Below the pieces are notes generated by a model. That model was not told the origin of the DNA and did no database searches. It saw nothing but the letters and a program-made list of their open reading frames with translations. The translations under genes and the position numbers were made by a program. From an uncultured Acidobacteriaceae bacterium (GTDB taxonomy: Bacteria > Acidobacteriota > Terriglobia > Terriglobales > Acidobacteriaceae), in contig CAWITS010000005.1 of assembly GCA_963839195.1 (NCBI GenBank), positions 502,477 through 566,476 on the forward strand: DNA of 64,000 nt, read 5' to 3'. Positions 1-64,000 of the stretch are shown in pieces. Position 1 is the first letter of the stretch. Each line of letters opens with the position of its first letter.

Positions 1-437
1 AAATCCGCCAGAACTCCCAATTGTTTCGCGAACTTCTCGTCGTTGGCTTCCTCTTCGGCATGAAAACGGAGGTTCTCCAGCAGCAGCGTCTGGCCTTTTT
101 CCAGTTGCGTGGCCACTTCCTCCGCTTCCGGACCGACGCACTCCGGACAGAAGCCCACGTTTTCGCCACGCGCGAGTTCTTTGTCCAGCACCATGCGCAG
201 CCGCTCGGCCACCGGCTTCAGGCTCATTTTCAGATTAACCTTGCCTTTGGGCCGCCCCAGATGCGAGGCGAGAATCAATCTCGCCCCATGGCGCAGGGCG
301 TACTCGATGGAGGGCAGAGTTTCGCGGATGCGCGTGTCGTCCATGACGCGTCCGTCTTCCAAAGGAACATTGAAGTCGACGCGCATGAAGATGCGGTTGC
401 CGTTTAGCGGGAGGTCACGGATGGAAAGCTTGGACAT
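1..437 (-). CDS. pgk: phosphoglycerate kinase, N-terminal part (gene runs off the window start)
   Basis: Not in ORF track because truncated. Reverse complement from ATG (437-435) reads [65 protein letters not shown]..., a canonical PGK N-terminus. It lies directly downstream of gap on the same strand. Confidence 0.9.
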
Positions 438-440
438 TGG

Positions 441-485
441 CTGGTTCGTCCTAAATTCGTTCGTCCTTGACTGGTTCGTCCTTAA
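441..485 (-). repeat. 3 x 15-nt tandem repeat in gap-pgk spacer
   Basis: ctggttcgtcctaaa / ttcgttcgtccttga / ctggttcgtccttaa at 441-455, 456-470, 471-485. The array ends 3 nt before the pgk ATG. On the coding (minus) strand each unit contains an SD-like AAGGA. Confidence 0.85.
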
Positions 486-577
486 ACAGCGGCACTATAA
501 AAGTAGCGCCGCTGTCCCCGGCGGCTGTCGTGCGGGCGTTCCCGCCCGCACTCCAGAAAGCCGGCGAGACGCCAGCG

Positions 578-1588
578 CTACAGACCCTTGCTGGCGATGT
601 AGTGAATCAGATCCCGCACCCGGCAGGAGTATCCCCATTCGTTGTCATACCAGGAGATCACCTTGACGCAATTGCCGCCGACTACGAGGGTCACGGGTGC
701 ATCCACGATGGAAGAACGTGGATCGCCCTTGAAATCCGACGAAACCAGTTCCCCTTCTTCAAAACCCAGGTAACCCTTCAGCGGCCCGCTTTCGGATGCC
801 TTCTTCAGCGCCGCATTCACTTCCTCCTTCGTCGTTTTCTTTTCTACCCACGCCACCAGATCGACTACCGAGACGTTGGGCGTAGGCACGCGCATGGAGA
901 AACCGTCCAGTTTTCCGGCCAGCTCGGGAAGGACGAGCTTCAAGGCCTTCGCCGCTCCCGTGGAGGTCGGGATCATGTTGATTGCCGCAGCCCGCGCCCG
1001 GCGCAGGTCTTTGTGCGGGAAGTCAAGAATGACCTGATCATTCGTATAAGAGTGAATCGTGGTCATGGTCCCGCTGACAATCTTGAAAGCATCATTGATT
1101 ACTTTGGCGATTGGGGCCAGGCAGTTCGTAGTACAAGACGCGTTGGAAATGATGTTGTGCTTGGCGGCATCGTACTTCTCCTGATTCACGCCCAGCACAA
1201 GTGTGACGTCTTCATTCTTCGCGGGAGCGGAGATGATGACCTTCTTCACCGATCCCCGCAGGTGCTTTTTTGCATCGTTGGCGTCGGTGAAGTGCCCGGT
1301 CGACTCAATCACCACCTGAGCGCCCACCGAATCCCACGGCAGCGCGCCGGGATCCCTTTCCTTGAACACCCGGATGGTTTTGTTATCGATCGTGATGCTG
1401 TCTGCGCCTGCTGAAATCTTGTTGGGCAGGTTGCCAAGAATGGAATCGTATTTCAGCAGGTGCGCCAGCGTCTTGGGGTCGGTGAGATCGTTTACTGCGA
1501 CAAACTCGAGGTTGGGATCATTGAGCGAGGTCCGCAAAACGTTGCGGCCAATGCGTCCAAATCCGTTAATACCAACTTTAATTGCCAT
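578..1588 (-). CDS. gap: glyceraldehyde-3-phosphate dehydrogenase (type I)
   Basis: 336 aa. [16 protein letters not shown] Rossmann start and catalytic [12 protein letters not shown] motif. Confidence 0.95.
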
Positions 1589-1759
1589 GATTTCTCCGTT
1601 CTTAAACGTTCTATGAGTGCGATTTTAGAAGCCTTCCTGAGCCAGTAGACAGACAGATGATGTTAGCAGGACGGCGGACCGGCGTAAATGATCTGACCGC
1701 TGATTGAGAAAGCCCGATTCCCATCACGGAAACCAGTGCTTCCGGTCCTTGACAGGAGG

Positions 1760-2122
1760 TTACGGGAAGCTTAATTCCAGAAAAGCGTCCGCCCTGCTAA
1801 AGGGCGACGTCAGCCGGGCCAACAAATACTTCCGGTTGATGGTCAGTCGTGCGTGGGCTTGCTCTTCCTGCGGTAGGATGCGTGCCAGGGCCGCGACCTC
1901 GTTCCCGGTGACTTTGCCCCGGATCGTGCAGGGAGCAACCGTCACCTGCGGATTATTGCGAATGCGCTTCGTCTTCCCCATCTTGCTGAGGGTCATTACG
2001 TAAAGCTTGTCGCCATCTTCGCCGAACCATACCGGGGTCGCGATCTTGGCCCCATTCTTGCGGAATGTGCCAAGAGAGATGTATCTCTGGCTGCGGATTG
2101 TGGAGGGGATTGGCTGAGCCAT
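1760..2122 (-). CDS. pyridoxamine 5'-phosphate oxidase-like (PPOX/F420-dependent family) small protein
   Basis: 120 aa. 'LGTFRKNGAKIATPVWFGEDGDKLYVMT...NPQVTVAPC' is typical of the split-barrel PPOX family. Confidence 0.65.
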   Translation of the reverse strand: MAQPIPSTIRSQRYISLGTFRKNGAKIATPVWFGEDGDKLYVMTLSKMGKTKRIRNNPQVTVAPCTIRGKVTGNEVAALARILPQEEQAHARLTINRKYLLARLTSPFSRADAFLELSFP

Positions 2123-2219
2123 AGCTCACATTCTAGCGGACTTCACTCGGCTGTCGCGCGTGGTTCGCCTGCGGTCTGGCCGATTGATCCCGCCCTCTCT
2201 TCTGTGTTAAAAGCCTTGC

Positions 2220-3206
2220 ATGCGTAAATGGATGCGCGAGCGCTTGCAGCGCCGCAAAAAGACGCCGGCAGAGCCCGCCGATCAGCCTGCGCCTCCGCCT
2301 TTGCAGCCGGCTTATTTTGATGCGGAACAAGCGCCGAGCGCGTCTCCTGACGCCGAGAAGACACCATCTGAGGATGCCGTTATATCAGCGCCTGCGCAGG
2401 ATGTTCGACCGTCGCGCAGGTCGTCTTCAACCCCGGCGGAGCAATCTTCCGAAGAACCGTCTTTAGAAGCGCCTGCGGCCGAAGAGACTGCTCCGGTGCG
2501 AACATCAAACACCGGCCGCGGACGCCGCCGTCGCGGTGGGCGCGGTCGAGGTGGCCGCGGACGCGAGCAGGCCGTCGCGCAAGCCTTTGCCCCCGCGGCA
2601 GTGAAGGGATCCGTTCCAGTAGTGCCCGCTGCGCCGACAGACGAAGAGTTTGCGGACGCTGGAGCAGAAGAGCCAATCGTAAGTCCTTCCGCTGTGGCCG
2701 CGCCGAGGGTTCCCTCCACTCCTGCCGCGCCGCAACGTCCGCCGAAAGGCGTGGTCGTTCTGGCGATCGGGCTGCCTGGCTCGGGCAAGAGTTCGTGGTT
2801 CAAGCGCCACAACGTGGTCCCACTCTCCAGTGACATGGTGCGCTCGCTGCTCTTCGACGATGTGCGCGAGCAGCGTTTTCAGGATCTCGTGTTTTCCAAC
2901 CTCCGCTCCATGCTCAAGGCAAGACTCATCGCCAAGCGTCCCATGAATTATGTGGACGCCACCAACCTGACGCCGCAGGAACGGCAACACTGGATCAAGC
3001 TGGCCAAAGATTACCAATATGAAGTGCACGCCGTCTTTTTCGATGTGCCGCTCGAGGTCTGTGTCGAGCGCCACCAGCGCCGTGATAGCGTCGTTCCTGA
3101 AGATGTGATGCGCCGCATGGCCGCCAAGCTAAAGCCTCCGGCGTTCGAAGAGGGCTTCGCCAAGATAACCGTCGTCCGGGTAAAGAAGAAGGAATCCGAG
3201 AGCTAA
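2220..3206 (+). CDS. P-loop kinase (AAA_33 / polynucleotide-kinase-like) with long disordered RG-rich N-terminus
   Basis: 328 aa. C-terminal ~150 aa carry Walker A 'GLPGSGKSS', then 'YVDATNLTPQERQ' and 'VFFDVPLEVCVERHQRR', as in PNK-type kinase domains. The N-terminal ~175 aa are Pro/Ala/Ser/Glu-rich and include 'GRGRRRRGGRGRGGRGRE'. Confidence 0.7.
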   Translation: MRKWMRERLQRRKKTPAEPADQPAPPPLQPAYFDAEQAPSASPDAEKTPSEDAVISAPAQDVRPSRRSSSTPAEQSSEEPSLEAPAAEETAPVRTSNTGRGRRRRGGRGRGGRGREQAVAQAFAPAAVKGSVPVVPAAPTDEEFADAGAEEPIVSPSAVAAPRVPSTPAAPQRPPKGVVVLAIGLPGSGKSSWFKRHNVVPLSSDMVRSLLFDDVREQRFQDLVFSNLRSMLKARLIAKRPMNYVDATNLTPQERQHWIKLAKDYQYEVHAVFFDVPLEVCVERHQRRDSVVPEDVMRRMAAKLKPPAFEEGFAKITVVRVKKKESES

Positions 3207-3237
3207 CCAACCTTTTCAGAAACAGCGCAGGCCTATT

Positions 3238-3337
3238 TGTCATCCCGAGCAACGCGAGGGATCTTGGTTCTTACCTGCGCTACCTGCGCCGCCGCAGCCA
3301 GCAAACCCCAAGATCTCTCGCTTCGCTCGGGATGACA
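3238..3337. repeat. 100-bp MITE-like element: two inverted REP-A half-units
   Basis: Left end tgtcatcccgagcaacgcgagggatcttgg (3238-3267). Right end ccaagatctctcgcttcgctcgggatgaca (3308-3337) is its near-perfect reverse complement. Sits between two convergent genes. Confidence 0.85.
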
Positions 3338-3369
3338 ACCCCTTTGTGGCGGCGAATTCGGCGGGACGT

Positions 3370-3981
3370 TCACTCCTTCAGATACGGCAACATTTCCTTG
3401 AATGCCGGCGAAGACGAGGACCGCATCAGTTCATAGATCATCATCTCGGTCGTGGAAATCACCGCGCCCGCGGCGCGCATTCGCTCCAGGCCGATCTTCC
3501 AGTTCCATTCCGTTCGCGAGCTGACTGCATCCGAGGCGACATGCACAAGATAGCCTTCACGCAGAGCCGCCAGAGCAGTCTGCATCACGCAGATGTGGCT
3601 CTCCATGCCGCATAGCAACAAGGTGTTGCGGTTCCCGGGCAGCCGCTTGAGCAGCGTGCAGAAAACATCGCTGCCAAAACAGGAGAACCTGTCTTTATCG
3701 ATGGCTTCGGTTTCCGGCAGCAGGGAAGCGATCTCCGTCACAGTCTTGCCCAGCCCCTTCGCGTATTGTGTGCTGACAATTGCCGGAATCTTGAGAGCCG
3801 CGGCCGCTCGGACCAGCAACTTCGAATTACGCAACAGTTGTTCCTTCTGAAAAATCGGCGGGAGAAGTTTTTCCTGAATATCCACCACGATGAGCGCGCA
3901 CTGACTCGACTCCGGGGGACGGCGCGCAATTTCGGTATATTCGGTGGAGATGGCAGAAACATTCTCGGAGACAGTGACCAT
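3370..3981 (-). CDS. isochorismatase-family cysteine hydrolase
   Basis: Start taken at MVTVSEN (ATG 3981-3979, AGGAG upstream). 'CALIVVDIQEKLL', 'STQY', 'LLLCGMESHICVMQTAL' are isochorismatase-like motifs. The longer ORF to 4119 would overlap the tRNA. Confidence 0.8.
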   Translation of the reverse strand: MVTVSENVSAISTEYTEIARRPPESSQCALIVVDIQEKLLPPIFQKEQLLRNSKLLVRAAAALKIPAIVSTQYAKGLGKTVTEIASLLPETEAIDKDRFSCFGSDVFCTLLKRLPGNRNTLLLCGMESHICVMQTALAALREGYLVHVASDAVSSRTEWNWKIGLERMRAAGAVISTTEMMIYELMRSSSSPAFKEMLPYLKE

Positions 3982-4104
3982 AAACACTCCTAGCGGACGG
4001 TGCAACGGACAGAGTGAGGCAGACAGACAGAGTTTAGCGCGAACCGACGTGCTGGAACACCGGACGGTTGACCGCGTACCCGACACGTTGGATAATAAGC
4101 TGAT

Positions 4105-4179
4105 TGCCCCCTCGTTCAACGGCTAGGACACCTGCCTCTGGAGCAGGTTATCGGGGTTCGAATCCCTGGGGGGCAGCCA
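4105..4179 (+). tRNA. tRNA-Gln (anticodon CUG), CCA encoded
   Basis: Hand-folded cloverleaf. Acceptor 4105-4111 pairs with 4169-4175. D-stem is 4114-4117/4126-4129. Anticodon stem is 4131-4135/4143-4147 with loop CUCUGGA (anticodon CTG at 4138-4140). T-arm is CGGGG-TTCGAAT-CCCTG. Discriminator G plus CCA at 4176-4179. Confidence 0.9.
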
Positions 4180-4220
4180 GGTCCTGCCTGCGACTCTCCG
4201 CTGTTCTCCCGCAAACTGCA

Positions 4221-6512
4221 TTACTTAGCCAGCGTATCCAAATCCGACGCAGCGGAATCGACAAGAGCAGCTTCGCTTTCGAGCACCTTGGCGACGCGCG
4301 CGATCTCAGTGTCGGCCTCTTGCCAGCGCCGTTGCTCGATCGCCTCACGAATGCCCGGCATGGTCTTCGGCCCGTATCCGGTATAAACGCCGGGAGCATA
4401 AATCATGTGTCGATACCAGGGGCGGCGGGGAAGACCCGCGGGATCGGTGAGCCGGCGCTCACTTTCCAGCAGTTTCTGATTCAGCGCGGCTAAGCGCTTG
4501 TCATTCCCAGGAAATCCCGCCGCTTCAGCTTTGTTGAAGGCCGTCTTGTAACGCTCTGCGCTCTTCGCGAGTGCTTCGACGGCATTCTCCAAAGGTGCAA
4601 AGTTCAAGTGCGGCGGAATGCCTTCCGGCGGCGGCGCGACGGTCGGCTTGCGCGGATCGAGCGACGCGTGAAATGCACCCTCCTTTAACTCCAGTTCACG
4701 TTCGTGAGCTTCATCCTGCTTATTCTGCAAGAGCTTTTGCAGGTCTTTGTTGTAAGTCTGCATGGTGTCGGCGAGATCGGTGAACTCGTAGGGCAGAACG
4801 TCGGCGTCGGCCATTCGCATCACCGCGGTGCCAATGGTCTGCGAGAGGGTGACCCCGTACGCAAAGTTGGTATCGGAGAAATGCGTGTACCAATAGAAGT
4901 CATCGTAGATGGAGTGGTATATCCCGGCGTCGTCTTCCCCTCCGTAGCCAAGGTTGAGAGATGCGACTCCAAGGTGGTCGACAAAGGCTGTGTAATCGGT
5001 ACCGGAGCCGAGAGCATTCATGCGCAAATCAGCCCGCTGGCGCAACTCTTTGCGTTCCTCGTCAGACTTGGCTTGGGTGATGTCGACCAGCCGGTTGCGT
5101 TCGAAAACCGTAAGCTTGCTCTCGGGATCCTCGACACTGCGAGCCACATTATTCATGAAGTGCTCCAGCGAATGTGAGCCCTCCATCAACAGATAGCCGC
5201 GATCGTTGCTGTCGGAGTTGATGTAGACAGCGGCGTGCTCCTGCAATTCGCGCCCGTGGGTTTCGGCCCAGGCAGTCGAACCCAGCAGCATCGGCTCTTC
5301 GCCGTCCCAGGCGCAATAGATGATCGTGCGCTTCGGCTTCCACCCTTGCTTGAGAAGCTCGCCGAACGAGCGGGCTTCTTCCAGCAAAGCGACCTGGCCT
5401 GAGATGGGATCCTCGGCGCCGTTCACCCAGCCATCGTGATGGTTGCCGCGCACCACCCATTCATCGGCTTCGGTCGAACCGGGGATGCGGGCGATGACGT
5501 CGTTTACATCCTTGACGTCCCAGTTTGCTTCGACCACCAAATGCACTTTCGCCGCGCCGGGGCCAACGTGATAAGGAATCGGCAGAGCTCCGCGCCATTC
5601 TTCGGGCGCAAGGGGGCCGGTGAGAGCGGCGAGCAGCGGCTCCGCGTCTCCGTAAGAGATGGGCAGAGTTGGAATCTTGGTGATGCTGGGAGCGTTACTC
5701 GCGGTCATGTGCGGCGCATTTGGGTCGCCTCGATCAGGAGTGAGAGGATCACCGGGATAAGACGACGGAAAGTCCATCACGCTGCCGCGCTGCACGCCTT
5801 GATCGGGACGCATCGCGCCTTTAGGAAAAACATCACCATCGAAATAGCCGTCATCTTTGGGATCGGAATAGATCAGGCAGCCCACCGCGCCATGCTCGGC
5901 CGCAACCTTAGGCTTGATACCGCGCCACGACTCGCCGTAGCGCGCGATGACAATTGCGCCCTCCACTGAAACGCCGAGACGCTGCAGGCGGTCGTAGTCT
6001 TCGGGCAAGCCATAATTTACGTAAACCAGAGGCGCGGTCACGTCTCCATCGCGCGAGTAGGCGTTGTAGGTGGGAAGCTGTTCGTCCTGCTGATTGGAAG
6101 TTGGATCCTCGGCTAAGGCAGGTTCCTGCAATTTAGCAACGTAGGACGTCGGCGCAATCAACTCCACCAGGCGGCGCTTGGGCGTGGGGAAAAGCACTTT
6201 GAAGGTTTCAATGTGAGCATCCAACCCCCACTCTTTGAACTTCGAGAGGATCCACTCGGCGTTTTGCTTGTCGTAGGCAGACCCCACATGGTGAGGGCGG
6301 GCGCTCAGCAATTGCATAGCGTCGCGTTGCTTCTGTGGGTTGGGAATGGCGCGGAACTTGCTTTCCCACTCTTGCTCACTACGCGCGCTTTGCTTTGAAA
6401 ATCCGTCGAGCGTGGCGTCTTGATTCGCTTCCGGAGAATCTGCCACAGCTGGGTGTAGAAACAAGCTCAGAAACAAGCCGCTGATGAGGAAGGTGAGGAT
6501 TGAGCGCTGCAT
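4221..6512 (-). CDS. M28-family peptidase, glutamate carboxypeptidase II / transferrin-receptor-like (PA + M28 + dimerisation domains), secreted
   Basis: Start at MQRSILTFLISGLFLSLFL (ATG 6512-6510, AGGAGG upstream), with a signal peptide. 'AWDGEEPMLLGSTAWAE' matches the GCPII 'WDAEEFGLLGS' zinc-ligand block. 'RGNHHDGW'. Confidence 0.85.
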   Translation of the reverse strand: MQRSILTFLISGLFLSLFLHPAVADSPEANQDATLDGFSKQSARSEQEWESKFRAIPNPQKQRDAMQLLSARPHHVGSAYDKQNAEWILSKFKEWGLDAHIETFKVLFPTPKRRLVELIAPTSYVAKLQEPALAEDPTSNQQDEQLPTYNAYSRDGDVTAPLVYVNYGLPEDYDRLQRLGVSVEGAIVIARYGESWRGIKPKVAAEHGAVGCLIYSDPKDDGYFDGDVFPKGAMRPDQGVQRGSVMDFPSSYPGDPLTPDRGDPNAPHMTASNAPSITKIPTLPISYGDAEPLLAALTGPLAPEEWRGALPIPYHVGPGAAKVHLVVEANWDVKDVNDVIARIPGSTEADEWVVRGNHHDGWVNGAEDPISGQVALLEEARSFGELLKQGWKPKRTIIYCAWDGEEPMLLGSTAWAETHGRELQEHAAVYINSDSNDRGYLLMEGSHSLEHFMNNVARSVEDPESKLTVFERNRLVDITQAKSDEERKELRQRADLRMNALGSGTDYTAFVDHLGVASLNLGYGGEDDAGIYHSIYDDFYWYTHFSDTNFAYGVTLSQTIGTAVMRMADADVLPYEFTDLADTMQTYNKDLQKLLQNKQDEAHERELELKEGAFHASLDPRKPTVAPPPEGIPPHLNFAPLENAVEALAKSAERYKTAFNKAEAAGFPGNDKRLAALNQKLLESERRLTDPAGLPRRPWYRHMIYAPGVYTGYGPKTMPGIREAIEQRRWQEADTEIARVAKVLESEAALVDSAASDLDTLAK

Positions 6513-6617
6513 GGGCCTCCTGAGATTTACGACCAACGAGTATGCCACGGAAGGCCGTTGCTTTGATGTGCCCGGAGAAATTTGTTAGGCTGTCGCCGTT
6601 TACGGGAGGCACATGTC

Positions 6618-7928
6618 ATGAAACGTTACGGCCATGGGTTTCTTGCTGTTGTCCTGCTTCTTTCGATTTCGAGCAGCTCCATTTACGCTCAACAATCCTC
6701 TGCGCCGGCCCCGAGGCGCGTCGCCATTCGAGCCGGGCGCCTGATCGACTGCAAGAGCGATGCCGCCATTTCGAACGTCCTTATCCTGATCGAAGGTGAC
6801 AAGATTCTCAGCGTCACTCCCGGCGGTTCCGCTCCCGCAGGCGTCGAGCTGATCGATCTTTCAAAGGCCACAGTCCTTCCCGGCTTTGTCGACGCCCACA
6901 CCCACGTTTTGTTGCAAGGGGATATCACTGCGGAAGATTATGACAAGCAACTCCTGAAGCAGTCCATTCCGTATCGCGCCATTCTCGCCGCGCGCAATGC
7001 GCAGATTGCGCTCTCTCATGGCTTCACCGCGCTGCGCGACCTCGAAACCGAAGGCGCAATGTACGCCGACGTCGATCTCAAGCAGGCCATCGCCAATGGC
7101 GAAATCGTAGGCCCGCACATGCAGGTGGCCACCCGGGCGATGGCTCCGACCGGCATGTATCCACTGCTCGGCTATTCCTGGGAACTCCATGTGCCCACGG
7201 GTGTGCAGTATGTCGATGGTGTGGAAGAAGCCGTGAAAGCAGTCCGCGAACAGGCGATGTTCGGCGCCGATTGGATCAAGTATTACTCCGACCACGGCTA
7301 CTTCTATGGTCCTGATGGTGTGCTGCACAGCCATGTCAATTTCACTGACGCGGAGGCAAAGGCGATCGTCGATGAAGCGCATCGCATCGGAAAGAAAGTC
7401 GCGGCGCACGCCATCGGCAACGACGGGATCGCCGCCGCCCTGAGAGCTGGCGTCGATTCCATCGAGCACGGCGATGGGCTCAGCGCGCCGCAAATGGAAG
7501 AGATGGCCCGCCGCGGCATTTACTGGATTCCCACCATTGCCGTGGGCGCGTATGTCGCCTCCGGTCGCCAGGGCAACTGGCCGAAGATGGTGGACACTGA
7601 AAAGGCCGCGTTTCAATTGGCTCTGAAAAAGGGAGTGAAGATAGTCCTCGGTACCGACGCCGGTGGTTTCGACTGGAGAGACTTGAACGAAGCGAAGGAA
7701 TTCGAATACTACGTCGACTACGGCATGACGCCGCAGCAGGCGATTCGAACCGCCACCACCACGGCCGCCGAACTCCTCGGCTGGTCTGACAAGATGGGAA
7801 CCATCGAAGCCGGAAAGTGGGCCGATTTGGTAGCCGTCTCCGGCGACCCTCTCAAGGACATTACCGAACTCGAGCGCATCAAATTCGTGATGAAGTCCGG
7901 CGCCGTTTTCAAGAACGAATACAAATGA
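6618..7928 (+). CDS. amidohydrolase-family metallohydrolase (imidazolonepropionase / Xaa-Pro dipeptidase-like), secreted
   Basis: Start at MKRYGHGFLAVVLLL (ATG 6618, GGGAGG upstream). 'LPGFVDAHTHV' HxH metal motif. 'VAAHAIG', 'SIEHG', 'LGTDAG'. Confidence 0.85.
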   Translation: MKRYGHGFLAVVLLLSISSSSIYAQQSSAPAPRRVAIRAGRLIDCKSDAAISNVLILIEGDKILSVTPGGSAPAGVELIDLSKATVLPGFVDAHTHVLLQGDITAEDYDKQLLKQSIPYRAILAARNAQIALSHGFTALRDLETEGAMYADVDLKQAIANGEIVGPHMQVATRAMAPTGMYPLLGYSWELHVPTGVQYVDGVEEAVKAVREQAMFGADWIKYYSDHGYFYGPDGVLHSHVNFTDAEAKAIVDEAHRIGKKVAAHAIGNDGIAAALRAGVDSIEHGDGLSAPQMEEMARRGIYWIPTIAVGAYVASGRQGNWPKMVDTEKAAFQLALKKGVKIVLGTDAGGFDWRDLNEAKEFEYYVDYGMTPQQAIRTATTTAAELLGWSDKMGTIEAGKWADLVAVSGDPLKDITELERIKFVMKSGAVFKNEYK

Positions 7929-8047
7929 ACGCCATTCGGCCCGACTCGTTGAAGATAATCTAAGAAGCAGCCACAAAACTTTACAGCGCCAGACAGGGCA
8001 GAGCGGTATGATCCCGACAAGACGGCACCGAGCGTCTGCGCCATGCT

Positions 8048-11000
8048 ATGAGGAGTTCTCGCCTTGAACTTTTGAGTTTTGCAGTGTTCAAGGAAAAGCT
8101 CCGTCCAGACTTCGTCTTTCGGCTCCTCTTCCTGCTTCACGTAGTCGTGTTCCATCCGCATTTCTTGCGGGCGCAGGCCGCTCCCCAACCTCCCGCGCCA
8201 GCTGCCGGGGCGCGAGCCATCCACGGCATAGTGAAATCAGGCAACATGCCGATTCCCGGCGCGGGAGTTTCCGCGGAGAACGCCACCGCCAAAGCACAAG
8301 TCAGCACGTGGACCGATGTCGACGGGAGTTATTTGCTCCGGATTCCCGCCGATGGACGCTATACCGTGCGAGTGCAGATGTCAGCGTTTGCCGCGAGCAC
8401 GCAGGAAGTTGTGCTGGACGAAGCTCATCCAGACGTGCAGGCGAATTTCGAGCTGATTCTGCTCTCACGAGCACACGAAGCTCCTACTAAGAGTGACCAG
8501 CGGCAGGCGAATGCCGGCGGACGAGGCTTTCAGAGCCTTTCCGTGTTTCAGAGCGGAGCCCAAGATGCGGCTGGCGGCTCCATGAGCGACGTGGTTCCAT
8601 CGGGCATGCCGGTTCCCGGGATCGCTCCCGACAGCGCGACGGAATCCGTGGCGGTTTCCGGCAACACTTCAAATTCCTTCAACGCCATGAGCGCCGATGA
8701 AATGCAGCAGCGCTTCAATGACGCCCGTCAACAGGGAGGAGGATTCGGCGGCGGATTCGGTGGCCCCGGCGGCGGGGGCTTTGGCGGTGGTGGTTTCGGT
8801 GGTGGAGGTTTTGGCCGCCGGGGTTTCGACATCAATCGCCCGCATGGATCGATCTATTACGGCATCGGCGATTCAGCGCTGAATGCCGCACCTTATGCGC
8901 TGAACGGCCAGGTCGCGAATCCGTCGTATGAACAGAACAGTTTCGGGGGATCGGTGGGCGGCCCGCTCAACATTCCGAAGATTTATCACGGCGGCACCAA
9001 GACATTCTTCTTCGCAAATTACAACGGCAAGCGCGGAGAAAATCCGTTTGACCAGTTTTCGACCGTGCCTTCGCTGGCTGAGCGGCAGGGGAATTTTTCA
9101 GCTCTATGCCTGACTGGATTCAATGGAGCGGGTGTATGCAATGACATGAACAGCAGCGGCCAGACGATCCACCAGATTTATTCCGTGAATCCGGTCACCA
9201 GCGTGAGCACCCCATACCCGGAGAACGAGATTCCGGGGTTCGCCACACAGACCTGCCCGTGGACTGCCGCGTCTGGGCCGGCGAACATTGCGGCAGGGTT
9301 GCTCGAATACATCCCGTGCCCGAATCTGGCGGGACCGACGCAAAACTTTCACCACGTCACCTCGACGACCAGCGACAGCGACGACCTGAATGTACGCGTG
9401 AATCATACGATCGGAGCCGCGCCTACGGGCGGCGGCCGGCGCGGTGGAGGAGGCCGCCGGCCGGGAAACAGCCTGACGTTTGGCTTTCACTACCACGGGT
9501 CGAGCGCGAACATCACGAATCCGTTTCCGAGCGTCGGCGGCACGACCGGCGTACGCAGCTTCGATGTGCCGATTGGGTGGGTGCGAAGCATCGGGAAGCT
9601 GACGAACAGTTTACGCTTCGATTTCAATCGCAGCCGCACCAAGACGCAAAACCTCTACGCGTTTCTGGACGACATCGACAGTGGGCTGGGAATTACCGGA
9701 GTTTCCACGAATCCATTCGACTGGGGATTGCCGAATATTTCTTTTGGCGACCTCACTAGTCTGTCAGATACGAATCCGCAGCTGGTGCGAAACCAGACCT
9801 ACACATTCTCGGATTACGTGGTGTGGTCCCACGGCAAGCACACCTGGCGGTGGGGTGGAGATTTCCGGCGAGTGCAATTGAATACGGAGGCCAGCAGCAA
9901 CTCGCGCGGGGCGTTTACATTTTCTGGCGTCAATACTTCCGACATCGTGAACGGCAGCCAGGTTATGGGCACCGGATATGACTTTGCCGATTTTCTGCTG
10001 GGATTGCCGCAGTCGACCGCGGTCGAGTTCGGAGAAGACAACTATCACTTCCACGGCAACTACTGGGATATGTATGTGCAGGACGAGTGGAAGATGCGGG
10101 GGAATCTCACGCTGAATCTGGGCGTGCGCTATGAATATGTTTCGCCGCTCACGGAAGAAAATAATCTGATTGCGAATCTGGACCTTTCCCCACAGGTTTT
10201 TATTGCAGGCCCGTTACTGCCGTCATCTGCGGCGGCTGTGGTTGTGCCGGGTCAGGCTGGCCCCTACAGCGGTAGTGTTCCCGCCAGCCTGGTGAGGCCG
10301 GATCGCAAAGGCATCGCGCCCCGGGTGGGGTTCGCGTGGAAGCCGTTTTCGAAAACCGTGGTGCGCGTGAGCTATGGAATCAACTACAACACGGGTGCGT
10401 ATCAAACGATTGCGCAACAACTCGCGTTTCAGCCGCCATTTTCCACGGCGGAGACGAACATCCAGAGCAGCCCGGGAGAACTCACGCTGCAGAATGGTTT
10501 TCCCGCCCCGGCTGCGGGAATCATTACCAACAGTTATGCGGTAAATTCAAACTACCGGTTCGGGTATGTGCAGATTCGTAATCTCGATATTCAACAGCAG
10601 ATTCGCCCGACGCTGTTGCTGAATATTGACTACACGGGAACGAAAGGAACGAACCTGGACATTTTGGAAGCACCAAATCGAACGATCTCGTCGACAGGAA
10701 TTACGACACGCATTGCAGAAGTTCAGGCCTTCACGTTCGAGAATTCGATCGGCGATTCGGAGGCGAACGCGGGATCCGTGCGCTTGCGGAAGCGACTGGC
10801 ACATGGGTTTTCGATCGGCGGCATGTATACGTTCTCGAAGTCGATGGACGACGCATCTTCGATTGGAGCAGGTGCGACGAGCGCGGCGAGCTCCCCTGGT
10901 TTAGGCGCAGGCGGAACCGGGGCAGGGGGAGGCGGCGCGACGGCGTCGGCGGGCAGCGGGGCGAACAGCGTCGCGCAAAATCCGTTTGACATTTCGGCGG

Positions 11001-11569
11001 AGCGCGGGCTTTCGAGCTTCAATCAGACGCACAAATTCACCGCGGATTATTTGCTGGAGCTGCCATTCGGCCACGACAAGCGCTGGCTCACGGGCAACAC
11101 TCCGGTGCGAGCGATCTTCGGAGACTGGCAGTGGAGCGGGGACTGGACAATTGCGTCGGGGCTGCCCTTTACGCCTCGCATCCTGGCCAGCGCGGAAGAA
11201 CTGAATGGAGGCACCAGCGGAACCCTGAGACCGGATTTGGTTCCAGGGCAAACAATTCAGCTGTCGCGCCCCTCGATTGGAGAGTGGTTCAACACGGCCG
11301 CGTTTGCGACACCGCCGACCGGGCAGTATGGCGATGCCCGCCGCAACAGCATTATTGGTCCGGGCAGCAAGGTGTTTGACATGGCGCTGACCAAGGTGAT
11401 CCCGATGCGTGAGTCACGGATGCTGGAGTTCCGAGCGCAGGCGACGAACGTGTTCAACATCCCGAACTATTCTGCGATCGATACGAGCCTCACCTCGCTC
11501 ACTTTTGGGCGCGTAACGGCCGTCGGCGGGATGCGGCAGATCACGATCACGGCCCGGTTCCGATTCTAA
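8048..11569 (+). CDS. TonB-dependent outer-membrane receptor with N-terminal CarboxypepD_reg-like domain
   Basis: 1173 aa. 'IHGIVKSGNMPIPGAGVSAEN...TDVDGSYLLRIPADGRYTVRV' is a carboxypeptidase-regulatory fold. Gly/Phe-rich linker. C-terminal beta-barrel ends '...ITARFRF'. Confidence 0.85.
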   Translation: MRSSRLELLSFAVFKEKLRPDFVFRLLFLLHVVVFHPHFLRAQAAPQPPAPAAGARAIHGIVKSGNMPIPGAGVSAENATAKAQVSTWTDVDGSYLLRIPADGRYTVRVQMSAFAASTQEVVLDEAHPDVQANFELILLSRAHEAPTKSDQRQANAGGRGFQSLSVFQSGAQDAAGGSMSDVVPSGMPVPGIAPDSATESVAVSGNTSNSFNAMSADEMQQRFNDARQQGGGFGGGFGGPGGGGFGGGGFGGGGFGRRGFDINRPHGSIYYGIGDSALNAAPYALNGQVANPSYEQNSFGGSVGGPLNIPKIYHGGTKTFFFANYNGKRGENPFDQFSTVPSLAERQGNFSALCLTGFNGAGVCNDMNSSGQTIHQIYSVNPVTSVSTPYPENEIPGFATQTCPWTAASGPANIAAGLLEYIPCPNLAGPTQNFHHVTSTTSDSDDLNVRVNHTIGAAPTGGGRRGGGGRRPGNSLTFGFHYHGSSANITNPFPSVGGTTGVRSFDVPIGWVRSIGKLTNSLRFDFNRSRTKTQNLYAFLDDIDSGLGITGVSTNPFDWGLPNISFGDLTSLSDTNPQLVRNQTYTFSDYVVWSHGKHTWRWGGDFRRVQLNTEASSNSRGAFTFSGVNTSDIVNGSQVMGTGYDFADFLLGLPQSTAVEFGEDNYHFHGNYWDMYVQDEWKMRGNLTLNLGVRYEYVSPLTEENNLIANLDLSPQVFIAGPLLPSSAAAVVVPGQAGPYSGSVPASLVRPDRKGIAPRVGFAWKPFSKTVVRVSYGINYNTGAYQTIAQQLAFQPPFSTAETNIQSSPGELTLQNGFPAPAAGIITNSYAVNSNYRFGYVQIRNLDIQQQIRPTLLLNIDYTGTKGTNLDILEAPNRTISSTGITTRIAEVQAFTFENSIGDSEANAGSVRLRKRLAHGFSIGGMYTFSKSMDDASSIGAGATSAASSPGLGAGGTGAGGGGATASAGSGANSVAQNPFDISAERGLSSFNQTHKFTADYLLELPFGHDKRWLTGNTPVRAIFGDWQWSGDWTIASGLPFTPRILASAEELNGGTSGTLRPDLVPGQTIQLSRPSIGEWFNTAAFATPPTGQYGDARRNSIIGPGSKVFDMALTKVIPMRESRMLEFRAQATNVFNIPNYSAIDTSLTSLTFGRVTAVGGMRQITITARFRF

Positions 11570-11574
11570 GGAGG

Positions 11575-13710
11575 ATGCTGACGGAAACACCTTCGAAAAG
11601 GATCTTTATGACATCCATCGCAAACCGATTCGCCGACAAGACTGTTGCAGTGCTGCTGACGCTCGTGCTTTTCTGTGCTCCGTTGCCTTCGCAGCAGGAG
11701 TCGGGATACGTGCTTCACGTGGAATCGGAACTCGTGTTGGTGAACGTGACGGTCCGGGACAAGAACGGAAACTTCGTTCCGGGATTAAAACCGGAGAACT
11801 TCACGGTTCTCGAAGATAACAAGCCGCAGAAAGTTGTTTCCTTTGACGTGGAAAACGTGGATGCCGTCCCTGCCGCGGATGTAGCCCAGGTAAAGGCCTT
11901 GCCGGAAGCACCACCGGGGCAGCTCCGTCCGGCAGTCTCCTTGCCGAATTCGGCGGCCCAGTTCAAAGACCGTCGCCTGATTGTGTTGTTCTTCGATCTC
12001 TCTGCCATGGAGCCAGACGAAATCGACCACGCGGTTACCTCAGCCGAACACTATGTCGATACCCAGATGGCGCCTGCGGATTTGGTTTCCATTGTTTCTC
12101 TGGGAAGCTCGCTGCTGGTGAATCAGGATTTCACGGCTGACCGCGCGCTATTGAAAAAACAGCTGGACGCATTCAGTTCGGGCAGTGGCCAGGGCTTCGA
12201 AGAAGGCACTACAGGAACAACCGAAGGGACTCCCGACACGGGTCAGCCCTTTACCGCCGATGATACCGAATACAACATCTTCAACACCGACCGCCGGCTG
12301 GAAGCTCTGCGATCGGTAGCGGCCAAGCTTTCCCACATTCAGCAGAAGAAATCACTGATTTATTTTTCCAGCGGCATGGACCGCACCGGCATTGAGAATC
12401 AATCGGAATTGCGCGCGGCCGTGAACGAAGCCGTGCGTTCGAACCTGGCCATATACACCATGGATATGCGTGGCCTCCAGGCACTGGTGGCCGGCGGGGA
12501 GGCGCAGAGCGCCAGCCTGCGCGGGGTTTCAGCCTACTCTGGACAGTCGACGCTCAATGCCCTCAATTCCAACTTCACTACGCAGGAAACGCTGGTGACC
12601 CTCGCCAGTGATACCGGCGGCCGCGCCTTTCTCGATGACAACGATTTCACCAAGATTTTCAAGGGAGTGCAGCAGGACACATCGACTTATTACCTGCTCG
12701 GCTATCACAGCACGAACCCCGCGCGGGACGGCCACTATCGCCGCATCGTCGTGAAGAGCAATGTTCCAGGAGTCAAGATCGACTATCGCCGCGGTTACTA
12801 TGCGCCTGCCGATTTCAAGCACGCCACTACGGACGATAAAGAGCGCCAGCTTGAAGAGGAATTGGCCTCCGAAATGCCGGCCACGGATTTGCCCCTGTAT
12901 CTGGGCGTCTCCTATTTCCGATTGGAAGGCAACAAGTTCTTCGTTCCTATGTCGCTGGTGGTGCCGGGATCACAGATTCCATTCGTGCGCTCCAGCGACC
13001 TCGACAAAGCGACCTTGGATGTGATCGGGATGGTGCTCGATAACGAACACCATCCTCTGAACAGATTCCGCGATACCGTGAAGCTTGCCGTCAACACTAC
13101 AAAAGACGTTCACAAGAAGAATGTGCAGTATGACACTGGAATGAGCCTGCTGAGCGGCAAGTATCATCTGAAATTCGTCGTGCGCGAGAATCAGACCGGC
13201 CTCATGGGATCATTCGAGACTGACATCGATGTGCCGGACCTGAAAGCGCAGCCGCTGAAGATGAGTTCGGTGGTACTTGCCAGCCAGATTCAACCGGCCA
13301 AGAAGAGTGCCAACCCGAACCCGTTGATCCATGAAGGTTCCGAAATCATCCCAAGCATCACCCATGTCTTCTCGGCCTCGCAGCACCTTTTCGTTTATTA
13401 CGAGGTGTACGATCCGGCACAGCGTGCGGCCACGGCCTCAACCGGAGAAAGCGCGCAGAAGCCCGGCATACGACTTTTGACGAATGTTGCTTTTTTTCAG
13501 GGCAAAGCTAAGTCGTACGAGAGTTCTCTGGTCGAGGTGACCGAATTAAACGCGCGCGAGCGCAAGGCCGCCGTTTTTCAATTGGACGTGCCCCTGACCT
13601 CGCTCAAGCCTGGTTTTTATACCTGTCAGGTAAACGTGATCGACGACGCCGGCGGACACTTCCTGTTTCCACGGCTTGCCTTGTTGATCCGCGCGGAACC
13701 CAAGGCCTGA
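11575..13710 (+). CDS. VWA domain-containing protein (acidobacterial VWFA-related type)
   Basis: 711 aa. 'LIVLFFDLSAM' MIDAS-like start of a VWA fold. 'SLIYFSSG', 'AIYTMDMRG'. The start could instead be ATG 11608 (MTSIANRF). Confidence 0.75.
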   Translation: MLTETPSKRIFMTSIANRFADKTVAVLLTLVLFCAPLPSQQESGYVLHVESELVLVNVTVRDKNGNFVPGLKPENFTVLEDNKPQKVVSFDVENVDAVPAADVAQVKALPEAPPGQLRPAVSLPNSAAQFKDRRLIVLFFDLSAMEPDEIDHAVTSAEHYVDTQMAPADLVSIVSLGSSLLVNQDFTADRALLKKQLDAFSSGSGQGFEEGTTGTTEGTPDTGQPFTADDTEYNIFNTDRRLEALRSVAAKLSHIQQKKSLIYFSSGMDRTGIENQSELRAAVNEAVRSNLAIYTMDMRGLQALVAGGEAQSASLRGVSAYSGQSTLNALNSNFTTQETLVTLASDTGGRAFLDDNDFTKIFKGVQQDTSTYYLLGYHSTNPARDGHYRRIVVKSNVPGVKIDYRRGYYAPADFKHATTDDKERQLEEELASEMPATDLPLYLGVSYFRLEGNKFFVPMSLVVPGSQIPFVRSSDLDKATLDVIGMVLDNEHHPLNRFRDTVKLAVNTTKDVHKKNVQYDTGMSLLSGKYHLKFVVRENQTGLMGSFETDIDVPDLKAQPLKMSSVVLASQIQPAKKSANPNPLIHEGSEIIPSITHVFSASQHLFVYYEVYDPAQRAATASTGESAQKPGIRLLTNVAFFQGKAKSYESSLVEVTELNARERKAAVFQLDVPLTSLKPGFYTCQVNVIDDAGGHFLFPRLALLIRAEPKA

Positions 13711-13743
13711 CGCACTACGTCAGGCGAACAACTGCTGCGCCGT

Positions 13744-14796
13744 TCAACTCCCTACATATCGTGCATACAGACTGCGCGCGACTCCGGTTTCCGTCGTCCC
13801 CTTGATGATTGCGCGCCCGTCGGGAAACAGTGTCATCTCATAGGGTTCGCGCCAGAACTTCAGCACGAACTCGTTGTGCCGAACCACGCCGTGCGCCTCC
13901 AACCGTCTCTGCATCTCGACAAAATCAATCGGCCGGGTGCGCTCATGAATCTGCACTGAGTTGCGCCCGCACATCGTGATATGCGGGCGCCCCTCGCCCG
14001 CCAGGTGCACAAAATCTCGTTCTCCACACGCCCGGCAGCCCGGCCGAGGATGCGCCGCAGCAATCTCCGCGTGCTCGTTGTTCCACACATCAAACGACCA
14101 TAGCGTTTTCCTTAGCCGTTCCGCCGCGGCACCGCCGACCAGCAACTTCACCGCCTCCGTGGCCGCAACCGAGGCCACCAGGTTCACCGCCGTATTTAAT
14201 ATCCCGGAAGTCTCGCACGTCTCCACCATCCCGCTCGGAGTATCCGGAAAAATGCATGCCAGGCATGCGGTCTTGTGGGGCAGCACATTCAGCGTCACAC
14301 CATAACTGCCCACCGCCGCCGCATAGATCCACGATATGGAGTTCTTCACCGCATAATCATTCACCAGATAGCGCGTCTCAAAATTATCCGTGCCATCCAG
14401 GATTACATCCATCCCCTCAAGTAATACATTAATATTGCCGGGGACCAGATCCTCGACCCGCGCCTCGACCTCGATCTCCGAATTGAAGGCGGAAATCTTT
14501 CGTGTCGCAGCAATCGCCTTGGGCAACGATTCAGCCGCGTCCTTTTCCTCGAACAGCGACTGCCGCTGCAGATTGCTCGCCTCCACATAATCGCGGTCGA
14601 TAATCCGCAACGTTCCCACGCCCGCGCGTGCCAGTAATGACGCCAGCACCGACCCGGTCGCGCCGCATCCCACGATCGCTACTCGTCCGGCAGCCAGACG
14701 CCGCTGGCCCTCAACCCCGATTCCGCGAAACAGAATCTGCCGAGAGTACCGTTCCTCGAACTTTTCCTTCTCCACGCCCTGCCTCAAAGAGGTCAC
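13744..14796 (-). CDS. thiF: ThiF/MoeB-family adenylyltransferase (thiazole biosynthesis type)
   Basis: 350 aa, GTG start. 'RYSRQILF', 'VAIVGCGATGS' and Zn-site pairs 'CLAC' and 'CRAC'. C-terminal 'LFPDGRAIIKGT' as in Bacillus-type ThiF. Confidence 0.8.
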   Translation of the reverse strand: MTSLRQGVEKEKFEERYSRQILFRGIGVEGQRRLAAGRVAIVGCGATGSVLASLLARAGVGTLRIIDRDYVEASNLQRQSLFEEKDAAESLPKAIAATRKISAFNSEIEVEARVEDLVPGNINVLLEGMDVILDGTDNFETRYLVNDYAVKNSISWIYAAAVGSYGVTLNVLPHKTACLACIFPDTPSGMVETCETSGILNTAVNLVASVAATEAVKLLVGGAAAERLRKTLWSFDVWNNEHAEIAAAHPRPGCRACGERDFVHLAGEGRPHITMCGRNSVQIHERTRPIDFVEMQRRLEAHGVVRHNEFVLKFWREPYEMTLFPDGRAIIKGTTETGVARSLYARYVGS

Positions 14797-14914
14797 CAGT
14801 TTTCACCCGCAAAACCTTTATTATAAGTGTCTGGACTGCTTTAGCCGCCAGGATGCAGACAACACCGGCCTTCCGCGCTTCATCGAACGTAAGCAACAGG
14901 CCCAAGGACATTTT

Positions 14915-17900
14915 TTGCTGAGACGGTACGCCTCATTCATGATGGTGATCATTGCTTCGCTCGGCCCGGCTGCCCGGGCCGGATCACCCTCACCCGCATC
15001 TTCGCAATCGCCAGAATTATCGAAGGAGCCGCAAACCACCCAGTCTTCCTCGGCTCTCGACACCATGGCGGCTTATGCCGGACGTACCGTCCAATCCATC
15101 GCACTGCCCGGCGTGCCCGACTCCGACCACTTGCTGCAAATCCTCCCCCAGAAGGCCGGACAGCCGCTCGACCGCGACCAGGTTCGCGAGAGCATCCGCA
15201 TTCTGTTTGCAACCGGGCGCTTTGCCGATATCCAAGCCGAAGCCAAACCTTCCGGTCCGGGCGTGGTGCTCACTTTCACCACTGCACTCAACTTCTTTGT
15301 CGGAGCCGTCGACGTGGAAGGGGCTCCCGCCCACCCCAACACCAACCAGGTCGTTAACGCCACCAAGCTCCAACTCGGCGAGCTCCATACCCAGGACAAA
15401 CTCGAACGCGCCCTGCGAAACATACGCCAGCTCATGCAGGAGAATGGCTATTATCGCGCGCGTGTCACCGCCGAAAGCACTTCCAACCCGGCCGACCAGC
15501 AGGTCAATATTCTCGTCCACATCACTGCTGGAGAACCCGCCCACGTCGGCGAGGTCAAACTCACCGGCCACGCAACGTTCTCCCTGAGCCAGTTTGAGGA
15601 TATTGCCAGGATGCACTCCGCTGATCCTATTACCGCCGCCCGCATCACCAATTCTCTTCAGCGCCTGCGAAAAAAGTTTCAGAAGCAGCAGCGCGTTCTG
15701 GCCCAGGTTTCCATTGCCGTGCAGCAGTACCAGCCTGAATCGAACGCCGTAGATTACACCTATCTGATCGAGCCCGGACCCGTGGTCCTCATCCACGCCG
15801 AAGGTTTTCACATCAGCCACGGCGTCCTGAAAAAAGAAGTCCCGGTCTATGAAGAAAACGCTCTCGACGACGACTTGCTGAACGAGGGCAAGCGCAACCT
15901 GCTCGACTACCTCCAGAGCCGTGGCCATTTCGATGCCACAGTTGACATCCAGAAGGAGACCGCTCCTGACACTCTCCGCGTCACCTACCGAATCGATCCC
16001 GGGCCTTTGCACAAGTTCGACCTCATTGAGATCACGGGGAACAAGTATTTCTCCCGCCAAATGCTTCGTCAGCGCCTGCAGATTCAGCCTTCGGGAAGGT
16101 TCCTGTCTCACGGACGTTACAGCGGAGAGCTACTCAAAGGCGACGTTGCCAACCTCCAGGCCTTATACGTCTCCAACGGATTTCGCGAGGCCAGGATTCA
16201 GACCAAGGTTGACGACAACTATCACGGCGCCGAGAACCACATCGCGGTTCATATTCAGATCGAGGAAGGCCCTCAAACCGTAGTCGGTTCTCTTCGAATC
16301 GTGGGCAACCAGAAGATTGACGCGAAGGCGTTCCCTGAACTCTACACCGCCGAAGGCCAGCCCTACTCCGAGCAGAATCTCGCCAATGACCGCGCGTCCA
16401 TCCTCAACTACTACTTCAACCACGGTTTTTCCAACGCCAACCTCGAAATCACGACCGAGCCTTCCCCCGGCCATGCTAACCACGAAGACATAACCTACAC
16501 CATCCAGGAGGGCGATCAGTTTTTCGTCAACAAAGTGATGGTTACCGGTCTCGATCACACCCGCGACTACGTAGTGCAGCGCGAAATTCAGGTGGTCGCG
16601 GGCCAACCTCTCAGTCAGGGAGATCTTCTTGATACCCAACGCAGGCTGTACGATCTCGGCATCTTCAGCCAGGTGGATACCGCCGTGCAGAATCCCGACG
16701 GCTCTGACTCGCAGAAAAATGTCCTGGTCCAGGCACAGGAAGCCAAACGCTACACCTTCACCTATGGCTTCGGCCTGGAGTTTGAAACCGGCCTGCCCGC
16801 CGGTTCCACCGCTCCCACTGGAGATACTGGAGTAAGCCCCCGGGTCGGGTTCGACATTACCCGCCTGAACGTCGGCGGCCGGGATCAGAGCCTGATCTTC
16901 CAGTCTCACGTCGGCCGCCTCCAGCAGCGCGGCCTCGTTAGCTACGAAATTCCCAAGCTCTTCAACAACGACCGCCTCAAACTTTTCTACACCGTCTTTT
17001 ACGACAACAGCCTTGACGTCTCCACCTTCACCTCCCAGCGCTGGGAGGGCAAGATTGATCTCCGCCAGCAAATCGGCCGGCTCCTGCCCAATTACTCCAC
17101 CTCCCTCACCTACCGCTTCGAATACCGGCGCGTGAAAGCCAGCAGCATCGTTCCAGACCTTTCCCCCGCCGAATTCAGTTTGTTTTCGCTGCCCGCGCGC
17201 GTCGCTGGTCCCGGTCTTACTTACATCCGCGACAAACGAGACAACCCTCTCGAAAGTACAAAAGGCCAGTACTTCACTTTCGATGCCTTCGCCTCATCCA
17301 GTTACTTTGGTTCGCAGGCCAGTTACGGACGCGTCCTCGGTCAAGATGCCACCTACTACGCCTTCGGCCGGCCCAATCACAAGTTTGTCATCGCTCGCTC
17401 CACCACCCTGGGCCTGGAACAGGTCTATCACGGCACTGTCGTTCTGCCGCCGGGAGCATGTGAAATCGTTAATCTGGTTAGCTCATGCCCCTCGGGTACT
17501 TCGGTGATCCCGCTGCCCGAAGTCTTTTTCGCCGGCGGCGGCAACTCCCACCGCGGTTTCGGGTTAAATCAAGCAGGACCCCGCGATCCCGATTCCGGTT
17601 TTCCCGTCGGTGGAACGGCGCTGTTCGTCAATAGTGAGGAATTGCGCTTCCCGCAGATAAGCTTGCCTTACCTTGGAGAAGGCTTCGGCTTCGCTATTTT
17701 TCACGATATGGGCAATGTCTTCACCGCCGGGCACGATCTCCTCACCGGCCTGATGCGCTGGCACCAGCCAGACCCTTCTCAGTGCCTGCTAACCAACCCC
17801 GGCGTAATCATTCCAGCGTGCGAGACCTATTTCAACAACAGTGGATACGACTACACCTCGCACGCGGTTGGGCTGGGATTGCGCTACAAAACCCCAATCG

Positions 17901-18049
17901 GCCCGTTGCGCTTCGACTTCGGGTACAATCTGAATCCAACTTACTTTTTCCAGGGAATCACAAATTCAGCCGGGGCACTGACGGGAAATTTTGAGACGCA
18001 ACGCATGCGTCACTTCAACATATTCTTCAGCATAGGGCAGCCATTTTAA
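14915..18049 (+). CDS. bamA: outer membrane protein assembly factor BamA (long form, 1044 aa)
   Basis: Signal peptide, repeated POTRA-like segments, Omp85 barrel with 'GGGNSHRGF' and C-terminal '...FFSIGQPF'. Confidence 0.85.
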   Translation: MLRRYASFMMVIIASLGPAARAGSPSPASSQSPELSKEPQTTQSSSALDTMAAYAGRTVQSIALPGVPDSDHLLQILPQKAGQPLDRDQVRESIRILFATGRFADIQAEAKPSGPGVVLTFTTALNFFVGAVDVEGAPAHPNTNQVVNATKLQLGELHTQDKLERALRNIRQLMQENGYYRARVTAESTSNPADQQVNILVHITAGEPAHVGEVKLTGHATFSLSQFEDIARMHSADPITAARITNSLQRLRKKFQKQQRVLAQVSIAVQQYQPESNAVDYTYLIEPGPVVLIHAEGFHISHGVLKKEVPVYEENALDDDLLNEGKRNLLDYLQSRGHFDATVDIQKETAPDTLRVTYRIDPGPLHKFDLIEITGNKYFSRQMLRQRLQIQPSGRFLSHGRYSGELLKGDVANLQALYVSNGFREARIQTKVDDNYHGAENHIAVHIQIEEGPQTVVGSLRIVGNQKIDAKAFPELYTAEGQPYSEQNLANDRASILNYYFNHGFSNANLEITTEPSPGHANHEDITYTIQEGDQFFVNKVMVTGLDHTRDYVVQREIQVVAGQPLSQGDLLDTQRRLYDLGIFSQVDTAVQNPDGSDSQKNVLVQAQEAKRYTFTYGFGLEFETGLPAGSTAPTGDTGVSPRVGFDITRLNVGGRDQSLIFQSHVGRLQQRGLVSYEIPKLFNNDRLKLFYTVFYDNSLDVSTFTSQRWEGKIDLRQQIGRLLPNYSTSLTYRFEYRRVKASSIVPDLSPAEFSLFSLPARVAGPGLTYIRDKRDNPLESTKGQYFTFDAFASSSYFGSQASYGRVLGQDATYYAFGRPNHKFVIARSTTLGLEQVYHGTVVLPPGACEIVNLVSSCPSGTSVIPLPEVFFAGGGNSHRGFGLNQAGPRDPDSGFPVGGTALFVNSEELRFPQISLPYLGEGFGFAIFHDMGNVFTAGHDLLTGLMRWHQPDPSQCLLTNPGVIIPACETYFNNSGYDYTSHAVGLGLRYKTPIGPLRFDFGYNLNPTYFFQGITNSAGALTGNFETQRMRHFNIFFSIGQPF

Positions 18050-18765
18050 TGAGATTTCAAATCGACAGAACGATGCTGGTGATTGCGTTAACACTCTCGC
18101 TCGGGGCACTGTGGCTCGCGCCTCAGCCAGGCTCGGCCCAGGTAATCGACCGCATCGTCGCCACCGTAAACGGCCATGTCATCCTGCAGAGCGACTGGGA
18201 CGAGGCCCTCTGCTATGAAGCCCTGCTTACCGACCGAACCCTGGCCCAGTTCACTGACGATGAACGCCGCGTCGTTCTGGACCGCCTGATCGACCTGGAG
18301 CTTCTTCGCGGGCAAATGAAATCCGCCGATTTCCCCCACGCCACTGATGCCGAGGTTGCTGCCCGTGTGGCCGATGCCCGTAAACAGTATCCTCAGGCCA
18401 CGTCGGCGGACGCGTGGCAGGCTCTTCTTGCTCAGTACCACCTCACGGAAAAAGACATTTTCGCTCACGTCCAGCAGCAGATCGATGTGATGCGCCTGGT
18501 CGACGCCCGTCTCCGGCCCACCGTCGAGATCGATTCCAAATCCATCGAGGCCTACTACCGCGACAAGTTTGTCCCCAAGTTGAAGCAGTCGGGAGCTTCC
18601 GAAGTGCCTCTCGCCGAGGTTTCCGGCAAGATTCGCGAGCTGCTCACCGAAGAAAAAGTGAGCGAGTTGCTCGTCTCCTGGCTGCAATCCTTGCGCTCCG
18701 AAGGGCAGATTCGTATCCCCGGCGTCACTCCCTCTGTCACCGACCCGGGAGTTCAGTCGCAGTGA
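18049..18765 (+). CDS. SurA N-terminal-domain chaperone-like protein (no PPIase domain)
   Basis: 238 aa, signal peptide. 'IDRIVATVNGHVILQSDWDEAL' is typical of the SurA N-domain. The ATG overlaps the bamA stop (TAATG at 18047-18051). Confidence 0.7.
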   Translation: MRFQIDRTMLVIALTLSLGALWLAPQPGSAQVIDRIVATVNGHVILQSDWDEALCYEALLTDRTLAQFTDDERRVVLDRLIDLELLRGQMKSADFPHATDAEVAARVADARKQYPQATSADAWQALLAQYHLTEKDIFAHVQQQIDVMRLVDARLRPTVEIDSKSIEAYYRDKFVPKLKQSGASEVPLAEVSGKIRELLTEEKVSELLVSWLQSLRSEGQIRIPGVTPSVTDPGVQSQ

Positions 18766-21700
18766 CTGAAGCGTCCACCAAACCTACGGGCCGCCGCTGG
18801 TGGAAATATCTGTTGGGCGTTGCAGCAGTCGGCCTCCTGTCCGTGATTGGCATCCTCCTCTACGTCAATACTGACTCATTCCAGGCGCTGGTCCGCCGCC
18901 GTCTGGTCGCCGAATTGGAGCGCATCACCGGCGGCCGCGTCGAGATCGGCAGCATTCACACCACTCCCTTTCGCCTGCAGGCCGATGTGCGCGATATTAC
19001 TGTCCACGGTCGCGAGTCCTCTTCCGACGTACCTCTAGCCCACGCGGACCGCATCGTCGCCCGCTTGAAAATCAGCTCTCTTCTGCGTTCGGAGTTTGGC
19101 TTCCACGAAGTCGTCGTCGAGCAACCCGTCGTCCACGTGGCCTTCTATTCCGACGGTACTACCAACTTTCCACCGCGAAGCACCGCGCCGGTCACCGGCG
19201 AAAGTCTGGTCGAGCGGTTGTTCGCTCTCTCCATTGATCGTCTCGAATTAAGCCATGGCCGCATCCTTTGGGGCGACCAGACCGTCCCGTTCGATTTCGC
19301 AGCGCGCGATGCCGCGCTTCAAATGGACTATTCGCTGCTCCGCCGCCGCTACAACGGGCACCTGCGCCTCGGCATGGTCGATACCAAACTTAAAGACTGG
19401 CGTCCCTTCGCGTGGATGACCGAGCTTGAGTTCAGTCTTGGCGCTAACTCAGCCACCGTCTCTTCTCTCAAATGGAATTCCGAACACTCGCATTTCACAG
19501 CCAGCGGAGAGGTCACCGATTTTAGTCATCCCCGCCTCCATGGTTCCTACGATGCCCAGTTCGATCTCACCGAGGCTGCGTCCATCGCCCGCCGCCACGA
19601 TCTTCGTGCCGGCGTGCTCGACCTCAAGGGTAGCGGCGACTGGTCACTCGATCAGTTCGCCACCAATGGTCTTCTCACGATCCGTGACCTGGTGTGGAAG
19701 GACGAGCAAGAAGTCTCATTCTCCCGCGCATCGCTCGACACCGGCTACACAGTCACCGACCAGCAACTCAAACTCTCTAAGCTGCAAGGCAATATTCTTG
19801 GCGGCAGCTTTAACGGCGATGCGGAATTGAATCAGTGGCTCGCGCCCGCGCAGCACATCTCGCCCGCAGCCAGGAAAAGCCTTGAAACCGCCACCATTTC
19901 AGCTGCTCCACCACAGAGCAAATCCGGCCGGAAGCTCGTCAACCGAAAGCCGCCGGCGATCCAAAGCGCGCTGGTTTTTCTTCACCTGCGTGATCTCTCT
20001 GTGCAAGATCTGATCGCCGCCTTTACCCCTGTCACTCACCCCCTCGTCCGCCTCCATCCTGCCGGATCGGCGTCCGGAACTTTGGAAACGCGATGGAAGG
20101 GAACTGTCGGCGACGCGGAAACCCAATTCGCTCTCGATCTAACTCCCCCCGCGCATCCTGCCCCGTCGGAACAGCCGCTCAGCGGGCACGCCGGCGGAGT
20201 CTACCGGGCTGCCGACGACACTCTGCACCTGCCGAAGTTCACGCTTACCACGCCTACCTCCCACATCACGGCTTCCGGCACATTGTCGAACACGTCCGCG
20301 CTCCGCCTCTCCATTAACACCTCGAGTCTCGCTGACTGGCTGCCTTTCATCGAGGTGGTTCGTGGCCCCGCCATGTTTCCCGTCGTCCTGAATGGCAGCG
20401 CCACCTTCAACGGCAACATGAGCGGTTCGCTCTCCTCGCCTCAAATTGCCGGCAGTCTGCAAGTGGAGGATTTTTACGTCGCCCCGCCCGCCATCGGGAA
20501 AACCCTGCTGCCGCGGACTCATTGGGATTCTCTTTCCGCCGCGATTCAGCTTTCTTTCGGCGCCATCTCTTTTCGCAACGCGACTTTGCGCCGTGATGAC
20601 ACTTCCGCGGAGTTCGACGCCTCCGCCACCCTTCAGCACGGTCATTTCACCGGAGACACTACTTTCAACCTGCGCGCCAACTTCCTGAACGCCAGCCTCG
20701 TCGAACTCGAGACCTTCCTGGGATACGACTATCCCATCTCCGGTAAAACCGATCTTTTCGTGCAGGCCTCGGGAACTTTCTCCGAACCCCGCGGCGAAGG
20801 AAAGATGCACCTGACCGAAGGTTCTGCCTACGGTGAGACGATCGATCAGTTCGATTCCGCCTTTCGGATCGGCCACGGCGAAATCGCTTTCGACGGCCTG
20901 CATCTCTTCCACCACGATTCAGTTACTACGGGGAACGCCGTCTACGATCCTTCCACTCGCGCCTTCAATCTCGATCTCACCGGCAGCAATTTCGACCTTG
21001 CTCTTGTCCGCCAGATCCACTCCAGCCGTCTTTCTGTAGAAGGACGAGCAGATTTCGTCTTGAAAGCCTCCGGTACGCCAGACGCGCCTTTAATCAATGC
21101 GGACGTCCACCTCCGCGGGCTCACGCTCGACCAGGACCTCGCAGGCGACATGGAGTTGCACGCGGCGACCGAAGGCAGCCAATTGCATCTCACCGGCAAT
21201 TCCAATTTCAAACACGGCTCGTTAAGCCTCGGTGGCAACGTCCAGCTGCGCGATGACTATCCCGCCCAGATCACTTTCAAAATGGACCAGCTCGATCTTG
21301 ATGCCTTCTGGCGCTCCTATCTCCGCGGCCAACTCACCGGGCCTTCCGCCGTTAGTGGTTCGCTCGAGCTGCACGGCCCGCTCCGCCAGCCCGGGCAACT
21401 GGCCCTCGATGGCAGTCTGACCTCCGTTTCGCTCGATGTCGCGAATGCTAAGGTGCATTCCCAGGATCCCATTCTCTTTTCGCTCGCCAATCAGTCCCTC
21501 AACATCCGGCAATTCCATTTTGTCGGGGAGGGAACTGATCTCACGGCGCACGGGTCCGTGCAACTCTCTGGCAATCGCACACTCGATCTCACGGCGGATG
21601 GACGTCTTGACCTCAAGCTGCTCTCCAGCTTCGATTCTGACGTTACTTCTTCCGGCCTTGTCACGTTGGACCTGAAAGTCGGCGGCACTCTCGCCAACCC

Positions 21701-22871
21701 CTTCCCGCATGGCCACCTTCAGATCGCCAACGGTTCGCTTTCCTTTGCCGGACTGCCCAGTGGATTAAGCGGACTCAACGGCTCGCTGATGTTCACCCGT
21801 GATCGTGCGCTCATAGAGACGCTTACCGCCCGCACCGGAGGCGGCACGCTCGACCTCAAAGGCGATGCGACCTACTTCAATCAGCAACTTAACTTCAATC
21901 TCACCGCCACCGGTAAGGATGTGCGCTTGCGCTATCCTCCCGGTGTCAGCTCCACCGCCGATGCCGAACTGCATTGGATCGGCACGCGCTCCAACTCCAC
22001 CGTCTCCGGCGACATCAGCATTAACAAAATGGCCGTGACGCCGGGCTTCGATTTCAGCAGTTATCTCGAGCGCAGCCGCAATTTCTCCACCATTACGACC
22101 GCCAACTCCCCGCTGAACAATGTCAAACTAGACATTCATGTCGTGACTGCGCCTGAACTCCAGATGCGGACTGCCATCGCTCGCCTCTCCGGCGACGCCG
22201 ACCTTCGCCTGCGCGGCTCAGTTGCCCGGCCCGCCGTCCTTGGCCGGGTCGACATTCTCGAAGGTCAGGCCACATTCCACGGCATCCGCTTTACTCTCGA
22301 GCGCGGCGATATCACTTTTGCCAATCCGGTTGCCATCGAGCCCCAACTCAATCTGCAGGCATCCAGCCATGTTCGCAACTACGAACTCAACATCACAGCA
22401 ACCGGCACGCCCGACCGCCTCAACCTCAACTACCGCTCCGAACCCCCGTTGCCTAAATCCGATATCATCGCTCTCCTCGCCCTCGGCCGCACCAACCAGG
22501 AATCGGCTCAACTTCAGGAGCAGGGCGGTCAGGGCGCTTTTTCTGACCAGGCCAGCGCTCTCATACTCAGTCAGGCGCTGAACTCCACCGTCAGCAACCG
22601 CCTCGACCGCCTGTTCGGCGCCAGCAACATCAAGATCGATCCTCAGGGACTTACGACCGAGACCAATCCCATCAGCAACGGCCCCCAGATCACCATCGAG
22701 CAGCAGTTCTCGAACAATCTGTCCCTCACCTACTCCACCAACGTCTCGCAGAGTTCGCAGCAGATTATCGAGGGGGAGTACTATTTCAATCGCAACGTTT
22801 CCGTCGTCGGCAACCGCGACCAGAACGGTGTGGTCAGCTTCGACTTGCGCATCCGTCAACGCAAAAAATAA
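18762..22871 (+). CDS. tamB: translocation and assembly module protein TamB (DUF490 C-terminus)
   Basis: Start taken at GTG 18762 (GTGA overlap with the upstream stop). The N-terminal TM is 'WWKYLLGVAAVGLLSVIGILLYV'. Long beta-rich body. C-terminal '...LSLTYSTNVSQSSQQIIEGEYYFNRNVSVVG'. The ORF-track extension to 18414 overlaps the SurA-like gene. Confidence 0.8.
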   Translation: MTEASTKPTGRRWWKYLLGVAAVGLLSVIGILLYVNTDSFQALVRRRLVAELERITGGRVEIGSIHTTPFRLQADVRDITVHGRESSSDVPLAHADRIVARLKISSLLRSEFGFHEVVVEQPVVHVAFYSDGTTNFPPRSTAPVTGESLVERLFALSIDRLELSHGRILWGDQTVPFDFAARDAALQMDYSLLRRRYNGHLRLGMVDTKLKDWRPFAWMTELEFSLGANSATVSSLKWNSEHSHFTASGEVTDFSHPRLHGSYDAQFDLTEAASIARRHDLRAGVLDLKGSGDWSLDQFATNGLLTIRDLVWKDEQEVSFSRASLDTGYTVTDQQLKLSKLQGNILGGSFNGDAELNQWLAPAQHISPAARKSLETATISAAPPQSKSGRKLVNRKPPAIQSALVFLHLRDLSVQDLIAAFTPVTHPLVRLHPAGSASGTLETRWKGTVGDAETQFALDLTPPAHPAPSEQPLSGHAGGVYRAADDTLHLPKFTLTTPTSHITASGTLSNTSALRLSINTSSLADWLPFIEVVRGPAMFPVVLNGSATFNGNMSGSLSSPQIAGSLQVEDFYVAPPAIGKTLLPRTHWDSLSAAIQLSFGAISFRNATLRRDDTSAEFDASATLQHGHFTGDTTFNLRANFLNASLVELETFLGYDYPISGKTDLFVQASGTFSEPRGEGKMHLTEGSAYGETIDQFDSAFRIGHGEIAFDGLHLFHHDSVTTGNAVYDPSTRAFNLDLTGSNFDLALVRQIHSSRLSVEGRADFVLKASGTPDAPLINADVHLRGLTLDQDLAGDMELHAATEGSQLHLTGNSNFKHGSLSLGGNVQLRDDYPAQITFKMDQLDLDAFWRSYLRGQLTGPSAVSGSLELHGPLRQPGQLALDGSLTSVSLDVANAKVHSQDPILFSLANQSLNIRQFHFVGEGTDLTAHGSVQLSGNRTLDLTADGRLDLKLLSSFDSDVTSSGLVTLDLKVGGTLANPFPHGHLQIANGSLSFAGLPSGLSGLNGSLMFTRDRALIETLTARTGGGTLDLKGDATYFNQQLNFNLTATGKDVRLRYPPGVSSTADAELHWIGTRSNSTVSGDISINKMAVTPGFDFSSYLERSRNFSTITTANSPLNNVKLDIHVVTAPELQMRTAIARLSGDADLRLRGSVARPAVLGRVDILEGQATFHGIRFTLERGDITFANPVAIEPQLNLQASSHVRNYELNITATGTPDRLNLNYRSEPPLPKSDIIALLALGRTNQESAQLQEQGGQGAFSDQASALILSQALNSTVSNRLDRLFGASNIKIDPQGLTTETNPISNGPQITIEQQFSNNLSLTYSTNVSQSSQQIIEGEYYFNRNVSVVGNRDQNGVVSFDLRIRQRKK

Positions 22872-22904
22872 GATTCGAAAGCGGAAGCGCCAAAGCCGCA
22901 ACTC

Positions 22905-23540
22905 ATGTCCGACCCGACCGCCGCACGGCAAATCATGGTCGACTCGCAACTCCGGGCCCGCGGCATCTCCGACCCTCGTGTTGTCGAAGCCATGCTTTGC
23001 GTTCCTCGCCACCTATTTGTTCCCGAGCCCTACCGGAGCCAGGCCTACGAAGACCACCCTCTGCCCATCGGTGATGGCCAAACCATCTCTCAGCCTTACA
23101 TCGTCGCGCGCATGCTTGAGTCTCTCGAACTTGCGCCCTCCGATAAGGTTCTTGAAGTTGGAACTGGTTCCGGCTACGTCACCGCGCTGCTCGCTGAACT
23201 AGCCGCGCAAGTGTCCTCCATCGAACGCCACCCGGCCCTCGCCGATCGCGCCCGCAATCTTCTCGCAGAACTTGGCTACGCCAACGTTGGAGTTTTCACC
23301 GGAGACGGCACCCTCGGCCTTTCCGTCAACGCCCCGTTCGACGCCATCCTCGTCTCCGCAGCTGCTCCTGACCTGCCCGCGCCACTGCTCGCTCAACTGC
23401 GTGAGTCCGGCAGGATGATCATCCCCGTCGGTTCCCCCGGCTCTCAGCAGTTGCAATTCATCCGAATGCAGAACGGTCACCCCACAATCTCCTTTCGCGA
23501 ACCTGTGCTCTTCGTTCCCTTGGTCCACGATCGCGAGTGA
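22905..23540 (+). CDS. pcm: protein-L-isoaspartate O-methyltransferase
   Basis: 211 aa. 'GQTISQPYIVARMLE' and SAM motif 'VLEVGTGSGY'. Confidence 0.92.
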   Translation: MSDPTAARQIMVDSQLRARGISDPRVVEAMLCVPRHLFVPEPYRSQAYEDHPLPIGDGQTISQPYIVARMLESLELAPSDKVLEVGTGSGYVTALLAELAAQVSSIERHPALADRARNLLAELGYANVGVFTGDGTLGLSVNAPFDAILVSAAAPDLPAPLLAQLRESGRMIIPVGSPGSQQLQFIRMQNGHPTISFREPVLFVPLVHDRE

Positions 23541-23571
23541 ATTTGTGGCTCGGGACACCTTGATGGTCGAT

Positions 23572-23638
23572 TGTCATCTTGAGCAAGCCGCGCGCCTCCA
23601 CGGAGCCTGCCCTGAGAGAGCGATAGCGGCCGAAGGGC
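23572..23638 (+). repeat. REP-A-like element (degenerate)
   Basis: Begins tgtcatcttgagcaagc and ends ...gcggccgaaggg. Sits between convergent pcm and nuoN. Confidence 0.5.
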
Positions 23639-23667
23639 GCGTTTGGCTCGCTTCCTTATCGGAGTGC

Positions 23668-25194
23668 TTAGGGGACCACCGAAACAGCTGTGGAAGATGG
23701 AATTTCGGGCGCAGTCTGCTGGACGAGTTGCTGTGCGGAGTCTTGAGCAAATTGCAACACCCGGTCGGGAAAAACTCCGAAATAGATCGTAGCCGCGAGG
23801 CAACACCCTAGCGCGGCACCGAGTGCGAATGGAACGGGAGTGACCGGCGCTTCTTTCCGCGGTTCACGCATGTACATCATCACGATGATGCGCAAATAGT
23901 AGTACGCCCCTACGCCGCTATTGAGGACGCCAATGATCGTGAGCCAGATCAGGTTGGCTTTCACCGCCGCGCTGAACACGTAGAACTTGGCAAAAAAACC
24001 TCCGGTCATCGGAATGCCGATCAGCGAAAGCAAGAAAATGGTCAGCGTCGCCGCCAGTAGCGGAGAGCTGCGGCCAAGGCCTTCATAGTCTTCGAGAGTC
24101 ACATAGCGCTCGCCGGCGTTGGCGAAGTGGCTGACCACTGCGAACGCACCCAGATTCATGGCGGCATAAGCCGCGAGATAGAACATCGCAGCAGAGGTTC
24201 CCAAGGCAGGCGCAGCTGCGAATGCCACCAGCGTATAACCGGCGTGGGCGATTGCGGAATATGCCAGCAAGCGCTTCACGTTGTCTTGCACCAAAGCGCC
24301 CAAATTGCCCAATGTCATGGAGAGCGCTGCCGCAAGCCAGATGACCCAGACCAATCCGTGCACGTCGATCACGAAAACAACGCGCAGCAAAACTGCAAAC
24401 GCCGCCGCCTTGGGCGCGGTCGACATGAAACCAACCACCGGCGCCGGTGCTCCTTCGTACACGTCAGGAGTCCAGATGTGGAACGGCGCTGCCGCTACCT
24501 TGAAGCCCAGGCCCACGAACATCAACGCCACAGCCACAAAGGCCAGCAATGGGACCGGGCCAGCCCGCAACGTGCTGCCGATCTGATCGATATTCGTCGA
24601 CCCCGTCGCCCCGAACATCAACGCCACTCCATACAGGAAAAATGCCGTCGCAAATGAGCCCAGAAGAAAATACTTCAGCGAGGCTTCAGCGCTCGCAGCC
24701 TCGTGCCTGCGAAATCCCGCCAGCACATAAGAAGAGATGGAAGAAATCTCCAGCGCGATGAAAATCAGCACCAGTTCGATGGCCGACGACATCAGCGCCA
24801 TGCCGGCTACACCAAAGAGAATCAACGCGTAGTATTCCCCGGCGCGAATCCGCTGCACCGCCAGGTACTCGTATGAACTAAGAATCACAATCGCGGCAAT
24901 CGCAATCACCAGCACATGAAAGAAGACGCTGAATCCATCCACTTTCACCATATTCCAGAAGGCCAGGCCCGGGGCCTGAGCCATGAACCATGTAGCTCCA
25001 AGTCCCGCCAGCGTGCCCACGAGCGCGATCAGTCCCAAAAGCTTCTGACCTGTGTTCTCGTCGAGCAGAGGTTCGAGCAACATCACGATCATGCCGAAAA
25101 CTGAAAGAACAATCTCAGGCAGGATGCGGACATAATCCGCGCTCTGCGGCAGCGTCTGTGAGTAGCCTGGGACCAGAGACACTGTCGCTATCAT
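23668..25194 (-). CDS. nuoN: NADH-quinone oxidoreductase subunit N
   Basis: 508 aa polytopic antiporter-like protein. 'FHIWTPDVYEGAPAPVVGFMS'. Last gene of the nuo cluster. Confidence 0.92.
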   Translation of the reverse strand: MIATVSLVPGYSQTLPQSADYVRILPEIVLSVFGMIVMLLEPLLDENTGQKLLGLIALVGTLAGLGATWFMAQAPGLAFWNMVKVDGFSVFFHVLVIAIAAIVILSSYEYLAVQRIRAGEYYALILFGVAGMALMSSAIELVLIFIALEISSISSYVLAGFRRHEAASAEASLKYFLLGSFATAFFLYGVALMFGATGSTNIDQIGSTLRAGPVPLLAFVAVALMFVGLGFKVAAAPFHIWTPDVYEGAPAPVVGFMSTAPKAAAFAVLLRVVFVIDVHGLVWVIWLAAALSMTLGNLGALVQDNVKRLLAYSAIAHAGYTLVAFAAAPALGTSAAMFYLAAYAAMNLGAFAVVSHFANAGERYVTLEDYEGLGRSSPLLAATLTIFLLSLIGIPMTGGFFAKFYVFSAAVKANLIWLTIIGVLNSGVGAYYYLRIIVMMYMREPRKEAPVTPVPFALGAALGCCLAATIYFGVFPDRVLQFAQDSAQQLVQQTAPEIPSSTAVSVVP

Positions 25195-26708
25195 TGCCCC
25201 ACCATCCTGCTCACCACTCGAACCGCGGGCGAGAGTGCGGCCTGAACCGCCGGATCAATCGCCCCCAGCCACAGAATCGGCGCGACGCCCATCACCAGCG
25301 CCACCGCCGCGCAAGGCCAAATCGCCGTCTTCTCGAACCCGGAAAGATCGCTCAAAGAATTGTTGATGGGATGTGTCACCTTGCCGTAGAACACGCGCTG
25401 ATACATCCACAGCAGATAGATTGCGCTCCAAATGATGCCGGTCGCGCCCAGTATTCCGTAAATCGGTTTGTCCTGAAACGCGCCGCTCAACACCAGAAAC
25501 TCACCAATGAAGCCATTGAGAAGTGGCAAACCCACTGACGCCAGCACAATCACCACGTAAGTTGTGGCATACACCGGCATGGGCGAGGCCAGTCCACCGA
25601 ACTCGCGAATCTCATATGTGTGCCGGCGTTCGTGCAGAATTCCCGCCAGCATGAACAGCCCGCCAGTGGAAATTCCGTGCGCCAGCATCACGAACATCGC
25701 GCCATTCAGCCCAGCCTGGGTGAAGCTGAAAATTCCCAGCACAACGAATCCCAGATGGCTGACGGACGAGTACGCGATCAACTTCTTCATGTTGGGCTGA
25801 ACCATCGCAACCAGCGCGCCGTAAATAATGCCAATCAAGGCAAGCGTCATGACCCACGGAGCATTCTGCCGCGACTGCTCGGGAAACAAGCCCAGGTTGA
25901 AGCGCAGCATTCCGTAGGTGCCCATCTTGAGCAGCACCCCGGCTAGCAGCACCGACCCCGCGGTAGGCGCTTCCACGTGCGCATCGGGCAACCAGGTGTG
26001 GAAGGGGAAAAGCGGAACCTTCACCGCGAACGCCACGAAGAATCCGAGGAACAACCACTGCGCAGCCGCTGGGAACTGAGGCACAGCTCCGCTCGCGATC
26101 GCGTCGCGAATCACAACAAAGTCGAAGCTGCCGGTATGCGCATAAAGCCAGAGAATCGCCGCCAGCATGAACACCGACCCAATCATGGTGTACATGAAAA
26201 ACTTCACCGCGGCATACACTTTGCGCTCGTGGCCGAAAATACCGATCAGCAGCGCCATCGGGATCAGTGTGGCTTCCCAGAAGAAGTAGAAGAGGAACAA
26301 GTCGAGAGAAGTGAAGACCCCGATCAGAGCAGTCTCCAAAATCAGTAGCAGAATGAAGAATTCCTTCACCCGCTCATGAATCGACTTCCATGAAATCAGC
26401 ACGCACAGCGGCGTCAGAAATGTAGTGAGCACCACCAGCCACATCGAGAAGCCGTCCACCCCCATGTGGTAGTGGATATTCGGAGTGGATACCCACTGTT
26501 TGTTGACCTGGTACTGAAAGTCAGTTTGCCCGCGAACGAAATAGACTGGCAGGTGCAGAGACAAAACAAACGTCAGCAGCGTAATAACGAGAGCAAAAAT
26601 ACGGATGTCGCGATCGCGCCGGGGCAACAGCAGCAGCAGCAATGCGCCCGCCAGAGGTGTAAGCGTCACCAGAGAAAGAATGATCGGGCTGAGACTGTCA
26701 GTGCTCAT
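25191..26708 (-). CDS. nuoM: NADH-quinone oxidoreductase subunit M
   Basis: 505 aa. 'FHTWLPDAHVEAPTAGSVLLAGVLLKMG'. 4-nt overlaps with its neighbours. Confidence 0.92.
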   Translation of the reverse strand: MSTDSLSPIILSLVTLTPLAGALLLLLLPRRDRDIRIFALVITLLTFVLSLHLPVYFVRGQTDFQYQVNKQWVSTPNIHYHMGVDGFSMWLVVLTTFLTPLCVLISWKSIHERVKEFFILLLILETALIGVFTSLDLFLFYFFWEATLIPMALLIGIFGHERKVYAAVKFFMYTMIGSVFMLAAILWLYAHTGSFDFVVIRDAIASGAVPQFPAAAQWLFLGFFVAFAVKVPLFPFHTWLPDAHVEAPTAGSVLLAGVLLKMGTYGMLRFNLGLFPEQSRQNAPWVMTLALIGIIYGALVAMVQPNMKKLIAYSSVSHLGFVVLGIFSFTQAGLNGAMFVMLAHGISTGGLFMLAGILHERRHTYEIREFGGLASPMPVYATTYVVIVLASVGLPLLNGFIGEFLVLSGAFQDKPIYGILGATGIIWSAIYLLWMYQRVFYGKVTHPINNSLSDLSGFEKTAIWPCAAVALVMGVAPILWLGAIDPAVQAALSPAVRVVSRMVGQ

Positions 26709-28642
26709 CGCACCCCCATCCAGATCATGAAAGCAATCACCGCCGCCGAGCCTGCCGCAATCCAGCCCGCGTAGGAGCGGATGTTTCCGGATTGCATCTG
26801 TCGAACTTCGTCGGAAACCTGCCGCGCCCCGTCCCCCGATTCATTCACCGCAGCATCGATAATCTTTCTGTCCACATCCTGCCAGAGGATTCGGGTCGAG
26901 CCCTCGATCAGCGGCTTGACGAAAAGCGCGGCGTAGAGTTCGTCGATGTAGTACTTGTGCACCACTGCCTGGTAGAAGCCGCCCAGCGCGTCCGCGATTT
27001 TCTGAGGCAGATCCTGGCGTTTGTAATAGAGTAGGTAAGCCAGCCACCACCCCGATAGCGCGACAGCCACCGAGACCCCCATCAGCAACCATTCGGTGAT
27101 CCGACTCGCCGTCTCGGCGGTCGCCTCGCCGGTATTGAAAACCGGTGCGAGAAAATTCTCGAAATGGTTGCCCCACCCCACGAACCCTCCCACCAGCGAG
27201 AGCAACGCCAGTATCATCAAAGGTCCCAGCATCACCATCGGGCTCTCGTGTGGTTCGCCATGCCCATGGGAATCGTGTCCGTGTGAGCCATGCGGATCCG
27301 CTGGCATCCCGCGGTAATCGCCGAAGAACGTCATATACCACAGGCGGAACATGTAGAAAGATGTAATGAACGCCGTGACCACGCCGATTGCCCAGTACAC
27401 CCAGCTCACCTGGTAAGCCTTCCAGAGAATTTCGTCCTTGCTCCAAAAGGCCGCCAGTGGCGGGATCCCGGCGATGGCCAGCGTCGCAATACTCATCGTG
27501 AGAAACGTCCACGGGATATACGACCTCAGTCCGCCCATCTTGCGCATATCCTGCTCGCCACCGACTGCGTGAATCACGGAGCCGGCGCCGAGAAACAGCA
27601 GGCCCTTGAAGAACGCATGCGTCATCAGGTGGAAGATCCCTGCCGAAAAAGCCCCCACTCCACAAGCCATGAACATGTAACCCAGCTGCGAAATCGTCGA
27701 GTAGGCAAGAACTTTCTTGATGTCGGTCTGAGCGATGCCGATCGTCGCTGCAAAAAATGCAGTCGACGTCCCGATAATCGCCACAACCATCAACGCAGTA
27801 GGGGCGCGTTCAAAAATTACATGCGAACGCGCAACCATGTAGACGCCCGCCGTCACCATGGTCGCGGCATGGATCAACGCCGAAACTGGCGTGGGACCTT
27901 CCATCGCATCCGGCAGCCAGACATACAGCGGAATCTGCGCCGACTTGCCGCAAGCTCCAACCATCAGCAGAATGCCGATAGCCGTCAGCAGCCCGGCGCC
28001 CGCCGTCTCCACGCCGAGAGGAGAGATGCTCTGAAACACCCGATCAAAAGTCAGCGATCCAAAGTGCTTGATCAGCAAAAACAGCGCGATCAGAAACCCG
28101 AAATCACCGATGCGGTTCACGATGAACGCCTTCTTGCCCGCCGACGCCGCAGAATCTTTCGTGAACCAGAATCCGATCAGCAGATAGGACGCCAGTCCCA
28201 CCCCCTCCCACCCGATAAACATCACCAGGTAGTTGTTGGCCAGCACCAGCGTCAGCATGAAAAACATGAACAGGTTCAGGTAGCTGAAGAAGCGGTAGTA
28301 GCTGGGGTCGTTCCACATGTAGCCGACGGAGTAGATGTGAATCAGAAAGCCGACTCCAGTAACCACCAGCAACATGACCAGGGACAGTTGGTCCAGATAA
28401 AAGGCGAAGTCCGCTCTGAAGCCGAGGATGCGGATCCAGTGCGCAACAAATTCCTGGTAGGGAAGTGACAACGACGAAAATCGGACCGCAACCCACAACG
28501 CCATCGCAAACGCAGCGCCGCTGAAAAAAAGTGCTACCGTGCTCACGGCCTGGCGCGAAGACTTCTTGCCCAGAAAGCCGTTGATCGCAGCCCCCGCCAG
28601 CGGCAGAACCGGGATCAGCCACAAATTGAGATTCGGGTTCAT
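26705..28642 (-). CDS. nuoL: NADH-quinone oxidoreductase subunit L
   Basis: 645 aa. '[28 protein letters not shown]'. Long C-terminal amphipathic extension. Confidence 0.92.
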
Positions 28643-28953
28643 AGCTTGAGCAGGTTCACCTGATCCACGTTCAAAGTCTCGCGCGTGCGATAAACCGCGA
28701 TGATGATGGCCAGTCCCACTGCCGCTTCCGCCGCCGCCACCACCATCACAAAGAAAACGAATACCTGCCCGGCCAGCGCGTGCCAGTGTGCTGCGAACGC
28801 CACAAACGAAAGATTCACTCCGTTCAACATCAGCTCAATCGACATGAAGATCGTGATGATGTTGCGTCTGATCAGAAATCCCACCACACCGCAGGCAAAC
28901 AGGAATCCGCTCAGCAGCAGGTAATACGACAGCGGAATGTAGGAGGCAACCAT
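28639..28953 (-). CDS. nuoK: NADH-quinone oxidoreductase subunit K
   Basis: 104 aa, 3 TM. 'ELMLNGVNL...[11 protein letters not shown]'. Confidence 0.9.
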
Positions 28954-29465
28954 CAGTCCGTCTCCTGCGCCGGCGTTTCCGGCTTGCTGGCCAGAACTAC
29001 GGCGCCCATGATGGCGATCAGAATCAGAACCGACGTGACTTCAAAGGGCAACAGGAAATTGTGAAAGAGAAGCTGGGCGATGTCGGTTGGATTCCCCGGC
29101 AGTGCGCCGATCGGCACGACTTCAGTCCCGGATTGCCGCAGCACCACCCATGCCACCAGCACGCTGCCGGTCAGCACTCCGGGCACCCCCAGTAGAAGTG
29201 CGACCCGGCTGCCATTCGTGTGCTCTTCTTCGCCCGCGTTCAGCAGCATGATGACAAAGACAAACAACACCATGATGGCGCCGGCGTAGACGATCACCTG
29301 CACCGCCGCGACAAATTCGGCGCCGAGTAGCAAATATTCACCGGCCAGCGCCGCCATCACCGCAATCAGCGACAGCGCGCTGTTGATTGGATGCCGTTGC
29401 GCCAGCAGGTTAACCGCCCCCGCCACGCAAACCGCACCGAACGCCAGAAAAAGTATGAGATGCAT
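28953..29465 (-). CDS. nuoJ: NADH-quinone oxidoreductase subunit J
   Basis: 170 aa. '[21 protein letters not shown]'. Confidence 0.88.
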
Positions 29466-29470
29466 CGTCC

Positions 29471-29578
29471 AGTTCTCAGTTCTCAGTTCTCAAGTTCTCA
29501 GCAGACCTTTTAGAAGGCTATTTCTCAGCCGGCAAGCCTGGGCCGTTACTGAGAACTGAGAACCGAGAACTGAGAACT
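29471..29578. repeat. long hairpin with (AGTTCTC)n tandem-repeat arms filling the nuoH-nuoJ spacer
   Basis: Left arm agttctcagttctcagttctcaagttctcag (29471-29501). Right arm ctgagaactgagaaccgagaactgagaact (29549-29578) is its reverse complement apart from 1 mismatch and 1 bulge. 47-nt loop. Confidence 0.9.
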
Positions 29579-29586
29579 CGCTTTTG

Positions 29587-30633
29587 TCACCATGCAACAG
29601 CAATCGCCGTTGCTGCCAGATTCGCAATCGCCAGCGGCAGCAGAAACTTCCAGCCAAAAGACATCAGTTGGTCGTAGCGGAAGCGCGGCAACGTCCCGCG
29701 CACCCAGATATAAAGAAAGAGAAAACAGAAAACCTTCGCGCCAAACCAGAACACAGGCAGCAATGCCCGCACCAGAGGAGGCCCAAACAGCGGTCCATGC
29801 CATCCCCCAAAAAATAACAAAGTGGCCAGGCACCCGACCGTAATCATGTTGGCGTATTCCGACATGAAGTACATGGCGAACTTCATGGAACTGTATTCGG
29901 TGTGGTAACCGGCAACCAGCTCGGTTTCCGCTTCGGGCAGGTCAAACGGAATGCGATTCGTTTCCGCGTACGCCGCCATCAAATAAATAAAGAAGCCGAC
30001 GAACTGCCCGTGAAAAATATTCCACCGCGGGATAATGCCGAGAAACCGCCCGCCCTGCGCATCCACAATCGTGCGCAGGCTGAAACTCCCAGTCTGAATC
30101 AGGATTCCAACCAGCGAGAGCCCAAGCGCAATTTCATAACTCACCATCTGCGCGCTCGATCGCAATCCGCCCAGTAGCGAGTATTTGTTGTTCGACGACC
30201 ACCCCGCCAGCGCCACTCCGTACACCCCCAGCGAGGTAATCCCTAGAACCATCAGCAGCCCGATGTTCACGTCTGTGACTTGCAGCGGAATACTGTAGCC
30301 CGCAATCGTGATCGAATTGCCAAAAGGGATCACGGAAATCGAAGTCAGCGCAAAGATCAGCGCCATCATCGGCGCCGCCAAAAACAGCGGCTTGTAGACG
30401 TGCGGCGGCGTCAGGTCTTCTTTAAACAGCAACTTCACCCCGTCCGCCAGCGGTTGCAGCAGTCCAAATGGCCCCACCCGCGTGGGTCCCCAGCGATTCT
30501 GTATGTGGCCTACCACTTTGCGTTCCAGCCAGACCGTGTACGCGACCGCGGTGAGCAACGCGACCAGGACGATCACCGACTTGATCACCGACACGAGTAT
30601 GAAAACGCCTACGGACAATGCCTTGCTCTCCAA
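29587..30633 (-). CDS. nuoH: NADH-quinone oxidoreductase subunit H
   Basis: 348 aa. 'WLERKVVGHIQNRWGPTRVGPFGLLQPLADG'. Confidence 0.92.
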   Translation of the reverse strand: MESKALSVGVFILVSVIKSVIVLVALLTAVAYTVWLERKVVGHIQNRWGPTRVGPFGLLQPLADGVKLLFKEDLTPPHVYKPLFLAAPMMALIFALTSISVIPFGNSITIAGYSIPLQVTDVNIGLLMVLGITSLGVYGVALAGWSSNNKYSLLGGLRSSAQMVSYEIALGLSLVGILIQTGSFSLRTIVDAQGGRFLGIIPRWNIFHGQFVGFFIYLMAAYAETNRIPFDLPEAETELVAGYHTEYSSMKFAMYFMSEYANMITVGCLATLLFFGGWHGPLFGPPLVRALLPVFWFGAKVFCFLFLYIWVRGTLPRFRYDQLMSFGWKFLLPLAIANLAATAIAVAW

Positions 30634-30659
30634 AATGCCGGAATCTTAACGCTCGATAA

Positions 30660-33029
30660 TCAGTCCGCCGCGACCTCGGCGGCCTTGACCTCGTGACTCT
30701 CCATCACTGACTTCAATGTGCGCGAATATCGTCCCAGGGTTCCAGAAGTGAAAAGATCATCGTTCGCCGGAGCAATCGACTCCGCTCGATGCGCCACCCC
30801 AGGCCCAGCCTCGGTCAGCGACGTATGCTGGCTGTTGCCCGCCAGCAGATTCATGCGAGACACGTCATAGCCCGGAACCAGCCGCTGAATCTCATCCAGA
30901 ATCGCGGTGGGATCGAACGGGCTCATCTTCGGCTCCAGCCCGTGCGCCTCAAGCCATACCGCATGACGGTCAGCCTCGCCCGACTGCGCTCCGCGCGACT
31001 GCCCCATGTCGGCATAGGTGCCGCCGCCAAACGGCACCAGCCGTCGCACATCGAAGCCCATGGCATCCGCGACGCGCACGATCATCTCGAAATCAGTTTT
31101 CGTGCCCGTGACTTCGCCGGCTTTCTTCACCAGCTGTACGTCGCCGCAAGTATTGGTAAATGTTCCCGACTTTTCGTAGGCGTTCGCGGCCGGCAACACC
31201 ACATCGGCCATGATCGCGGTCTCAGTAAGAAACATATCTTGCACGACGATGAAGCTCTTCGAGAAAGCAAATGGATCGATCTTCAATCGGCCGACAGGAT
31301 TCGATCCCACAACATAAAGGGCCTTCAACCGGCCCGCATTCCCGGCTTCGACCATGCCATCCACATCAAGGCCGGCAGTCTTCGGGATTTCTCCCCACTC
31401 CCGGTGGAATTGGCTGTTTCCGGCGGTCGGGTGATATCCCGGCAATAGATCGGGATACAGACCCATATCCGCGGCTCCGCGAGAGTTCGCGTAGTCCGCC
31501 AGACAGACAAACTTGGCCCCAGGAATTGCAGAACCGAACTTTACAAGGCTCGCCAGGTCGCCGCCACGGAGTTCAGAACCGAAAACGATAACCAGATTCT
31601 GCTCGCCGCGAAGCTTGTCGCGCAGCGTGGCCCATGCGTCTTTGCTATTCGATGAAGTGATGAGCGAATCGACAGCGGTGTCGCTGCCTGCAAGGAACGC
31701 GGCAACCTGTCCTTCGCTTCCGGCCGGGATCTGCGTAAAGCTCGTCGCCTGCCGCCGCAATTTGATTGGACTGGAGTTAATCAGGTAAAACCGCGCCCGG
31801 TGCAGCCGCACGTTGTTGCGAATCTGCCAGGCCAGCAGCGGGTGTTGTTCGGTGGGATCATTCCCAATCAGCAGCACAGCGGGAGCAGTGAACACGTCCG
31901 CCATGCTGGCCGTAGCATCGCCTTTGCCGCGAACCGCAGCCGCGAAAGCAGGGAAGTCCGCCGTGCGATGGTGATCCACATTATTCGTCTTCAGCACCAC
32001 GCGCGCGAACTTGGAAAGCAAATAAGCTTCTTCGTTGGTGGTGCGGGTCGAACCGATCACTCCAATCGCCGCACCGCCATCCCTGGCGCGAACCTCCGCG
32101 AATTTTTTCCCGATCAATTCAAACGCTTCTTCCCACGTGGCCGGAGACAGCTTGCCGTCCCTGCGAATCAGCGGATGCGTCAGGCGTTCTTCATGATTCG
32201 CGAAATCGAACGCATAGCGCCCCTTGATGCATAAGAAGTCGCCATTCGTCCCGCTCTTGTCGCGGTTATCGCCGCGCACAATCTCCATGCCCGCATCGGA
32301 GCGGCGCACGCCCAGCGTGGTCTTGCACCCATCCCCGCAATGCGTGCAAATCGTGCCCACATGCTTCATCTCCCAGGGCCGCGTCTTGTAGCGATATGCG
32401 CCAGACGTAAGCGCGCCCACCGGGCAAATATCGATACACATGCCGCACTCTTCGCACTCCAGGTGATCTTGTTTATTAGGCGCGATGATCGAACTCACGC
32501 CGCGGTTCTGCACGCCAAGAGCCCACACATCCATGCCTTCGCCGCACACCCGCACACACCGGAAGCAGAGAATGCAGCGCGGCCGGTCGAAAAACACCAC
32601 CGGCGACCACTGCTGCTCATCTTTGTGGTTCTTCGCCTCCATGAATTTCGATTCCGCCGCGCCATACGAGAACGTCATGTCCTGCAGTTCGCATTCCCCC
32701 CCGGCATCGCACACCGGACAATCCAGAGGATGGTTCCCCAGCAGCATCTCCAGCGTCGACTTCCGCGCCTGCTTGATCTCCGCACTATCCGAAGTGACGA
32801 CCATGCCTTCGCTGATCACGGTCGTACAAGCAGTCTGCAGCTTCGGCATCTTCTCAATCTTCACCAGGCACATGCGGCAAGCGCCCTGCAAAGAAAGGTT
32901 GGGGTAATAGCAAAACGAAGGCACCTCAATGCCCACGGTCTTGCAGGCCTCAATCAGCAGCGTCCCGGCGGGAGCCGTGACCTTCTTGCCGTCAACGGTA
33001 AGTGTTACGGTTTGGGATGCGTCCGCCAT
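30660..33029 (-). CDS. nuoG: NADH-quinone oxidoreductase subunit G (75-kDa Fe-S subunit)
   Basis: 789 aa. N-terminal 2Fe-2S 'CYYPNLSLQGACRMCLV'. 4Fe-4S 'CILCFRCVRVC' and 'CEECGMCIDICPVGA'. Molybdopterin-oxidoreductase-like body. Confidence 0.92.
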   Translation of the reverse strand: MADASQTVTLTVDGKKVTAPAGTLLIEACKTVGIEVPSFCYYPNLSLQGACRMCLVKIEKMPKLQTACTTVISEGMVVTSDSAEIKQARKSTLEMLLGNHPLDCPVCDAGGECELQDMTFSYGAAESKFMEAKNHKDEQQWSPVVFFDRPRCILCFRCVRVCGEGMDVWALGVQNRGVSSIIAPNKQDHLECEECGMCIDICPVGALTSGAYRYKTRPWEMKHVGTICTHCGDGCKTTLGVRRSDAGMEIVRGDNRDKSGTNGDFLCIKGRYAFDFANHEERLTHPLIRRDGKLSPATWEEAFELIGKKFAEVRARDGGAAIGVIGSTRTTNEEAYLLSKFARVVLKTNNVDHHRTADFPAFAAAVRGKGDATASMADVFTAPAVLLIGNDPTEQHPLLAWQIRNNVRLHRARFYLINSSPIKLRRQATSFTQIPAGSEGQVAAFLAGSDTAVDSLITSSNSKDAWATLRDKLRGEQNLVIVFGSELRGGDLASLVKFGSAIPGAKFVCLADYANSRGAADMGLYPDLLPGYHPTAGNSQFHREWGEIPKTAGLDVDGMVEAGNAGRLKALYVVGSNPVGRLKIDPFAFSKSFIVVQDMFLTETAIMADVVLPAANAYEKSGTFTNTCGDVQLVKKAGEVTGTKTDFEMIVRVADAMGFDVRRLVPFGGGTYADMGQSRGAQSGEADRHAVWLEAHGLEPKMSPFDPTAILDEIQRLVPGYDVSRMNLLAGNSQHTSLTEAGPGVAHRAESIAPANDDLFTSGTLGRYSRTLKSVMESHEVKAAEVAAD

Positions 33030-33056
33030 AAATATCTTTAGTCTGGAAATCTAACT

Positions 33057-33626
33057 CTAAGTGCGCACACCTGCCCGGTACGCCGGGCTATTCTTGACCT
33101 CTTCAATCTGCAGCGCATGCCTTTGTGCGTGCGATCCCATCAGCAACAGACACTCATAAGTGCTAATCACCCCGACGACGTGATGAGGGTGCTTGACCTC
33201 GGTCGCACGCAGGTCCTCTCCGGTTTGTTCGACAAGGTGAAGCGTTCGCTGATGCACTGCCTGGAAATGCGCCACCGCTTCAGCCAGCGTGCAAAAGCGC
33301 CCACGCGGCTGTGATTGATCGGAGGCATCAAACCGAGCGCTGCGGTCAGTACCACTTCTCAGGATGCGCTCGTCGCGTCTCGGTCCTTCCGCGTCTCTCG
33401 TATTCCTTTCGCCCGTCACCAAAGCGAGCATGATTTCTTCGGCGACAGCTACGTGTTCCACGCACTCGAGCACAGACCAGCGATCCTCGGCAGGACGCAG
33501 GTGGCACGCGGTCTCATCCACTCCGGCAATGCTGGCAAGAAACGCGTCTCCACCGTTGCGTAAAGCTTCCAGCAATCTGGCCATGTCAATCTCGGTGCGA
33601 TTGTTTGTGGCTGGAGCTGTGCTCAT
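33057..33626 (-). CDS. DinB-family protein embedded between nuoF and nuoG
   Basis: Start at MSTAPATNN (ATG 33626-33624), 2 nt after the nuoF stop. 'WSVLECVEHVAVAEE', 'HQRTLHLV', 'MGSHAQRHALQIEE' form the four-helix DinB-type His pattern. Confidence 0.7.
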   Translation of the reverse strand: MSTAPATNNRTEIDMARLLEALRNGGDAFLASIAGVDETACHLRPAEDRWSVLECVEHVAVAEEIMLALVTGERNTRDAEGPRRDERILRSGTDRSARFDASDQSQPRGRFCTLAEAVAHFQAVHQRTLHLVEQTGEDLRATEVKHPHHVVGVISTYECLLLMGSHAQRHALQIEEVKNSPAYRAGVRT

Positions 33627-33628
33627 GG

Positions 33629-34951
33629 TCAATGGGCCATCACCGGAAGTTGCTCCAGTGCGCCTTCCTCCTCGTACGGGCAAGGCCGGCCTTCTAAATG
33701 ATCTTCAAACTCTCTGCGGAACTTTTTCACGAACGCAATCGTCGGCATCGCCGCCGCATCCCCCAGCGGACAAAATGTCCGCCCCAGCATGTTCTCCGCG
33801 AGGTACTGCATGTTGTCGATGTCCTTCTTCACGCCGTGGCCGGAATGAAAGCGCGTCAAAGTTTTCTTTAGCCAGTCCGTTCCCTCGCGGCAGGGAATGC
33901 ACCACCCGCAACTCTCGTGCTGATAAAACTTCATAGTCCGCAGCGCAAATTTCACAATGCACTGCGCATCGTCGACCACCACCACGCCGCCCGAACCCAG
34001 CATCGAACCAGCTTTCGCGACCGAATCGAAATCCATGTTCACATCGATCTCATCGGCGGTAAGGCAAGGACACGAAGCCCCGCCCGGTACAACAGCTTTC
34101 AACTGTCGCCCGTTAGGGATGCCGCCACCGACCTCATAAATCATCTTCCTCAGGTTGTAGCCCATCGGCAGCTCATAAACGCCCGGCTTCGCGATATTGC
34201 CGCTGAGGCAAAACAGCCGAGTCCCCCCATTCTTCGGCGGACCAATCTTGGCAAACCATTCTGCACCGCCGAGAATAATGTGAGGCACGCTGGCCAAAGT
34301 TTCCGCATTATTAATGACCGTCGGACCACCCCACAGACCGACCACGGCAGGAAACGGAGGCCGAATCCGCGGAATCCCTCGCTTGCCCTCCAGTGACTCC
34401 ATCAGCGCCGACTCTTCTCCAACTTCGTAAGCCCCGGCGCCGCCATGCCAGTAAATATCGAAATCGCGCCCGCTGCCGAAAATATTCTTGCCCAGAAAGC
34501 CCTTCGCGTAAGCGTCGGCAATCGCCTTCTGCATGATGTTCAACAAATATCGATACTCGCCGCGGATGTAGATGTAGCCGCTGCGCGCCCCCACCGCCAG
34601 CCCGCCGATCATTACTCCTTCGATCACGGAGTGCGGATCTTGCTCAAAAATCAGCCGGTCCTTACAAGTACCGGGCTCGCTCTCATCGCCATTGCACAGC
34701 ACATACTTCGGTTTCGCCGACTGCTTGGGCACAAACGACCACTTCATCCCAGTCGAGAACCCAGCCCCGCCCCGTCCCCGCAGCCCGGAATTCTTGACTT
34801 CATTAATGATCGCGTCCGGCTCCATCCCAAGCGCCTTCCGCACGGCCTTGTAGCCGTCCAGTTCGAGATAACGGTCAATGTTGGTCGCACCCTGGCCAAA
34901 GCGCCGGGAGACGACCTTTACCTCGTCGGGATGGGAAACCAAGTCAGCCAT
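33629..34951 (-). CDS. nuoF: NADH-quinone oxidoreductase subunit F
   Basis: Start at MADLVSHPDE (ATG 34951-34949). 'GLRGRGGAGFSTGMKW' is the FMN/NADH site. 'ESCGWCIPCREG' is the N3 cluster. The upstream ORF extension translates the repeat hairpin. Confidence 0.92.
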   Translation of the reverse strand: MADLVSHPDEVKVVSRRFGQGATNIDRYLELDGYKAVRKALGMEPDAIINEVKNSGLRGRGGAGFSTGMKWSFVPKQSAKPKYVLCNGDESEPGTCKDRLIFEQDPHSVIEGVMIGGLAVGARSGYIYIRGEYRYLLNIMQKAIADAYAKGFLGKNIFGSGRDFDIYWHGGAGAYEVGEESALMESLEGKRGIPRIRPPFPAVVGLWGGPTVINNAETLASVPHIILGGAEWFAKIGPPKNGGTRLFCLSGNIAKPGVYELPMGYNLRKMIYEVGGGIPNGRQLKAVVPGGASCPCLTADEIDVNMDFDSVAKAGSMLGSGGVVVVDDAQCIVKFALRTMKFYQHESCGWCIPCREGTDWLKKTLTRFHSGHGVKKDIDNMQYLAENMLGRTFCPLGDAAAMPTIAFVKKFRREFEDHLEGRPCPYEEEGALEQLPVMAH

Positions 34952-35057
34952 TTTGTAATTTTGTAATCGGGTAATTTTGTAAATTGAAACCTGACGGCCC
35001 AAGACGACTTCCGCGGCAGTTCTAAATTACAAAATTACCCGATTACCAAATTACAAA
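34952..35057. repeat. long hairpin with (TTTGTAAT)n tandem-repeat arms filling the nuoE-nuoF spacer
   Basis: Left arm tttgtaattttgtaatcgggtaattttgtaaatt (34952-34985). Right arm aaattacaaaattacccgattaccaaattacaaa (35024-35057). 32 of 34 positions are complementary. 38-nt loop starting gaaacctgacgg. Confidence 0.9.
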
Positions 35058-35061
35058 TCCT

Positions 35062-35547
35062 CTATTGCGTCGCTTTCTTTCTGTATTCATCCAGAACCCT
35101 ATCCATCTTCTCCGTCGTCAGGTTCTCGTGAAAATCGTAATTCACCTGCGCTGCCGGAGCCCAGCTGCAAGCCCCAATGCATTCCACTTCCTCAAGCGTG
35201 AACAGCCCGTCACGCGTCGTTCCCTTGTGGCCCACGCCCAGCTTCTCAGCGCAGTGATGCAGAATCTTTTCGCCCCCGCGCACCAGGCAACTGATGTTCG
35301 TGCAAACCTGCACGTTGAACTTCCCGCGCGGCTTCGTAGTCAGCATCGAGTAATAACTGATCACGTTGCGCACTTCGAGTTCGGTCAGATCAAGCCGGCC
35401 CGCAAGCTCCGCGATCACCTCATCGGACAAAAATCCAACCTCATCCTGCGCATAAAGCAGAGTAGGCACCAGCGCCGACCGCTTCGTCGGATAGTGTGTA
35501 AGCATCTCCGCAAACCGCGCCTCGAACTCCTCAGAAAACTTCATCAT
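35062..35547 (-). CDS. nuoE: NADH-quinone oxidoreductase subunit E
   Basis: Start at MMKFSEEF. 'RSALVPTLLYAQDE' and 2Fe-2S cysteines 'VCTNISC ... ECIGAC'. Confidence 0.9.
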   Translation of the reverse strand: MMKFSEEFEARFAEMLTHYPTKRSALVPTLLYAQDEVGFLSDEVIAELAGRLDLTELEVRNVISYYSMLTTKPRGKFNVQVCTNISCLVRGGEKILHHCAEKLGVGHKGTTRDGLFTLEEVECIGACSWAPAAQVNYDFHENLTTEKMDRVLDEYRKKATQ

Positions 35548-35553
35548 CCAAAT

Positions 35554-35580
35554 CCTCTGTGAACCTCTGTGTCCCCTGTG
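35554..35580 (-). repeat. three tandem CCTCTGTG-type units just upstream of the nuoE start
   Basis: cctctgtg (35554-35561), cctctgtg (35564-35571), cccctgtg (35573-35580). On the coding strand this reads CACAGAGG x2 plus CACAGGGG, each with an SD-like GAGG/GGGG. Confidence 0.7.
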
Positions 35581-35619
35581 TTTAAGATTTGACTGCTTGG
35601 GGACGAAGATATCCACGGA

Positions 35620-36825
35620 TTATCGATCAATCTCTCCGAGCACAATGTCGATCGATCCTATGGCCGCCACCACATCCGCAATCAAGCCGCCCTCGCACAT
35701 TTTGCCCAAAGTTTGCAAATTCGCGAAACAGGCCGACCGCATGTGCACCCGATAAGGTTTAGCGGTCCCGTCACTGACAATGTAATAGCCCATCTCACCC
35801 CGCGGCGACTCCACTGCCTGATACACCTCACCCGCCGGCACCGCAAATCCCTCGGTAATAATCTTGAAGTGGTAGATGAGTGCTTCCATCTGCGTCTTCA
35901 TCTTCTCCCGGTCCGGCAGCACAATACCTGGTGCATCGGCTTTGATCCGCCCTTCAGGCATTCCATCCAAAGCTTGCTTCACAATCTCGTTCGATTCCCG
36001 CAGTTCCCGCACCCGGCACATATACCGCGCGAACACGTCACCTTCCGGCGCCACCGGAACCTTGAACTTGAAATTCTCATACCCCGAGTACGGCATATCA
36101 CGGCGCAAATCGATGTCCACGCCGCTTCCGCGCAGCGTCGGTCCAGTAGCCCCTAGCGCGATGGCGTCTTCCGCAGTCAGCTTCGCCACGCCTTTGGTCC
36201 GCATCATCCAGATCGGATTTCCCGTCAGCAAATTCTCGTACTCATCCACCTTCTCAGGAAAGCGCCCGGCAAATTCGCGAACCCGCTCAAAGAATCCCAA
36301 AGGCGGTTCCAGCGCCACCCCTCCTACTCGGAAGTACGAGGTCATCATGCGCTGCCCGCTAACCATCTCAAACATCTTCAGCACTTCTTCACGCTCGCGG
36401 AAGCAATACAGGAACACCGTCAGCGCGCCAATATCCATGGCATGCGTGCCCAGCCACACCAGGTGCGAATTGATGCGCGTCAGCTCGTTCAGCAGCACCC
36501 GCAGCCACTGCGCTTTCGGCGGAATCTCCAGCCCCAGCAGCTTCTCCACGGCCAGCACGTAACACAGATTGTTGGTCATGGGACACAGATAGTCGATGCG
36601 GTCGGTCAACGGCACCACCTGCTGGTAAAACTTCGCCTCGCAGGTCTTTTCGATTCCGGTATGCAGAAAGCCAATGTCCGGCATGATCCGCACCACGGTT
36701 TCGCCGTCGATCTCCAGCAGCACGCGCAGCACGCCGTGCGTCGAAGGATGCTGCGGCCCCATGTTCAGGATCATGGTTCGATCCTGACCGGGTTCAAGCA
36801 CGGGCGTGGGAGCGAGGTAAGCCAT
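35620..36825 (-). CDS. nuoD: NADH-quinone oxidoreductase subunit D
   Basis: Start at MAYLAPTPV (ATG 36825-36823), after the nuoC stop. 'LNMGPQHPSTHGVLR', 'DRIDYL'. Confidence 0.92.
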   Translation of the reverse strand: MAYLAPTPVLEPGQDRTMILNMGPQHPSTHGVLRVLLEIDGETVVRIMPDIGFLHTGIEKTCEAKFYQQVVPLTDRIDYLCPMTNNLCYVLAVEKLLGLEIPPKAQWLRVLLNELTRINSHLVWLGTHAMDIGALTVFLYCFREREEVLKMFEMVSGQRMMTSYFRVGGVALEPPLGFFERVREFAGRFPEKVDEYENLLTGNPIWMMRTKGVAKLTAEDAIALGATGPTLRGSGVDIDLRRDMPYSGYENFKFKVPVAPEGDVFARYMCRVRELRESNEIVKQALDGMPEGRIKADAPGIVLPDREKMKTQMEALIYHFKIITEGFAVPAGEVYQAVESPRGEMGYYIVSDGTAKPYRVHMRSACFANLQTLGKMCEGGLIADVVAAIGSIDIVLGEIDR

Positions 36826-36833
36826 GACGAAGC

Positions 36834-37331
36834 CTAGCGGTAACCCTCCACCGGATAGTCCTTCCGCAGCGGATGACCTTTCCAATCCTCCGGCATCAGA
36901 ATGCGCCGCAGGTAAGGATGCCCGTTAAAGCGGACGCCAAACAGATCAAACACTTCGCGCTCAAAATAATTGGCGCCGGGCCAAATTGAAGTAAGCGACT
37001 CAACCGCCGGGCTCGCACTATCGAGCCGAACCTTCAGCCGTACCCGCTCCTTCTTGGAAATCGAAAGCAAGTGATAAATCACCTCAAATCGGGGCTCCGA
37101 CGGATACCAATCCACGCAGGTAACATCGGAAAGAAAATTAAAAGCGCACTCCGCGTCGTCGCGCAGAAGTGCGCAAGCCTCGCGCAGGTTCTCGCGCTCC
37201 ACGGTGATCGTCATCTCGTCGCGGTCAAACTTCACCCCCGCAACCGCCGCCGGATTCCACGCCAGCAGCCGCCCCACCGCCGGATGACCCTTCAGCTGTT
37301 CAAGATCGGTAATGGCAGGCGCCAAAGCCAC
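36834..37331 (-). CDS. nuoC: NADH-quinone oxidoreductase subunit C
   Basis: 165 aa, GTG start sharing 1 nt with the nuoA stop. 'SLTSIWPGANYFEREVFDLFGVRFNGHP'. Confidence 0.9.
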   Translation of the reverse strand: MALAPAITDLEQLKGHPAVGRLLAWNPAAVAGVKFDRDEMTITVERENLREACALLRDDAECAFNFLSDVTCVDWYPSEPRFEVIYHLLSISKKERVRLKVRLDSASPAVESLTSIWPGANYFEREVFDLFGVRFNGHPYLRRILMPEDWKGHPLRKDYPVEGYR

Positions 37332-37750
37332 TAGCTTTCTCCTCGCCGGATCTTGGACGGTACACCGGACCGCACGTCAGCCGGACCCCAATCCAGAACG
37401 CCCTTCTTCCAGACATAAAAGAAGCCGACTAAAACAATGCCAATGTAGACAAACATTTCCCACAGCCCGAAATGTTTGAGGTCGCGCAGAATCACCGCCC
37501 AGGGATAAAGAAAGACGGCCTCAACGTCGAACAGAATGAACAGCATAGCCACCAGGTAGAACTGCACCGAGAAACGCCCCCGCGTGTCCCCCACCGGAGT
37601 CATGCCGCATTCATAGGCAGAAAGCTTGGCCTTTGTCGGTTTCCGCTCCCCGATCAGCCACGAAAGCGCGATAATGGCAGTCGCAATTCCGCCCGCCAAC
37701 AAGAGATGGATCAGAAACGGCAGGTAGCCAGCGAAGTAATTGTCGGGCAT
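37331..37750 (-). CDS. nuoA: NADH-quinone oxidoreductase subunit A
   Basis: 139 aa, 3 TM. 'YECGMTPVGDTRGRFSVQFYLVAMLFILFDVE'. Confidence 0.9.
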   Translation of the reverse strand: MPDNYFAGYLPFLIHLLLAGGIATAIIALSWLIGERKPTKAKLSAYECGMTPVGDTRGRFSVQFYLVAMLFILFDVEAVFLYPWAVILRDLKHFGLWEMFVYIGIVLVGFFYVWKKGVLDWGPADVRSGVPSKIRRGES

Positions 37751-37840
37751 AGGACAGGCTATATATAATTCGCGCGAAGCATCGAGTAAACATTCTAGAT
37801 TAGGTGCTACTCTGCAAGAGTGTCAAGGGAACCAGGAACA

Positions 37841-37948
37841 ATTTGGCAATTTTGTAATTTCGTAATTTGAAAACCTGTCACGGCAACGCAGCACACGGCC
37901 GGGCGAGCAAGTGAAATTACAAAATCACAAAATCACAAAATTACAAAT
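37841..37948. repeat. imperfect hairpin of the same (TTTGTAAT)n family, in the nuoA / hypothetical-gene divergent region
   Basis: Left arm atttggcaattttgtaatttcgtaatttg (37841-37869). Right arm gaaattacaaaatcacaaaatcacaaaattacaaat (37913-37948). The loop starts aaacctgtcacgg, similar to the loop of 34952-35057. Ends 5 nt before ATG 37954. Confidence 0.8.
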
Positions 37949-37953
37949 CTCTT

Positions 37954-38535
37954 ATGATTTTCGGATTTAACACCGACGTAAAGCACGTAGACACCATCTA
38001 CCACGTGCAAAGCGAAGCGCGCGAGAGCGAAAAACTGCTCCAGACGCAGGTCTTCGTGCGCGGAAGATGCATCGGCAAACGCGCCATCTCCTATGCGGCC
38101 TCGGCTGCGCAAGTCGGCTTTGGCGATCCCCAAAAAGAGCAGCAACTCCGCGATCAGCATCGCCTCGTGCTCGAAGCCATCCGCGAAGGCAAACTGGAAG
38201 GTGTCCTCGACCGCGCCGAAACCGACGCTTTGGCCGGCATCAAGCAACTCGACGTGCTCTGGGAAAACGCCGCCTCGGTTCACAACGACCGCAATCTGAC
38301 GATGCAACTGCGCGTCACCGAAGACGGCACGGCCGTGCCCAGCGCCCGCCTCACCTTCCGCTTTGCCCGTCCCGACGCCGCGCCTTTCTACACCCAGGCC
38401 GTCACCGATTCCGGAGGCAACGCCCAGATCTCGATCGAAGTCGAAGAATCCGCCTTGACCGAAGCCTCCGTAATGGTGCAAGCCAACCACCAGGGACGAA
38501 CCGTAACCCGCAAATTCGCCCTCCGCAAAGCTTGA
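37954..38535 (+). CDS. hypothetical protein
   Basis: 193 aa ORF with ATG start and coding-like composition. The C-terminal half ('LTMQLRVTEDGTAVPSARLTF...GGNAQISIEVEE') looks like a beta-sandwich. No motif that I can name. Confidence 0.55.
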   Translation: MIFGFNTDVKHVDTIYHVQSEARESEKLLQTQVFVRGRCIGKRAISYAASAAQVGFGDPQKEQQLRDQHRLVLEAIREGKLEGVLDRAETDALAGIKQLDVLWENAASVHNDRNLTMQLRVTEDGTAVPSARLTFRFARPDAAPFYTQAVTDSGGNAQISIEVEESALTEASVMVQANHQGRTVTRKFALRKA

Positions 38536-38671
38536 ATGTAGCGCCGCCGTCCCGCTGGCTTCTTGCGCCGAGCGAAGGCGAAGGGTCCAGCCGAGCGCAG
38601 CGAGGCGTCGTCCCGCCGCGTGAGACAATACGGCTCACAGAGGGTTCTCATCGGTTTTAGTTGGAAATGAA

Positions 38672-38893
38672 ATGAATCTTCACATCAATGGAGAAGAGCG
38701 GGCATTCGCGGATCAAACGCCATCCGCCAACTTCACCCTCTCGTCCCTGATCGAATCCCTCGCCATGAAGCCCGACCGCGTAGCCGTCGAACTCAACCGC
38801 GAAATCGTTCCCCGCGACCGCTGGCCGCAGACTCTTCTAAAAGACGGCGACCACCTCGAAATCGTCCACTTCGTCGGCGGCGGCCACAGTTGA
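38672..38893 (+). CDS. thiS: sulfur-carrier protein ThiS (with 2-residue extension past the GG terminus)
   Basis: 73 aa. '...[30 protein letters not shown]' matches the ThiS C-terminus, followed by His-Ser before the stop. Confidence 0.8.
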
Positions 38894-38929
38894 AGGTGTT
38901 CTCGGAATAGGACGTTTCCTGAGACGAAC

Positions 38930-38990
38930 TGTCATCCTGAGCGGAGCATCTGCTTCACGGAGTGAAGCAGATGCGGAGTCGAAGGATCCC
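38930..38990 (+). repeat. REP-A unit (conserved ends, internal 13-bp hairpin)
   Basis: tgtcatcctgagcggagc - atctgcttcacggagtgaagcagat - gcggagtcgaaggatccc. The same 18-nt ends occur in the inverted copy at 53927-53987. Confidence 0.85.
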
Positions 38991-39151
38991 TTGCCTGTCC
39001 ACGTCAGCTTCTGCCCCACAGGGCATTTCCACGTTTGGCCCGGTTTTTCTACCCTTGGTGAGGCGGCCTGTGACTGCGGTACGCTCTTCCTCACGCTGAG
39101 TTTTTCCGGCCCGCGCATTCTTCTAGTTAACCCTCATTTTCCGAATCGTCG

Positions 39152-39179
39152 TTGACACCGGCCAACTCACGTCTAGAAT
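39152..39179 (+). promoter_or_regulatory. sigma-70-like promoter candidate for the MerR-family gene
   Basis: TTGACA (39152-39157), 16-nt spacer, TAGAAT (39174-39179). About 50 nt upstream of ATG 39228. Confidence 0.4.
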
Positions 39180-39214
39180 GTTTCAAACATTCGACTTGCA
39201 GACTGTTTCAAACA
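39177..39214 (+). promoter_or_regulatory. two TGTTTCAAACA half-palindromic boxes (candidate operator)
   Basis: aatgtttcaaacatt (39177-39191, a 7-1-7 palindrome) overlaps the -10 element. A second tgtttcaaaca lies at 39204-39214. Confidence 0.35.
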
Positions 39215-39227
39215 AATTGCCCAGGAG

Positions 39228-39716
39228 ATGGAACGGGAATTCATGCAAGATAGTTTTTCATCGCACGAGGTGATCGCGGTGACCGGCGTAACTGCCCGCC
39301 AGCTCCAGTGGTGGGACGAGCGGGGCGTGGTCAAGCCGCAGCGGACCGGGCATCGCCGTGTGTATTCCCTGCAAAACCTCACGGAAATGGCCGTCATCTG
39401 CGAGCTGCGCCGCAAAGGTTTCTCTCTTCAGGGAGTCCGCAAGGTGATGCGTTTCCTCGAGCGTGAGTTCGGCAAAGGCTTGGCCGAGATCGTCGGCCGC
39501 AACTCTGACGTTCACCTGCTCACCGACGGCAAACATCTCTTTCTCGAAACTTCGGCGCGCCAGATCGTAGACATCCTGAAGAATTCCAGTCAGCCCATTC
39601 TAGGAATCTGCCTCACCGACGCTGTTCGGCAAGTTAGGGCTGACGTCGTCGCCAGAAAAGCGAGTACCTCCGTAACATCGCCGACGATGCGTCGGCGTGC
39701 TAGAAAAGCTTCTTAG
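39228..39716 (+). CDS. MerR-family transcriptional regulator
   Basis: 162 aa. 'SSHEVIAVTGVTARQLQWWDERGVVKPQRTGHRRVYSLQNLTEMAVICELRRKGFSLQGVRKVM' is a MerR-type winged HTH. Confidence 0.8.
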   Translation: MEREFMQDSFSSHEVIAVTGVTARQLQWWDERGVVKPQRTGHRRVYSLQNLTEMAVICELRRKGFSLQGVRKVMRFLEREFGKGLAEIVGRNSDVHLLTDGKHLFLETSARQIVDILKNSSQPILGICLTDAVRQVRADVVARKASTSVTSPTMRRRARKAS

Positions 39717-39771
39717 GCAGCAAGTGCGTATCGAAGCATTGGGTCGAGCTAGCGGAACATAGGAGGAATGC

Positions 39772-40035
39772 ATGGTCGGAGAACTTGACATTCTGAATGA
39801 ATGGATTCCCGAACAAATGCAGCCCGGAACAATTTTTGTCCTCGAAAACGCCGGCGAAGTTGGCGAGAAAGAAGATCCTTACTGGGCCGTGCTGGCCTGC
39901 CCATCCTGCGGCATGCTGGGCCTGATCACGCGGCGGCAGATCAACGGCTTGATGCCAGTCATCTGCGGCTCGGAGCACTGCTCGGCGCAGTTTTTCATTC
40001 GCGAGAGCGAAGTGGTTGTGCGCAAACCGTTTTAG
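39772..40035 (+). CDS. small hypothetical protein with Zn-ribbon-like Cys pattern
   Basis: 87 aa. 'CPSCG ... CGSEHC'. Followed by a terminator-like hairpin. Confidence 0.5.
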   Translation: MVGELDILNEWIPEQMQPGTIFVLENAGEVGEKEDPYWAVLACPSCGMLGLITRRQINGLMPVICGSEHCSAQFFIRESEVVVRKPF

Positions 40036-40041
40036 AAAACG

Positions 40042-40069
40042 GGCCGCGCCCTGCGGCCTTTAGTTTTTT
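40042..40069 (+). terminator. intrinsic-terminator-like hairpin
   Basis: ggccgc-gccct-gcggcc followed by tttagtttttt. The T-tract overlaps the last codons of the convergent ribBA. Confidence 0.5.
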
Positions 40070-41238
40070 CCTGCCTTTACTCCGTTCAATTCCACTGGGA
40101 CCTGATCGACGATTTCTATTCCGAAGCCTTCGAGGGCGGCCACACGTTTGGGCCTATTGGTCAGCAGGCGGATGCGGCGCAGGTTCAGGTCGGAAAGAAT
40201 CTGGGCGCCGATTCCGATTTCGCGTTGGGTCTGGCGCTCGTTATCGAGTAGTGACGGGAGCTTGCGGCCGCGATGGAAGCTGAGCGCGCTGCGCTCGCCG
40301 GCTTTCTCGATCGAAAACCCCTTTGAGGTTTGGTGTAAATAAATAAGAGCGCCGCGTCCTTCCTGGGCGATGCGGCGCAGCGAACCCTCCAGCGTGGCGT
40401 GACACTCGCAGCCGGTTGCGCCGAACACGTCTCCCATCAGGCAGTGGGCGTGCATGCGGACCAGCACTGGCGCTTCGTTCTTCTCGTCTTTATTTTCTAC
40501 GTCTCCTTTAATTAAGGCCACGTGTGATTCGCCGCCATCGACCTCGCTTTCATAAGCAATGAGGCGGAATTCTCCGAAGCGTGTGTCAACCAGTGCTTCG
40601 CCTACGCGATGCACGTAACGCTCGTGCGCCATGCGGTAGCGGATCAGCTCTGCGACGGTCAGCATCTTCATGTTGTGCTGGTGGCAGAACTCGATGAGGT
40701 CTGGGACGCGGGCCATGGTGCCATCGTCCTTCATGATTTCGCAGATGATGCCGGCGGGAATCAGTCCGGCGAGGCGCGCCAGGTCTACTGAGGCTTCGGT
40801 TTGTCCGGCGCGGACTAGCACTCCGCCTTTGCGGGCGCGGAGGGGGAAGACGTGGCCGGGGCGCGCGAGATCTGACGCTTGCGTGGACGGGTCGATCGCC
40901 ACCTGAATGGTGCGGGCGCGATCGTAGGCGGAGATGCCGGTGGTCACTCCCTCGCGCGCGTCGATGGCTTCGCAGAATGCGGTGCCGTATTGCGACGTGT
41001 TCTCGGCGCTCATGGGGCCGATGCGGAGGTGAGCGAGGCGCTCCTCGGTCATGGTGAGGCAGACCAGGCCGCGTCCATACTTGGCCATGAAGTTGATGGC
41101 TTCGGGCGTGACCTTTTCGGCGGCGAGGGTGATGTCGCCTTCATTCTCGCGGTCTTCATCGTCGACGACCACGATCATGCGGCCAGCGCGGATCTCCTCG
41201 ATAGCGGTGGGGACGTCGGCGAAGGATTCGTGATTCAT
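40060..41238 (-). CDS. ribBA: bifunctional 3,4-dihydroxy-2-butanone-4-phosphate synthase / GTP cyclohydrolase II
   Basis: 392 aa. '[15 protein letters not shown]' is the DHBPS part. '[20 protein letters not shown]' is the GCH-II zinc site. Confidence 0.93.
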
Positions 41239-41244
41239 GATTGG

Positions 41245-41532
41245 CTACCCCTTCCTCGCCCGCTGCGGACCGTGAGAGCGCGACAGGTACTGCTGATCGA
41301 GGGCTTGGCGAATGAGAGTCTTAATCACTGCCTGACGGCTGACGTTCAGTTCCTGAGCGGCTCTGTCCAGCTCTTCTAACATGCCGGGCGCGAGATCCAC
41401 GTTCACCCTTTGGATTGGACTCATCATCTGGCCCTTGTTGGTGAAGAACCGGGAGACGTCCGCGCCCCGGTCGGCCAGCCGCGCAATGGTTTCAGCGGAT
41501 GCTGCCTTTCGCGTCTTATGAGTGCTCTTCAT
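41245..41532 (-). CDS. brnA: BrnA-family (CopG/RHH) antitoxin
   Basis: 95 aa. 'VNVDLAPGMLEELDRAAQELNVSRQAVIKTLIRQAL'. 17-nt overlap with the upstream brnT. The stop is 6 nt before the ribBA ATG. Confidence 0.75.
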   Translation of the reverse strand: MKSTHKTRKAASAETIARLADRGADVSRFFTNKGQMMSPIQRVNVDLAPGMLEELDRAAQELNVSRQAVIKTLIRQALDQQYLSRSHGPQRARKG

Positions 41533-41794
41533 AAAGTTGCCGCTCCTGCTTTGTGGCTTTCCAGAGCGTCACCAGGTGGTAATACTCTTCTTGCTCGTCC
41601 TCACGCACCTCGAAGATCAGAGAGTACAAACCTTCTCCAACCCAGCCGATGGCACGATACTGTTCGGGGAAGTCCGAGCGTTGGTCGAGGTAGTAAGGGT
41701 GGTCAAAAAGTCCCTGCGCCTCTTCGAATCCGATTCCCCGTTTCGGATTGGCTCTTAAACGCTCACTCTTGCGCTGATCGAAATCAAATCGCAT
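41516..41794 (-). CDS. brnT: BrnT-family (DUF497) toxin
   Basis: 92 aa. 'MRFDFDQRKSERLRANPKRGIGFEEA ... YRAIGWV...LYSLIFEVRED..YHLVTLWKATKQERQLYE'. Confidence 0.75.
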   Translation of the reverse strand: MRFDFDQRKSERLRANPKRGIGFEEAQGLFDHPYYLDQRSDFPEQYRAIGWVGEGLYSLIFEVREDEQEEYYHLVTLWKATKQERQLYEEHS

Positions 41795-41796
41795 GA

Positions 41797-41811
41797 GTAT
41801 AACTGTTATAC
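41797..41811. promoter_or_regulatory. 15-bp perfect palindrome immediately upstream of brnT (candidate BrnA operator)
   Basis: gtataac-t-gttatac at 41797-41811, 3-17 nt upstream of the brnT ATG (41794-41792). Confidence 0.4.
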
Positions 41812-41931
41812 CACATCAGTGGGAGCCCGTCGAGGCCAAAATGCGCATTGTCATGCTGAAGTTCGCGTTCTCTGCGGGCTGAAGCGCCTGTGTATTCGCC
41901 GACAGCGTCGGCGCCGCAGGCGAGTTGCATA

Positions 41932-41984
41932 GGTCCTTGGGAGTCCTCGGCTTTCGCCGAGGACTCCGCTGCCTCAGGATGACA
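41932..41984 (-). repeat. REP-A unit (inverted orientation)
   Basis: The reverse complement reads tgtcatcctgaggcagc - ggagtcctcggcgaaagccgaggactcc - caaggacc. Confidence 0.8.
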
Positions 41985-42324
41985 AGGGGCTGGGTAGCGA
42001 AGGGCCGTTTCCCGCTTACCTGTGGATTTCGGGTGCAAATATTTTTTTCCGGGCCTGCGTGGAACAGCTTTCTCTGTTCCATTCGACGCTTTGATTTTGA
42101 AAAGAACGTTGATACCCCCTCCCCCCTGGGTCTCGTGGAATCATTGGGTTAGCAAGAAATTCCTCGCAAAATCCGGAGCCTAAATAACTTAGAGATCAAA
42201 ATCTTGGAAGCAAAGGAGTTACGGCTTGGCTTCATTCGGTTAGCTGTGCTGCCTGTGCTGGGGCAATGATGAAGGAATTTTGAGTGAGGCGCAAGGTTAG
42301 ATGTCACAGGAGGGCTGTGGAGAA

Positions 42325-42612
42325 TCACATGAGTTCAAAATCCCAGGAGGGTTGCCTGCGAGGAAGAAGATATATGTCGAGAGGTACAAATACCTCTTCT
42401 GTTTGTTTTGGCTTGAGCAGATCCTTGAAGGAAATCTCCTCAGACCAACGTCTCACTTCCAGCTGGTGTGAAGCGATGGCAGCATTGATTCCGTCTTCGG
42501 ACGAAGAAACCGTGACATTCCAGCGAGCGACAAGTTGCTGCAGGGAATGAAACGCTTGTTTGCAGAACTCTGTCGTCAGTGAGCTTTCAACGGTGCCCAG
42601 AAGGTCTGACAT
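42325..42612 (-). CDS. hypothetical ORF, possibly a 5' gene remnant, in an AT-richer segment
   Basis: 95 aa ORF (MSDLLGTVESSLTTEF...EVFVPLDIYLLPRR). It ends abruptly with no recognisable domain. The surrounding 42.1-42.7 kb is visibly AT-richer than the rest of the window. Confidence 0.25.
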   Translation of the reverse strand: MSDLLGTVESSLTTEFCKQAFHSLQQLVARWNVTVSSSEDGINAAIASHQLEVRRWSEEISFKDLLKPKQTEEVFVPLDIYLLPRRQPSWDFELM

Positions 42613-42847
42613 GGTTTGTTGTTATGCTACCAAACAGCCGGGGGTCCCAGACGCTTATCTGGACGGGGTCGAATGGTGGGCTTGCCCCCCTACCCCGCCG
42701 CCTCAGGGTGACGGCGTGTGCGGAAGTCAAAAATCCTATGTGGTTGAGATGTGTGGAATCCCACCTTTCGCAAAAAACGCGAAAGATGGGGCACCCGTCA
42801 GCAGTGATCGCGCCGGCCCTGGAAGCAGGTTCCTCACCGGGTTTGGC

Positions 42848-42897
42848 GCCCGGTTCGGAATGACATCCCTTGGCTTGAGGTGCCGTTCGGAATGACA
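42848..42897 (-). repeat. two tandem REP-A variant ends (TGTCATTCCGAAC type)
   Basis: gcccggttcggaatgaca (42848-42865) and gccgttcggaatgaca (42882-42897). Confidence 0.7.
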
Positions 42898-42913
42898 AGG
42901 GTTTGGGATGGGG

Positions 42914-43207
42914 CTAGCGGGTGGTATTGGATTGGGCTTCCATGTAGGAGCGGAGGATGGCGTTGATGCGGGTTTGGTAGCCTTTGCCGTGCTTTTTGAG
43001 CCACTGGACGACGTCGTGGTCGACGCGGATGGTTAGGCGGTCTTTTGGTTCCGGCAGGGTGAGCTTGGCTGTGGCCCAGAAAGATTTGCCGAGCTTGGGG
43101 ATGTCGGAGAAGTCGATTTCGGAATCGCGCAGGGCGCGCAGGCGTTTGAAGTCAGTGGCGCCTCTGGAGCGTGAGCGAGAGGTGGTTTGCGTAAGCTTGC
43201 CTTTCAT
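42914..43207 (-). CDS. brnA: BrnA-family antitoxin (second copy)
   Basis: 97 aa. '...DFSDIPKLGKSFWATAKLTLPEPKDRLTIRVDHDVVQWLKKHGKGYQTRINAILRSYMEA'. Confidence 0.7.
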   Translation of the reverse strand: MKGKLTQTTSRSRSRGATDFKRLRALRDSEIDFSDIPKLGKSFWATAKLTLPEPKDRLTIRVDHDVVQWLKKHGKGYQTRINAILRSYMEAQSNTTR

Positions 43208-43439
43208 CGCGATGTGCCCTCCTGGCGGAAATGATGCGACGGCGTTTGCCGCGGATTGCGTAGACCACTACGATCTCTACGTCTTCGAGAAGGCCGACGG
43301 CTAGTACGCGGTCTTCTCCGCGGCTGCGGGCCGCTTTCTCGAATGTCGGCCGTTCAAAAATCCGTATTGCATCCTGGAAGTCGATGTGATGCTTGACGAG
43401 ATTGGACTGGCGCTTGCTCTCGTCCCACTCGAAAAGCAT
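43152..43439 (-). CDS. brnT: BrnT-family (DUF497) toxin (second copy)
   Basis: 95 aa. 'MLFEWDESKRQSNLVKHHIDFQDA ... RVLAVGLLEDVEIVVVYAIRGKRRRIISARRAHRDERQAY'. Overlaps the downstream brnA by 56 nt. Confidence 0.7.
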   Translation of the reverse strand: MLFEWDESKRQSNLVKHHIDFQDAIRIFERPTFEKAARSRGEDRVLAVGLLEDVEIVVVYAIRGKRRRIISARRAHRDERQAYANHLSLTLQRRH

Positions 43440-43568
43440 GTTGCGGCTCCAAGCCTTGGTTTGAGGATATCAGAGTATGCACAGGATGTACATACGATTC
43501 TCAGAGAGTCAGAATCCCAGTGAGGTTAGGGTCGTGGAATCCCGGCGGAGGTCGGTCGCGGTCAGAGA

Positions 43569-43613
43569 GTCGAGCTTCGCTCGAGGGACAGCCGAGGGCG
43601 GCTGTCCCCACAT
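43569..43613 (+). repeat. REP-C: 45-nt double-hairpin unit
   Basis: gtcgagcttcgctcgagggacagccgagggcggctgtccccacat. 42/45 identical to 48225-48269. Confidence 0.85.
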
Positions 43614-43620
43614 TAGGAAC

Positions 43621-44232
43621 TTATCCTGCCAGCTCTTTTTCTGCTCCTCGAAACAGCTTGCGCATGGCTTGGACTACGGCTCTTGCCAGCAGCACGATTA
43701 CTGCTACCAGGGCTAGCGCTATTGTCGCCGCGGCGTAGGGGTGGCGGGTGGCTAGCCAGGTTAGGGAGATGGCCAGGGCGTCCTCGGCGAGGCTTAGGGT
43801 GATGTTCGAGACGGGCTCGGGGCTTGGGGTTACGGCGGCGCGGAGAGCGGTTTTGCCGGAGTGGGCAGCTAGGGCTATGGCTGCTCCCAGGGCGGCTGCT
43901 AGTAACTGCTCGCCGGGAGATAGCTGGCGGGTGGCTCCGTAGGCTAGGAGGGCGGCTACGGGGACTCGGACGAAGGTGTGGAGGGCGCTCCAGATCAGGT
44001 CGAAGGCGGGGATCTTGTCGGCGAAGAACTCTATGGCGAAGAGAGTTGTGCTGGCTGCGATTATGGGCCAGGTTTGTAGGAGTTCGAGGGCTGGCGGGAG
44101 GGGGACGTGTCCGAAACGGGCTAGCAGGCCTAGGGCCGCTACTGTGGCGTAGACGTTCAGGCCGGTGGCGAAGGCTACGGCTGCCAGGACTGCGAAGAGT
44201 TCGGGTAGCGGGATTTTGAGGAGATTGAGCAT
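43621..44232 (-). CDS. DUF4126-like integral membrane protein
   Basis: 203 aa, multi-TM. 'FAIEFFADKIPAFDLIWSALHTF' resembles the DUF4126 signature. Confidence 0.6.
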   Translation of the reverse strand: MLNLLKIPLPELFAVLAAVAFATGLNVYATVAALGLLARFGHVPLPPALELLQTWPIIAASTTLFAIEFFADKIPAFDLIWSALHTFVRVPVAALLAYGATRQLSPGEQLLAAALGAAIALAAHSGKTALRAAVTPSPEPVSNITLSLAEDALAISLTWLATRHPYAAATIALALVAVIVLLARAVVQAMRKLFRGAEKELAG

Positions 44233-44277
44233 GGGCGCTGATCTGCTTCCCCGGAAGTAGGGTGTAAGATCCCTCGG

Positions 44278-44347
44278 GGGCTAAAGCCCGAAGCGATTGT
44301 AGACGCTTTTCGCGGCGCTGAAGCGCCGCTCTTCCACGTTACTGCGG
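44278..44347 (+). repeat. REP-B element
   Basis: gggctaaagccc ... ggcgctgaagcgccgctcttccacgttactgcgg. The last 34 nt are 33/34 identical to 62535-62568. Confidence 0.8.
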
Positions 44348-44362
44348 GTGTCCCATAGCGTT

Positions 44363-44397
44363 CCAAAAAGCAAAAGGGTCGCCTTTCGGCGACCCTT
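44363..44397 (-). terminator. rho-independent terminator
   Basis: 10-bp stem aagggtcgcc/ggcgaccctt (44374-44383 / 44388-44397), loop tttc. On the minus strand it is followed by TTGCTTTTTGG. Lies 20 nt downstream of the stop of the 44418-44645 ORF. Confidence 0.7.
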
Positions 44398-44417
44398 GGG
44401 AATCCTTACGGATGTGG

Positions 44418-44645
44418 TTACAGAGTGGATTCGATTTCGAAGCCCCAGGCTTCGAGCAGGGGCTCGGGGATGTATTTTGAGTTCTTGTTGCGGCGGGCCC
44501 ACTCGCGCAGGCGGGTTGAGCGCAGGTATTGGTCTGGGGTTAGCTTGTATTCGCGCACTACCTGCTCGAACTCGGTGATGGTGGGGACGATCGGGCCGAT
44601 GGGCTCGGGCTTGCCCCAGTTGGGATTTCCGCGACGCTTCGCCAT
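44418..44645 (-). CDS. small hypothetical protein
   Basis: 75 aa (MAKRRGNPNWGKPEPIG...). Clean ATG start and its own terminator. Confidence 0.55.
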   Translation of the reverse strand: MAKRRGNPNWGKPEPIGPIVPTITEFEQVVREYKLTPDQYLRSTRLREWARRNKNSKYIPEPLLEAWGFEIESTL

Positions 44646-45175
44646 TTAAAATGCCTTTCCTACAAAGAGGGAATGGAATCGATCGATTGCTCTATCTATA
44701 TGATTCTCCGGAGGCTATTGGGATTCATGGAAAAGCACAAACTGGGTTGCACAACTCGGCTTGCCCCTACCCTAGTGCTCCAACGTTGTTCGGAGACTCA
44801 GCATGTTAGGGCAATATGGGGCTTAAGTCAATTGGAATTTGCGCGGTATCACTTTAGTAAGCCATTTCTAAGTATCTGGATTCATTGTTGTTATTGCATG
44901 AAGCTCGGCTTGCGCTCGCGGGTTCGACCCCGGCGCCTGACGGCGCGATTGATATGAATCGATCGGACGACGCTCAATCGGAGTTTCCCGCCAGGCAGTC
45001 CGCTCGAGCCGGCGTTACGCTCGTAACCCGTGGCGCAAAGGGGCCATTGAACGAGCTTTTGGAGCGGCTTACAGTGGGATAGGCGTCGTGTCTTGCCTGG
45101 ATTTCAGGCGAAACACGCCCGTTACGGCTCAGGTTGGGAGACCACGACCGGGCTGGAAGGATTTAAGACCGGGTT

Positions 45176-46312
45176 ATGAATCTGAAGTCGCTGCTGCTTT
45201 GTTCCGACGACAAGATCGTGCGGGTGCTGCGCCGGACGTTGGGCGATCTCGACATTGGGGTCGAGTTGTGCGCGAGTTCGGAGATCGCGCTACGCAAGCT
45301 GACGCGCGAGCGGTTTGAGGCGATCATTGTGGATTGCGCAGGGCCGGGAGCGGCCGCGGTGTTGCGCAGTGCGCGGAGTGCTCCGTGCAACAAGCGGGCG
45401 ATCGCGGTGGCGATATTGGATCCGGAGATTGGGCTGCGGTCGGCGTTTGAGATTGGGGCGCACTTCATCCTGTACAAGCCGGTCTCGGTGGAACGGTCGA
45501 AGTCGAGCTTTCGAGCGGCGCGAGCATTGATGAAGAAAGAACGGCGGCGCAACTCGCGGGTGTCGGTGAATATTCCGGTCGAGATGACGAGCCGGGAATC
45601 GGATGTGCACTTCAAGGTCAACACCACCGACCTCGGCGAGGGCGGCCTGGCGGTGAGCCTGCCGCGCCGCAGCCGGAGACTGGGACGCTGGACGCTGGTG
45701 TTTACGCTGCCGGGTTCCGCGAAGGCTTTGGAAGTGAATGCGGAGTTTGCGTGGGAGGGAACGGGGAAGCAGGTGGGATTGCGCTTCGAGAATCCGTCCC
45801 TGGAATTTACGCAGCAGTTGCGGGAGTGGCTGGGGCGAAATTCTCCGGATGCGGAAAAGGATGATCCGCCGGCAAGCTGCCAGCTTACAGATTTGAGTTT
45901 GGGTGGATGCTATCTCGAGATCAGTTCGCCGTTCCCGGTTTCGACGCGCGTGACCTTGTCGATGCGAGCGGGCGGAATCGACTTGAAGACAGAAGGCGTG
46001 GTTCGGATCATGCATCCCGACAAAGGGATGGGAGTGGAGTTCACTCAGAGCACCCGGGAACATCGTGCGCTGCTGGAAAAATTTTTGAGCTTGCTGACAG
46101 AGAATCGCGACGTGCTGCCGGAGTTGCTGGTGGAGCCGGAAGGTTTGGAAACTGAATCTTCGAATGCGCCGCTTGTTGACTCGGCAGATGGTGAAAGCGA
46201 AGATACGCTGCTGGGGCTGTTTCGCAGCCACGCTGCGCTCACCGCCGACGCGTTCCTGGCGGAGTTGCGCAAACAGCGTGGGTTGGCGGCTTCGTCGGGC
46301 GCTTCGGCTTGA
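45176..46312 (+). CDS. response-regulator receiver domain protein with two PilZ domains
   Basis: 378 aa. The REC domain has 'LLLCSDDK', 'AIIVDCAG' and 'ILYKP'. PilZ-1 has 'RRRNSRV' and 'DLGEGG'. PilZ-2 has 'DLSLGGCYL' but no visible RxxxR. Confidence 0.75.
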   Translation: MNLKSLLLCSDDKIVRVLRRTLGDLDIGVELCASSEIALRKLTRERFEAIIVDCAGPGAAAVLRSARSAPCNKRAIAVAILDPEIGLRSAFEIGAHFILYKPVSVERSKSSFRAARALMKKERRRNSRVSVNIPVEMTSRESDVHFKVNTTDLGEGGLAVSLPRRSRRLGRWTLVFTLPGSAKALEVNAEFAWEGTGKQVGLRFENPSLEFTQQLREWLGRNSPDAEKDDPPASCQLTDLSLGGCYLEISSPFPVSTRVTLSMRAGGIDLKTEGVVRIMHPDKGMGVEFTQSTREHRALLEKFLSLLTENRDVLPELLVEPEGLETESSNAPLVDSADGESEDTLLGLFRSHAALTADAFLAELRKQRGLAASSGASA

Positions 46313-46340
46313 TTTCGCGGCGATGCGACGCGAACCTCAG

Positions 46341-46465
46341 GGGCTGAAGCCCATCTTCAACGTTTCCTTAACGGCACGGCTGAAGCCGTGCCCTTCCCAA
46401 GCCTTTGACTTCCGAAGCTTCGATTCCCTAACGGCGCGGCTGACTCGCTAAGCTTCGATTCCCTA
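46341..46465 (+). repeat. REP-B cluster with an internal duplication
   Basis: gggctgaagccc (46341-46352) and ggcacggctgaagccgtgcc hairpin (46373-). The 16-nt direct repeat aagcttcgattcccta occurs at 46415-46430 and 46450-46465. The second copy covers the pit stop codon. Confidence 0.75.
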
Positions 46466-48052
46466 GAACGTCTTGCGGAAGAGCCAGAATAGGGATCCGG
46501 AGAGCATCATGGCTACGGGTAGCGTGAGGACCCAGGCCAGAGCCAGATTACGCACGGTGGACCACTGAATTCCGGAGTGGTTGGCGGCCATGGTTCCGGC
46601 GATTCCGGAGGAGAGCACGTGAGTGGTGCTTACGGGCAGACCGAATCCGTCGGCTGCGCCGATCGTGGCCATGGCGGTGATTTCAGCGACCGCGCCCTGC
46701 GCGTAGGTCAGATGTTGCTTGCCGATTTTTTCCCCGACCGTTACGACGATACGCTTCCATCCGACCATGGTGCCGAGGCCGAGAGCCATGGCTACGGCGA
46801 CCTTTACCCAGAGAGGAATGAAGCGGGTCGAGTGATCGATGTGCTTCTTGTAGTTGGCGAGGATGGCCGTGTCCTCGGCAGAGAAAGTTGGATTGCCACT
46901 CTTCTGCATGAGGCGAATGGCTTCGCTGATTAGGTACATATCGTTGCGGAAGTTGCGCACGCGGTCGTTGGGGATGTTTTTCATTTCTTTGTACAGCGCC
47001 GTCTCGTTGCCGATGTCGCTGACCAGGGTGCGCAGGGCGAGCATGGTGTTGGGAGTGAAATTCTTGTCGCGGATGTAAGCCGTGACGTCTTCGTGGGCGT
47101 CACCGATGGCCGCGTTGGGGCTGACGTATTTCGTGAGGGCGTCGGCGGCCTGAGCGGAGACGGCGATGAAATCCTGCGAATCCTTGTAGGTGATGGCGTG
47201 ATTGAGAGCGTAGGCGGTGGGAACGGTGCCGATGAGGATGAGCATGATCAGGCCCATACCTTTTTGTCCGTCGTTGGAGCCGTGGAAGAAGCTGACACCG
47301 GTGCAGGTGAGAATGAGCAGGCAGCGAATGTAGAAGGGCGGCGGCTCGGTGCCTTCGGGAGCTGTGTAAAGTTTGGGATCTTTGATGAGGGCTTTGGCGA
47401 GGAGCAATAAGAGGCCGGCGCAACCGAAACCTACGATGGGCGAGAGCAACAGAGCCTTGCCGATGTTGGCGGCTTGTCCCCAGTCGACGCCGCTGGTGCC
47501 GCTTCTGCCGTTCATGAGCTGGTTGGCAATGCCGACTCCAATGACGCTGCCGATCAGCGTATGCGAACTGGAGGCGGGCAGGCCGAACCACCAGGTGCCG
47601 AGGTTCCAGATGATGGCGGCTACCAACAGGGCGAAGACCATGGCGAATCCGGCTTTGCTACCTACTTGCAGAATGAGTTCGACCGGCAGTAGCGAGACGA
47701 TGGCGAAAGCCACCAGGCCGCTGGAAGCGAGCACGCCGAGGAAATTCCAGAAGCCGGACCAGACGACCGCAATGTGGGGCTCGAGCGAGTGAGTGTAGAT
47801 GACCGTAGCGACGGCGTTGGCGGTGTCGTGGAATCCGTTGACGAACTCGAACCCCAGAGCGACCATCAGCGCTATACCCAGAAGAACATAGGGCAGGACG
47901 GATTCGTTGTGGATGTTGGAAAGATCGTGAAGCAAGCTGGAGCCGGCATAGGCGACGCCGATGACCAGCACGATGCCGAAGACCAGCATCCCGATTTTGC
48001 CGGGCGAACGGGAGAGTTTTTGGTCTAGTAGAGTCTGGGATGCGGTGGCCAT
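46463..48052 (-). CDS. pit: inorganic phosphate transporter, PiT (PHO4) family
   Basis: 529 aa. 'NGFHDTANAVATVIYT' and the second-half repeat 'VSTTHVLSSGIAGTM'. Confidence 0.9.
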   Translation of the reverse strand: MATASQTLLDQKLSRSPGKIGMLVFGIVLVIGVAYAGSSLLHDLSNIHNESVLPYVLLGIALMVALGFEFVNGFHDTANAVATVIYTHSLEPHIAVVWSGFWNFLGVLASSGLVAFAIVSLLPVELILQVGSKAGFAMVFALLVAAIIWNLGTWWFGLPASSSHTLIGSVIGVGIANQLMNGRSGTSGVDWGQAANIGKALLLSPIVGFGCAGLLLLLAKALIKDPKLYTAPEGTEPPPFYIRCLLILTCTGVSFFHGSNDGQKGMGLIMLILIGTVPTAYALNHAITYKDSQDFIAVSAQAADALTKYVSPNAAIGDAHEDVTAYIRDKNFTPNTMLALRTLVSDIGNETALYKEMKNIPNDRVRNFRNDMYLISEAIRLMQKSGNPTFSAEDTAILANYKKHIDHSTRFIPLWVKVAVAMALGLGTMVGWKRIVVTVGEKIGKQHLTYAQGAVAEITAMATIGAADGFGLPVSTTHVLSSGIAGTMAANHSGIQWSTVRNLALAWVLTLPVAMMLSGSLFWLFRKTF

Positions 48053-48158
48053 AGTTGCTCCTGAGGTCGTCGCTACTATACGGACGGATTGTTACGGGAG
48101 TATGAAAAACTGAGGTCGGGAGTCGTTCAGTTCGACTTGGGGCGGCTGTATGCATGGG

Positions 48159-48203
48159 GGAGATCCCTCGCCCGGCTGAAGTGCGCCGGGACTTCGGGAT
48201 GAC
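48159..48203 (-). repeat. REP-A-like unit
   Basis: ggagatccctcgcccggctgaagtgcgccgggacttcgggatgac. The reverse complement begins gtcatcccgaag and ends cgagggatctcc. Confidence 0.65.
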
Positions 48204-48224
48204 GCCGGCGTGATGCGATCGAAG

Positions 48225-48269
48225 GTCGAGCTTGGCTCGACGGACAGCCGAGGACGGCTGTCCCCACAT
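48225..48269 (+). repeat. REP-C: 45-nt double-hairpin unit
   Basis: gtcgagcttggctcgacggacagccgaggacggctgtccccacat. Hairpins are gtcgagc/gctcgac and ggacagccg/cggctgtcc. Confidence 0.85.
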
Positions 48270-48383
48270 GAGCATTTGCACATGAGCTCGTGCTGACACA
48301 GGCCTCGCGGGGAGTGGGGCCATTGTTTACAATGGAAGATTCGTCCGCCTTGGTTCAGAATTGCTGGGGGACGAAGCATTAGG

Positions 48384-50762
48384 TTGGAACGGTTAAACCA
48401 GGAACAATTAAACCAGGAACAGTCAAACCACTTGGAGCCTTCAAACCACAAGCCTCGCGTGCCGTCCGCTGCGTCCCCTACCGTGTACTGGCGGGTGGAG
48501 GGGAGCCTGCTCGACCTGACGGTGGTGCAGCCGGTGGCGTTTTTTACGTGGAACGCGCAGACGTTTGCGGAGCGGTTCCGGCGGCGGGGGCTGATCTTTC
48601 TGATGGCGGCGCTGCGTCCGTTTTTGTATTCGACGAACCGGAAGTTCGCGACGCGGGCGGTACACACGACTCTGCGGGGCGTGACGCGGGACCGGCTGGA
48701 TCTGCTGGGCGAAGAATACTTCCAATACCGATTGACGCCTGAGCTGAAGACGCATGGGGCGGAGCGGGTGCGGGAATTGGTGCGCGCGGGGGCGGATGTG
48801 GTGCTGGTGAGCCAAGCGCTGGAACACGTGATGAAGCCGCTGGCGCAGCATCTGGGAGTGAAGCGGGTGGTGGCGAACCGGTTGGAATTTCGCGATGGCG
48901 TCGCGACGGGGCGGCTGCTGGAGCCGGTGATCCGGCCTCGGGGAGCATTTGCGCGGATTCGAGAGCAGAGCCCGGATGGACGGCGGGCGCCGAAGACGTT
49001 GGCGCGGCAACTGGATATTACGGTGGATGAACTGCGAGCCGCGGCGATCGGGTCGGAGCGGGAGCCGGTGGTGGGGGAACATCCGATTGTGCATTTTGAG
49101 GGGCAGACGCAGACGACGGGATTTTCGGTGCGGCGGGCGCTGGCGGGCAAGCACGTGATGCTGATCGGAGTGACGGGTTTTATTGGCAAGGTGTGGCTGG
49201 CGAATACGCTGCTGGAGTTGCCGAAGATCGGGCGGATTTATCTGCTGATCCGGCGGCAGAAATCGAATCCGGCGCAGCAGCGGTTTGAAAAGATTGTGGA
49301 GGAGTCGCCGGTTTTCGATCCGCTGTTTGAGAAATATGGGGCGGGGCTGGCGGAATATCTGCGCGACAAAGTGGAGGTGGTGGAGGGCGACGTCACGCGA
49401 GCGGGGTTGGGGTTGGATGCGGAAGTGGCGGGGCGACTGCAGCGGAATCTCGATCTGATCGTGAATAGTTCGGGATTGACGGACTTCAATCCGGACTTGC
49501 GGGACGCGCTGGCGACGAATACGGATGCGGCAATGAACATCCTGGAGTTTGTGCGGGGAAGCGATCATGCCGGGCTGCTGCATTTATCTACTTGCTACGT
49601 GGCGGGCGAGCGCGACGGGCGGGTCGCGGAGCGGTTGATTCCGAATTACACGCCGCATCGTGTGCCGAACTTCGATGCGGAACAGGAGTGGCGTTCACTG
49701 CACGAGGTGATTGCGCAGGCAGAGGCGCAGGCCGAGGGCGCGGAAGTGACGGCCGGGTTGAAGATGCAATCCCTCGCGAAGGAACATGCGGCGAAAGGGC
49801 TGACGGGCGCGGCTTTGGAGAATCAGATCCGCAAGAACCGGATCCGGTGGCTGAAAACTTATTTGACTGATGCAGGGACGCGGCGGGCGAAGGAGTTGGG
49901 CTGGCCGAATACTTACACGCTGACCAAGAGCCTGGCGGAATCGCTGATGGTGAAGCATGGAGCGGGGCTGCCGATCGCGGTAGTGCGTCCGGCGATTGTG
50001 GAGACTTCGGTGGCGAAGCCGTTTCTGGGGTGGAATGAAGGGATCAACACTTCGGCGTCGCTGTCTTATTTGTTGGGAACATATTTCCGGCAGTTGCCCT
50101 CGAATGAGAGCAAGCGGCTGGACATTATTCCGGTGGACGCGGTCTGCGACGGGATGACGTTGATTGCGGCGGCGATTGTGGAGCGGCGGCATGATGCGCT
50201 GTATCAGCTGGCAACGTCGGTTACGAACCCTTGCGACATGGGGCGGTCGATTGAGTTGACGTCGCTGGCGCACCGCAAGCATTACCGGGCGCAGGAGGGG
50301 TTGGAGTCTTGGCTGCGGCTGCGGTTCGATGCGATTCCGGTCTCGAAGGAGCGTTACCAGCGGATGTCGGCTCCGGCGCAGAAGGCGATTGTGAAATCGA
50401 TTCAGCGGATCATGTCGCCGCTGCCGTTGAAGAAAACTCCGCTGGTGAAGGCGGAGAGGAATCTGGAGCGGCTGGAGAAATTGATTGAGTTATTTGAGCC
50501 TTTTATTTTGCTCAACGAGCATGACTTCGCGGCGGATAACGTGGAGAAATTGTCGCATGCGCTGGTAGAGGACGAGCGCGAGGAGTTTGGGTACAAGGCG
50601 CGGTTGCTGGATTGGTGGGATTACTGGATCAATGTACATATTCCGGCGCTGCGCAAGTGGACTTATCCGCTGATTGAGGGAAGGCCGCTGGAGGCGCGTC
50701 CGGCGCGGAGTTTGCAGAAGGGCGAAACAGTGAAGACGGGGACCAACGGCGGGACGTGGTGA
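48384..50762 (+). CDS. fusion protein: degenerate HAD-IB-like domain + fatty acyl-CoA/ACP reductase (NAD_binding_4 + FAR_C-like)
   Basis: 792 aa ORF. The true start is uncertain (in-frame TTG 48432, GTG 48459 or GTG 48483). 'VMLIGVTGFIGKVWL' is the GxTGFxGK motif and 'WPNTYTLTKSLAE' is the YxxxK motif, as in FAR enzymes. The N-terminal HAD-like region has 'WRVEGSL' where DxDxT is expected. Confidence 0.75.
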   Translation: MERLNQEQLNQEQSNHLEPSNHKPRVPSAASPTVYWRVEGSLLDLTVVQPVAFFTWNAQTFAERFRRRGLIFLMAALRPFLYSTNRKFATRAVHTTLRGVTRDRLDLLGEEYFQYRLTPELKTHGAERVRELVRAGADVVLVSQALEHVMKPLAQHLGVKRVVANRLEFRDGVATGRLLEPVIRPRGAFARIREQSPDGRRAPKTLARQLDITVDELRAAAIGSEREPVVGEHPIVHFEGQTQTTGFSVRRALAGKHVMLIGVTGFIGKVWLANTLLELPKIGRIYLLIRRQKSNPAQQRFEKIVEESPVFDPLFEKYGAGLAEYLRDKVEVVEGDVTRAGLGLDAEVAGRLQRNLDLIVNSSGLTDFNPDLRDALATNTDAAMNILEFVRGSDHAGLLHLSTCYVAGERDGRVAERLIPNYTPHRVPNFDAEQEWRSLHEVIAQAEAQAEGAEVTAGLKMQSLAKEHAAKGLTGAALENQIRKNRIRWLKTYLTDAGTRRAKELGWPNTYTLTKSLAESLMVKHGAGLPIAVVRPAIVETSVAKPFLGWNEGINTSASLSYLLGTYFRQLPSNESKRLDIIPVDAVCDGMTLIAAAIVERRHDALYQLATSVTNPCDMGRSIELTSLAHRKHYRAQEGLESWLRLRFDAIPVSKERYQRMSAPAQKAIVKSIQRIMSPLPLKKTPLVKAERNLERLEKLIELFEPFILLNEHDFAADNVEKLSHALVEDEREEFGYKARLLDWWDYWINVHIPALRKWTYPLIEGRPLEARPARSLQKGETVKTGTNGGTW
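48393..48450 (+). repeat. tandem TTAAACCAGGAACA(A/G) units plus CAAACCA tails at the 5' end of the HAD-FAR ORF
   Basis: ttaaaccaggaaca at 48393-48406 and 48408-48421, then gtcaaaccac and ttcaaaccaca. Translated in the ORF track as MERLNQEQLNQEQSNH, so probably 5' leader. Confidence 0.75.
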
Positions 50763-50774
50763 GGTTGGGAGTCT

Positions 50775-50873
50775 GGGCTAAAGCCCAGCGAACACGGATG
50801 TAGACATATAGGGATGTTTCGACTGCGCGTGCCGATTCGCTTCGCTCTTCGGCATGCTCCGCTCAAGATGACA
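50775..50873 (-). repeat. REP-B stub plus REP-A unit
   Basis: gggctaaagccc (50775-50786). The reverse complement of 50812-50873 reads tgtcatcttgagcggagc-...-gcgcagtcgaaacatcc. Confidence 0.7.
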
Positions 50874-50891
50874 AGAAACGGGAACGGGTGA

Positions 50892-52025
50892 ATGGCGATA
50901 TTTCTTACGGGATCGACGGGTTACATTGGGGCGCACGTGGCGGCGAATCTTCTGCGGGATCATGGCGCGTCGCTGAATGTGCTGGTGCGGGCGCGGGATG
51001 CTGAAGGGGCGCAAGGGCGGCTGTGGCAGGCTTTGCAATTGCATCTGGAGTTCCCGCAGTTTTATGAATATTTTCAGACGCGGGTGCGGGTGTTTCGCGG
51101 CGACCTGACGGCGCCGGGTTTCGGGCTGTCGCGTGATGAATACGACCGGCTGGTGCACACGACGGATTCGGTGATTCACTGCGCGGCGTCGCTGAACCGG
51201 AAATCGGAGAAGAGCTGCCTGAATGTGAATTTGCGCGGGACGCTGGAGGTGCTGACGCTGGCGCGGAGTGCGGAGCATTACCACGGGTTGAGACGTTTCA
51301 GCCAGGTGAGCACGGTGGCGGTGGCGGGGAAGCGGCACAATGAAGTGGTGACGGAGGATCGGTCGATTGACTGGGAGCGGTCGGACTACGACCCTTATGC
51401 ACGGACGAAAAAATTCTGCGAGCACATGATGCGGGTGCTGTTGCCGGAGACGCCGAAGACGGTTTTCCGTCCGAGCATTGTGCTGGGAGACAGCCGCTAT
51501 GCGGAGACTACGCAATTCGACATGGTGAAGGCGTTTGTTTTTCTGGCCGGGCTACCGGTGCTGCCGTTTCGCCCGACGGACAAGATCGACATTGTGAATG
51601 TGGATTTTGTGGCGGAGGCGATTGCGACGCTGCATCAGAAGGAACGGCCGGAGCACGATACGTATCATCTGTCGTCGGGAGCGGGGTCGCAGACGTTTCG
51701 CGAAATAACTTTGGCTCTAGCTGCGGCGCAGCAGAAACGCGCGCCGGTGTTTGTGCCGGTGGTGGAACGTCCGTTTGCCGGGTCGGTGAATTTTCTGGCG
51801 AACCGCTCGGGCGCGATCGGAAAACGTGCGTCGCTGATGAAAGTTTTTATGCCCTACCTGGTTTGGAATACGGTGTTCGATAACACGCGGGTGACTCGAG
51901 AGTTGGGGAAGAAGCCGGTGGCGTTCTCGGAGTATTGCTATCCTCTGCTGAAATTCAGCCGCGAGAATAATTTCGCGTATAGGTACCAGCCGTGGCCCGC
52001 GGCGGTGGGAGGCACGGCCGCATGA
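50892..52025 (+). CDS. SDR-family thioester-reductase-like protein (NAD_binding_4 type)
   Basis: 377 aa. '[13 protein letters not shown]', 'VIHCAASLN', 'YARTK' (YxxxK). Confidence 0.75.
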
Positions 52026-53431
52026 TGGACCTTATTTTAGAAGCCTGGGTGAGCGGGTCGATCGAGCGGGCGAAAGCGGGATGGATGCTGGGTGAGGGCA
52101 AGCGCTGGCAGCCGGGCGAGAAGCTGAAGCTTTTGTTTGCTGGGTACAACGGCACGCGGAATATGGGTTCGGATGTTCGGGTGGAAGAGATGCTGCGGCA
52201 GGTCCGGCATATTCTGGGTGCGGAGCGGGTAGAGTTCAGCGTGATGAGCCAGAACTTTGGCTTCTCGCGCGGATACTTCGAAGGCACAAAGCAGGTGCAC
52301 CTGCCGGATATATTTCCTCCGTTTCTGGCGAATGAAGTTCCGAAGCATGATGGGGTGGTGGCGTGTGAAGGGTCGATGTTCAAGAGCAAGTTCGCTAACG
52401 CGCTGACCACGATGATGATTGGATCGTTGGGGATTGCCGCGGCGCAGAATAAACTTTCCGTGGGATACGGCGCAGAAGCCGGGTATATGGATCCGCTAGT
52501 GGCGAAGATGTGCGGGCGGTATTGCAAGAATTCCTTTGTGATTACGCGGAATGAAGAGTCGCGGACCGTGCTGCGCGAGCTGGGCGTGCCTACTGAGCTG
52601 GGAACCGACACGGCGTGGACGTTTGAGCCGCGGCCGGCCGAGTACGGGCAGAGCGTGCTGCGGAAAGTGGGCTGGGATGGGCGGACACCGGTGCTGGTGG
52701 TGTGCCCGATTAATCCGTTCGAGTGGCCAGTTAAGGCTTCGGTGGCGAAATATGCGGCGCACGGTTTGACCGGAGCATACAAAGACAGCCATTACCGCAC
52801 GGTGTATTTTCACAACTCGGGGCCGGCGGCGGAGCAGGCTTACCAGAAATATTGGACGGCGATTGCGAATGCGGTGGATGCATTCCGGAAAAAGAAAAAT
52901 GTTTTTGTAATTCTCGCGGCGACGGAGCGGCTGGATGCGCGTCCGGCGAACCGGATTGCGGAAAAACTGGGCGGCGTGCCCGTGCTCACTTCGGATGAGT
53001 ACAACATGTACGAGCTGGTGAGCATTCTGCGGGCCTGCCACATGATGGCTTCGTCGAGGTATCACGGGATTGTGACGTCGATGCCGGGGCTGGTGCCGTC
53101 GGCGGGAATCACGATGGATGAGCGCATCCGGAACTTGATGCGGGAACGCGGGCATCAGGATTTGCTGATGACGGTGGATGATCCGGAACTGGAAGGGAAG
53201 CTGCTTGTGGCTCTGGAGAAACTGAGTTGTGAAGGTGAGGCGATTGCAACTGGAATTGCGCGGACCGTCGTGCGGAACTTGAAGGTGATGGCGCGCATGG
53301 GGGTTTATTTCGAGGAGGAAGTGCAGAGAAGGTATCCGGAGTTTGAGACGCGCCGCGGCGAGTGGAGTTGGGAAGATTATCTGCCGCCGATGAGTCGCGG
53401 GCTGCGGGAGCTGGCGGGGGCTTATAACTAG
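52022..53431 (+). CDS. polysaccharide-pyruvyl-transferase-family protein
   Basis: Start taken at ATG 52022 (ATGA overlap with the upstream stop). '[22 protein letters not shown]' resembles the G-Y-x-G-x-x-N-x-G-D start of PS_pyruv_trans (CsaB/WcaK-like) enzymes. Confidence 0.6.
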
Positions 53432-53513
53432 AGTTGCGTAAGACGGGTCGTGCCATCCGGGCGGAGGGGCGGCGGGCCGCTGTCGGCGAATGTGACAATG
53501 CGTATAAGGATGA

Positions 53514-53846
53514 TTGGCCTACATGAATAGCTTCGAAGAGCTAATTCGAGCAATGCTGTGGCTGAGCAAGAGGGATTGGGGCCGGTCTATTTTCCTGGGC
53601 TTGGGCTCGCTTGGAGCGCTGGCAGCAATTCCACAAAACGCAATAACTGAAGGTATCCTTGACGGGCCCGTGTTCCGCGCTGGGTTTTATGCGGGTACGG
53701 TTCTAATGCCTAAAGAAACGATCGGCGGTCATTCCTTGTTCGGCTTAGTGGCGGTTATTCTTATGCTCGTGGGGTTTTGGTTTATCGTTCTGTGTCTTGC
53801 GCGGCGACTGTTCGTTGATAGAACCGCACGTCAGTTGGGAAAGTAG
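53514..53846 (+). CDS. small membrane protein, AT-richer than its neighbours
   Basis: 110 aa. Two hydrophobic segments ('IFLGLGSLGALAAI', 'LFGLVAVILMLVGFWFIVLCLA'). TTG 53514 or ATG 53523 start. Confidence 0.45.
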   Translation: MAYMNSFEELIRAMLWLSKRDWGRSIFLGLGSLGALAAIPQNAITEGILDGPVFRAGFYAGTVLMPKETIGGHSLFGLVAVILMLVGFWFIVLCLARRLFVDRTARQLGK

Positions 53847-53926
53847 TTCGGCTGTTTATCGGGAGCTTAACCGCGCAGGCATAGTGGGAACTCCTTTCGG
53901 TGCCTGCGGGAGATGTTTTTGGGCAA

Positions 53927-53987
53927 GGGATCCTTCGACTCCGCAAAGCGCCCACTTTGTGGGCGCTTTGCTACGCTCAGGATGACA
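53927..53987 (-). repeat. REP-A unit (inverted)
   Basis: The reverse complement reads tgtcatcctgagcgtagc - aaagcgcccacaaagtgggcgcttt - gcggagtcgaaggatccc. Confidence 0.85.
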
Positions 53988-53997
53988 GAGTTAAGAG

Positions 53998-55671
53998 ATG
54001 AGTTTTCTGGAAGATATTTTCGAGGCGATCAAGCAGGCGGGGAATACAACTGCGCTTGCCGAGATTCGCGACGGCGAAATCGTGGGCGTGACTGGAAGCG
54101 AATTGCTGGAACTTGTCCGCAAGGCCAGAACGTTTATTGCTTCCAAGGGGCTGTCGAAGGGCGAGCGGTGCGGGTTGCTGGCGGTGAACAGTATTCGGTG
54201 GGTCGCGATGGATTTGGCGCTCATGGCCGAGGGGTTGATTGTCGTTCCTCTCTATTCGCGGCAAGCGCCGGCGGAACTGGTGGCGATGATGAAGGATTGC
54301 ACGCCGACGGCGGTGTGCTGTGGCGATGCGGCGTTGCGGGAAGGGATTGCTCAAAGTTGGGCGGAAGCTCCGCCGCAGTTTCTGTTTGACGAGATTTTTG
54401 CCGGAGTCGAGGGCGTGCAACTGGAGCGGCCGCAGGTCGGGAACGACAGTCCGGTGACCATCATTTATACATCCGGGACATCCGGTGAGGCCAAGGGCGT
54501 GGTGCTGACGGCGGCGAATGTGAGCTTCATGCTGGGGCGAACGGCCGAGCGATTGGAGCAACTGATGTCCGGTTCGTCGTCAGGTTCGAGATCAGGATCG
54601 GGAGGACAGGATCGCATCTTTCATTATTTGCCGTTTACGTTTGCGGCGTCGTGGATTGCGTTGCTGACATTTCTGAAGCGGCGGAGCCTGGTTACGATCA
54701 ACATGGATCTGACCAAAATTGCGAACGACATGCGCGCGGTGGCTCCGGATTATTTTTTGAATGTGCCGCAATTGCTGGAGCGGATGCGGCGAGCCGTGGA
54801 TGAGCAATTGTGGCAGACGGGCGGAGTGGCGCAGGCAATTTATTCGCGGGCAAAGGGCGCGTGGGCGCGGCGGCAGGATGGGCGGGCGAAAGCGGGAGAT
54901 GTGATTTGGCTGGCGCTGGCGAATGCGCTGGTATTTCCCGCGATTCGGAAGAAAATGATCGGGAAGAATCTGAAAGCGCTGATTTGCGGATCGGCGCCGC
55001 TGAGCGCGGAGACGCAGCTGTATTTCATGATGCTGGGAATTCGTGTGCTGCAGGTTTATGGGCTGACCGAGACTACCGCAATTTGCACGATGGATGATCC
55101 GAACCGGGTGGAGGTGGGGCGCGTGGGGCCGGCGATTCCCGGCATGGAGATGAAACTGGGAGAGCACGATGAGATCCTGGTGCGTGGGCCCAACGTTTTT
55201 TCAGGCTATTGGAAACGGCCGGAGCAGACGGCCGAGGCGCTGCGCGAAGGCTGGTTCCATACCGGCGATCAGGGCGAGGTGAACGCGGCTGGAAACTGGC
55301 GGATTGCCGGGCGGATCAAGAATCTGATTGTGCTGGGGTCGGGACACAAGATTTCGCCCGAGCCGATTGAGACTGCGATTTCGAAGAGTTTGCCGGAAGC
55401 GCAGCAGGTGGTGGTGGTGGGGAATGGGCGGGGATATTTGTCGGCGATCGTGACTGGCAACGTGACCGCGGAGAAGGCGCAATCCGCTTTGGATACGGTC
55501 AATCCTGGGTTGCCGCACTACAAGCAGGTGCGGGCATTTTACGTGCGCGGGGAAGCTTTCTCGATTGAGAGCGGGATGTTGACGGTGAACGGTAAGATCA
55601 AGCGGGACACGATCGCGGCGGTAATGAAAGAAGAGATCGAGGGGATGTATCGGGTGAGGCAGGCTGTGTAG
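53998..55671 (+). CDS. AMP-dependent synthetase/ligase (long-chain fatty-acid ligase-like)
   Basis: 557 aa. 'TIIYTSGTSGEAKGVVLT', 'YGLTET', 'TGDQGEV', 'GRIKNLI'. Confidence 0.85.
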   Translation: MSFLEDIFEAIKQAGNTTALAEIRDGEIVGVTGSELLELVRKARTFIASKGLSKGERCGLLAVNSIRWVAMDLALMAEGLIVVPLYSRQAPAELVAMMKDCTPTAVCCGDAALREGIAQSWAEAPPQFLFDEIFAGVEGVQLERPQVGNDSPVTIIYTSGTSGEAKGVVLTAANVSFMLGRTAERLEQLMSGSSSGSRSGSGGQDRIFHYLPFTFAASWIALLTFLKRRSLVTINMDLTKIANDMRAVAPDYFLNVPQLLERMRRAVDEQLWQTGGVAQAIYSRAKGAWARRQDGRAKAGDVIWLALANALVFPAIRKKMIGKNLKALICGSAPLSAETQLYFMMLGIRVLQVYGLTETTAICTMDDPNRVEVGRVGPAIPGMEMKLGEHDEILVRGPNVFSGYWKRPEQTAEALREGWFHTGDQGEVNAAGNWRIAGRIKNLIVLGSGHKISPEPIETAISKSLPEAQQVVVVGNGRGYLSAIVTGNVTAEKAQSALDTVNPGLPHYKQVRAFYVRGEAFSIESGMLTVNGKIKRDTIAAVMKEEIEGMYRVRQAV

Positions 55672-55683
55672 TGCAGGCCGGGA

Positions 55684-56544
55684 ATGCTGGGAAGCACTGA
55701 GGATACCTGGTTGAGTGAAGGAAAATCTGCGATTCAGTTTGCCAGCAAATGCGCGGGGAGCGCTTTGTCCTGGACTATTGCGGACGGCGTGATCGAGCTG
55801 GCCCTGCATCGAAAACCTTGCAACGAACTGGGATCGGCCTCTCTGGATGAGTTTGAGAAATTTGTGGCCGCTTTGGAGAGGATGCAGGCGGAAGCGCATG
55901 CGCTCATTATTTATAGCGAGATGAAGCCAGGGTTTTGCGCCGGAGCTGATTTGCGCGAGCTTTACCAGCGGTCGCAGGCGATGGAGAAAGCTGAGGCCGC
56001 CAAAGGCGTGCGGGATTTTTTGGAGCGGATTCATCGCGTGCTGAATCAGATTGATGCTGCGCCTTTGACGACGATTGCGGCCGTGCATGGAGTGACGTTT
56101 GGGGGAGGGTTCGAGCTGGCGCTGGCTTGCGACCTGATTGTCGCCGATAAAATGGCGCGGTTCTGTTTTCCTGAGCTGAGGCTGGGTTTGATTCCGGGGT
56201 TTGGCGGGATTCCGCGACTGAAGCGGGATTTGGGTAACGCTGTGGTGAGAGATCTGCTGCTGACGGGACGCAGTATCAATGCCACTAAGGCGCAGCAGAT
56301 TGGGCTGGTGAGCCAGGTGGTTGGCGAAGGCGAGGCGCTGCGGGCGGCGCGAGCTGCGGCAGCGCAGCTTGGGAAGTTTGATCGGGCGACGGCAGCTGCG
56401 GCGAAAAAGTTCATCAAGCCGATTCCGCGGGAAGAGTTGCGGCGGGAGATTGATATTTTTTGTGAACTGTTTGGGCGTCCGGCGGTGCAGGCCGGGTTGC
56501 GGAAGTTTGTGGAGAGCACGGATGCGCAGCCGTACTTGCCGTAG
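55684..56544 (+). CDS. enoyl-CoA hydratase/isomerase (crotonase) family protein
   Basis: 286 aa. 'FCAGADLRE' and 'AAVHGVTFGGGFELALACD'. Confidence 0.85.
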   Translation: MLGSTEDTWLSEGKSAIQFASKCAGSALSWTIADGVIELALHRKPCNELGSASLDEFEKFVAALERMQAEAHALIIYSEMKPGFCAGADLRELYQRSQAMEKAEAAKGVRDFLERIHRVLNQIDAAPLTTIAAVHGVTFGGGFELALACDLIVADKMARFCFPELRLGLIPGFGGIPRLKRDLGNAVVRDLLLTGRSINATKAQQIGLVSQVVGEGEALRAARAAAAQLGKFDRATAAAAKKFIKPIPREELRREIDIFCELFGRPAVQAGLRKFVESTDAQPYLP

Positions 56545-56578
56545 CGTTGCGGAGACAGAACGCGGGTGCCGAGGAGAT

Positions 56579-56658
56579 GGAGATCCTTCGCTTTGCTCAG
56601 GATGACAACCTGCTCAGGATGACGAGCTTGCTGATCACAATCCCTGCTCAGGATGACA
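56579..56658 (-). repeat. three tandem REP-A ends (CTGCTCAGGATGAC)
   Basis: ggagatccttcgctttgctcaggatgaca (56579-56607), cctgctcaggatgac (56609-56623), ccctgctcaggatgaca (56642-56658). Confidence 0.8.
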
Positions 56659-56668
56659 GAACGCATTT

Positions 56669-56911
56669 ATGAATACTGCTGAACAGACGCTTGATGAAAT
56701 TCTTAGTCTTGCGGCGGCGCACTTCAAGGTGCCGCGGGAGAAACTTCGTCCCGACGACGACTTTTTTAAAACGTTGGGGATCGACAGTTTGCAGACGCTG
56801 GATCTCCTCACCAAGCTGGAGAATCATTTTCGGGTGGAACTGCCGGATTATGAACTGCAGGGGGTTTCCGACTTTCGCACGCTTGCGGGGAAGATTCAGG
56901 CGCGGCTGTAG
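56669..56911 (+). CDS. acyl carrier protein (stand-alone)
   Basis: 80 aa. 'FFKTLGIDSLQTLDLLTKLE' carries the phosphopantetheine Ser in a DSL motif. Confidence 0.85.
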   Translation: MNTAEQTLDEILSLAAAHFKVPREKLRPDDDFFKTLGIDSLQTLDLLTKLENHFRVELPDYELQGVSDFRTLAGKIQARL

Positions 56912-56917
56912 CAAACA

Positions 56918-56997
56918 AATTGCTGATTGCTGATTTTTGATTGATGATTAAGCCCGCGGGTTGTTAATCAACAATCACCAATCTACAATCAGCAATT
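56918..56997. repeat. long hairpin with (ATTGNTG)n tandem-repeat arms filling the ACP-ligase spacer
   Basis: Left arm aattgctgattgctgatttttgattgatgattaa (56918-56951). Right arm ttaatcaacaatcaccaatctacaatcagcaatt (56964-56997). 29 of 34 positions are complementary. 12-nt loop gcccgcgggttg. Confidence 0.85.
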
Positions 56998-57003
56998 CTC
57001 CTT

Positions 57004-58710
57004 ATGCTCGACCTCCAAAAATATAGCTGTCTGGGCGCGGCGCTGCGCGATGCGGTGGAGCGCTTTGGGGGAGAGACTTGCCTGATCGAGGCTGACCGCG
57101 AGCGGGAGAAGACGCGGCTGACGTACTCCGATTTCAAAGAAATCAGCATGCCTCTGGCACGGGCGCTGGAGGATGCGGACTTCGATGCCGGGGATCGCGC
57201 GGCGATTCTTATGACGAATCAGTCGAAGTGGCTGATTTCGGCGTACGCGATTTTCTATTGCGGCGGGGTGCTGGTGCCGCTGGATTACAAACTTACGGCG
57301 GGCGAGCAACTGCAACTGTTGGAGCATTCGAAGGCGAAAGTGCTGGTGGTGGAGTATTACCTCTGGCGGGCGATCATGCAATCGCCGGAATTTCAGAACA
57401 TCAAGACGAAGCTGGTGCTGGTGACGGAAGCGCCGCTGGGAGCGGAGCTGGCGGGAGGGTTCCGCTGGGAAGATTTTCGGCGCAAGGGCGCGCCCGATTT
57501 CGTGATGCGGCAGCGCGAAGATGTGGCCTGCATCGTGTATTCATCGGGCACGGGTGGGCGGCCGAAGGGTTGTGTGCTGACGCATGAGAACTATCTGGAG
57601 CAGTGCCGGTCGCTGACGGCGTGGTATCCATTCTGGCCAGGGGTGCGGTATTTGAGCATTCTGCCGACCAACCACGCGATCGATTTCATGGTGGGATTCA
57701 TTGGGCCGTTCGTGTGCGGGGCGTGCGTGGTGCATTTGCGGACGCTGCGTCCGGAATTTGTGCGGGATGCGTTTGTGCGCTACCGGATTACTTATGTGGC
57801 GCTGGTGCCGATGATCGTGAAGAACCTGGAGCGCGGGCTGCGCGCGAAACTCGATGAGCTGCCGGCGTGGAAGCGGGTGATTCTGAATCGAATGATCGGG
57901 CTTAACAAGTTGCTGACGCGAGGCAAAGCGCGGGTGAAGGTGAGCCGCGCGCTGCTGCCGGGAGTGCATCGCGCGTTTGGCGGAGAGTTGCTGGCGCTGA
58001 TCACGGGCGGGGCATTCATGGAACCCTCGAGCATGCAGTTTTTTTATGATCTAGGAATTCCCGTGGTGAATGGATATGGATTGACGGAGGCGGGGACCGT
58101 CCTCACCGTGAACGATCTGAAGCCATTTCGCGCCGACACGGTGGGTAAACCACTGCCAGGCGCGGAACTGAGGATACTCAGTCCGAATGAAGAGGGGATT
58201 GGAGAAATTGCGGCGCGGAGCAAGACCGTGATGTCGCATTATCTGGATGATGCGGAGCTGACACTGGAAACGATTGTGGATGGCTGGCTTCTGACGGGAG
58301 ATTTGGGGCGCTTTGATAAGAATGGGCATCTGCAGCTTTTCGGGCGGAAGAAAAACATGATCGTCACCGAAGGCGGGAAGAATATTTATCCCGAGGATAT
58401 TGAGACGGTGTTCGATGGGCTGGCAGTGAAGGAGTACTGTGTGTTCGCGGCGAATTATGTTTGGCCGCAGAAGTTGGGTAAGGAGATGCTGGTGATGGCG
58501 CTGCGGCTGGAACAGAATCAGCGATTCGACAGCGCGCTGCTGGAAGAGATCGTGGCCCGCAATCGAAAGCTGCCTGACTTCAAACGTGTGGGCGGATATG
58601 TGATCTGCGAGAAAGATTTTCCGCGGACGGCGTCGATGAAAATCAAGCGTCAGGCGCTGGCGGAGGAACTGGGAAAGACGGTGAATCGGGCAGCGGTGGT
58701 GGGGCTGTGA
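57004..58710 (+). CDS. AMP-dependent synthetase/ligase (second copy)
   Basis: 568 aa. '[22 protein letters not shown]', 'YGLTEAG', 'TGDLGRFD', 'GRKKNMIV'. Confidence 0.85.
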
Positions 58711-59618
58711 ATGAGCGGCGGGAATCGTATCTGGCGATTGTGAACCCTGTGGCGGGGGGCGGGCGGAGCCGGAAGCTGCTGGGACCTGCGTTGGAGCGGC
58801 TGCGGGCGGGCGGAGTTGAAGTTGAAGTTGTCGAGACGCAGGGCGCAGGCGATGCTACCCGGATCGCGCGTGAGGCCTACGGACGCGGGCGGCGGCGGTT
58901 TATCGCGGTGGGTGGGGATGGGACTTCGTATGAAGTCGTGAACGGGCTTTTCCCGGAGGCGAGTGTGGGCGATCGTCCTACGCTCGGGTTTTTACCGCTG
59001 GGGACGGGGAATTCTTTTCTGCGCGATTTCAGCGATCGTGGAGTGGAACACGCGATCGAATCGCTGATTGCCGGGCGATCCCAGGCATGCGATGTGCTGC
59101 GGCTGCGGCACCGCGGCGGGGTGCTTCACTACATTAATCTGTTAAGCGTGGGGTTTCCAGCCGACGTAGCGACCTTGCGGGCGCGGCGTTTCAGCCGTCA
59201 GGGAGAATTGGGGTACGTCATCTCAATCTTTCTGGGGTTGGCACGATTGCGCAGGCGGCCGTTTCCGGTGCGAGTGGATGACGAAAGGGAGTTTGACCGG
59301 CGACGTTGTTTGTTTCTCACTTTCAACAACAGCAAGTTTACCGGCGGGACAATGATGATCGCGCCGAAGGCTGAAGTGAATAGCGGGCTCATTGAATATG
59401 TCCGATGGGGAGCGATTGGGAGGTTGGGGCTGATGGGAAATTTGCCCGGGCTTTATGATGGCACGCATATTGAACATCCTCGCGCGGAGAGAAAAGCGGT
59501 GAAGAGGATAGAATTCGACTTGAAAGAGCCGGTCGACGTGATGGTAGATGGAGAAGTGCTGACGCTGCTCTGCGAAGAATTGGATGTGCTGCCCGGGGCA
59601 TTGAACGTAGTAGCGTAA
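58707..59618 (+). CDS. diacylglycerol-kinase-family lipid kinase (YegS/BmrU-like)
   Basis: 303 aa. GTG start in a GTGA overlap with the ligase stop. '[10 protein letters not shown]', '[17 protein letters not shown]', '[12 protein letters not shown]'. Confidence 0.85.
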
Positions 59619-59657
59619 GCGCGTGATATAAGAATTGAACTGTGCCGGAAAGGAATC

Positions 59658-60080
59658 ATGACTGAGGAGCGCGGAACACGGGGACAGGATCGCAAGGGTG
59701 CGGCGGTGCCGAATCCGAAATCTCGCGACAAGCTGGTTTGGGCCGGGATCGGAATCGTGCTCGTCATCGCATATGTCGGGTTCTGGTATCACAATAATCA
59801 CCGCTACGATGATTTCGCGAAGTGTATGGCGTCGAAGCAGGTGAAGATGTATGGGGCTTACTGGTGTCCGCACTGTGCCGAGCAGAAGGAAATTCTCGGA
59901 AAGTCGTATCGATTTGTATACGTTGAGTGCGGAGTGCAGGGTTCACACTCGGAGTCGGATGAGTGTAAGGCTCTGGGCATAAAAGGGTTCCCGTCATGGC
60001 GATTTCCGGATGGCTCCATGATCCCGCTCGTATTTTCTGCGGCGGAGTTGAGCGATAAGACTGGGTGCAGTTTGCCGTGA
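59658..60080 (+). CDS. membrane-anchored thioredoxin-like protein (VKOR-partner type)
   Basis: 140 aa. One N-terminal TM. 'MYGAYWCPHCAEQKEILG ... YVEC ... C..LGIKGFPSW' matches the Trx-like domain normally fused to bacterial VKOR. Confidence 0.75.
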   Translation: MTEERGTRGQDRKGAAVPNPKSRDKLVWAGIGIVLVIAYVGFWYHNNHRYDDFAKCMASKQVKMYGAYWCPHCAEQKEILGKSYRFVYVECGVQGSHSESDECKALGIKGFPSWRFPDGSMIPLVFSAAELSDKTGCSLP

Positions 60081-60550
60081 GTGTGACGGGAGATCGGCAC
60101 GAACCGAACGCAACTTCCACGGAGCGCAACCAAGGGTTGTTCGTAGCGATTGTCGTCCTGGCGGTCGCTGGAATCGTGGTATCAGCAGCATCTCTGCAGC
60201 GGCATTATGCGAAGTCGGCGACCGCGTTCTGCGACATCGGCGAGCGATTCAATTGCGACATCGTGAACCGGAGCGAGTATTCGACGGTGATGGGAATTCC
60301 GGTGGCGGGGATTGGGATTGCCGGGTACGGAGTGTTGCTGGCGCTGGCGACGATTTACAGGTCGCGGTCGGAAACGCCGACGCGGCTATTCGCTGCGGCA
60401 GTCGCGGGGTTAGCATTTGCACTATATCTCACCTACGTTGAGGGCTATGTGCTGGAGACGTGGTGCATTCTGTGTTTGAGTTCGCTTGTCTCGATCGGCG
60501 TCATCACTTTTCTCGCGGGCCTCGTGAAGGCGCGAAGCGGGAAGTCGTGA
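60065..60550 (+). CDS. vitamin K epoxide reductase (VKOR) family protein
   Basis: 161 aa. Loop cysteines 'FCDIGERFNCDIV' and active site 'TWCILCL'. The start may be GTG 60077 (GTGA overlap with the Trx-gene stop). Confidence 0.8.
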   Translation: MQFAVSVTGDRHEPNATSTERNQGLFVAIVVLAVAGIVVSAASLQRHYAKSATAFCDIGERFNCDIVNRSEYSTVMGIPVAGIGIAGYGVLLALATIYRSRSETPTRLFAAAVAGLAFALYLTYVEGYVLETWCILCLSSLVSIGVITFLAGLVKARSGKS

Positions 60551-60577
60551 TTGTCTTCGAGGATGCATGGGAGGCTC

Positions 60578-61639
60578 ATGTCGTCCTCCACTAAACCGCG
60601 TCTGAACGCTTACGCTCGATGGCTCACAGTTGGGATCGCGGCTGCGCTAGCCATCAAACTGCCGCTTGACTGGATCGCCTACCGCGTCAGATATGAGGGC
60701 TCGTTCCTTAACTTCCACATACTTCTGGCGGTGATTTACATTCCTGTGGCGTTCGGACTCATCTGGCCGGCGCTGATCGGAGTTGAGGCGTGGGTGATGC
60801 GGTCCGCAGGCCGGGACCGGAAGTGGCCGTCGAAGGCCGCTGTCATCGTGTTCAGTGTGTCGGCGGTTGGCGCGACGCCCTGCATCCTGTTTGAGCATCG
60901 CCGTATAGTAATTCTTCGCGAGGCTGCTCGGGCCGAAGCCGAACGCATGCAGCAATTCCGCATGCAGCAAGGCACATTGGTGCTGGCGGCGGCGGCGGCT
61001 ATTCAGGCCAATGGCATCACGGCGTTCAGCGACCCTTTGACAGGACCGCAAATTGATGCTGTTAACCGCTACCTCGATGCGCATCCCGGGAACCTGCGAG
61101 AGTTGCAAAGCGCCAGCGAGCATTATCGTTATCCCTCGAGCGTGATGATCATGAAGCATCTCTCAGAAAAGAGATATTGCCCGCCGGAAGTGCTGGATAC
61201 TATTTTTGAAAATGCAGTTGATCTGCAAAAAGGTCCGTCGTTTCCGAGTAAGGGCGATCTCTCGATGGTGTTTTACAACCTTGCGTGGAATCCCAATGTG
61301 CCGGTCTCAGTGCTGATCAAAATGCTGGATAACGAGGATGCCGGGGCGCGACGAGCGGCCGCGGCGAATCCGCGAACGCCGAAGGCGGCAAGAATTGAGT
61401 ATCTTCGAAGGGCAGCTGTTTCCCGGAAGATTGTGGAGCGTCAGGAGGCGGCGGAGAACCCGGACTGTCCACAGGATGTACTGAAGCAACTGGCATTGGA
61501 CTCTCTCACATCCAGGTTTGCCGCGTCCAATCCAAATCTGCCGCTCGATCTGCTGCAGGCTCTAGCTAGCTCCAGCGACCTCGCGACGCGGAACCGGGCG
61601 CTGGCAAATCTGGCTAAACGTGAAAAAACACAGCCCTGA
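60578..61639 (+). CDS. membrane protein with C-terminal leucine-rich-repeat-variant (LRV/HEAT-like) repeats
   Basis: Start at ATG 60578 (GGGAGG upstream). The N-terminus has TM segments. The C-terminus repeats 'NPNVPVSVL', 'ANPRTPKAA', 'ENPDCPQDVL', 'SNPNLPLDLL'. Confidence 0.6.
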   Translation: MSSSTKPRLNAYARWLTVGIAAALAIKLPLDWIAYRVRYEGSFLNFHILLAVIYIPVAFGLIWPALIGVEAWVMRSAGRDRKWPSKAAVIVFSVSAVGATPCILFEHRRIVILREAARAEAERMQQFRMQQGTLVLAAAAAIQANGITAFSDPLTGPQIDAVNRYLDAHPGNLRELQSASEHYRYPSSVMIMKHLSEKRYCPPEVLDTIFENAVDLQKGPSFPSKGDLSMVFYNLAWNPNVPVSVLIKMLDNEDAGARRAAAANPRTPKAARIEYLRRAAVSRKIVERQEAAENPDCPQDVLKQLALDSLTSRFAASNPNLPLDLLQALASSSDLATRNRALANLAKREKTQP

Positions 61640-61640
61640 G

Positions 61641-62492
61641 ATGGCACAACTTCAGAAAACAAGAAAGTCATCAAATGAAACCGCGGATTTCGTACGCGCC
61701 AGCGGGGCAACGGGAGACTTGCGGCTGCATGAATTTCGCAGCCGCGTCTTCCGGAACACGCGTTTGCTGCGAGTGTGGCTGCCGCCGGGTTATGACGACG
61801 CGGAGAATGTGGGCCGGCGTTATCCAGTGCTTTACCTGAACGACGGGCAGAATCTGTTTGAAGCGGCGACCTCCTACGCCGGGGTTGAGTGGCAGGTGGA
61901 CGAGACGGCGGATCGCTTGATCCGCGAAGGCGCAGTGCCGGCGATGATTATCGTCGGCATCGATAACGTGGGTAAGGATCGGATTCGTGAGTACATGCCT
62001 TATCGGTCAATGAATCCCGTTATGCTGCGGGCGCAGGGGCGGTATTATCCGGATTTTCTGATAAAGGAAGTGATGCCGTTCGTGGAGCGGAACTACCGCG
62101 TGGCGATGGGACCGGAAAATACTGGACTTGGCGGATCTTCTTTAGGCGCGCTGATCGCGCTTTATACCGCGATGGTGCGGCCGGGAGTGATTGGGCGGTT
62201 GCTGGTGGAGAGTCCGTCGCTGTGGGCGTCGCACCGGCAGGCGATCAAGGAGAGCCGGTCGGTAAGAATCTGGCCGGAGCGAATCTATCTGGGGGTGGGA
62301 ACTGCCGAGGCGGGAAGCGCGGAGCGGAGCCGGAGCGTGGTGGACGATGTGCGGGAACTGGCGGCCATCCTGCGGCGGGCGGTGTTGAGCGAAAAGCGGT
62401 TGCGGCTGGTCATTAAGGATGGAGGTGGACACAACGAGGCGGCGTGGGCGGAGCGATTTCCTGAGGCGTTGCGATTTTTGTTTGGGACGTGA
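61641..62492 (+). CDS. esterase-family alpha/beta hydrolase (putative-esterase / enterochelin-esterase-like)
   Basis: Start at ATG 61641 (MAQLQK). 'YPVLYLNDGQNLF' and nucleophile elbow 'GGSSLGAL'. Confidence 0.75.
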   Translation: MAQLQKTRKSSNETADFVRASGATGDLRLHEFRSRVFRNTRLLRVWLPPGYDDAENVGRRYPVLYLNDGQNLFEAATSYAGVEWQVDETADRLIREGAVPAMIIVGIDNVGKDRIREYMPYRSMNPVMLRAQGRYYPDFLIKEVMPFVERNYRVAMGPENTGLGGSSLGALIALYTAMVRPGVIGRLLVESPSLWASHRQAIKESRSVRIWPERIYLGVGTAEAGSAERSRSVVDDVRELAAILRRAVLSEKRLRLVIKDGGGHNEAAWAERFPEALRFLFGT

Positions 62493-62534
62493 AAGCGGAA
62501 TCGACGAGCTTGCGAAAAGACTCAAGCGACCGCC

Positions 62535-62568
62535 GGCGCTGAAGCGCCGCTCTTCCACGTCACTGCGG
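62535..62568 (+). repeat. REP-B core
   Basis: ggcgctgaagcgccgctcttccacgtcactgcgg. 33/34 identical to 44314-44347. Sits between convergent genes. Confidence 0.8.
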
Positions 62569-62594
62569 ACAGTGACGATTCGTTCGGCAGCTTG

Positions 62595-63818
62595 TCAAGC
62601 GGGCTGGGCTTGCGGCCTTGATCTCTCACCGAGTTGAAATATCACATACAGAATGGCCAGCATCACGGGAACGGTGAGCTGCAGGTGCGCCCAGCGGGCG
62701 AGCGGGCCGAGCAACGGGAGGGCATAGGCGAGGTAAAGGAGGATTTTGAGTCGAGGCACCGTCGAATCGTCGGGTTGAATTGCGATCCAGTTGGAGAGCA
62801 GCAGGAACGCGGGCGCGAGAATTACCAGGTCGTAGACCGTGAGATGCGGAGCGACCAGCACGGTGGCGAGCAAGACGGCGGAATAACGCATCGGCAAGGA
62901 TAGTTGGCTTTGCCAGCAGCGGGCGGCGAGCGCGAGCACAAAGAGCGCAGTGACGAGATAGAACGCTAAGGCCAGGCTCGGCCACGGGACGAGCATCGTC
63001 CAGAAAGTGCGCAGGCAGTGAGTCTGGTAAAGCCTCGGTTCGAGCAGCGGGAGCACGGTGGAGAGACGGGAAAGAGTCTGGATCCAGGTGCGGAGGGAAT
63101 CGGGGCTGTAGTAAATCCATGCCGCGGCTAGTTGAACGGAGGCAGAGAGCAGCGCGCCTGCGATTACCCTCCAGCGGCGCACGTCAACGAAAATGACTGC
63201 GGCGGCAACGCCGAGTTGAGGCTTGAAGATGAGGCACCCGAGGGCCAGGCCGGCCAGAAATTCGCGCTCCGCCTGCAGGGCGAAGAAGGCCAGGGTGAAG
63301 CAGGCGAGAGCCAGGGCTGAGGTTTGTCCCCAGGCGATCAGGTGCCAGAAGGCAGGGAAGGCGAGTGCAAGGATCAGAATCGTGAATCTGTATTTGCGCA
63401 GGTTGGGGCAGGCGCGCCAGAGGGCATAGACGCAGACGCCGTAAATCAGAGAACTCAACGTGAGCCAGCAGATCAGCGCCCAGGGGTAGGAAAGACGCGC
63501 GAAGGGTGCGAAGAGGATTGACACCTGTGGGGGATAAAGCGGCAGATAGTGAATGCCTGCAGCGGCCGGGACGCGTTGCGCCGCGATTTCGGACTGCGCC
63601 TTCATGTTGTACAGATCGGCGCCGTCGTGCGCCAGGGCGAGCGAGCCGAGCGTGTAGAAATGCAGAAAGTCGGTGCCTTTGAGATTGCCGGCGCGATCAA
63701 GCAGTCCGGGCGCGGCCATGTTCCAGAGGTAGACAGACCAGAGGCTGAGCGCGAGCAGCAGACCGTGTGCGCGCAGGCGCTTAGGGGTCAGCCACGCGGC
63801 GGCTTTCGCTAGGGTCAT
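62595..63818 (-). CDS. DUF2029 / GT87-like polytopic membrane glycosyltransferase
   Basis: 407 aa, about 10 TM. 'NLKGTDFLHFYTLGSLALAHDGADLY ... LPLYPPQVSILFAPF' is typical of DUF2029 mannosyltransferase-like proteins. Confidence 0.65.
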   Translation of the reverse strand: MTLAKAAAWLTPKRLRAHGLLLALSLWSVYLWNMAAPGLLDRAGNLKGTDFLHFYTLGSLALAHDGADLYNMKAQSEIAAQRVPAAAGIHYLPLYPPQVSILFAPFARLSYPWALICWLTLSSLIYGVCVYALWRACPNLRKYRFTILILALAFPAFWHLIAWGQTSALALACFTLAFFALQAEREFLAGLALGCLIFKPQLGVAAAVIFVDVRRWRVIAGALLSASVQLAAAWIYYSPDSLRTWIQTLSRLSTVLPLLEPRLYQTHCLRTFWTMLVPWPSLALAFYLVTALFVLALAARCWQSQLSLPMRYSAVLLATVLVAPHLTVYDLVILAPAFLLLSNWIAIQPDDSTVPRLKILLYLAYALPLLGPLARWAHLQLTVPVMLAILYVIFQLGERSRPQAQPA

Positions 63819-63839
63819 GCGACCGCCATCATACCGAAT

Positions 63840-64000
63840 TCACAAACTTGCGGGAGTCGAGCTTCCATCGCCCCTTCTCGTTATTAGCAAGAGCGGCAGG
63901 ATGAAGGGCACAAAGGGAACCAGCAGTGACGGCAGCAGCCGGATTTGGCTGGGAGAACTCGTGCTCGGCGGAAACAAAAGCAAGGCCAGGGAAATGATCG
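63840..64000 (-). CDS. C-terminal end of a membrane protein (gene runs off the window end)
   Basis: The reverse-strand frame reads ...IISLALLLFPPSTSSPSQIRLLPSLLVPFVPFILPLLLITRRGDGSSTPASL*, with the stop at 63842-63840. Identity unknown. Confidence 0.3.
   Translation of the reverse strand, partial: IISLALLLFPPSTSSPSQIRLLPSLLVPFVPFILPLLLITRRGDGSSTPASL

Follow-up and report, generated by a model that had tools for sequence, protein, structure and literature searches.

The window analyzed here, the whole stretch of 64,000 nt, carries a nuo operon on the minus strand (23668-37750), and its sequence places the source in an uncultured Acidobacteriaceae/Terriglobia lineage. By Pfam, its genes run nuoA-C-D-E-(hairpin)-F-DinB-G-H-(hairpin)-J-K-L-M-N. 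The operon has neither nuoB nor nuoI by this search, and these two subunits must be encoded elsewhere in this genome. The DinB-superfamily gene (33057-33683) sits between nuoF and nuoG. Feature coordinates are listed in Table 1.

Table 1. Features of the nuoH-nuoJ junction, other repeat hairpins of the window, and hairpins of phage contig L181
Feature	Position	Strand	Description
nuoH	29587..30633	-	Pfam NADHdh; stop codon 29587-29589, 8 nt upstream of the stem
5' arm (mRNA sense)	29549..29578	-	AGUUCUC AGUUCUC GGUUCUC AGUUCUC AG; four heptamers
Loop, 47 nt	29502..29548	-	Locus-unique; small internal stem-loop, homologous only among close nuoH-nuoJ orthologues
3' arm (mRNA sense)	29471..29501	-	CUGAGAACU(U)GAGAACUGAGAACUGAGAACU; end 5 nt upstream of nuoJ AUG
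nuoJ	28953..29465	-	Pfam Oxidored_q3; ATG 29465-29463; no Shine-Dalgarno (SD) sequence
Octamer-arm (AATTACNN) family member	34952..35057	-	nuoE stop 4 nt before, nuoF ATG 0 nt after; z = -6.0
Octamer-arm family member, weak pairing	37841..37948	+	5' leader of RomY-N-terminal-domain gene; ATG 37954, 6 nt after
Acyl carrier protein gene, 80 aa, previously unlisted	56669-56911	+	PP-binding (E = 1e-10); between enoyl-CoA hydratase and acyl-CoA ligase genes
Heptamer AATCNNC-arm family member	56918..56997	+	Acyl carrier protein stop 6 nt before, acyl-CoA ligase ATG (57004) 6 nt after; z = -6.4
Six L181 hairpins, intergenic	3921-4001, 5568-5635, 9617-9705, 10900-10980, 11688-11797, 13433-13503		Four unit families

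The nuoH-nuoJ spacer is 121 nt long and is largely occupied by one inverted repeat. On the plus strand, the first arm (29471-29501) is AGTTCTC repeated four times with one extra A, and the second (29549-29578) is GAGAACT repeated four times with a single T-to-C change. In the mRNA, the nuoH stop is followed by 8 nt, the 5' arm (29578 to 29549), the loop, the 3' arm (29501 to 29471), 5 nt, and the nuoJ AUG (29465). The lone mismatch of the stem, C·A on the plus strand, becomes a G·U wobble in the transcript, and one base is bulged. The predicted RNA fold of 29456-29596 (minus strand) has a free energy of -71.3 kcal/mol, against -39.1 ± 3.8 kcal/mol in 200 dinucleotide shuffles, none of which was as stable (z = -8.5). 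The hairpin is real and very stable, with the arms, mismatch, bulge, and 47-nt loop that had been described from the sequence alone. In the predicted fold, a 5-bp extension of the stem pairs the last nuoH codons with the nuoJ AUG; compared by eye across orthologous spacers, this extension looks non-conserved. The stem is about 30 bp long (arm G+C, about 0.43), no U-tract lies behind it, and no terminator-like feature was called at the two family elements scanned. An intrinsic terminator was rejected for the hairpins on these grounds, and the earlier remark that the stem far exceeds terminator length and lacks a U-tract holds. All nuo genes are co-directional on the minus strand, placing the hairpin inside the operon, as had been proposed; within this gene string it is almost certainly transcribed.

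The sequence-only reading had also put the hairpin exactly where nuoI normally sits. Relatives were collected with a NuoH scan, keeping one genome per species (80 loci; best match, 98% NuoH identity), and their loci cover ±10 kb centered on nuoH. In 24 of 24 relatives whose spacer was read, including Terriglobus roseus, nuoH is directly followed by nuoJ, and in six close relatives the spacer is 21-33 nt long and free of any hairpin. Because nuoH abuts nuoJ even there, the hairpin is not a nuoI stand-in, and a nuoI remnant or replacement was rejected. With nuoB and nuoI both gone and the adjacency independent of the hairpin, its position at the nuoI site is a coincidence.

Three further elements of the same architecture and unrelated sequence had been claimed in the window. 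A custom detector for inverted repeats, set to a minimum arm length of 18 nt, a minimum complementarity of 80%, and an arm periodicity of 5-12, returned exactly the four elements in the 64-kb window and none in ten block-shuffled windows, and all period-7/8 arrays of about four copies in the window are arms of these four hairpins. All three additional elements are present, the one at 37841-37948 folding only weakly (-25.6 versus -21.0 kcal/mol in shuffles; z = -1.4); their sequences are not all unrelated, since those at 34952-35057 and 37841-37948 are both made of AATTACNN octamers. Of the four window copies, three separate a pair of co-directional genes, in the order stop, 4-8 nt, hairpin, 0-6 nt, ATG. 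The acyl carrier protein gene makes the hairpin at 56918-56997 intercistronic, as its stop falls just ahead of the 5' arm. The romY-site copy (37841-37948) stands in a divergent region of about 200 nt, downstream of a sigma-70-like match. Another such match (TTGTTA-17-TACAAT, 56961-56989, plus strand) falls within the 3' half of the hairpin at 56918-56997; if used, it would give a nearly leaderless acyl-CoA ligase mRNA, and a chance origin is plausible (0.2 expected in shuffles).

The elements form a family defined by two inverted arrays of a degenerate 7- to 8-nt unit around a locus-specific spacer; at nuoH-nuoJ the unit is RGTTCYC/GRGAACY. The copies examined number 27, of which the window supplied 4 and nuoH loci the other 23. 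The octamer AATTAC-NN occurs at nuoE-F, nuoF-G, nuoG-H, and upstream of romY, and the heptamer AACTG-NN (equal to GAGAACT) at nuoH-J; AATC-NNN, GAAAC-NN, and TTAGCAC units were also found. Loops are unrelated between loci that carry like arms; among the metagenome matches listed, every loop is different, and the first position of the unit (A/G) and the sixth (T/C) vary in no fixed order. Across the family, spacers are unrelated and range from 6 to 146 nt. Density reaches 48 copies/Mb in the Terriglobia clade (the window and 22 close loci), and other Acidobacteriota nuoH loci, 0.92 Mb in all, contain no family copy. Single hairpins of other unit types were seen next to nuo genes at L065 11527-11611, L074 8042-8125, and L076 711-779; these contigs belong to NC10, Methylomirabilota, and Anaerolineae, so the architecture is not strictly confined to Acidobacteria.

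Placement relative to genes is regular. For 24 of the 27 host copies, an ATG-initiated open reading frame of at least 80 aa starts -3 to +20 nt from an element end (fraction at random positions, 0.20), and in operon cases the 5' arm starts 3-13 nt past the upstream stop. On metagenome contigs, where genes were called with a home-made codon-usage caller that is imperfect and miscalls the romY strand, co-directional genes flank most copies; in about 24 of 31 cases the upstream stop is followed by the 5' arm after -2 to +12 nt, and the gap to the next start varies more widely than this one. Host genes behind hairpins lack an SD sequence, while nuoC, nuoK, and other nuo genes have one. The predicted cost of opening positions -15 to +13 is 18.6 kcal/mol for nuoJ and 17.7 kcal/mol for nuoF, the two highest values among 16 genes, with an excess over other internal cistrons of only about 4-5 kcal/mol.

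Viral and metagenome scans were seeded with two arm patterns. (AGTTCTC)3 matched at least 120 metagenome loci; among the 120 listed, nuoH-nuoJ spacers account for only 2. The RGTTCYC and AATTACNN arm families recur at more than 100 other loci. Among the metagenome matches listed, AGTTCTC-family hairpins precede rplX, rpsK, dnaJ, nuoH, cobO, rsmE, and a type II secretion system (T2SS) ATPase gene, and unpaired arrays outnumber paired ones (94 versus 32). On contigs L226, L304, L239, and L309, AGTTCTC-type hairpins stand directly upstream of rplX (L24), rpsK (S11), dnaJ, and nuoH. Operons of this type are highly expressed, and translational coupling is thought to be important in them.

Both arm families were also matched in IMG/VR contigs of about 60-63% G+C (exact-pattern scans, among the matches listed). 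One of these, L181 (IMG/VR 3300033755_000068; 14 kb), encodes portal, protease, adaptor, and tail proteins (PHROGs) and carries six hairpins (Table 1), two of which have 5' arms identical over 37 nt and unrelated loops. Ahead of an orthologous adaptor gene, L150 has an AGTTCTC hairpin and L181 a GGTCGTT hairpin. Phage copies are followed by an ordinary SD sequence, with the ATG 13-17 nt away, and in other arm families the purine/pyrimidine polarity is reversed. The family thus fills short intergenic gaps in one soil Acidobacteria clade and in phage contigs from similar samples. Unit sharing between chromosomes and phage contigs could indicate that a trans-acting factor recognizes these sequences and that their origin is not by mutation alone; it could also serve as a host-prediction signal. 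The earlier contention that the elements are an intercistronic structural class holds, but its contrast with a single mobile sequence does not: the AGTTCTC family is itself dispersed, at more than 100 loci and in a phage module.

A comparison of orthologous spacers, to look for a retained hairpin with different repeat units, had been suggested, and some relatives do carry hairpins of other units at nuoH-nuoJ. An AGTTCTC-type hairpin is present in L001-L003, L006, L007/L040, L013, and L017. Other units are used in L004/L045 (GGCAACT), L005 (a longer unit), L010/L011 (GGTCAGG/CCCTGAC), L015 (TTAGCAC/GTGCTAA), and L016, and no hairpin of any kind occupies the spacer in L008, L009, L012, L014, L019, and L067. 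The strongest orthologous hairpin reaches -76 kcal/mol (L003); others fold at shuffle level (observed versus shuffled: L002, -39.7 versus -34.1; L004, -44.6 versus -42.4; L010, -30.8 versus -28.2 kcal/mol). In L001, the closest relative (88% identical to the window at the nucleotide level), the nuoE-nuoF and nuoH-nuoJ copies are decayed, and an unrelated 46-nt leader takes the place of the hairpin at the romY site. The nuoE-nuoF copy of L005 is about 96% identical to that of the window, loop included (by our count). Unit number varies between species and arms (4 versus 6 in L003, 4 versus more than 12 in L264); an exact NuoJ look-up for same-species contigs gave no match and a NuoK look-up gave only a 950-bp contig. 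The pattern at this spacer is one of birth, decay, and loss rather than strict conservation.

Tests of origin were made on the wider family. Target site duplications (TSDs) in 105 elements had the same length distribution as a shifted-position control, and no flank motif was found. No Rfam family matched the hairpins at the gathering or E-value threshold (only tRNA matched, and sub-threshold matches were generic microRNA [miRNA] hairpins), and a known RNA family was rejected. RNA-level wobble bias was not found among sense-strand mismatches (G·U, 36; A·C, 32). Selection on RNA pairing should favor G·U, so the arms seem to regain their complementarity through DNA-level processes. Natural arm registers are 0.89 complementary, versus 0.83 in registers shifted by one unit, a difference biased by the choice of the best register; register-specific covariation of unit variants is accordingly weak. 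A small GC hairpin in the loop, as a nucleus for palindrome growth, is seen in nuoH-nuoJ orthologues and was rejected as a general feature, since 93 loops showed no enrichment of nucleating hairpins (mean z = -0.13). The missing TSDs, the missing Rfam match, the lack of wobble bias, and the weak register together argue against a classical miniature transposon (MITE) and also against a tightly selected RNA helix. They fit repeat arrays expanded by slippage and copied or homogenized in inverted orientation, the last step of which we infer.

Our preferred reading, at a probability of roughly 0.55, is that the nuoH-nuoJ hairpin is a copy of a lineage-specific, dispersed family of tandem-repeat palindromes with a DNA-level origin and likely post-transcriptional consequences. 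The family would be made and kept complementary at the DNA level by tandem-repeat slippage, inverted copying or template switching, and homogenization between copies; selection on individual RNA base pairs would seemingly not be the cause of the complementarity. Copies would arise, decay, and vanish at the same short spacers over time. Once transcribed, the element would fold into a helix of about 30 bp, whose base would bring the nuoH stop within about 13 nt of the SD-less nuoJ start. RNA helices of about 30 bp are generic substrates of RNase III. The helix may be cut by a double-strand-specific (RNase III-type) nuclease or may block exonucleases, in either case segmenting the operon mRNA. 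Cleavage would yield nuoA-E, nuoF-H, and nuoJ-N segments, and the nuoJ leader would then be short, unstructured, and derived from the repeats; uncleaved, nuoJ would be translated by ribosomes arriving from nuoH. RNase III processing is plausible by analogy with the hmw heptamer-repeat hairpin of Haemophilus (PMC12721329) and with Correia elements (PMC2649163), a coupling effect is plausible too, and because complex I, ribosomal-protein, and dnaJ junctions tolerate such elements, the cell presumably has to use one route or the other. Selection for function could alternatively explain why the hairpin persists across relatives with 74-98% NuoH identity, and could likewise account for its presence in ribosomal-protein and nuo operons.

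The sequence-only reading pointed in that direction, suggesting that the hairpins may be processing, stability, or translational-coupling elements that segment long operons. In its full form this view makes them dedicated RNA elements, RNase III processing or stability determinants that divide operon mRNAs into segments with different half-lives and are kept by selection for that role. We regard this as unlikely. The helices are indeed 25-35 bp long, nearly perfect, and free of a U-tract, and the intercistronic position recurs across nuo junctions and species. Hairpins also separate late genes of the phage contig, much as RNase III sites lie between the late genes of T7. Experiments on another heptamer-repeat hairpin provide a direct precedent, since RNase III cuts it and expression changes as a result (PMC12721329). 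Set against these points are the near-equal counts of G·U and A·C mismatches, a register preference barely above that of shifted registers, and the excess of unpaired arrays among the metagenome matches listed. Several orthologous spacers, moreover, are at shuffle-level stability or empty, with no visible replacement.

Less probable again is a translation-initiation device, in which (GAGAACU)n would be an SD-independent ribosome-loading leader and the complementary upstream array an anti-leader that masks it. Translation of nuoJ would then be conditional on melting by the terminating ribosome, by a cold-shock or S1-type protein, or on cleavage. The arrangement at the locus suits such a device: (GAGAACU)4 stands in sense orientation and ends 5 nt from the SD-less nuoJ AUG, as start-proximal heptamer arrays do. 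Host genes behind other hairpins likewise lack an SD, the gap between array end and ATG is most often 4-6 nt, and the romY copy and the acyl carrier protein/acyl-CoA ligase copy keep 6 nt to the ATG and to both codons, respectively. GAACTGA is one base away from TAACTGA, arrays of which lie a few nucleotides from starts and replace the ribosome-binding site (PMC4679880). Heptamer arrays of Nostoc are found at start codons or overlapping them (bioRxiv 10.1101/2022.06.06.494920). Several points weigh the other way. A sense downstream ATG open reading frame follows only 22 of 94 unpaired arrays, versus 11 of 94 in the control orientation; phage copies place an ordinary SD behind the hairpin and the ATG beyond it; other arm families have the opposite purine/pyrimidine polarity; and proximity to a start codon is partly trivial in short operon spacers.

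A bolder possibility, which we consider a long shot, is that the hairpins constitute a functional, lineage-wide expression system common to hosts and phages, operating by ribosome hand-over at the stem base or through a factor that reads the repeats, with repeat copy number tuning output. By the first route, stop and SD-less start would lie side by side and terminating ribosomes would cross the stem base, a prokaryotic counterpart of ribosome shunting. By the second, a repeat-specific factor (Csp/S1-like, or a partner of RNase III) would read the 7- to 8-nt units. By either route, the number of repeats would tune output from one cistron to the next in phage late operons as well as in those for nuo and ribosomal-protein genes.

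An ordinary MITE, a non-autonomous transposon with internally repetitive terminal inverted repeats and a transposase encoded elsewhere, is very improbable. The RGTTCYC and AATTACNN arm families are shared by many dispersed loci and by phage contigs, as terminal inverted repeats would be, and two L181 copies have 5' arms identical over 37 nt. The lineage-wide, all-or-none distribution is that of REPIN/RAYT systems (PMC3116915). Yet TSDs among the 105 elements do not exceed the shifted control, no flank motif or conserved core joins the copies, arms differ in unit number and order and do not match a master copy, arrays occur singly too, and no transposase was seen within the 64-kb window. A classical MITE was rejected on the absence of TSDs, flank motif, and shared core. 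A DNA-level protein-binding or transcription signal (an iteron-like operator, bidirectional terminator, or pause site) is the least probable of all, for although inverted short units resemble operator arrays, pairing has no strand bias, and a sigma-70-like match falls inside the element at 56918-56997, the 7- to 8-bp period is out of phase with the DNA helix, termination inside essential operons would be harmful, U-tracts and terminator calls are absent, and several unrelated unit families would need several proteins.

Among described systems, the element most resembles REPIN/BIME and Correia elements in its way of working: these too are extragenic inverted repeats that are transcribed with their neighbors into hairpins. 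It belongs to neither family. REPINs (REP-BIME) are extragenic doublets in which a short conserved sequence stands in both orientations, with a less conserved spacer between; they are predicted to form hairpins in ssDNA or mRNA and share with this family the many copies, the singlets beside doublets, and the lineage-specific presence (PMC3116915). A REPIN arm is a single, imperfectly palindromic REP of 20-40 nt, typically with a GTAG/CGTC head, whereas the arms here are 3-6 tandem units of 7-8 nt in variable number and have no such head, and the spacers here are unrelated and 6-146 nt long. Correia (CREE, NEMIS) elements of Neisseria have TA target duplications and a conserved core; here there is no TSD, no shared core, and the arms are tandem repeats. 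They resemble the family as small inverted-repeat elements that are co-transcribed with their neighbors, alter expression of adjacent genes, and form an RNA hairpin bound or cut by RNase III (PMC2649163).

The closest likeness to the repeats themselves comes from elsewhere. In the hmw 5' untranslated region of Haemophilus influenzae, an (ATCTTTC)n hairpin is cleaved by RNase III, which raises expression, and repeat number is dynamic (PMC12721329). As here, where the structure is predicted, one side of a long hairpin is a transcribed heptamer tandem repeat that precedes a start codon; the hmw hairpin, however, has one repeat arm and a G-rich partner at a single phase-variable adhesin locus, in contrast to a genome-wide family in housekeeping operons. 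The (TAACTGA)n arrays of Beggiatoaceae, cyanobacteria, and Bacteroidetes are sporadic across lineages with a role thought to be translational (PMC4679880), and these and the Nostoc arrays (bioRxiv 10.1101/2022.06.06.494920) similarly place heptamers a few nucleotides from SD-less starts. Those are direct arrays, with only one inverted case in the BOGUAY genome, whereas the present ones are inverted pairs that form helices of 25-35 bp from several unit families. Every array in the window has an inverted partner, so none is a stand-alone direct repeat of the TAACTGA type; unpaired arrays exist elsewhere. The phage copies of the family recall the extended start-associated sequences (ESAS) of Cluster K mycobacteriophages, which are imperfect inverted repeats with a variable spacer just upstream of start-associated sequences (SAS), conserved by gene position across phages (PMC3203893). 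They differ in having 17-bp, non-repetitive, phage-specific arms, a spacer of 4-13 bp, and an unrelated sequence. A full-text literature search found no account of a genome-wide family of paired 7- to 8-nt arrays that form hairpins, either in Acidobacteria or in their phages.

In soil, Acidobacteria rank among the most abundant bacteria, and to our knowledge almost nothing is known of their post-transcriptional biology. About 50 copies/Mb of 25- to 35-bp helices, lodged between the stop of one gene and the start of the next in complex I, ribosomal-protein, and chaperone operons, would have to be either processed or bypassed by the translation machinery, and either outcome would be new for operon expression in these organisms. 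The family links REPIN-like palindromes, start-proximal heptamer arrays, and the RNase III-processed repeat hairpin of Haemophilus, previously separate phenomena, and supplies many natural variants for testing how the three relate.

Apart from these elements, GC skew in the window changes from strongly negative to strongly positive near 40 kb (about 38000-42000), where gene orientation flips too. The double switch suggests a replication origin or terminus; no dnaA was found nearby among the open reading frames tested, and an origin was rejected for that reason. A second type of repeat, inverted and non-tandem, lies at 3237-3338 and 56594-56658 (TTGTCATCCCGAGC...GCTCGGGATGACAA; 31-nt arms, 90% complementary), and three direct copies of GCTCAGGATGAC were noted with it. 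From the sequence, these repeats look like a second dispersed family. Direct repeats of 15 nt without an inverted partner occur at 48393-48430 (TTAAACCAGGAACAA, 2.5 copies) and 444-487 (GTTCGTCCTAAACTC-type, 2.9 copies).

What the first reader, a model, noticed from the sequence alone, without database searches (positions are those of the whole stretch)
48384..59618. 11-kb co-directional lipid-tailoring cluster that fits no named pathway (stand-alone ACP, two acyl-AMP ligases, two thioester-reductase SDRs, crotonase, pyruvyl-transferase-like enzyme, DAGK-type lipid kinase)
All genes are on the + strand with short or overlapping junctions (ATGA at 52022-52025, GTGA at 58707-58710).

Motifs read directly from the translations:
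- FAR type: 'GVTGFIGK' plus 'NTYTLTKSLAE'
- second reductase: 'GSTGYIGAH' plus 'YARTK'
- PS_pyruv_trans-like: '[11 protein letters not shown]'
- AMP-binding: 'YTSGTSGEAKG' and '[11 protein letters not shown]'
- crotonase: 'FCAGADLRE'
- ACP: 'GIDSLQTLD'
- lipid kinase: 'GGDGT'

The parts list implies these steps: activate a fatty acid, load it on a dedicated ACP, hydrate or isomerise it, reduce the thioester to an aldehyde or alcohol, then phosphorylate and/or pyruvylate the product.

The absences are equally informative:
- No ketosynthase or OleA, so not an olefin pathway.
- No WS/DGAT, so not wax ester synthesis.
- No PlsC-type acyltransferase, so unlike the myxobacterial ElbD ether-lipid enzyme.
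- No serine palmitoyltransferase or bCerS, so not the Caulobacter-type ceramide cluster. The combination of ACP, dedicated ligase, epimerase-type reductase and DAGK-type kinase is nonetheless reminiscent of that cluster.

Working hypothesis (pure inference): a reduced 3-hydroxyacyl product (a fatty alcohol or 1,3-diol) receives a phosphate or pyruvate-ketal head group, giving a non-glycerol polar lipid.
Basis: partly seen in the sequence, partly recalled or inferred. Interest (0 to 1): 0.78.

Follow-up and report, generated by a model that had tools for sequence, protein, structure and literature searches.

The report
Conserved reductive lipid-backbone operon in Acidobacteria
This is a real eight-gene operon, conserved in soil Acidobacteria and in Myxococcota, that most likely turns fatty acids into an unusual, possibly ether-linked, phospholipid precursor around an uncharacterised enzyme that probably uses phosphoenolpyruvate; it is a testable candidate for how these bacteria make ether lipids.

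Summary
All eight domain calls, all quoted motifs and both overlapping junctions are confirmed.

This domain lacks the catalytic aspartate.

The gene order is far from chance. HAD-like::FAR, thioester-reductase SDR, pyruvyl-transferase-like (PvT), ligase 1, crotonase, ACP, ligase 2 and lipid kinase stay in this order in about 70 Terriglobia species. The same order appears in a second Terriglobales lineage and in high-GC clusters of Myxococcota type, where proteins are 33-60% identical.

In those other lineages a PlsC-type acyltransferase follows the kinase, with overlapping genes. One locus adds a CDP-alcohol phosphatidyltransferase.

The closest known system is the Myxococcus elb ether-lipid operon (HAD, FAR, ligase, ACP, acyltransferase, NAD-epimerase). 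Here it is split into separate genes and extended with PvT, crotonase and kinase.

Two natural fusions (FAR C-domain::PvT and PvT::ligase 1) and the absence of any acyl-CoA dehydrogenase suggest a route, by inference only:
- fatty alcohol plus PEP gives an enolpyruvyl ether;
- this is converted to a thioester, hydrated and reduced to alkylglycerol;
- the alkylglycerol is phosphorylated and then acylated.

None of the biochemistry has been tested.

The parts
48384..50762 (+). Fusion of a HAD-like module (about residues 35-195) with a fatty acyl reductase (NAD_binding_4 plus the Sterile C-domain). The exact start codon is uncertain: this is the longest ORF at 792 aa, and relatives are called at 787 aa.
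   Evidence: Pfam and NCBIfam hits. GVTGFIGK and the YxxxK motif (NTYTLTK) are present. HAD motif I reads R-V-E-G instead of D-x-D-G and is conserved that way in L001, L090 and L091, so the module is probably not a phosphatase. HAD and FAR are separate genes in the Myxococcota-type loci.
50892..52025 (+). Stand-alone SDR of the thioester-reductase (terminal R-domain) type.
   Evidence: NAD_binding_4 at 149 bits and TIGR01746 at 132 bits, which is below that family's cut-off. The closest solved structures are the myxalamid MxaA reductase 4u7w, PKS/NRPS R domains and carboxylic acid reductase R domains. It is 53% identical to the L090 orthologue.
52022..53431 (+). Pyruvyl-transferase-like (PvT) enzyme with a GT-B fold. 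Of the eight cluster proteins only the 80-aa ACP is slightly better conserved among close relatives.
   Evidence: PF04230 at 34.9 bits (threshold 25.3) and TIGR03609 CsaB at 59 bits, E 4e-16, below the equivalog cut-off. The AlphaFold2 model has pLDDT 96. It is GT-B-like, with TM about 0.5 to UDP-glycosyltransferases and 2-epimerases. No solved structure is detectable by sequence. Mean identity to 80 Terriglobia orthologues is 87%.
53998..55671 (+). Ligase 1: adenylate-forming ligase of the long-chain, FadD11-like type with AMP-binding_C_3.
   Evidence: It is fused to the C-terminus of PvT in P0178/L083. It is absent from some Myxococcota-type clusters.
55684..56544 (+). Crotonase-fold enoyl-thioester hydratase.
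   Evidence: ECH_1 at 147 bits. The closest structures are EchA8 and other hydratases. Both catalytic glutamates are readable in the sequence (GGGFELALACD and FPELRLG).
56669..56911 (+). Stand-alone acyl carrier protein.
   Evidence: PP-binding at 41.9 bits. The DSL serine motif GIDSLQTLD is present. Mean identity to orthologues is 88%.
57004..58710 (+). Ligase 2: adenylate-forming ligase next to the ACP. It is present in every full-length version of the cluster.
   Evidence: AMP-binding at 223 bits. It is 50-51% identical to the Myxococcota-type orthologues. The closest structure is 8weu, a fatty-acyl-CoA synthase.
58707..59618 (+). Soluble lipid kinase of the YegS/BmrU/DgkB family.
   Evidence: DAGK_cat plus YegS_C. 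TIGR00147 scores 134.6 bits, above its cut-off. The closest structures are DgkB, YegS and BmrU. In other lineages its stop codon overlaps the start of a PlsC-type acyltransferase gene.
59658..62492 (+). Co-directional neighbours, probably not core: thioredoxin-like protein (59658-60080), VKOR (60065-60550), LRV-repeat protein (60551-61639, absent in relatives) and a PF00756 esterase (61620-62492).
   Evidence: Trx, VKOR and the esterase follow the kinase in 68-70 of 74 evaluable close relatives. Elsewhere they are replaced by the acyltransferase.

Best explanation
The region is a single operon that builds a non-canonical phospholipid backbone from fatty acids by reduction. It is a split and extended relative of the myxobacterial elb (ether lipid biosynthesis) operon.

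Shown:
- the identity of the eight enzyme domains;
- their fixed order across two phyla;
- in most other lineages, a PlsC-type acyltransferase directly after the kinase.

Inferred route:
1. Ligase 2 loads a fatty acid on the dedicated ACP, or FAS acyl-ACP is used directly.
2. The FAR reduces the acyl thioester to a fatty alcohol.
3. The PvT-like enzyme transfers the enolpyruvyl group of PEP to that alcohol, giving a 2-alkoxyacrylate. This step makes the ether bond.
4. Ligase 1, or ligase 2 with the ACP where ligase 1 is missing, converts the new carboxylate to a thioester. That thioester is already alpha,beta-unsaturated.
5. The crotonase hydrates it to a 2-O-alkylglyceroyl thioester.
6. The R-domain-type SDR reduces it to an alkylglycerol.
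7. The DgkB/YegS-type kinase phosphorylates the alkylglycerol.
8. A PlsC-type acyltransferase acylates the remaining hydroxyl. It is encoded in the cluster in other lineages and would be a housekeeping enzyme here. The product is an ether analogue of phosphatidic acid that enters head-group synthesis.

The HAD-like module lacks its nucleophile and is taken to be non-catalytic.
For: - Domain calls are confirmed.
- Synteny of all eight genes: 69-77 of 74-77 evaluable loci in the window's lineage, 12 of 14 in a second Terriglobales tier, and Myxococcota-type loci L090, L091, L097, L098, L102 and L107 at 33-60% identity.
- Kinase and PF01553/TIGR00530 acyltransferase genes overlap in L090, L091 and L172. 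A CDP-alcohol phosphatidyltransferase lies next to the cluster in L172. This points to a product with one phosphorylated and one acylated hydroxyl.
- Natural fusions give the order FAR, then PvT, then ligase 1: Sterile::PvT (P0136/L173) and PvT::ligase 1 (P0178/L083).
- PvT chemistry creates a carboxylate, which is what a ligase needs as substrate.
- No dehydrogenase exists in any version to make a 2-enoyl substrate for the crotonase, and genes are contiguous with gaps under 300 bp. An enolpyruvyl thioester needs no such enzyme.
- The crotonase keeps both catalytic glutamates.
- The SDR is closest to carrier-protein-dependent terminal reductases.
- PvT invariant residues R176, R346-x-H348 and R368 have the spacing of the CsaB PEP-binding residues R148, R306-x-H308 and K328 (PMC10435577).
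- The elb operon has HAD, FAR-ligase-ACP-acyltransferase and NAD-epimerase parts, and its ether-forming step is unknown (PMC9131029).
- Acidobacteria are the exception among alkyl-ether producers in lacking Ger (PMC13159169).
Against: - No biochemistry exists for any of these proteins.
- The PvT assignment is weak: 35 bits in Pfam, below the NCBIfam equivalog cut-offs, no alignment to a solved pyruvyltransferase, and only generic GT-B matches in the fold search.
- Known family members make ketals on sugars, not enol ethers on lipids.
- The route predicts an ether on the middle carbon of glycerol. Reported myxobacterial ether lipids are sn-1 (PMC9131029). As far as I recall, acidobacterial monoethers are also 1-O-alkyl; I did not check this.
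- Ligase 1 is missing in several Myxococcota-type clusters and the SDR is missing in L091, so the pairing of ligases and reductases with substrates is not fixed.
- PvT-like genes also occur away from any lipid genes (L084-L087).
- No cultured organism with a known lipid profile was shown to carry the cluster.
Confidence: 0.35

Rival explanations
1. The operon is functionally equivalent to elb. The reductases, ligases and ACP supply a fatty alcohol or aldehyde that is joined to a glycerol-phosphate or DHAP-derived backbone by chemistry not yet understood. The PvT-like protein and the crotonase are tailoring or accessory enzymes, for example modifying a head group or acting as a GT-B-type transferase with another donor, and do not form the ether bond.
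For: The parts overlap with the elb operon: HAD, FAR, ligase, ACP, acyltransferase and NAD-epimerase. DAG kinases, acyltransferases and CDP-alcohol phosphatidyltransferases have been noted next to elb-like clusters in sponge symbionts (bioRxiv 10.64898/2026.06.23.733905). The PvT fold matches generic GT-B transferases.
Against: PvT and the ACP are the two best-conserved cluster proteins in the window's lineage. PvT was the search anchor, so its presence in every locus carries no weight; however, the natural fusions to the FAR C-domain and to ligase 1 suggest a central role rather than an accessory one. None of the 170 loci pairs PvT with a fused ElbD-type protein. This reading leaves the crotonase without a substrate.
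Confidence: 0.22
2. One reading: a 3-hydroxyacyl thioester is reduced to a long-chain 1,3-diol, which then receives a phosphate and/or a pyruvate ketal. The result is a non-glycerol polar lipid.
For: Known PF04230 enzymes form 4,6-ketals, and that hydroxyl pair is a 1,3-diol (PMC10435577). The FAR, crotonase and kinase are all present. A diol phosphorylated at one hydroxyl and acylated at the other would also fit the kinase and acyltransferase pair.
Against: No dehydrogenase is present to make the enoyl substrate. A ketal would consume both hydroxyls that the kinase and acyltransferase need. The PvT::ligase 1 fusion implies that the pyruvate-derived carboxylate is processed further. The model gives no role to the second reductase.
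Confidence: 0.13
3. The cluster makes a diffusible or specialised metabolite rather than a bulk membrane lipid. Candidates are a fatty aldehyde, fatty alcohol or signal lipid, as in NRPS-like reductive clusters.
For: The combination of ligase, ACP and terminal-reductase type SDR is a split carboxylic acid reductase or NRPS-like module. A TetR regulator follows the Myxococcota-type clusters. Elb products act as signals in Myxococcus (PMC9426513).
Against: PvT relatives were found in at least 565 species-level genomes. In the 77 evaluable loci of the window's lineage the cluster is single-copy and almost always complete. Proteins are highly conserved. The cluster is linked to PlsC-type and CDP-alcohol transferase genes.
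Confidence: 0.1
4. The genes are unrelated units that happen to sit together: a polysaccharide pyruvyltransferase, beta-oxidation genes and a wax-alcohol reductase.
For: A GT87 glycosyltransferase lies nearby on the other strand. Some PvT-like genes occur without any lipid genes.
Against: The order is conserved across two phyla at 33-60% identity, start and stop codons overlap, and there are domain fusions.
Confidence: 0.02

Closest known systems
Myxococcus xanthus elbA-E ether lipid biosynthesis operon (ElbD = FAR-ligase-ACP-acyltransferase; ElbB HAD-like; ElbA and ElbE NAD-epimerase family; ElbC unknown)
   Same: The same enzyme classes are present: HAD-like, NAD_binding_4 reductase, adenylate-forming ligase, ACP and an epimerase-type SDR. 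Orthologous clusters also have an AGPAT-type acyltransferase. The cluster occurs in Acidobacteriota and Myxococcota, two of the bacterial groups with aerobic members known to make alkyl ethers. The ether-forming step of elb is itself unknown (PMC9131029).
   Different: All domains are separate genes here, and only HAD is fused to FAR. The window itself has no acyltransferase. There are three extra conserved genes (PvT-like, crotonase, DgkB/YegS kinase) and a second ligase. Sequence orthology to the Elb proteins could not be tested.
Ketal-pyruvyltransferases CsaB, Pvg1p and WcaK (PF04230)
   Same: The protein passes the Pfam family threshold and has a GT-B-like two-domain fold. An R...R-x-H...R/K pattern sits at the spacing of the PEP-binding residues.
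   Different: It scores far below the equivalog cut-offs and is not alignable to 5ax7 by sequence. Its genomic context is lipid genes, not polysaccharide genes. The proposed acceptor is a lipid alcohol and the proposed product an enol ether.
Enolpyruvyl transferases MurA and EPSP synthase
   Same: They provide the proposed chemistry: an enolpyruvyl ether is formed from PEP and an alcohol with release of phosphate (established biochemistry; MurA is discussed in PMC10435577).
   Different: The fold and family are unrelated. This is an analogy of mechanism only.
Eukaryotic and myxobacterial FAR/GNPAT/AGPS ether-lipid pathway
   Same: A FAR-type reductase supplies the fatty alcohol. An acyltransferase and an SDR reductase also take part. 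Alkylglycerol kinase is a known salvage activity.
   Different: No AGPS (FAD-linked alkyl-DHAP synthase) homologue is present in any version of the cluster. A PEP-dependent step is proposed instead of acyl/alkyl exchange on DHAP.
Caulobacter-type bacterial ceramide cluster (Spt, bCerS, CerR, ACP, ACP ligase, ceramide kinase)
   Same: It shares a dedicated ACP with an adjacent ligase, an epimerase-type reductase and a DAGK-fold lipid kinase.
   Different: There is no serine palmitoyltransferase and no bCerS in the window cluster or in any orthologous cluster.
Carboxylic acid reductase (A-T-R) and NRPS/PKS terminal reductases such as MxaA
   Same: Ligase, ACP and R-type SDR together form a split version. 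The closest structures to the SDR are MxaA and the carboxylic acid reductase R domains.
   Different: The three parts are separate polypeptides, embedded in a larger lipid operon with a second, FAR-type reductase.

Membership tests
elb ether-lipid operon (M. xanthus) | Multidomain ElbD: FAR, acyl-CoA synthetase, ACP and AGPAT-like acyltransferase in one protein | tested here: not met
   FAR, the ligases and the ACP are separate genes. No acyltransferase homologue is in the window. Relatives carry a separate PF01553 gene. None of about 170 loci has a fused ElbD-type protein.
elb ether-lipid operon (M. xanthus) | HAD-like partner (ElbB) and NAD-dependent epimerase/dehydratase partner (ElbE) | tested here: met
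   A HAD PF12710 domain is fused to the FAR. The SDR carries Epimerase and NAD_binding_4 hits. HAD is a separate gene in L090 and L091. This is met at the domain level only.
elb ether-lipid operon (M. xanthus) | Sequence orthology to ElbB-E, and identity of ElbC | not testable with these tools
   No tool could fetch MXAN_1527-1531.
elb ether-lipid operon (M. xanthus) | Loss of the genes lowers alkyl and vinyl ether lipids | not testable with these tools
   This needs genetics and lipidomics.
Polysaccharide ketal-pyruvyltransferases (PF04230; CsaB, WcaK, Pvg1p) | Profile match above the curated threshold | tested here: inconclusive
   Pfam: 34.9 bits against a threshold of 25.3, so met. NCBIfam equivalogs: CsaB 59.2 against 213.1 and WcaK 18.5 against 399, so not met. 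Pfam precomputed hits are absent for many Myxococcota-type orthologues.
Polysaccharide ketal-pyruvyltransferases (PF04230; CsaB, WcaK, Pvg1p) | PEP-binding residues: CsaB R148, R306, H308, K328 | tested here: inconclusive
   R176, R346 and H348 are invariant or nearly so, and R368 is nearly invariant. Their spacing matches. No residue-level alignment to CsaB or Pvg1p could be made.
Polysaccharide ketal-pyruvyltransferases (PF04230; CsaB, WcaK, Pvg1p) | Saccharide acceptor and polysaccharide-cluster context | tested here: not met
   The neighbours are lipid enzymes in all cluster-type loci.
Fatty acyl-CoA/ACP reductase (FAR) | NAD_binding_4 Rossmann domain with GxxGxxG and YxxxK, plus the Sterile C-terminal domain | tested here: met
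   PF07993 at 170 bits and PF03015 at 37.8 bits, above its 35.4 threshold. GVTGFIGK and YTLTK are present.
YegS/Rv2252/BmrU lipid kinases | DAGK_cat plus YegS_C, with TIGR00147 above its cut-off | tested here: met
   134.6 bits against 118.65. The GGDGT motif is present. The closest structures are DgkB, YegS and BmrU. The substrate is unknown.
HAD phosphatases (subfamily IB) | Motif I DxDGT nucleophile, motif III Lys, motif IV acidic pair | tested here: not met
   Motif I is R-V/L-E-G in four divergent members. Motifs III and IV are degenerate in L091 when aligned to SerB. The window's hit covers only positions 6-161 of the 189-position profile.
Caulobacter-type ceramide synthesis cluster | Serine palmitoyltransferase and bCerS | tested here: not met
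   No such domains are in the cluster or its orthologues.
Hydratase-type crotonases | ECH_1 fold with two catalytic glutamates and an oxyanion hole | tested here: met
   PF00378 at 147 bits. FCAGADL, GGGFELALACD and FPELRLG are read from the translation.

The most novel reading that the evidence does not exclude
The PvT-like enzyme forms the lipid ether bond by transferring the enolpyruvyl group of PEP to a fatty alcohol. The ligase, crotonase, R-type reductase and kinase then turn that three-carbon unit into the glycerol phosphate of an ether phospholipid. This would be a new, oxygen-independent route to ether lipids in which glycerol is built on the lipid instead of being supplied as G3P or DHAP. 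It would be the missing ether-lipid pathway of soil and peat Acidobacteria and of part of the Myxococcota. It would naturally make sn-2 ethers, which are the step still lacking an enzyme in current models of brGDGT synthesis.
Probability: 0.22. Interest if true: 0.92.

Novelty: new variant of a known kind. Interest (0 to 1): 0.7.

Why it matters
Branched tetraether lipids (brGDGTs) from soil and peat are widely used palaeothermometers. Their makers and the way they form ether bonds remain unresolved. The known bacterial ether enzyme Ger is missing from most ether-producing Acidobacteria (PMC13159169; PMC13274423).

PvT relatives were found in at least 565 bacterial species genomes, and the full cluster was seen in about 70 of the 80 Terriglobia genomes examined. 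Near-identical copies are very abundant in soil and peat metagenomes.

If the operon makes ether lipids, three things follow:
- It gives a genetic marker for producers.
- It gives a set of soluble enzymes that can be assayed directly.
- It suggests how the elb-type pathway works, because the ether-forming step of that pathway is also unknown.

Even if the product is not an ether lipid, a conserved ten-enzyme route to a phosphatidic-acid analogue built around a lipid-context relative of the PEP-dependent pyruvyl transferases would be new lipid biochemistry.

Tried and rejected
- A profile of 44 diverse PvT sequences was too divergent for the search for related loci. The narrower profile spent the only genome-contig scan on 80 near relatives at 81% identity or more. 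As a result no cultured genome, and no Myxococcus xanthus locus, could be fetched.
- Whether ElbC is a PvT-like protein therefore stays open. The original elb paper is not held. Searches for elbC and for the MXAN locus tags gave only operon descriptions.
- Sequence searches of the PDB with PvT profiles found nothing meaningful. The fold search gave only generic GT-B hits, so active-site equivalence to CsaB or Pvg1p rests on motif spacing alone.
- The Rfam scan of 44-64 kb found nothing, including in the long spacer. Promoter and terminator scans were at chance level.
- PDB neighbours of the two ligases are generic and say nothing about substrate.
- Literature searches pairing pyruvyl transferase or enolpyruvyl with ether lipid, FAR or lipid kinase found no relevant paper.

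Readings considered and dropped:
- Beta-oxidation or fatty acid salvage: there is no dehydrogenase and no thiolase.
- DSF/RpfF-type signal synthesis: no supporting family hit.
- PEP plus aldehyde aldol chemistry: that belongs to TIM-barrel enzymes, not to this fold.
- An active HAD phosphatase step: the nucleophile is absent.

Full report
**Observation**

The stated interval holds eight co-directional genes on the + strand.
- 48384-50762: NAD_binding_4 plus Sterile, a fatty acyl reductase (FAR).
- 50892-52025: a second NAD_binding_4/Epimerase SDR. Its closest solved relatives are carrier-protein-dependent terminal reductases: MxaA 4u7w, PKS/NRPS R domains and carboxylic acid reductase R domains.
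- 52022-53431: a weak but above-threshold PS_pyruv_trans match (34.9 bits against 25.3; CsaB TIGR03609 at 59 bits, below its cut-off).
- 53998-55671: AMP-binding plus AMP-binding_C_3.
- 55684-56544: ECH_1.
- 56669-56911: PP-binding.
- 57004-58710: AMP-binding.
- 58707-59618: DAGK_cat plus YegS_C, above the TIGR00147 cut-off.

All quoted motifs are in the translations.

Three things were missed or misstated:
- The first protein has an N-terminal HAD-like domain.
- The gap between the pyruvyl-transferase-like (PvT) gene and ligase 1 is 566 bp and is specific to this window.
- Nothing shows that the ligases are of the acyl-AMP (FAAL) type.

**Boundaries and host**

Upstream lies a PHO4 phosphate transporter on the other strand. 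Downstream, still on the + strand, are a thioredoxin-like protein, VKOR, an LRV-repeat protein and a PF00756 esterase, followed by a GT87 gene on the minus strand.

The closest PvT proteins are 92-97% identical. They come from soil and peat metagenomes and from MAGs named Candidatus Sulfotelmatobacter or Acidoferrum. The window is therefore from a member of the Terriglobia.

**Conservation**

I used the PvT gene as anchor and fetched 80 species-representative genomes, 80 metagenome loci and twelve contexts by exact protein look-up. All cluster proteins were then mapped with tblastn.

1. *The window's own lineage (PvT at least 81% identical; 88 loci).*
   - HAD, FAR and SDR precede PvT in 76-77 of 77 evaluable loci.
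   - Ligase 1, crotonase and ACP follow in 73-74 of 74 loci.
   - Ligase 2 and the kinase follow in 69 of 74.
   - The thioredoxin-like gene, VKOR and the esterase follow in 68-70 of 74.
2. *A second tier (60-81% identical; named Terriglobales or Acidobacteriia).*
   - The same eight genes are kept.
   - In L120, L121, L138, L154, L158 and L172 the cluster ends with a PlsC-type acyltransferase instead of the thioredoxin-VKOR-esterase set.
   - In L172 the kinase and acyltransferase genes overlap, and a convergent CDP-alcohol phosphatidyltransferase follows.
3. *High-GC loci.*
   - The PvT proteins of this group carry NCBI names from Myxococcota, including Sandaracinaceae.
   - The order is HAD, FAR, SDR, PvT, optional ligase 1, crotonase, ACP, ligase 2, kinase, acyltransferase, TetR.
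   - It is seen in L090, L091, L097, L098, L102 and L107.
   - Identities to the window proteins are 33-60%.
   - The acyltransferase matches PF01553 and the TIGR00530 AGP-acyltransferase domain.

No acyltransferase homologue exists in the window or within 10 kb of the cluster in its close relatives.

Within the close lineage, PvT (mean 87%) and the ACP (88%) are the best-conserved proteins.

The PvT-like family is of moderate size: 241 clusters at 50% identity with E below 1e-30. It also occurs outside lipid contexts, as in L084-L087, L092, L100, L108 and L113.

**Clues to the order of steps**

- *Two natural fusions.*
  - P0178 (locus L083) is PvT fused to ligase 1. It is followed by an R-type SDR.
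  - P0136 (locus L173) is the FAR C-terminal Sterile domain fused to PvT. It is preceded by the FAR catalytic domain and followed by crotonase, ACP and a ligase.
  - Together they suggest the order FAR, then PvT, then carboxylate activation.
- *No dehydrogenase.* The crotonase has both catalytic glutamates and so needs an alpha,beta-unsaturated thioester. No version of the cluster has room for an acyl-CoA or acyl-ACP dehydrogenase, because the genes are contiguous.
- *Kinase and acyltransferase pair.* Their overlapping genes imply an intermediate with at least two free hydroxyls: one is phosphorylated and one is acylated.
- *HAD-like module.* It has R-V/L-E-G where the DxDG nucleophile motif should be, in four divergent members. 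Its later motifs are degenerate. It should not be counted as a phosphatase step.

**The PvT-like protein**

The AlphaFold2 model is confident (pLDDT 96) and has a GT-B-like two-domain fold. The best structural matches are only generic UDP-glycosyltransferases and 2-epimerases at TM about 0.5. No solved structure is found by sequence.

Across 44 family members at 26-51% identity the invariant residues include R53, R176, D196, H348 and D366. R346 and R368 are nearly invariant. The spacing R176 ... R346-x-H348 ... R368 matches the experimentally supported PEP-binding residues of CsaB: R148, R306, H308 and K328 (PMC10435577). This is an inference from spacing, not from an alignment.

**Most likely mechanism (inferred)**

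1. The FAR makes a fatty alcohol from acyl-ACP. The acyl-ACP is loaded by ligase 2 or taken from fatty acid synthesis.
2. PvT transfers the enolpyruvyl group of PEP to the alcohol. This forms the ether bond and creates a new carboxylate.
3. A ligase converts that carboxylate to a CoA or ACP thioester. The thioester is already an enoyl thioester.
4. The crotonase hydrates it to a 2-O-alkylglyceroyl thioester.
5. The R-type SDR reduces it to an alkylglycerol.
6. The kinase phosphorylates the alkylglycerol.
7. A PlsC-type enzyme acylates it.

This route gives every conserved catalytic gene a job and fits both fusions. It explains why no dehydrogenase is needed. It ends in a phosphatidic-acid analogue, which agrees with the acyltransferase and CDP-alcohol transferase neighbours.

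Weak points:
- There is no biochemistry.
- The pyruvyl-transferase assignment is weak.
- Ligase 1 and the SDR are each dispensable in some lineages.
- The predicted ether sits on the middle carbon, whereas the reported myxobacterial ether lipids are sn-1.

I give the specific route about 0.2-0.35. I give higher odds to the more general statement that the operon makes a fatty-alcohol-derived phospholipid precursor.

**Comparison with known systems**

The closest known system is the M. xanthus elbA-E operon. It contains ElbB (HAD-like), ElbD (FAR, ligase, ACP and AGPAT-like acyltransferase), ElbA and ElbE (NAD-dependent epimerase family) and ElbC (unknown function). Its ether-forming chemistry is unresolved (PMC9131029; PMC13012113).

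The family described here covers all those domain classes. It differs in three ways:
- The domains are separate genes.
- It adds PvT, crotonase, kinase and a second ligase.
- It is never seen with a fused ElbD-type protein in the loci I examined.

The elb-like clusters reported from sponge symbionts are built around a fused ElbD. Those papers do not mention a pyruvyl transferase.

The cluster is not the Caulobacter-type ceramide cluster, because Spt and bCerS are absent. It is not the AGPS route, because no AGPS is present.

Searches for papers combining pyruvyl transferase or enolpyruvyl with ether lipids, FAR or lipid kinase found nothing relevant.

**Verdict**

However, the cluster is best seen as a new variant of the elb-type reductive ether-lipid systems, and the 1,3-diol pyruvate-ketal model fits the wider evidence poorly.

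The finding matters because ether-lipid synthesis in Acidobacteria is an open problem tied to brGDGT proxies (PMC13159169; PMC13274423). This operon provides a concrete, testable candidate.

Noticed in passing
window 53432-53997: A 566-bp spacer lies between the PvT gene and ligase 1; relatives have roughly 10-600 bp there, mostly under 200 bp. It holds a 110-aa ORF (53514-53846, +) with two hydrophobic stretches. The ORF has no family hit and no homologue in the 86 related loci searched.
   Followed up: partly
window 53943-53971 and 38929-38995: A perfect palindrome, GCAAAGCGCCCAC-TTT-GTGGGCGCTTTGC, sits at the 3' end of the spacer. A 75%-identical 67-nt copy lies on the opposite strand about 15 kb upstream. 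It looks like a REP-type extragenic repeat.
   Followed up: partly
window 48384-49100 (N-terminus of the first gene): The HAD-like module has invariant R-x-E-G in place of the DxDG nucleophile motif, in Terriglobia and in Myxococcota-type orthologues. It is likely a pseudo-phosphatase of unknown role. The extreme N-terminus carries a tandem LNQEQ/LNQEQ repeat, and the true start codon is uncertain.
   Followed up: partly
window 59658-62492: A thioredoxin-like protein, VKOR and a PF00756 esterase follow the kinase in 68-70 of 74 close relatives. In other lineages a PlsC-type acyltransferase takes this position. The LRV-repeat gene at 60551-61639 is absent from relatives.
   Followed up: partly
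L087 10001-11446 (assembly GCA_000255655.1): A PvT-like gene 51% identical to the window's stands alone between an alkyl sulfatase, which is an enzyme that releases fatty alcohols, and PEP carboxylase. Sulfatases also flank the PvT-like gene in L084.
   Followed up: no
L173 5754-11519: The FAR is split: a catalytic NAD_binding_4 gene is followed by a Sterile::PvT fusion, then crotonase, ACP and a ligase. The cluster is cut off by a DDE transposase.
   Followed up: no
L172 17903-18514: A CDP-alcohol phosphatidyltransferase is convergent with the end of the ten-gene cluster in a Terriglobales MAG.
   Followed up: no
window 23600-41300: A complex I (nuo) operon lies on the minus strand at about 23.6-38 kb, and ribBA lies at 40060-41238. 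Gene orientation switches and cumulative GC skew reaches its minimum near 40 kb.
   Followed up: no
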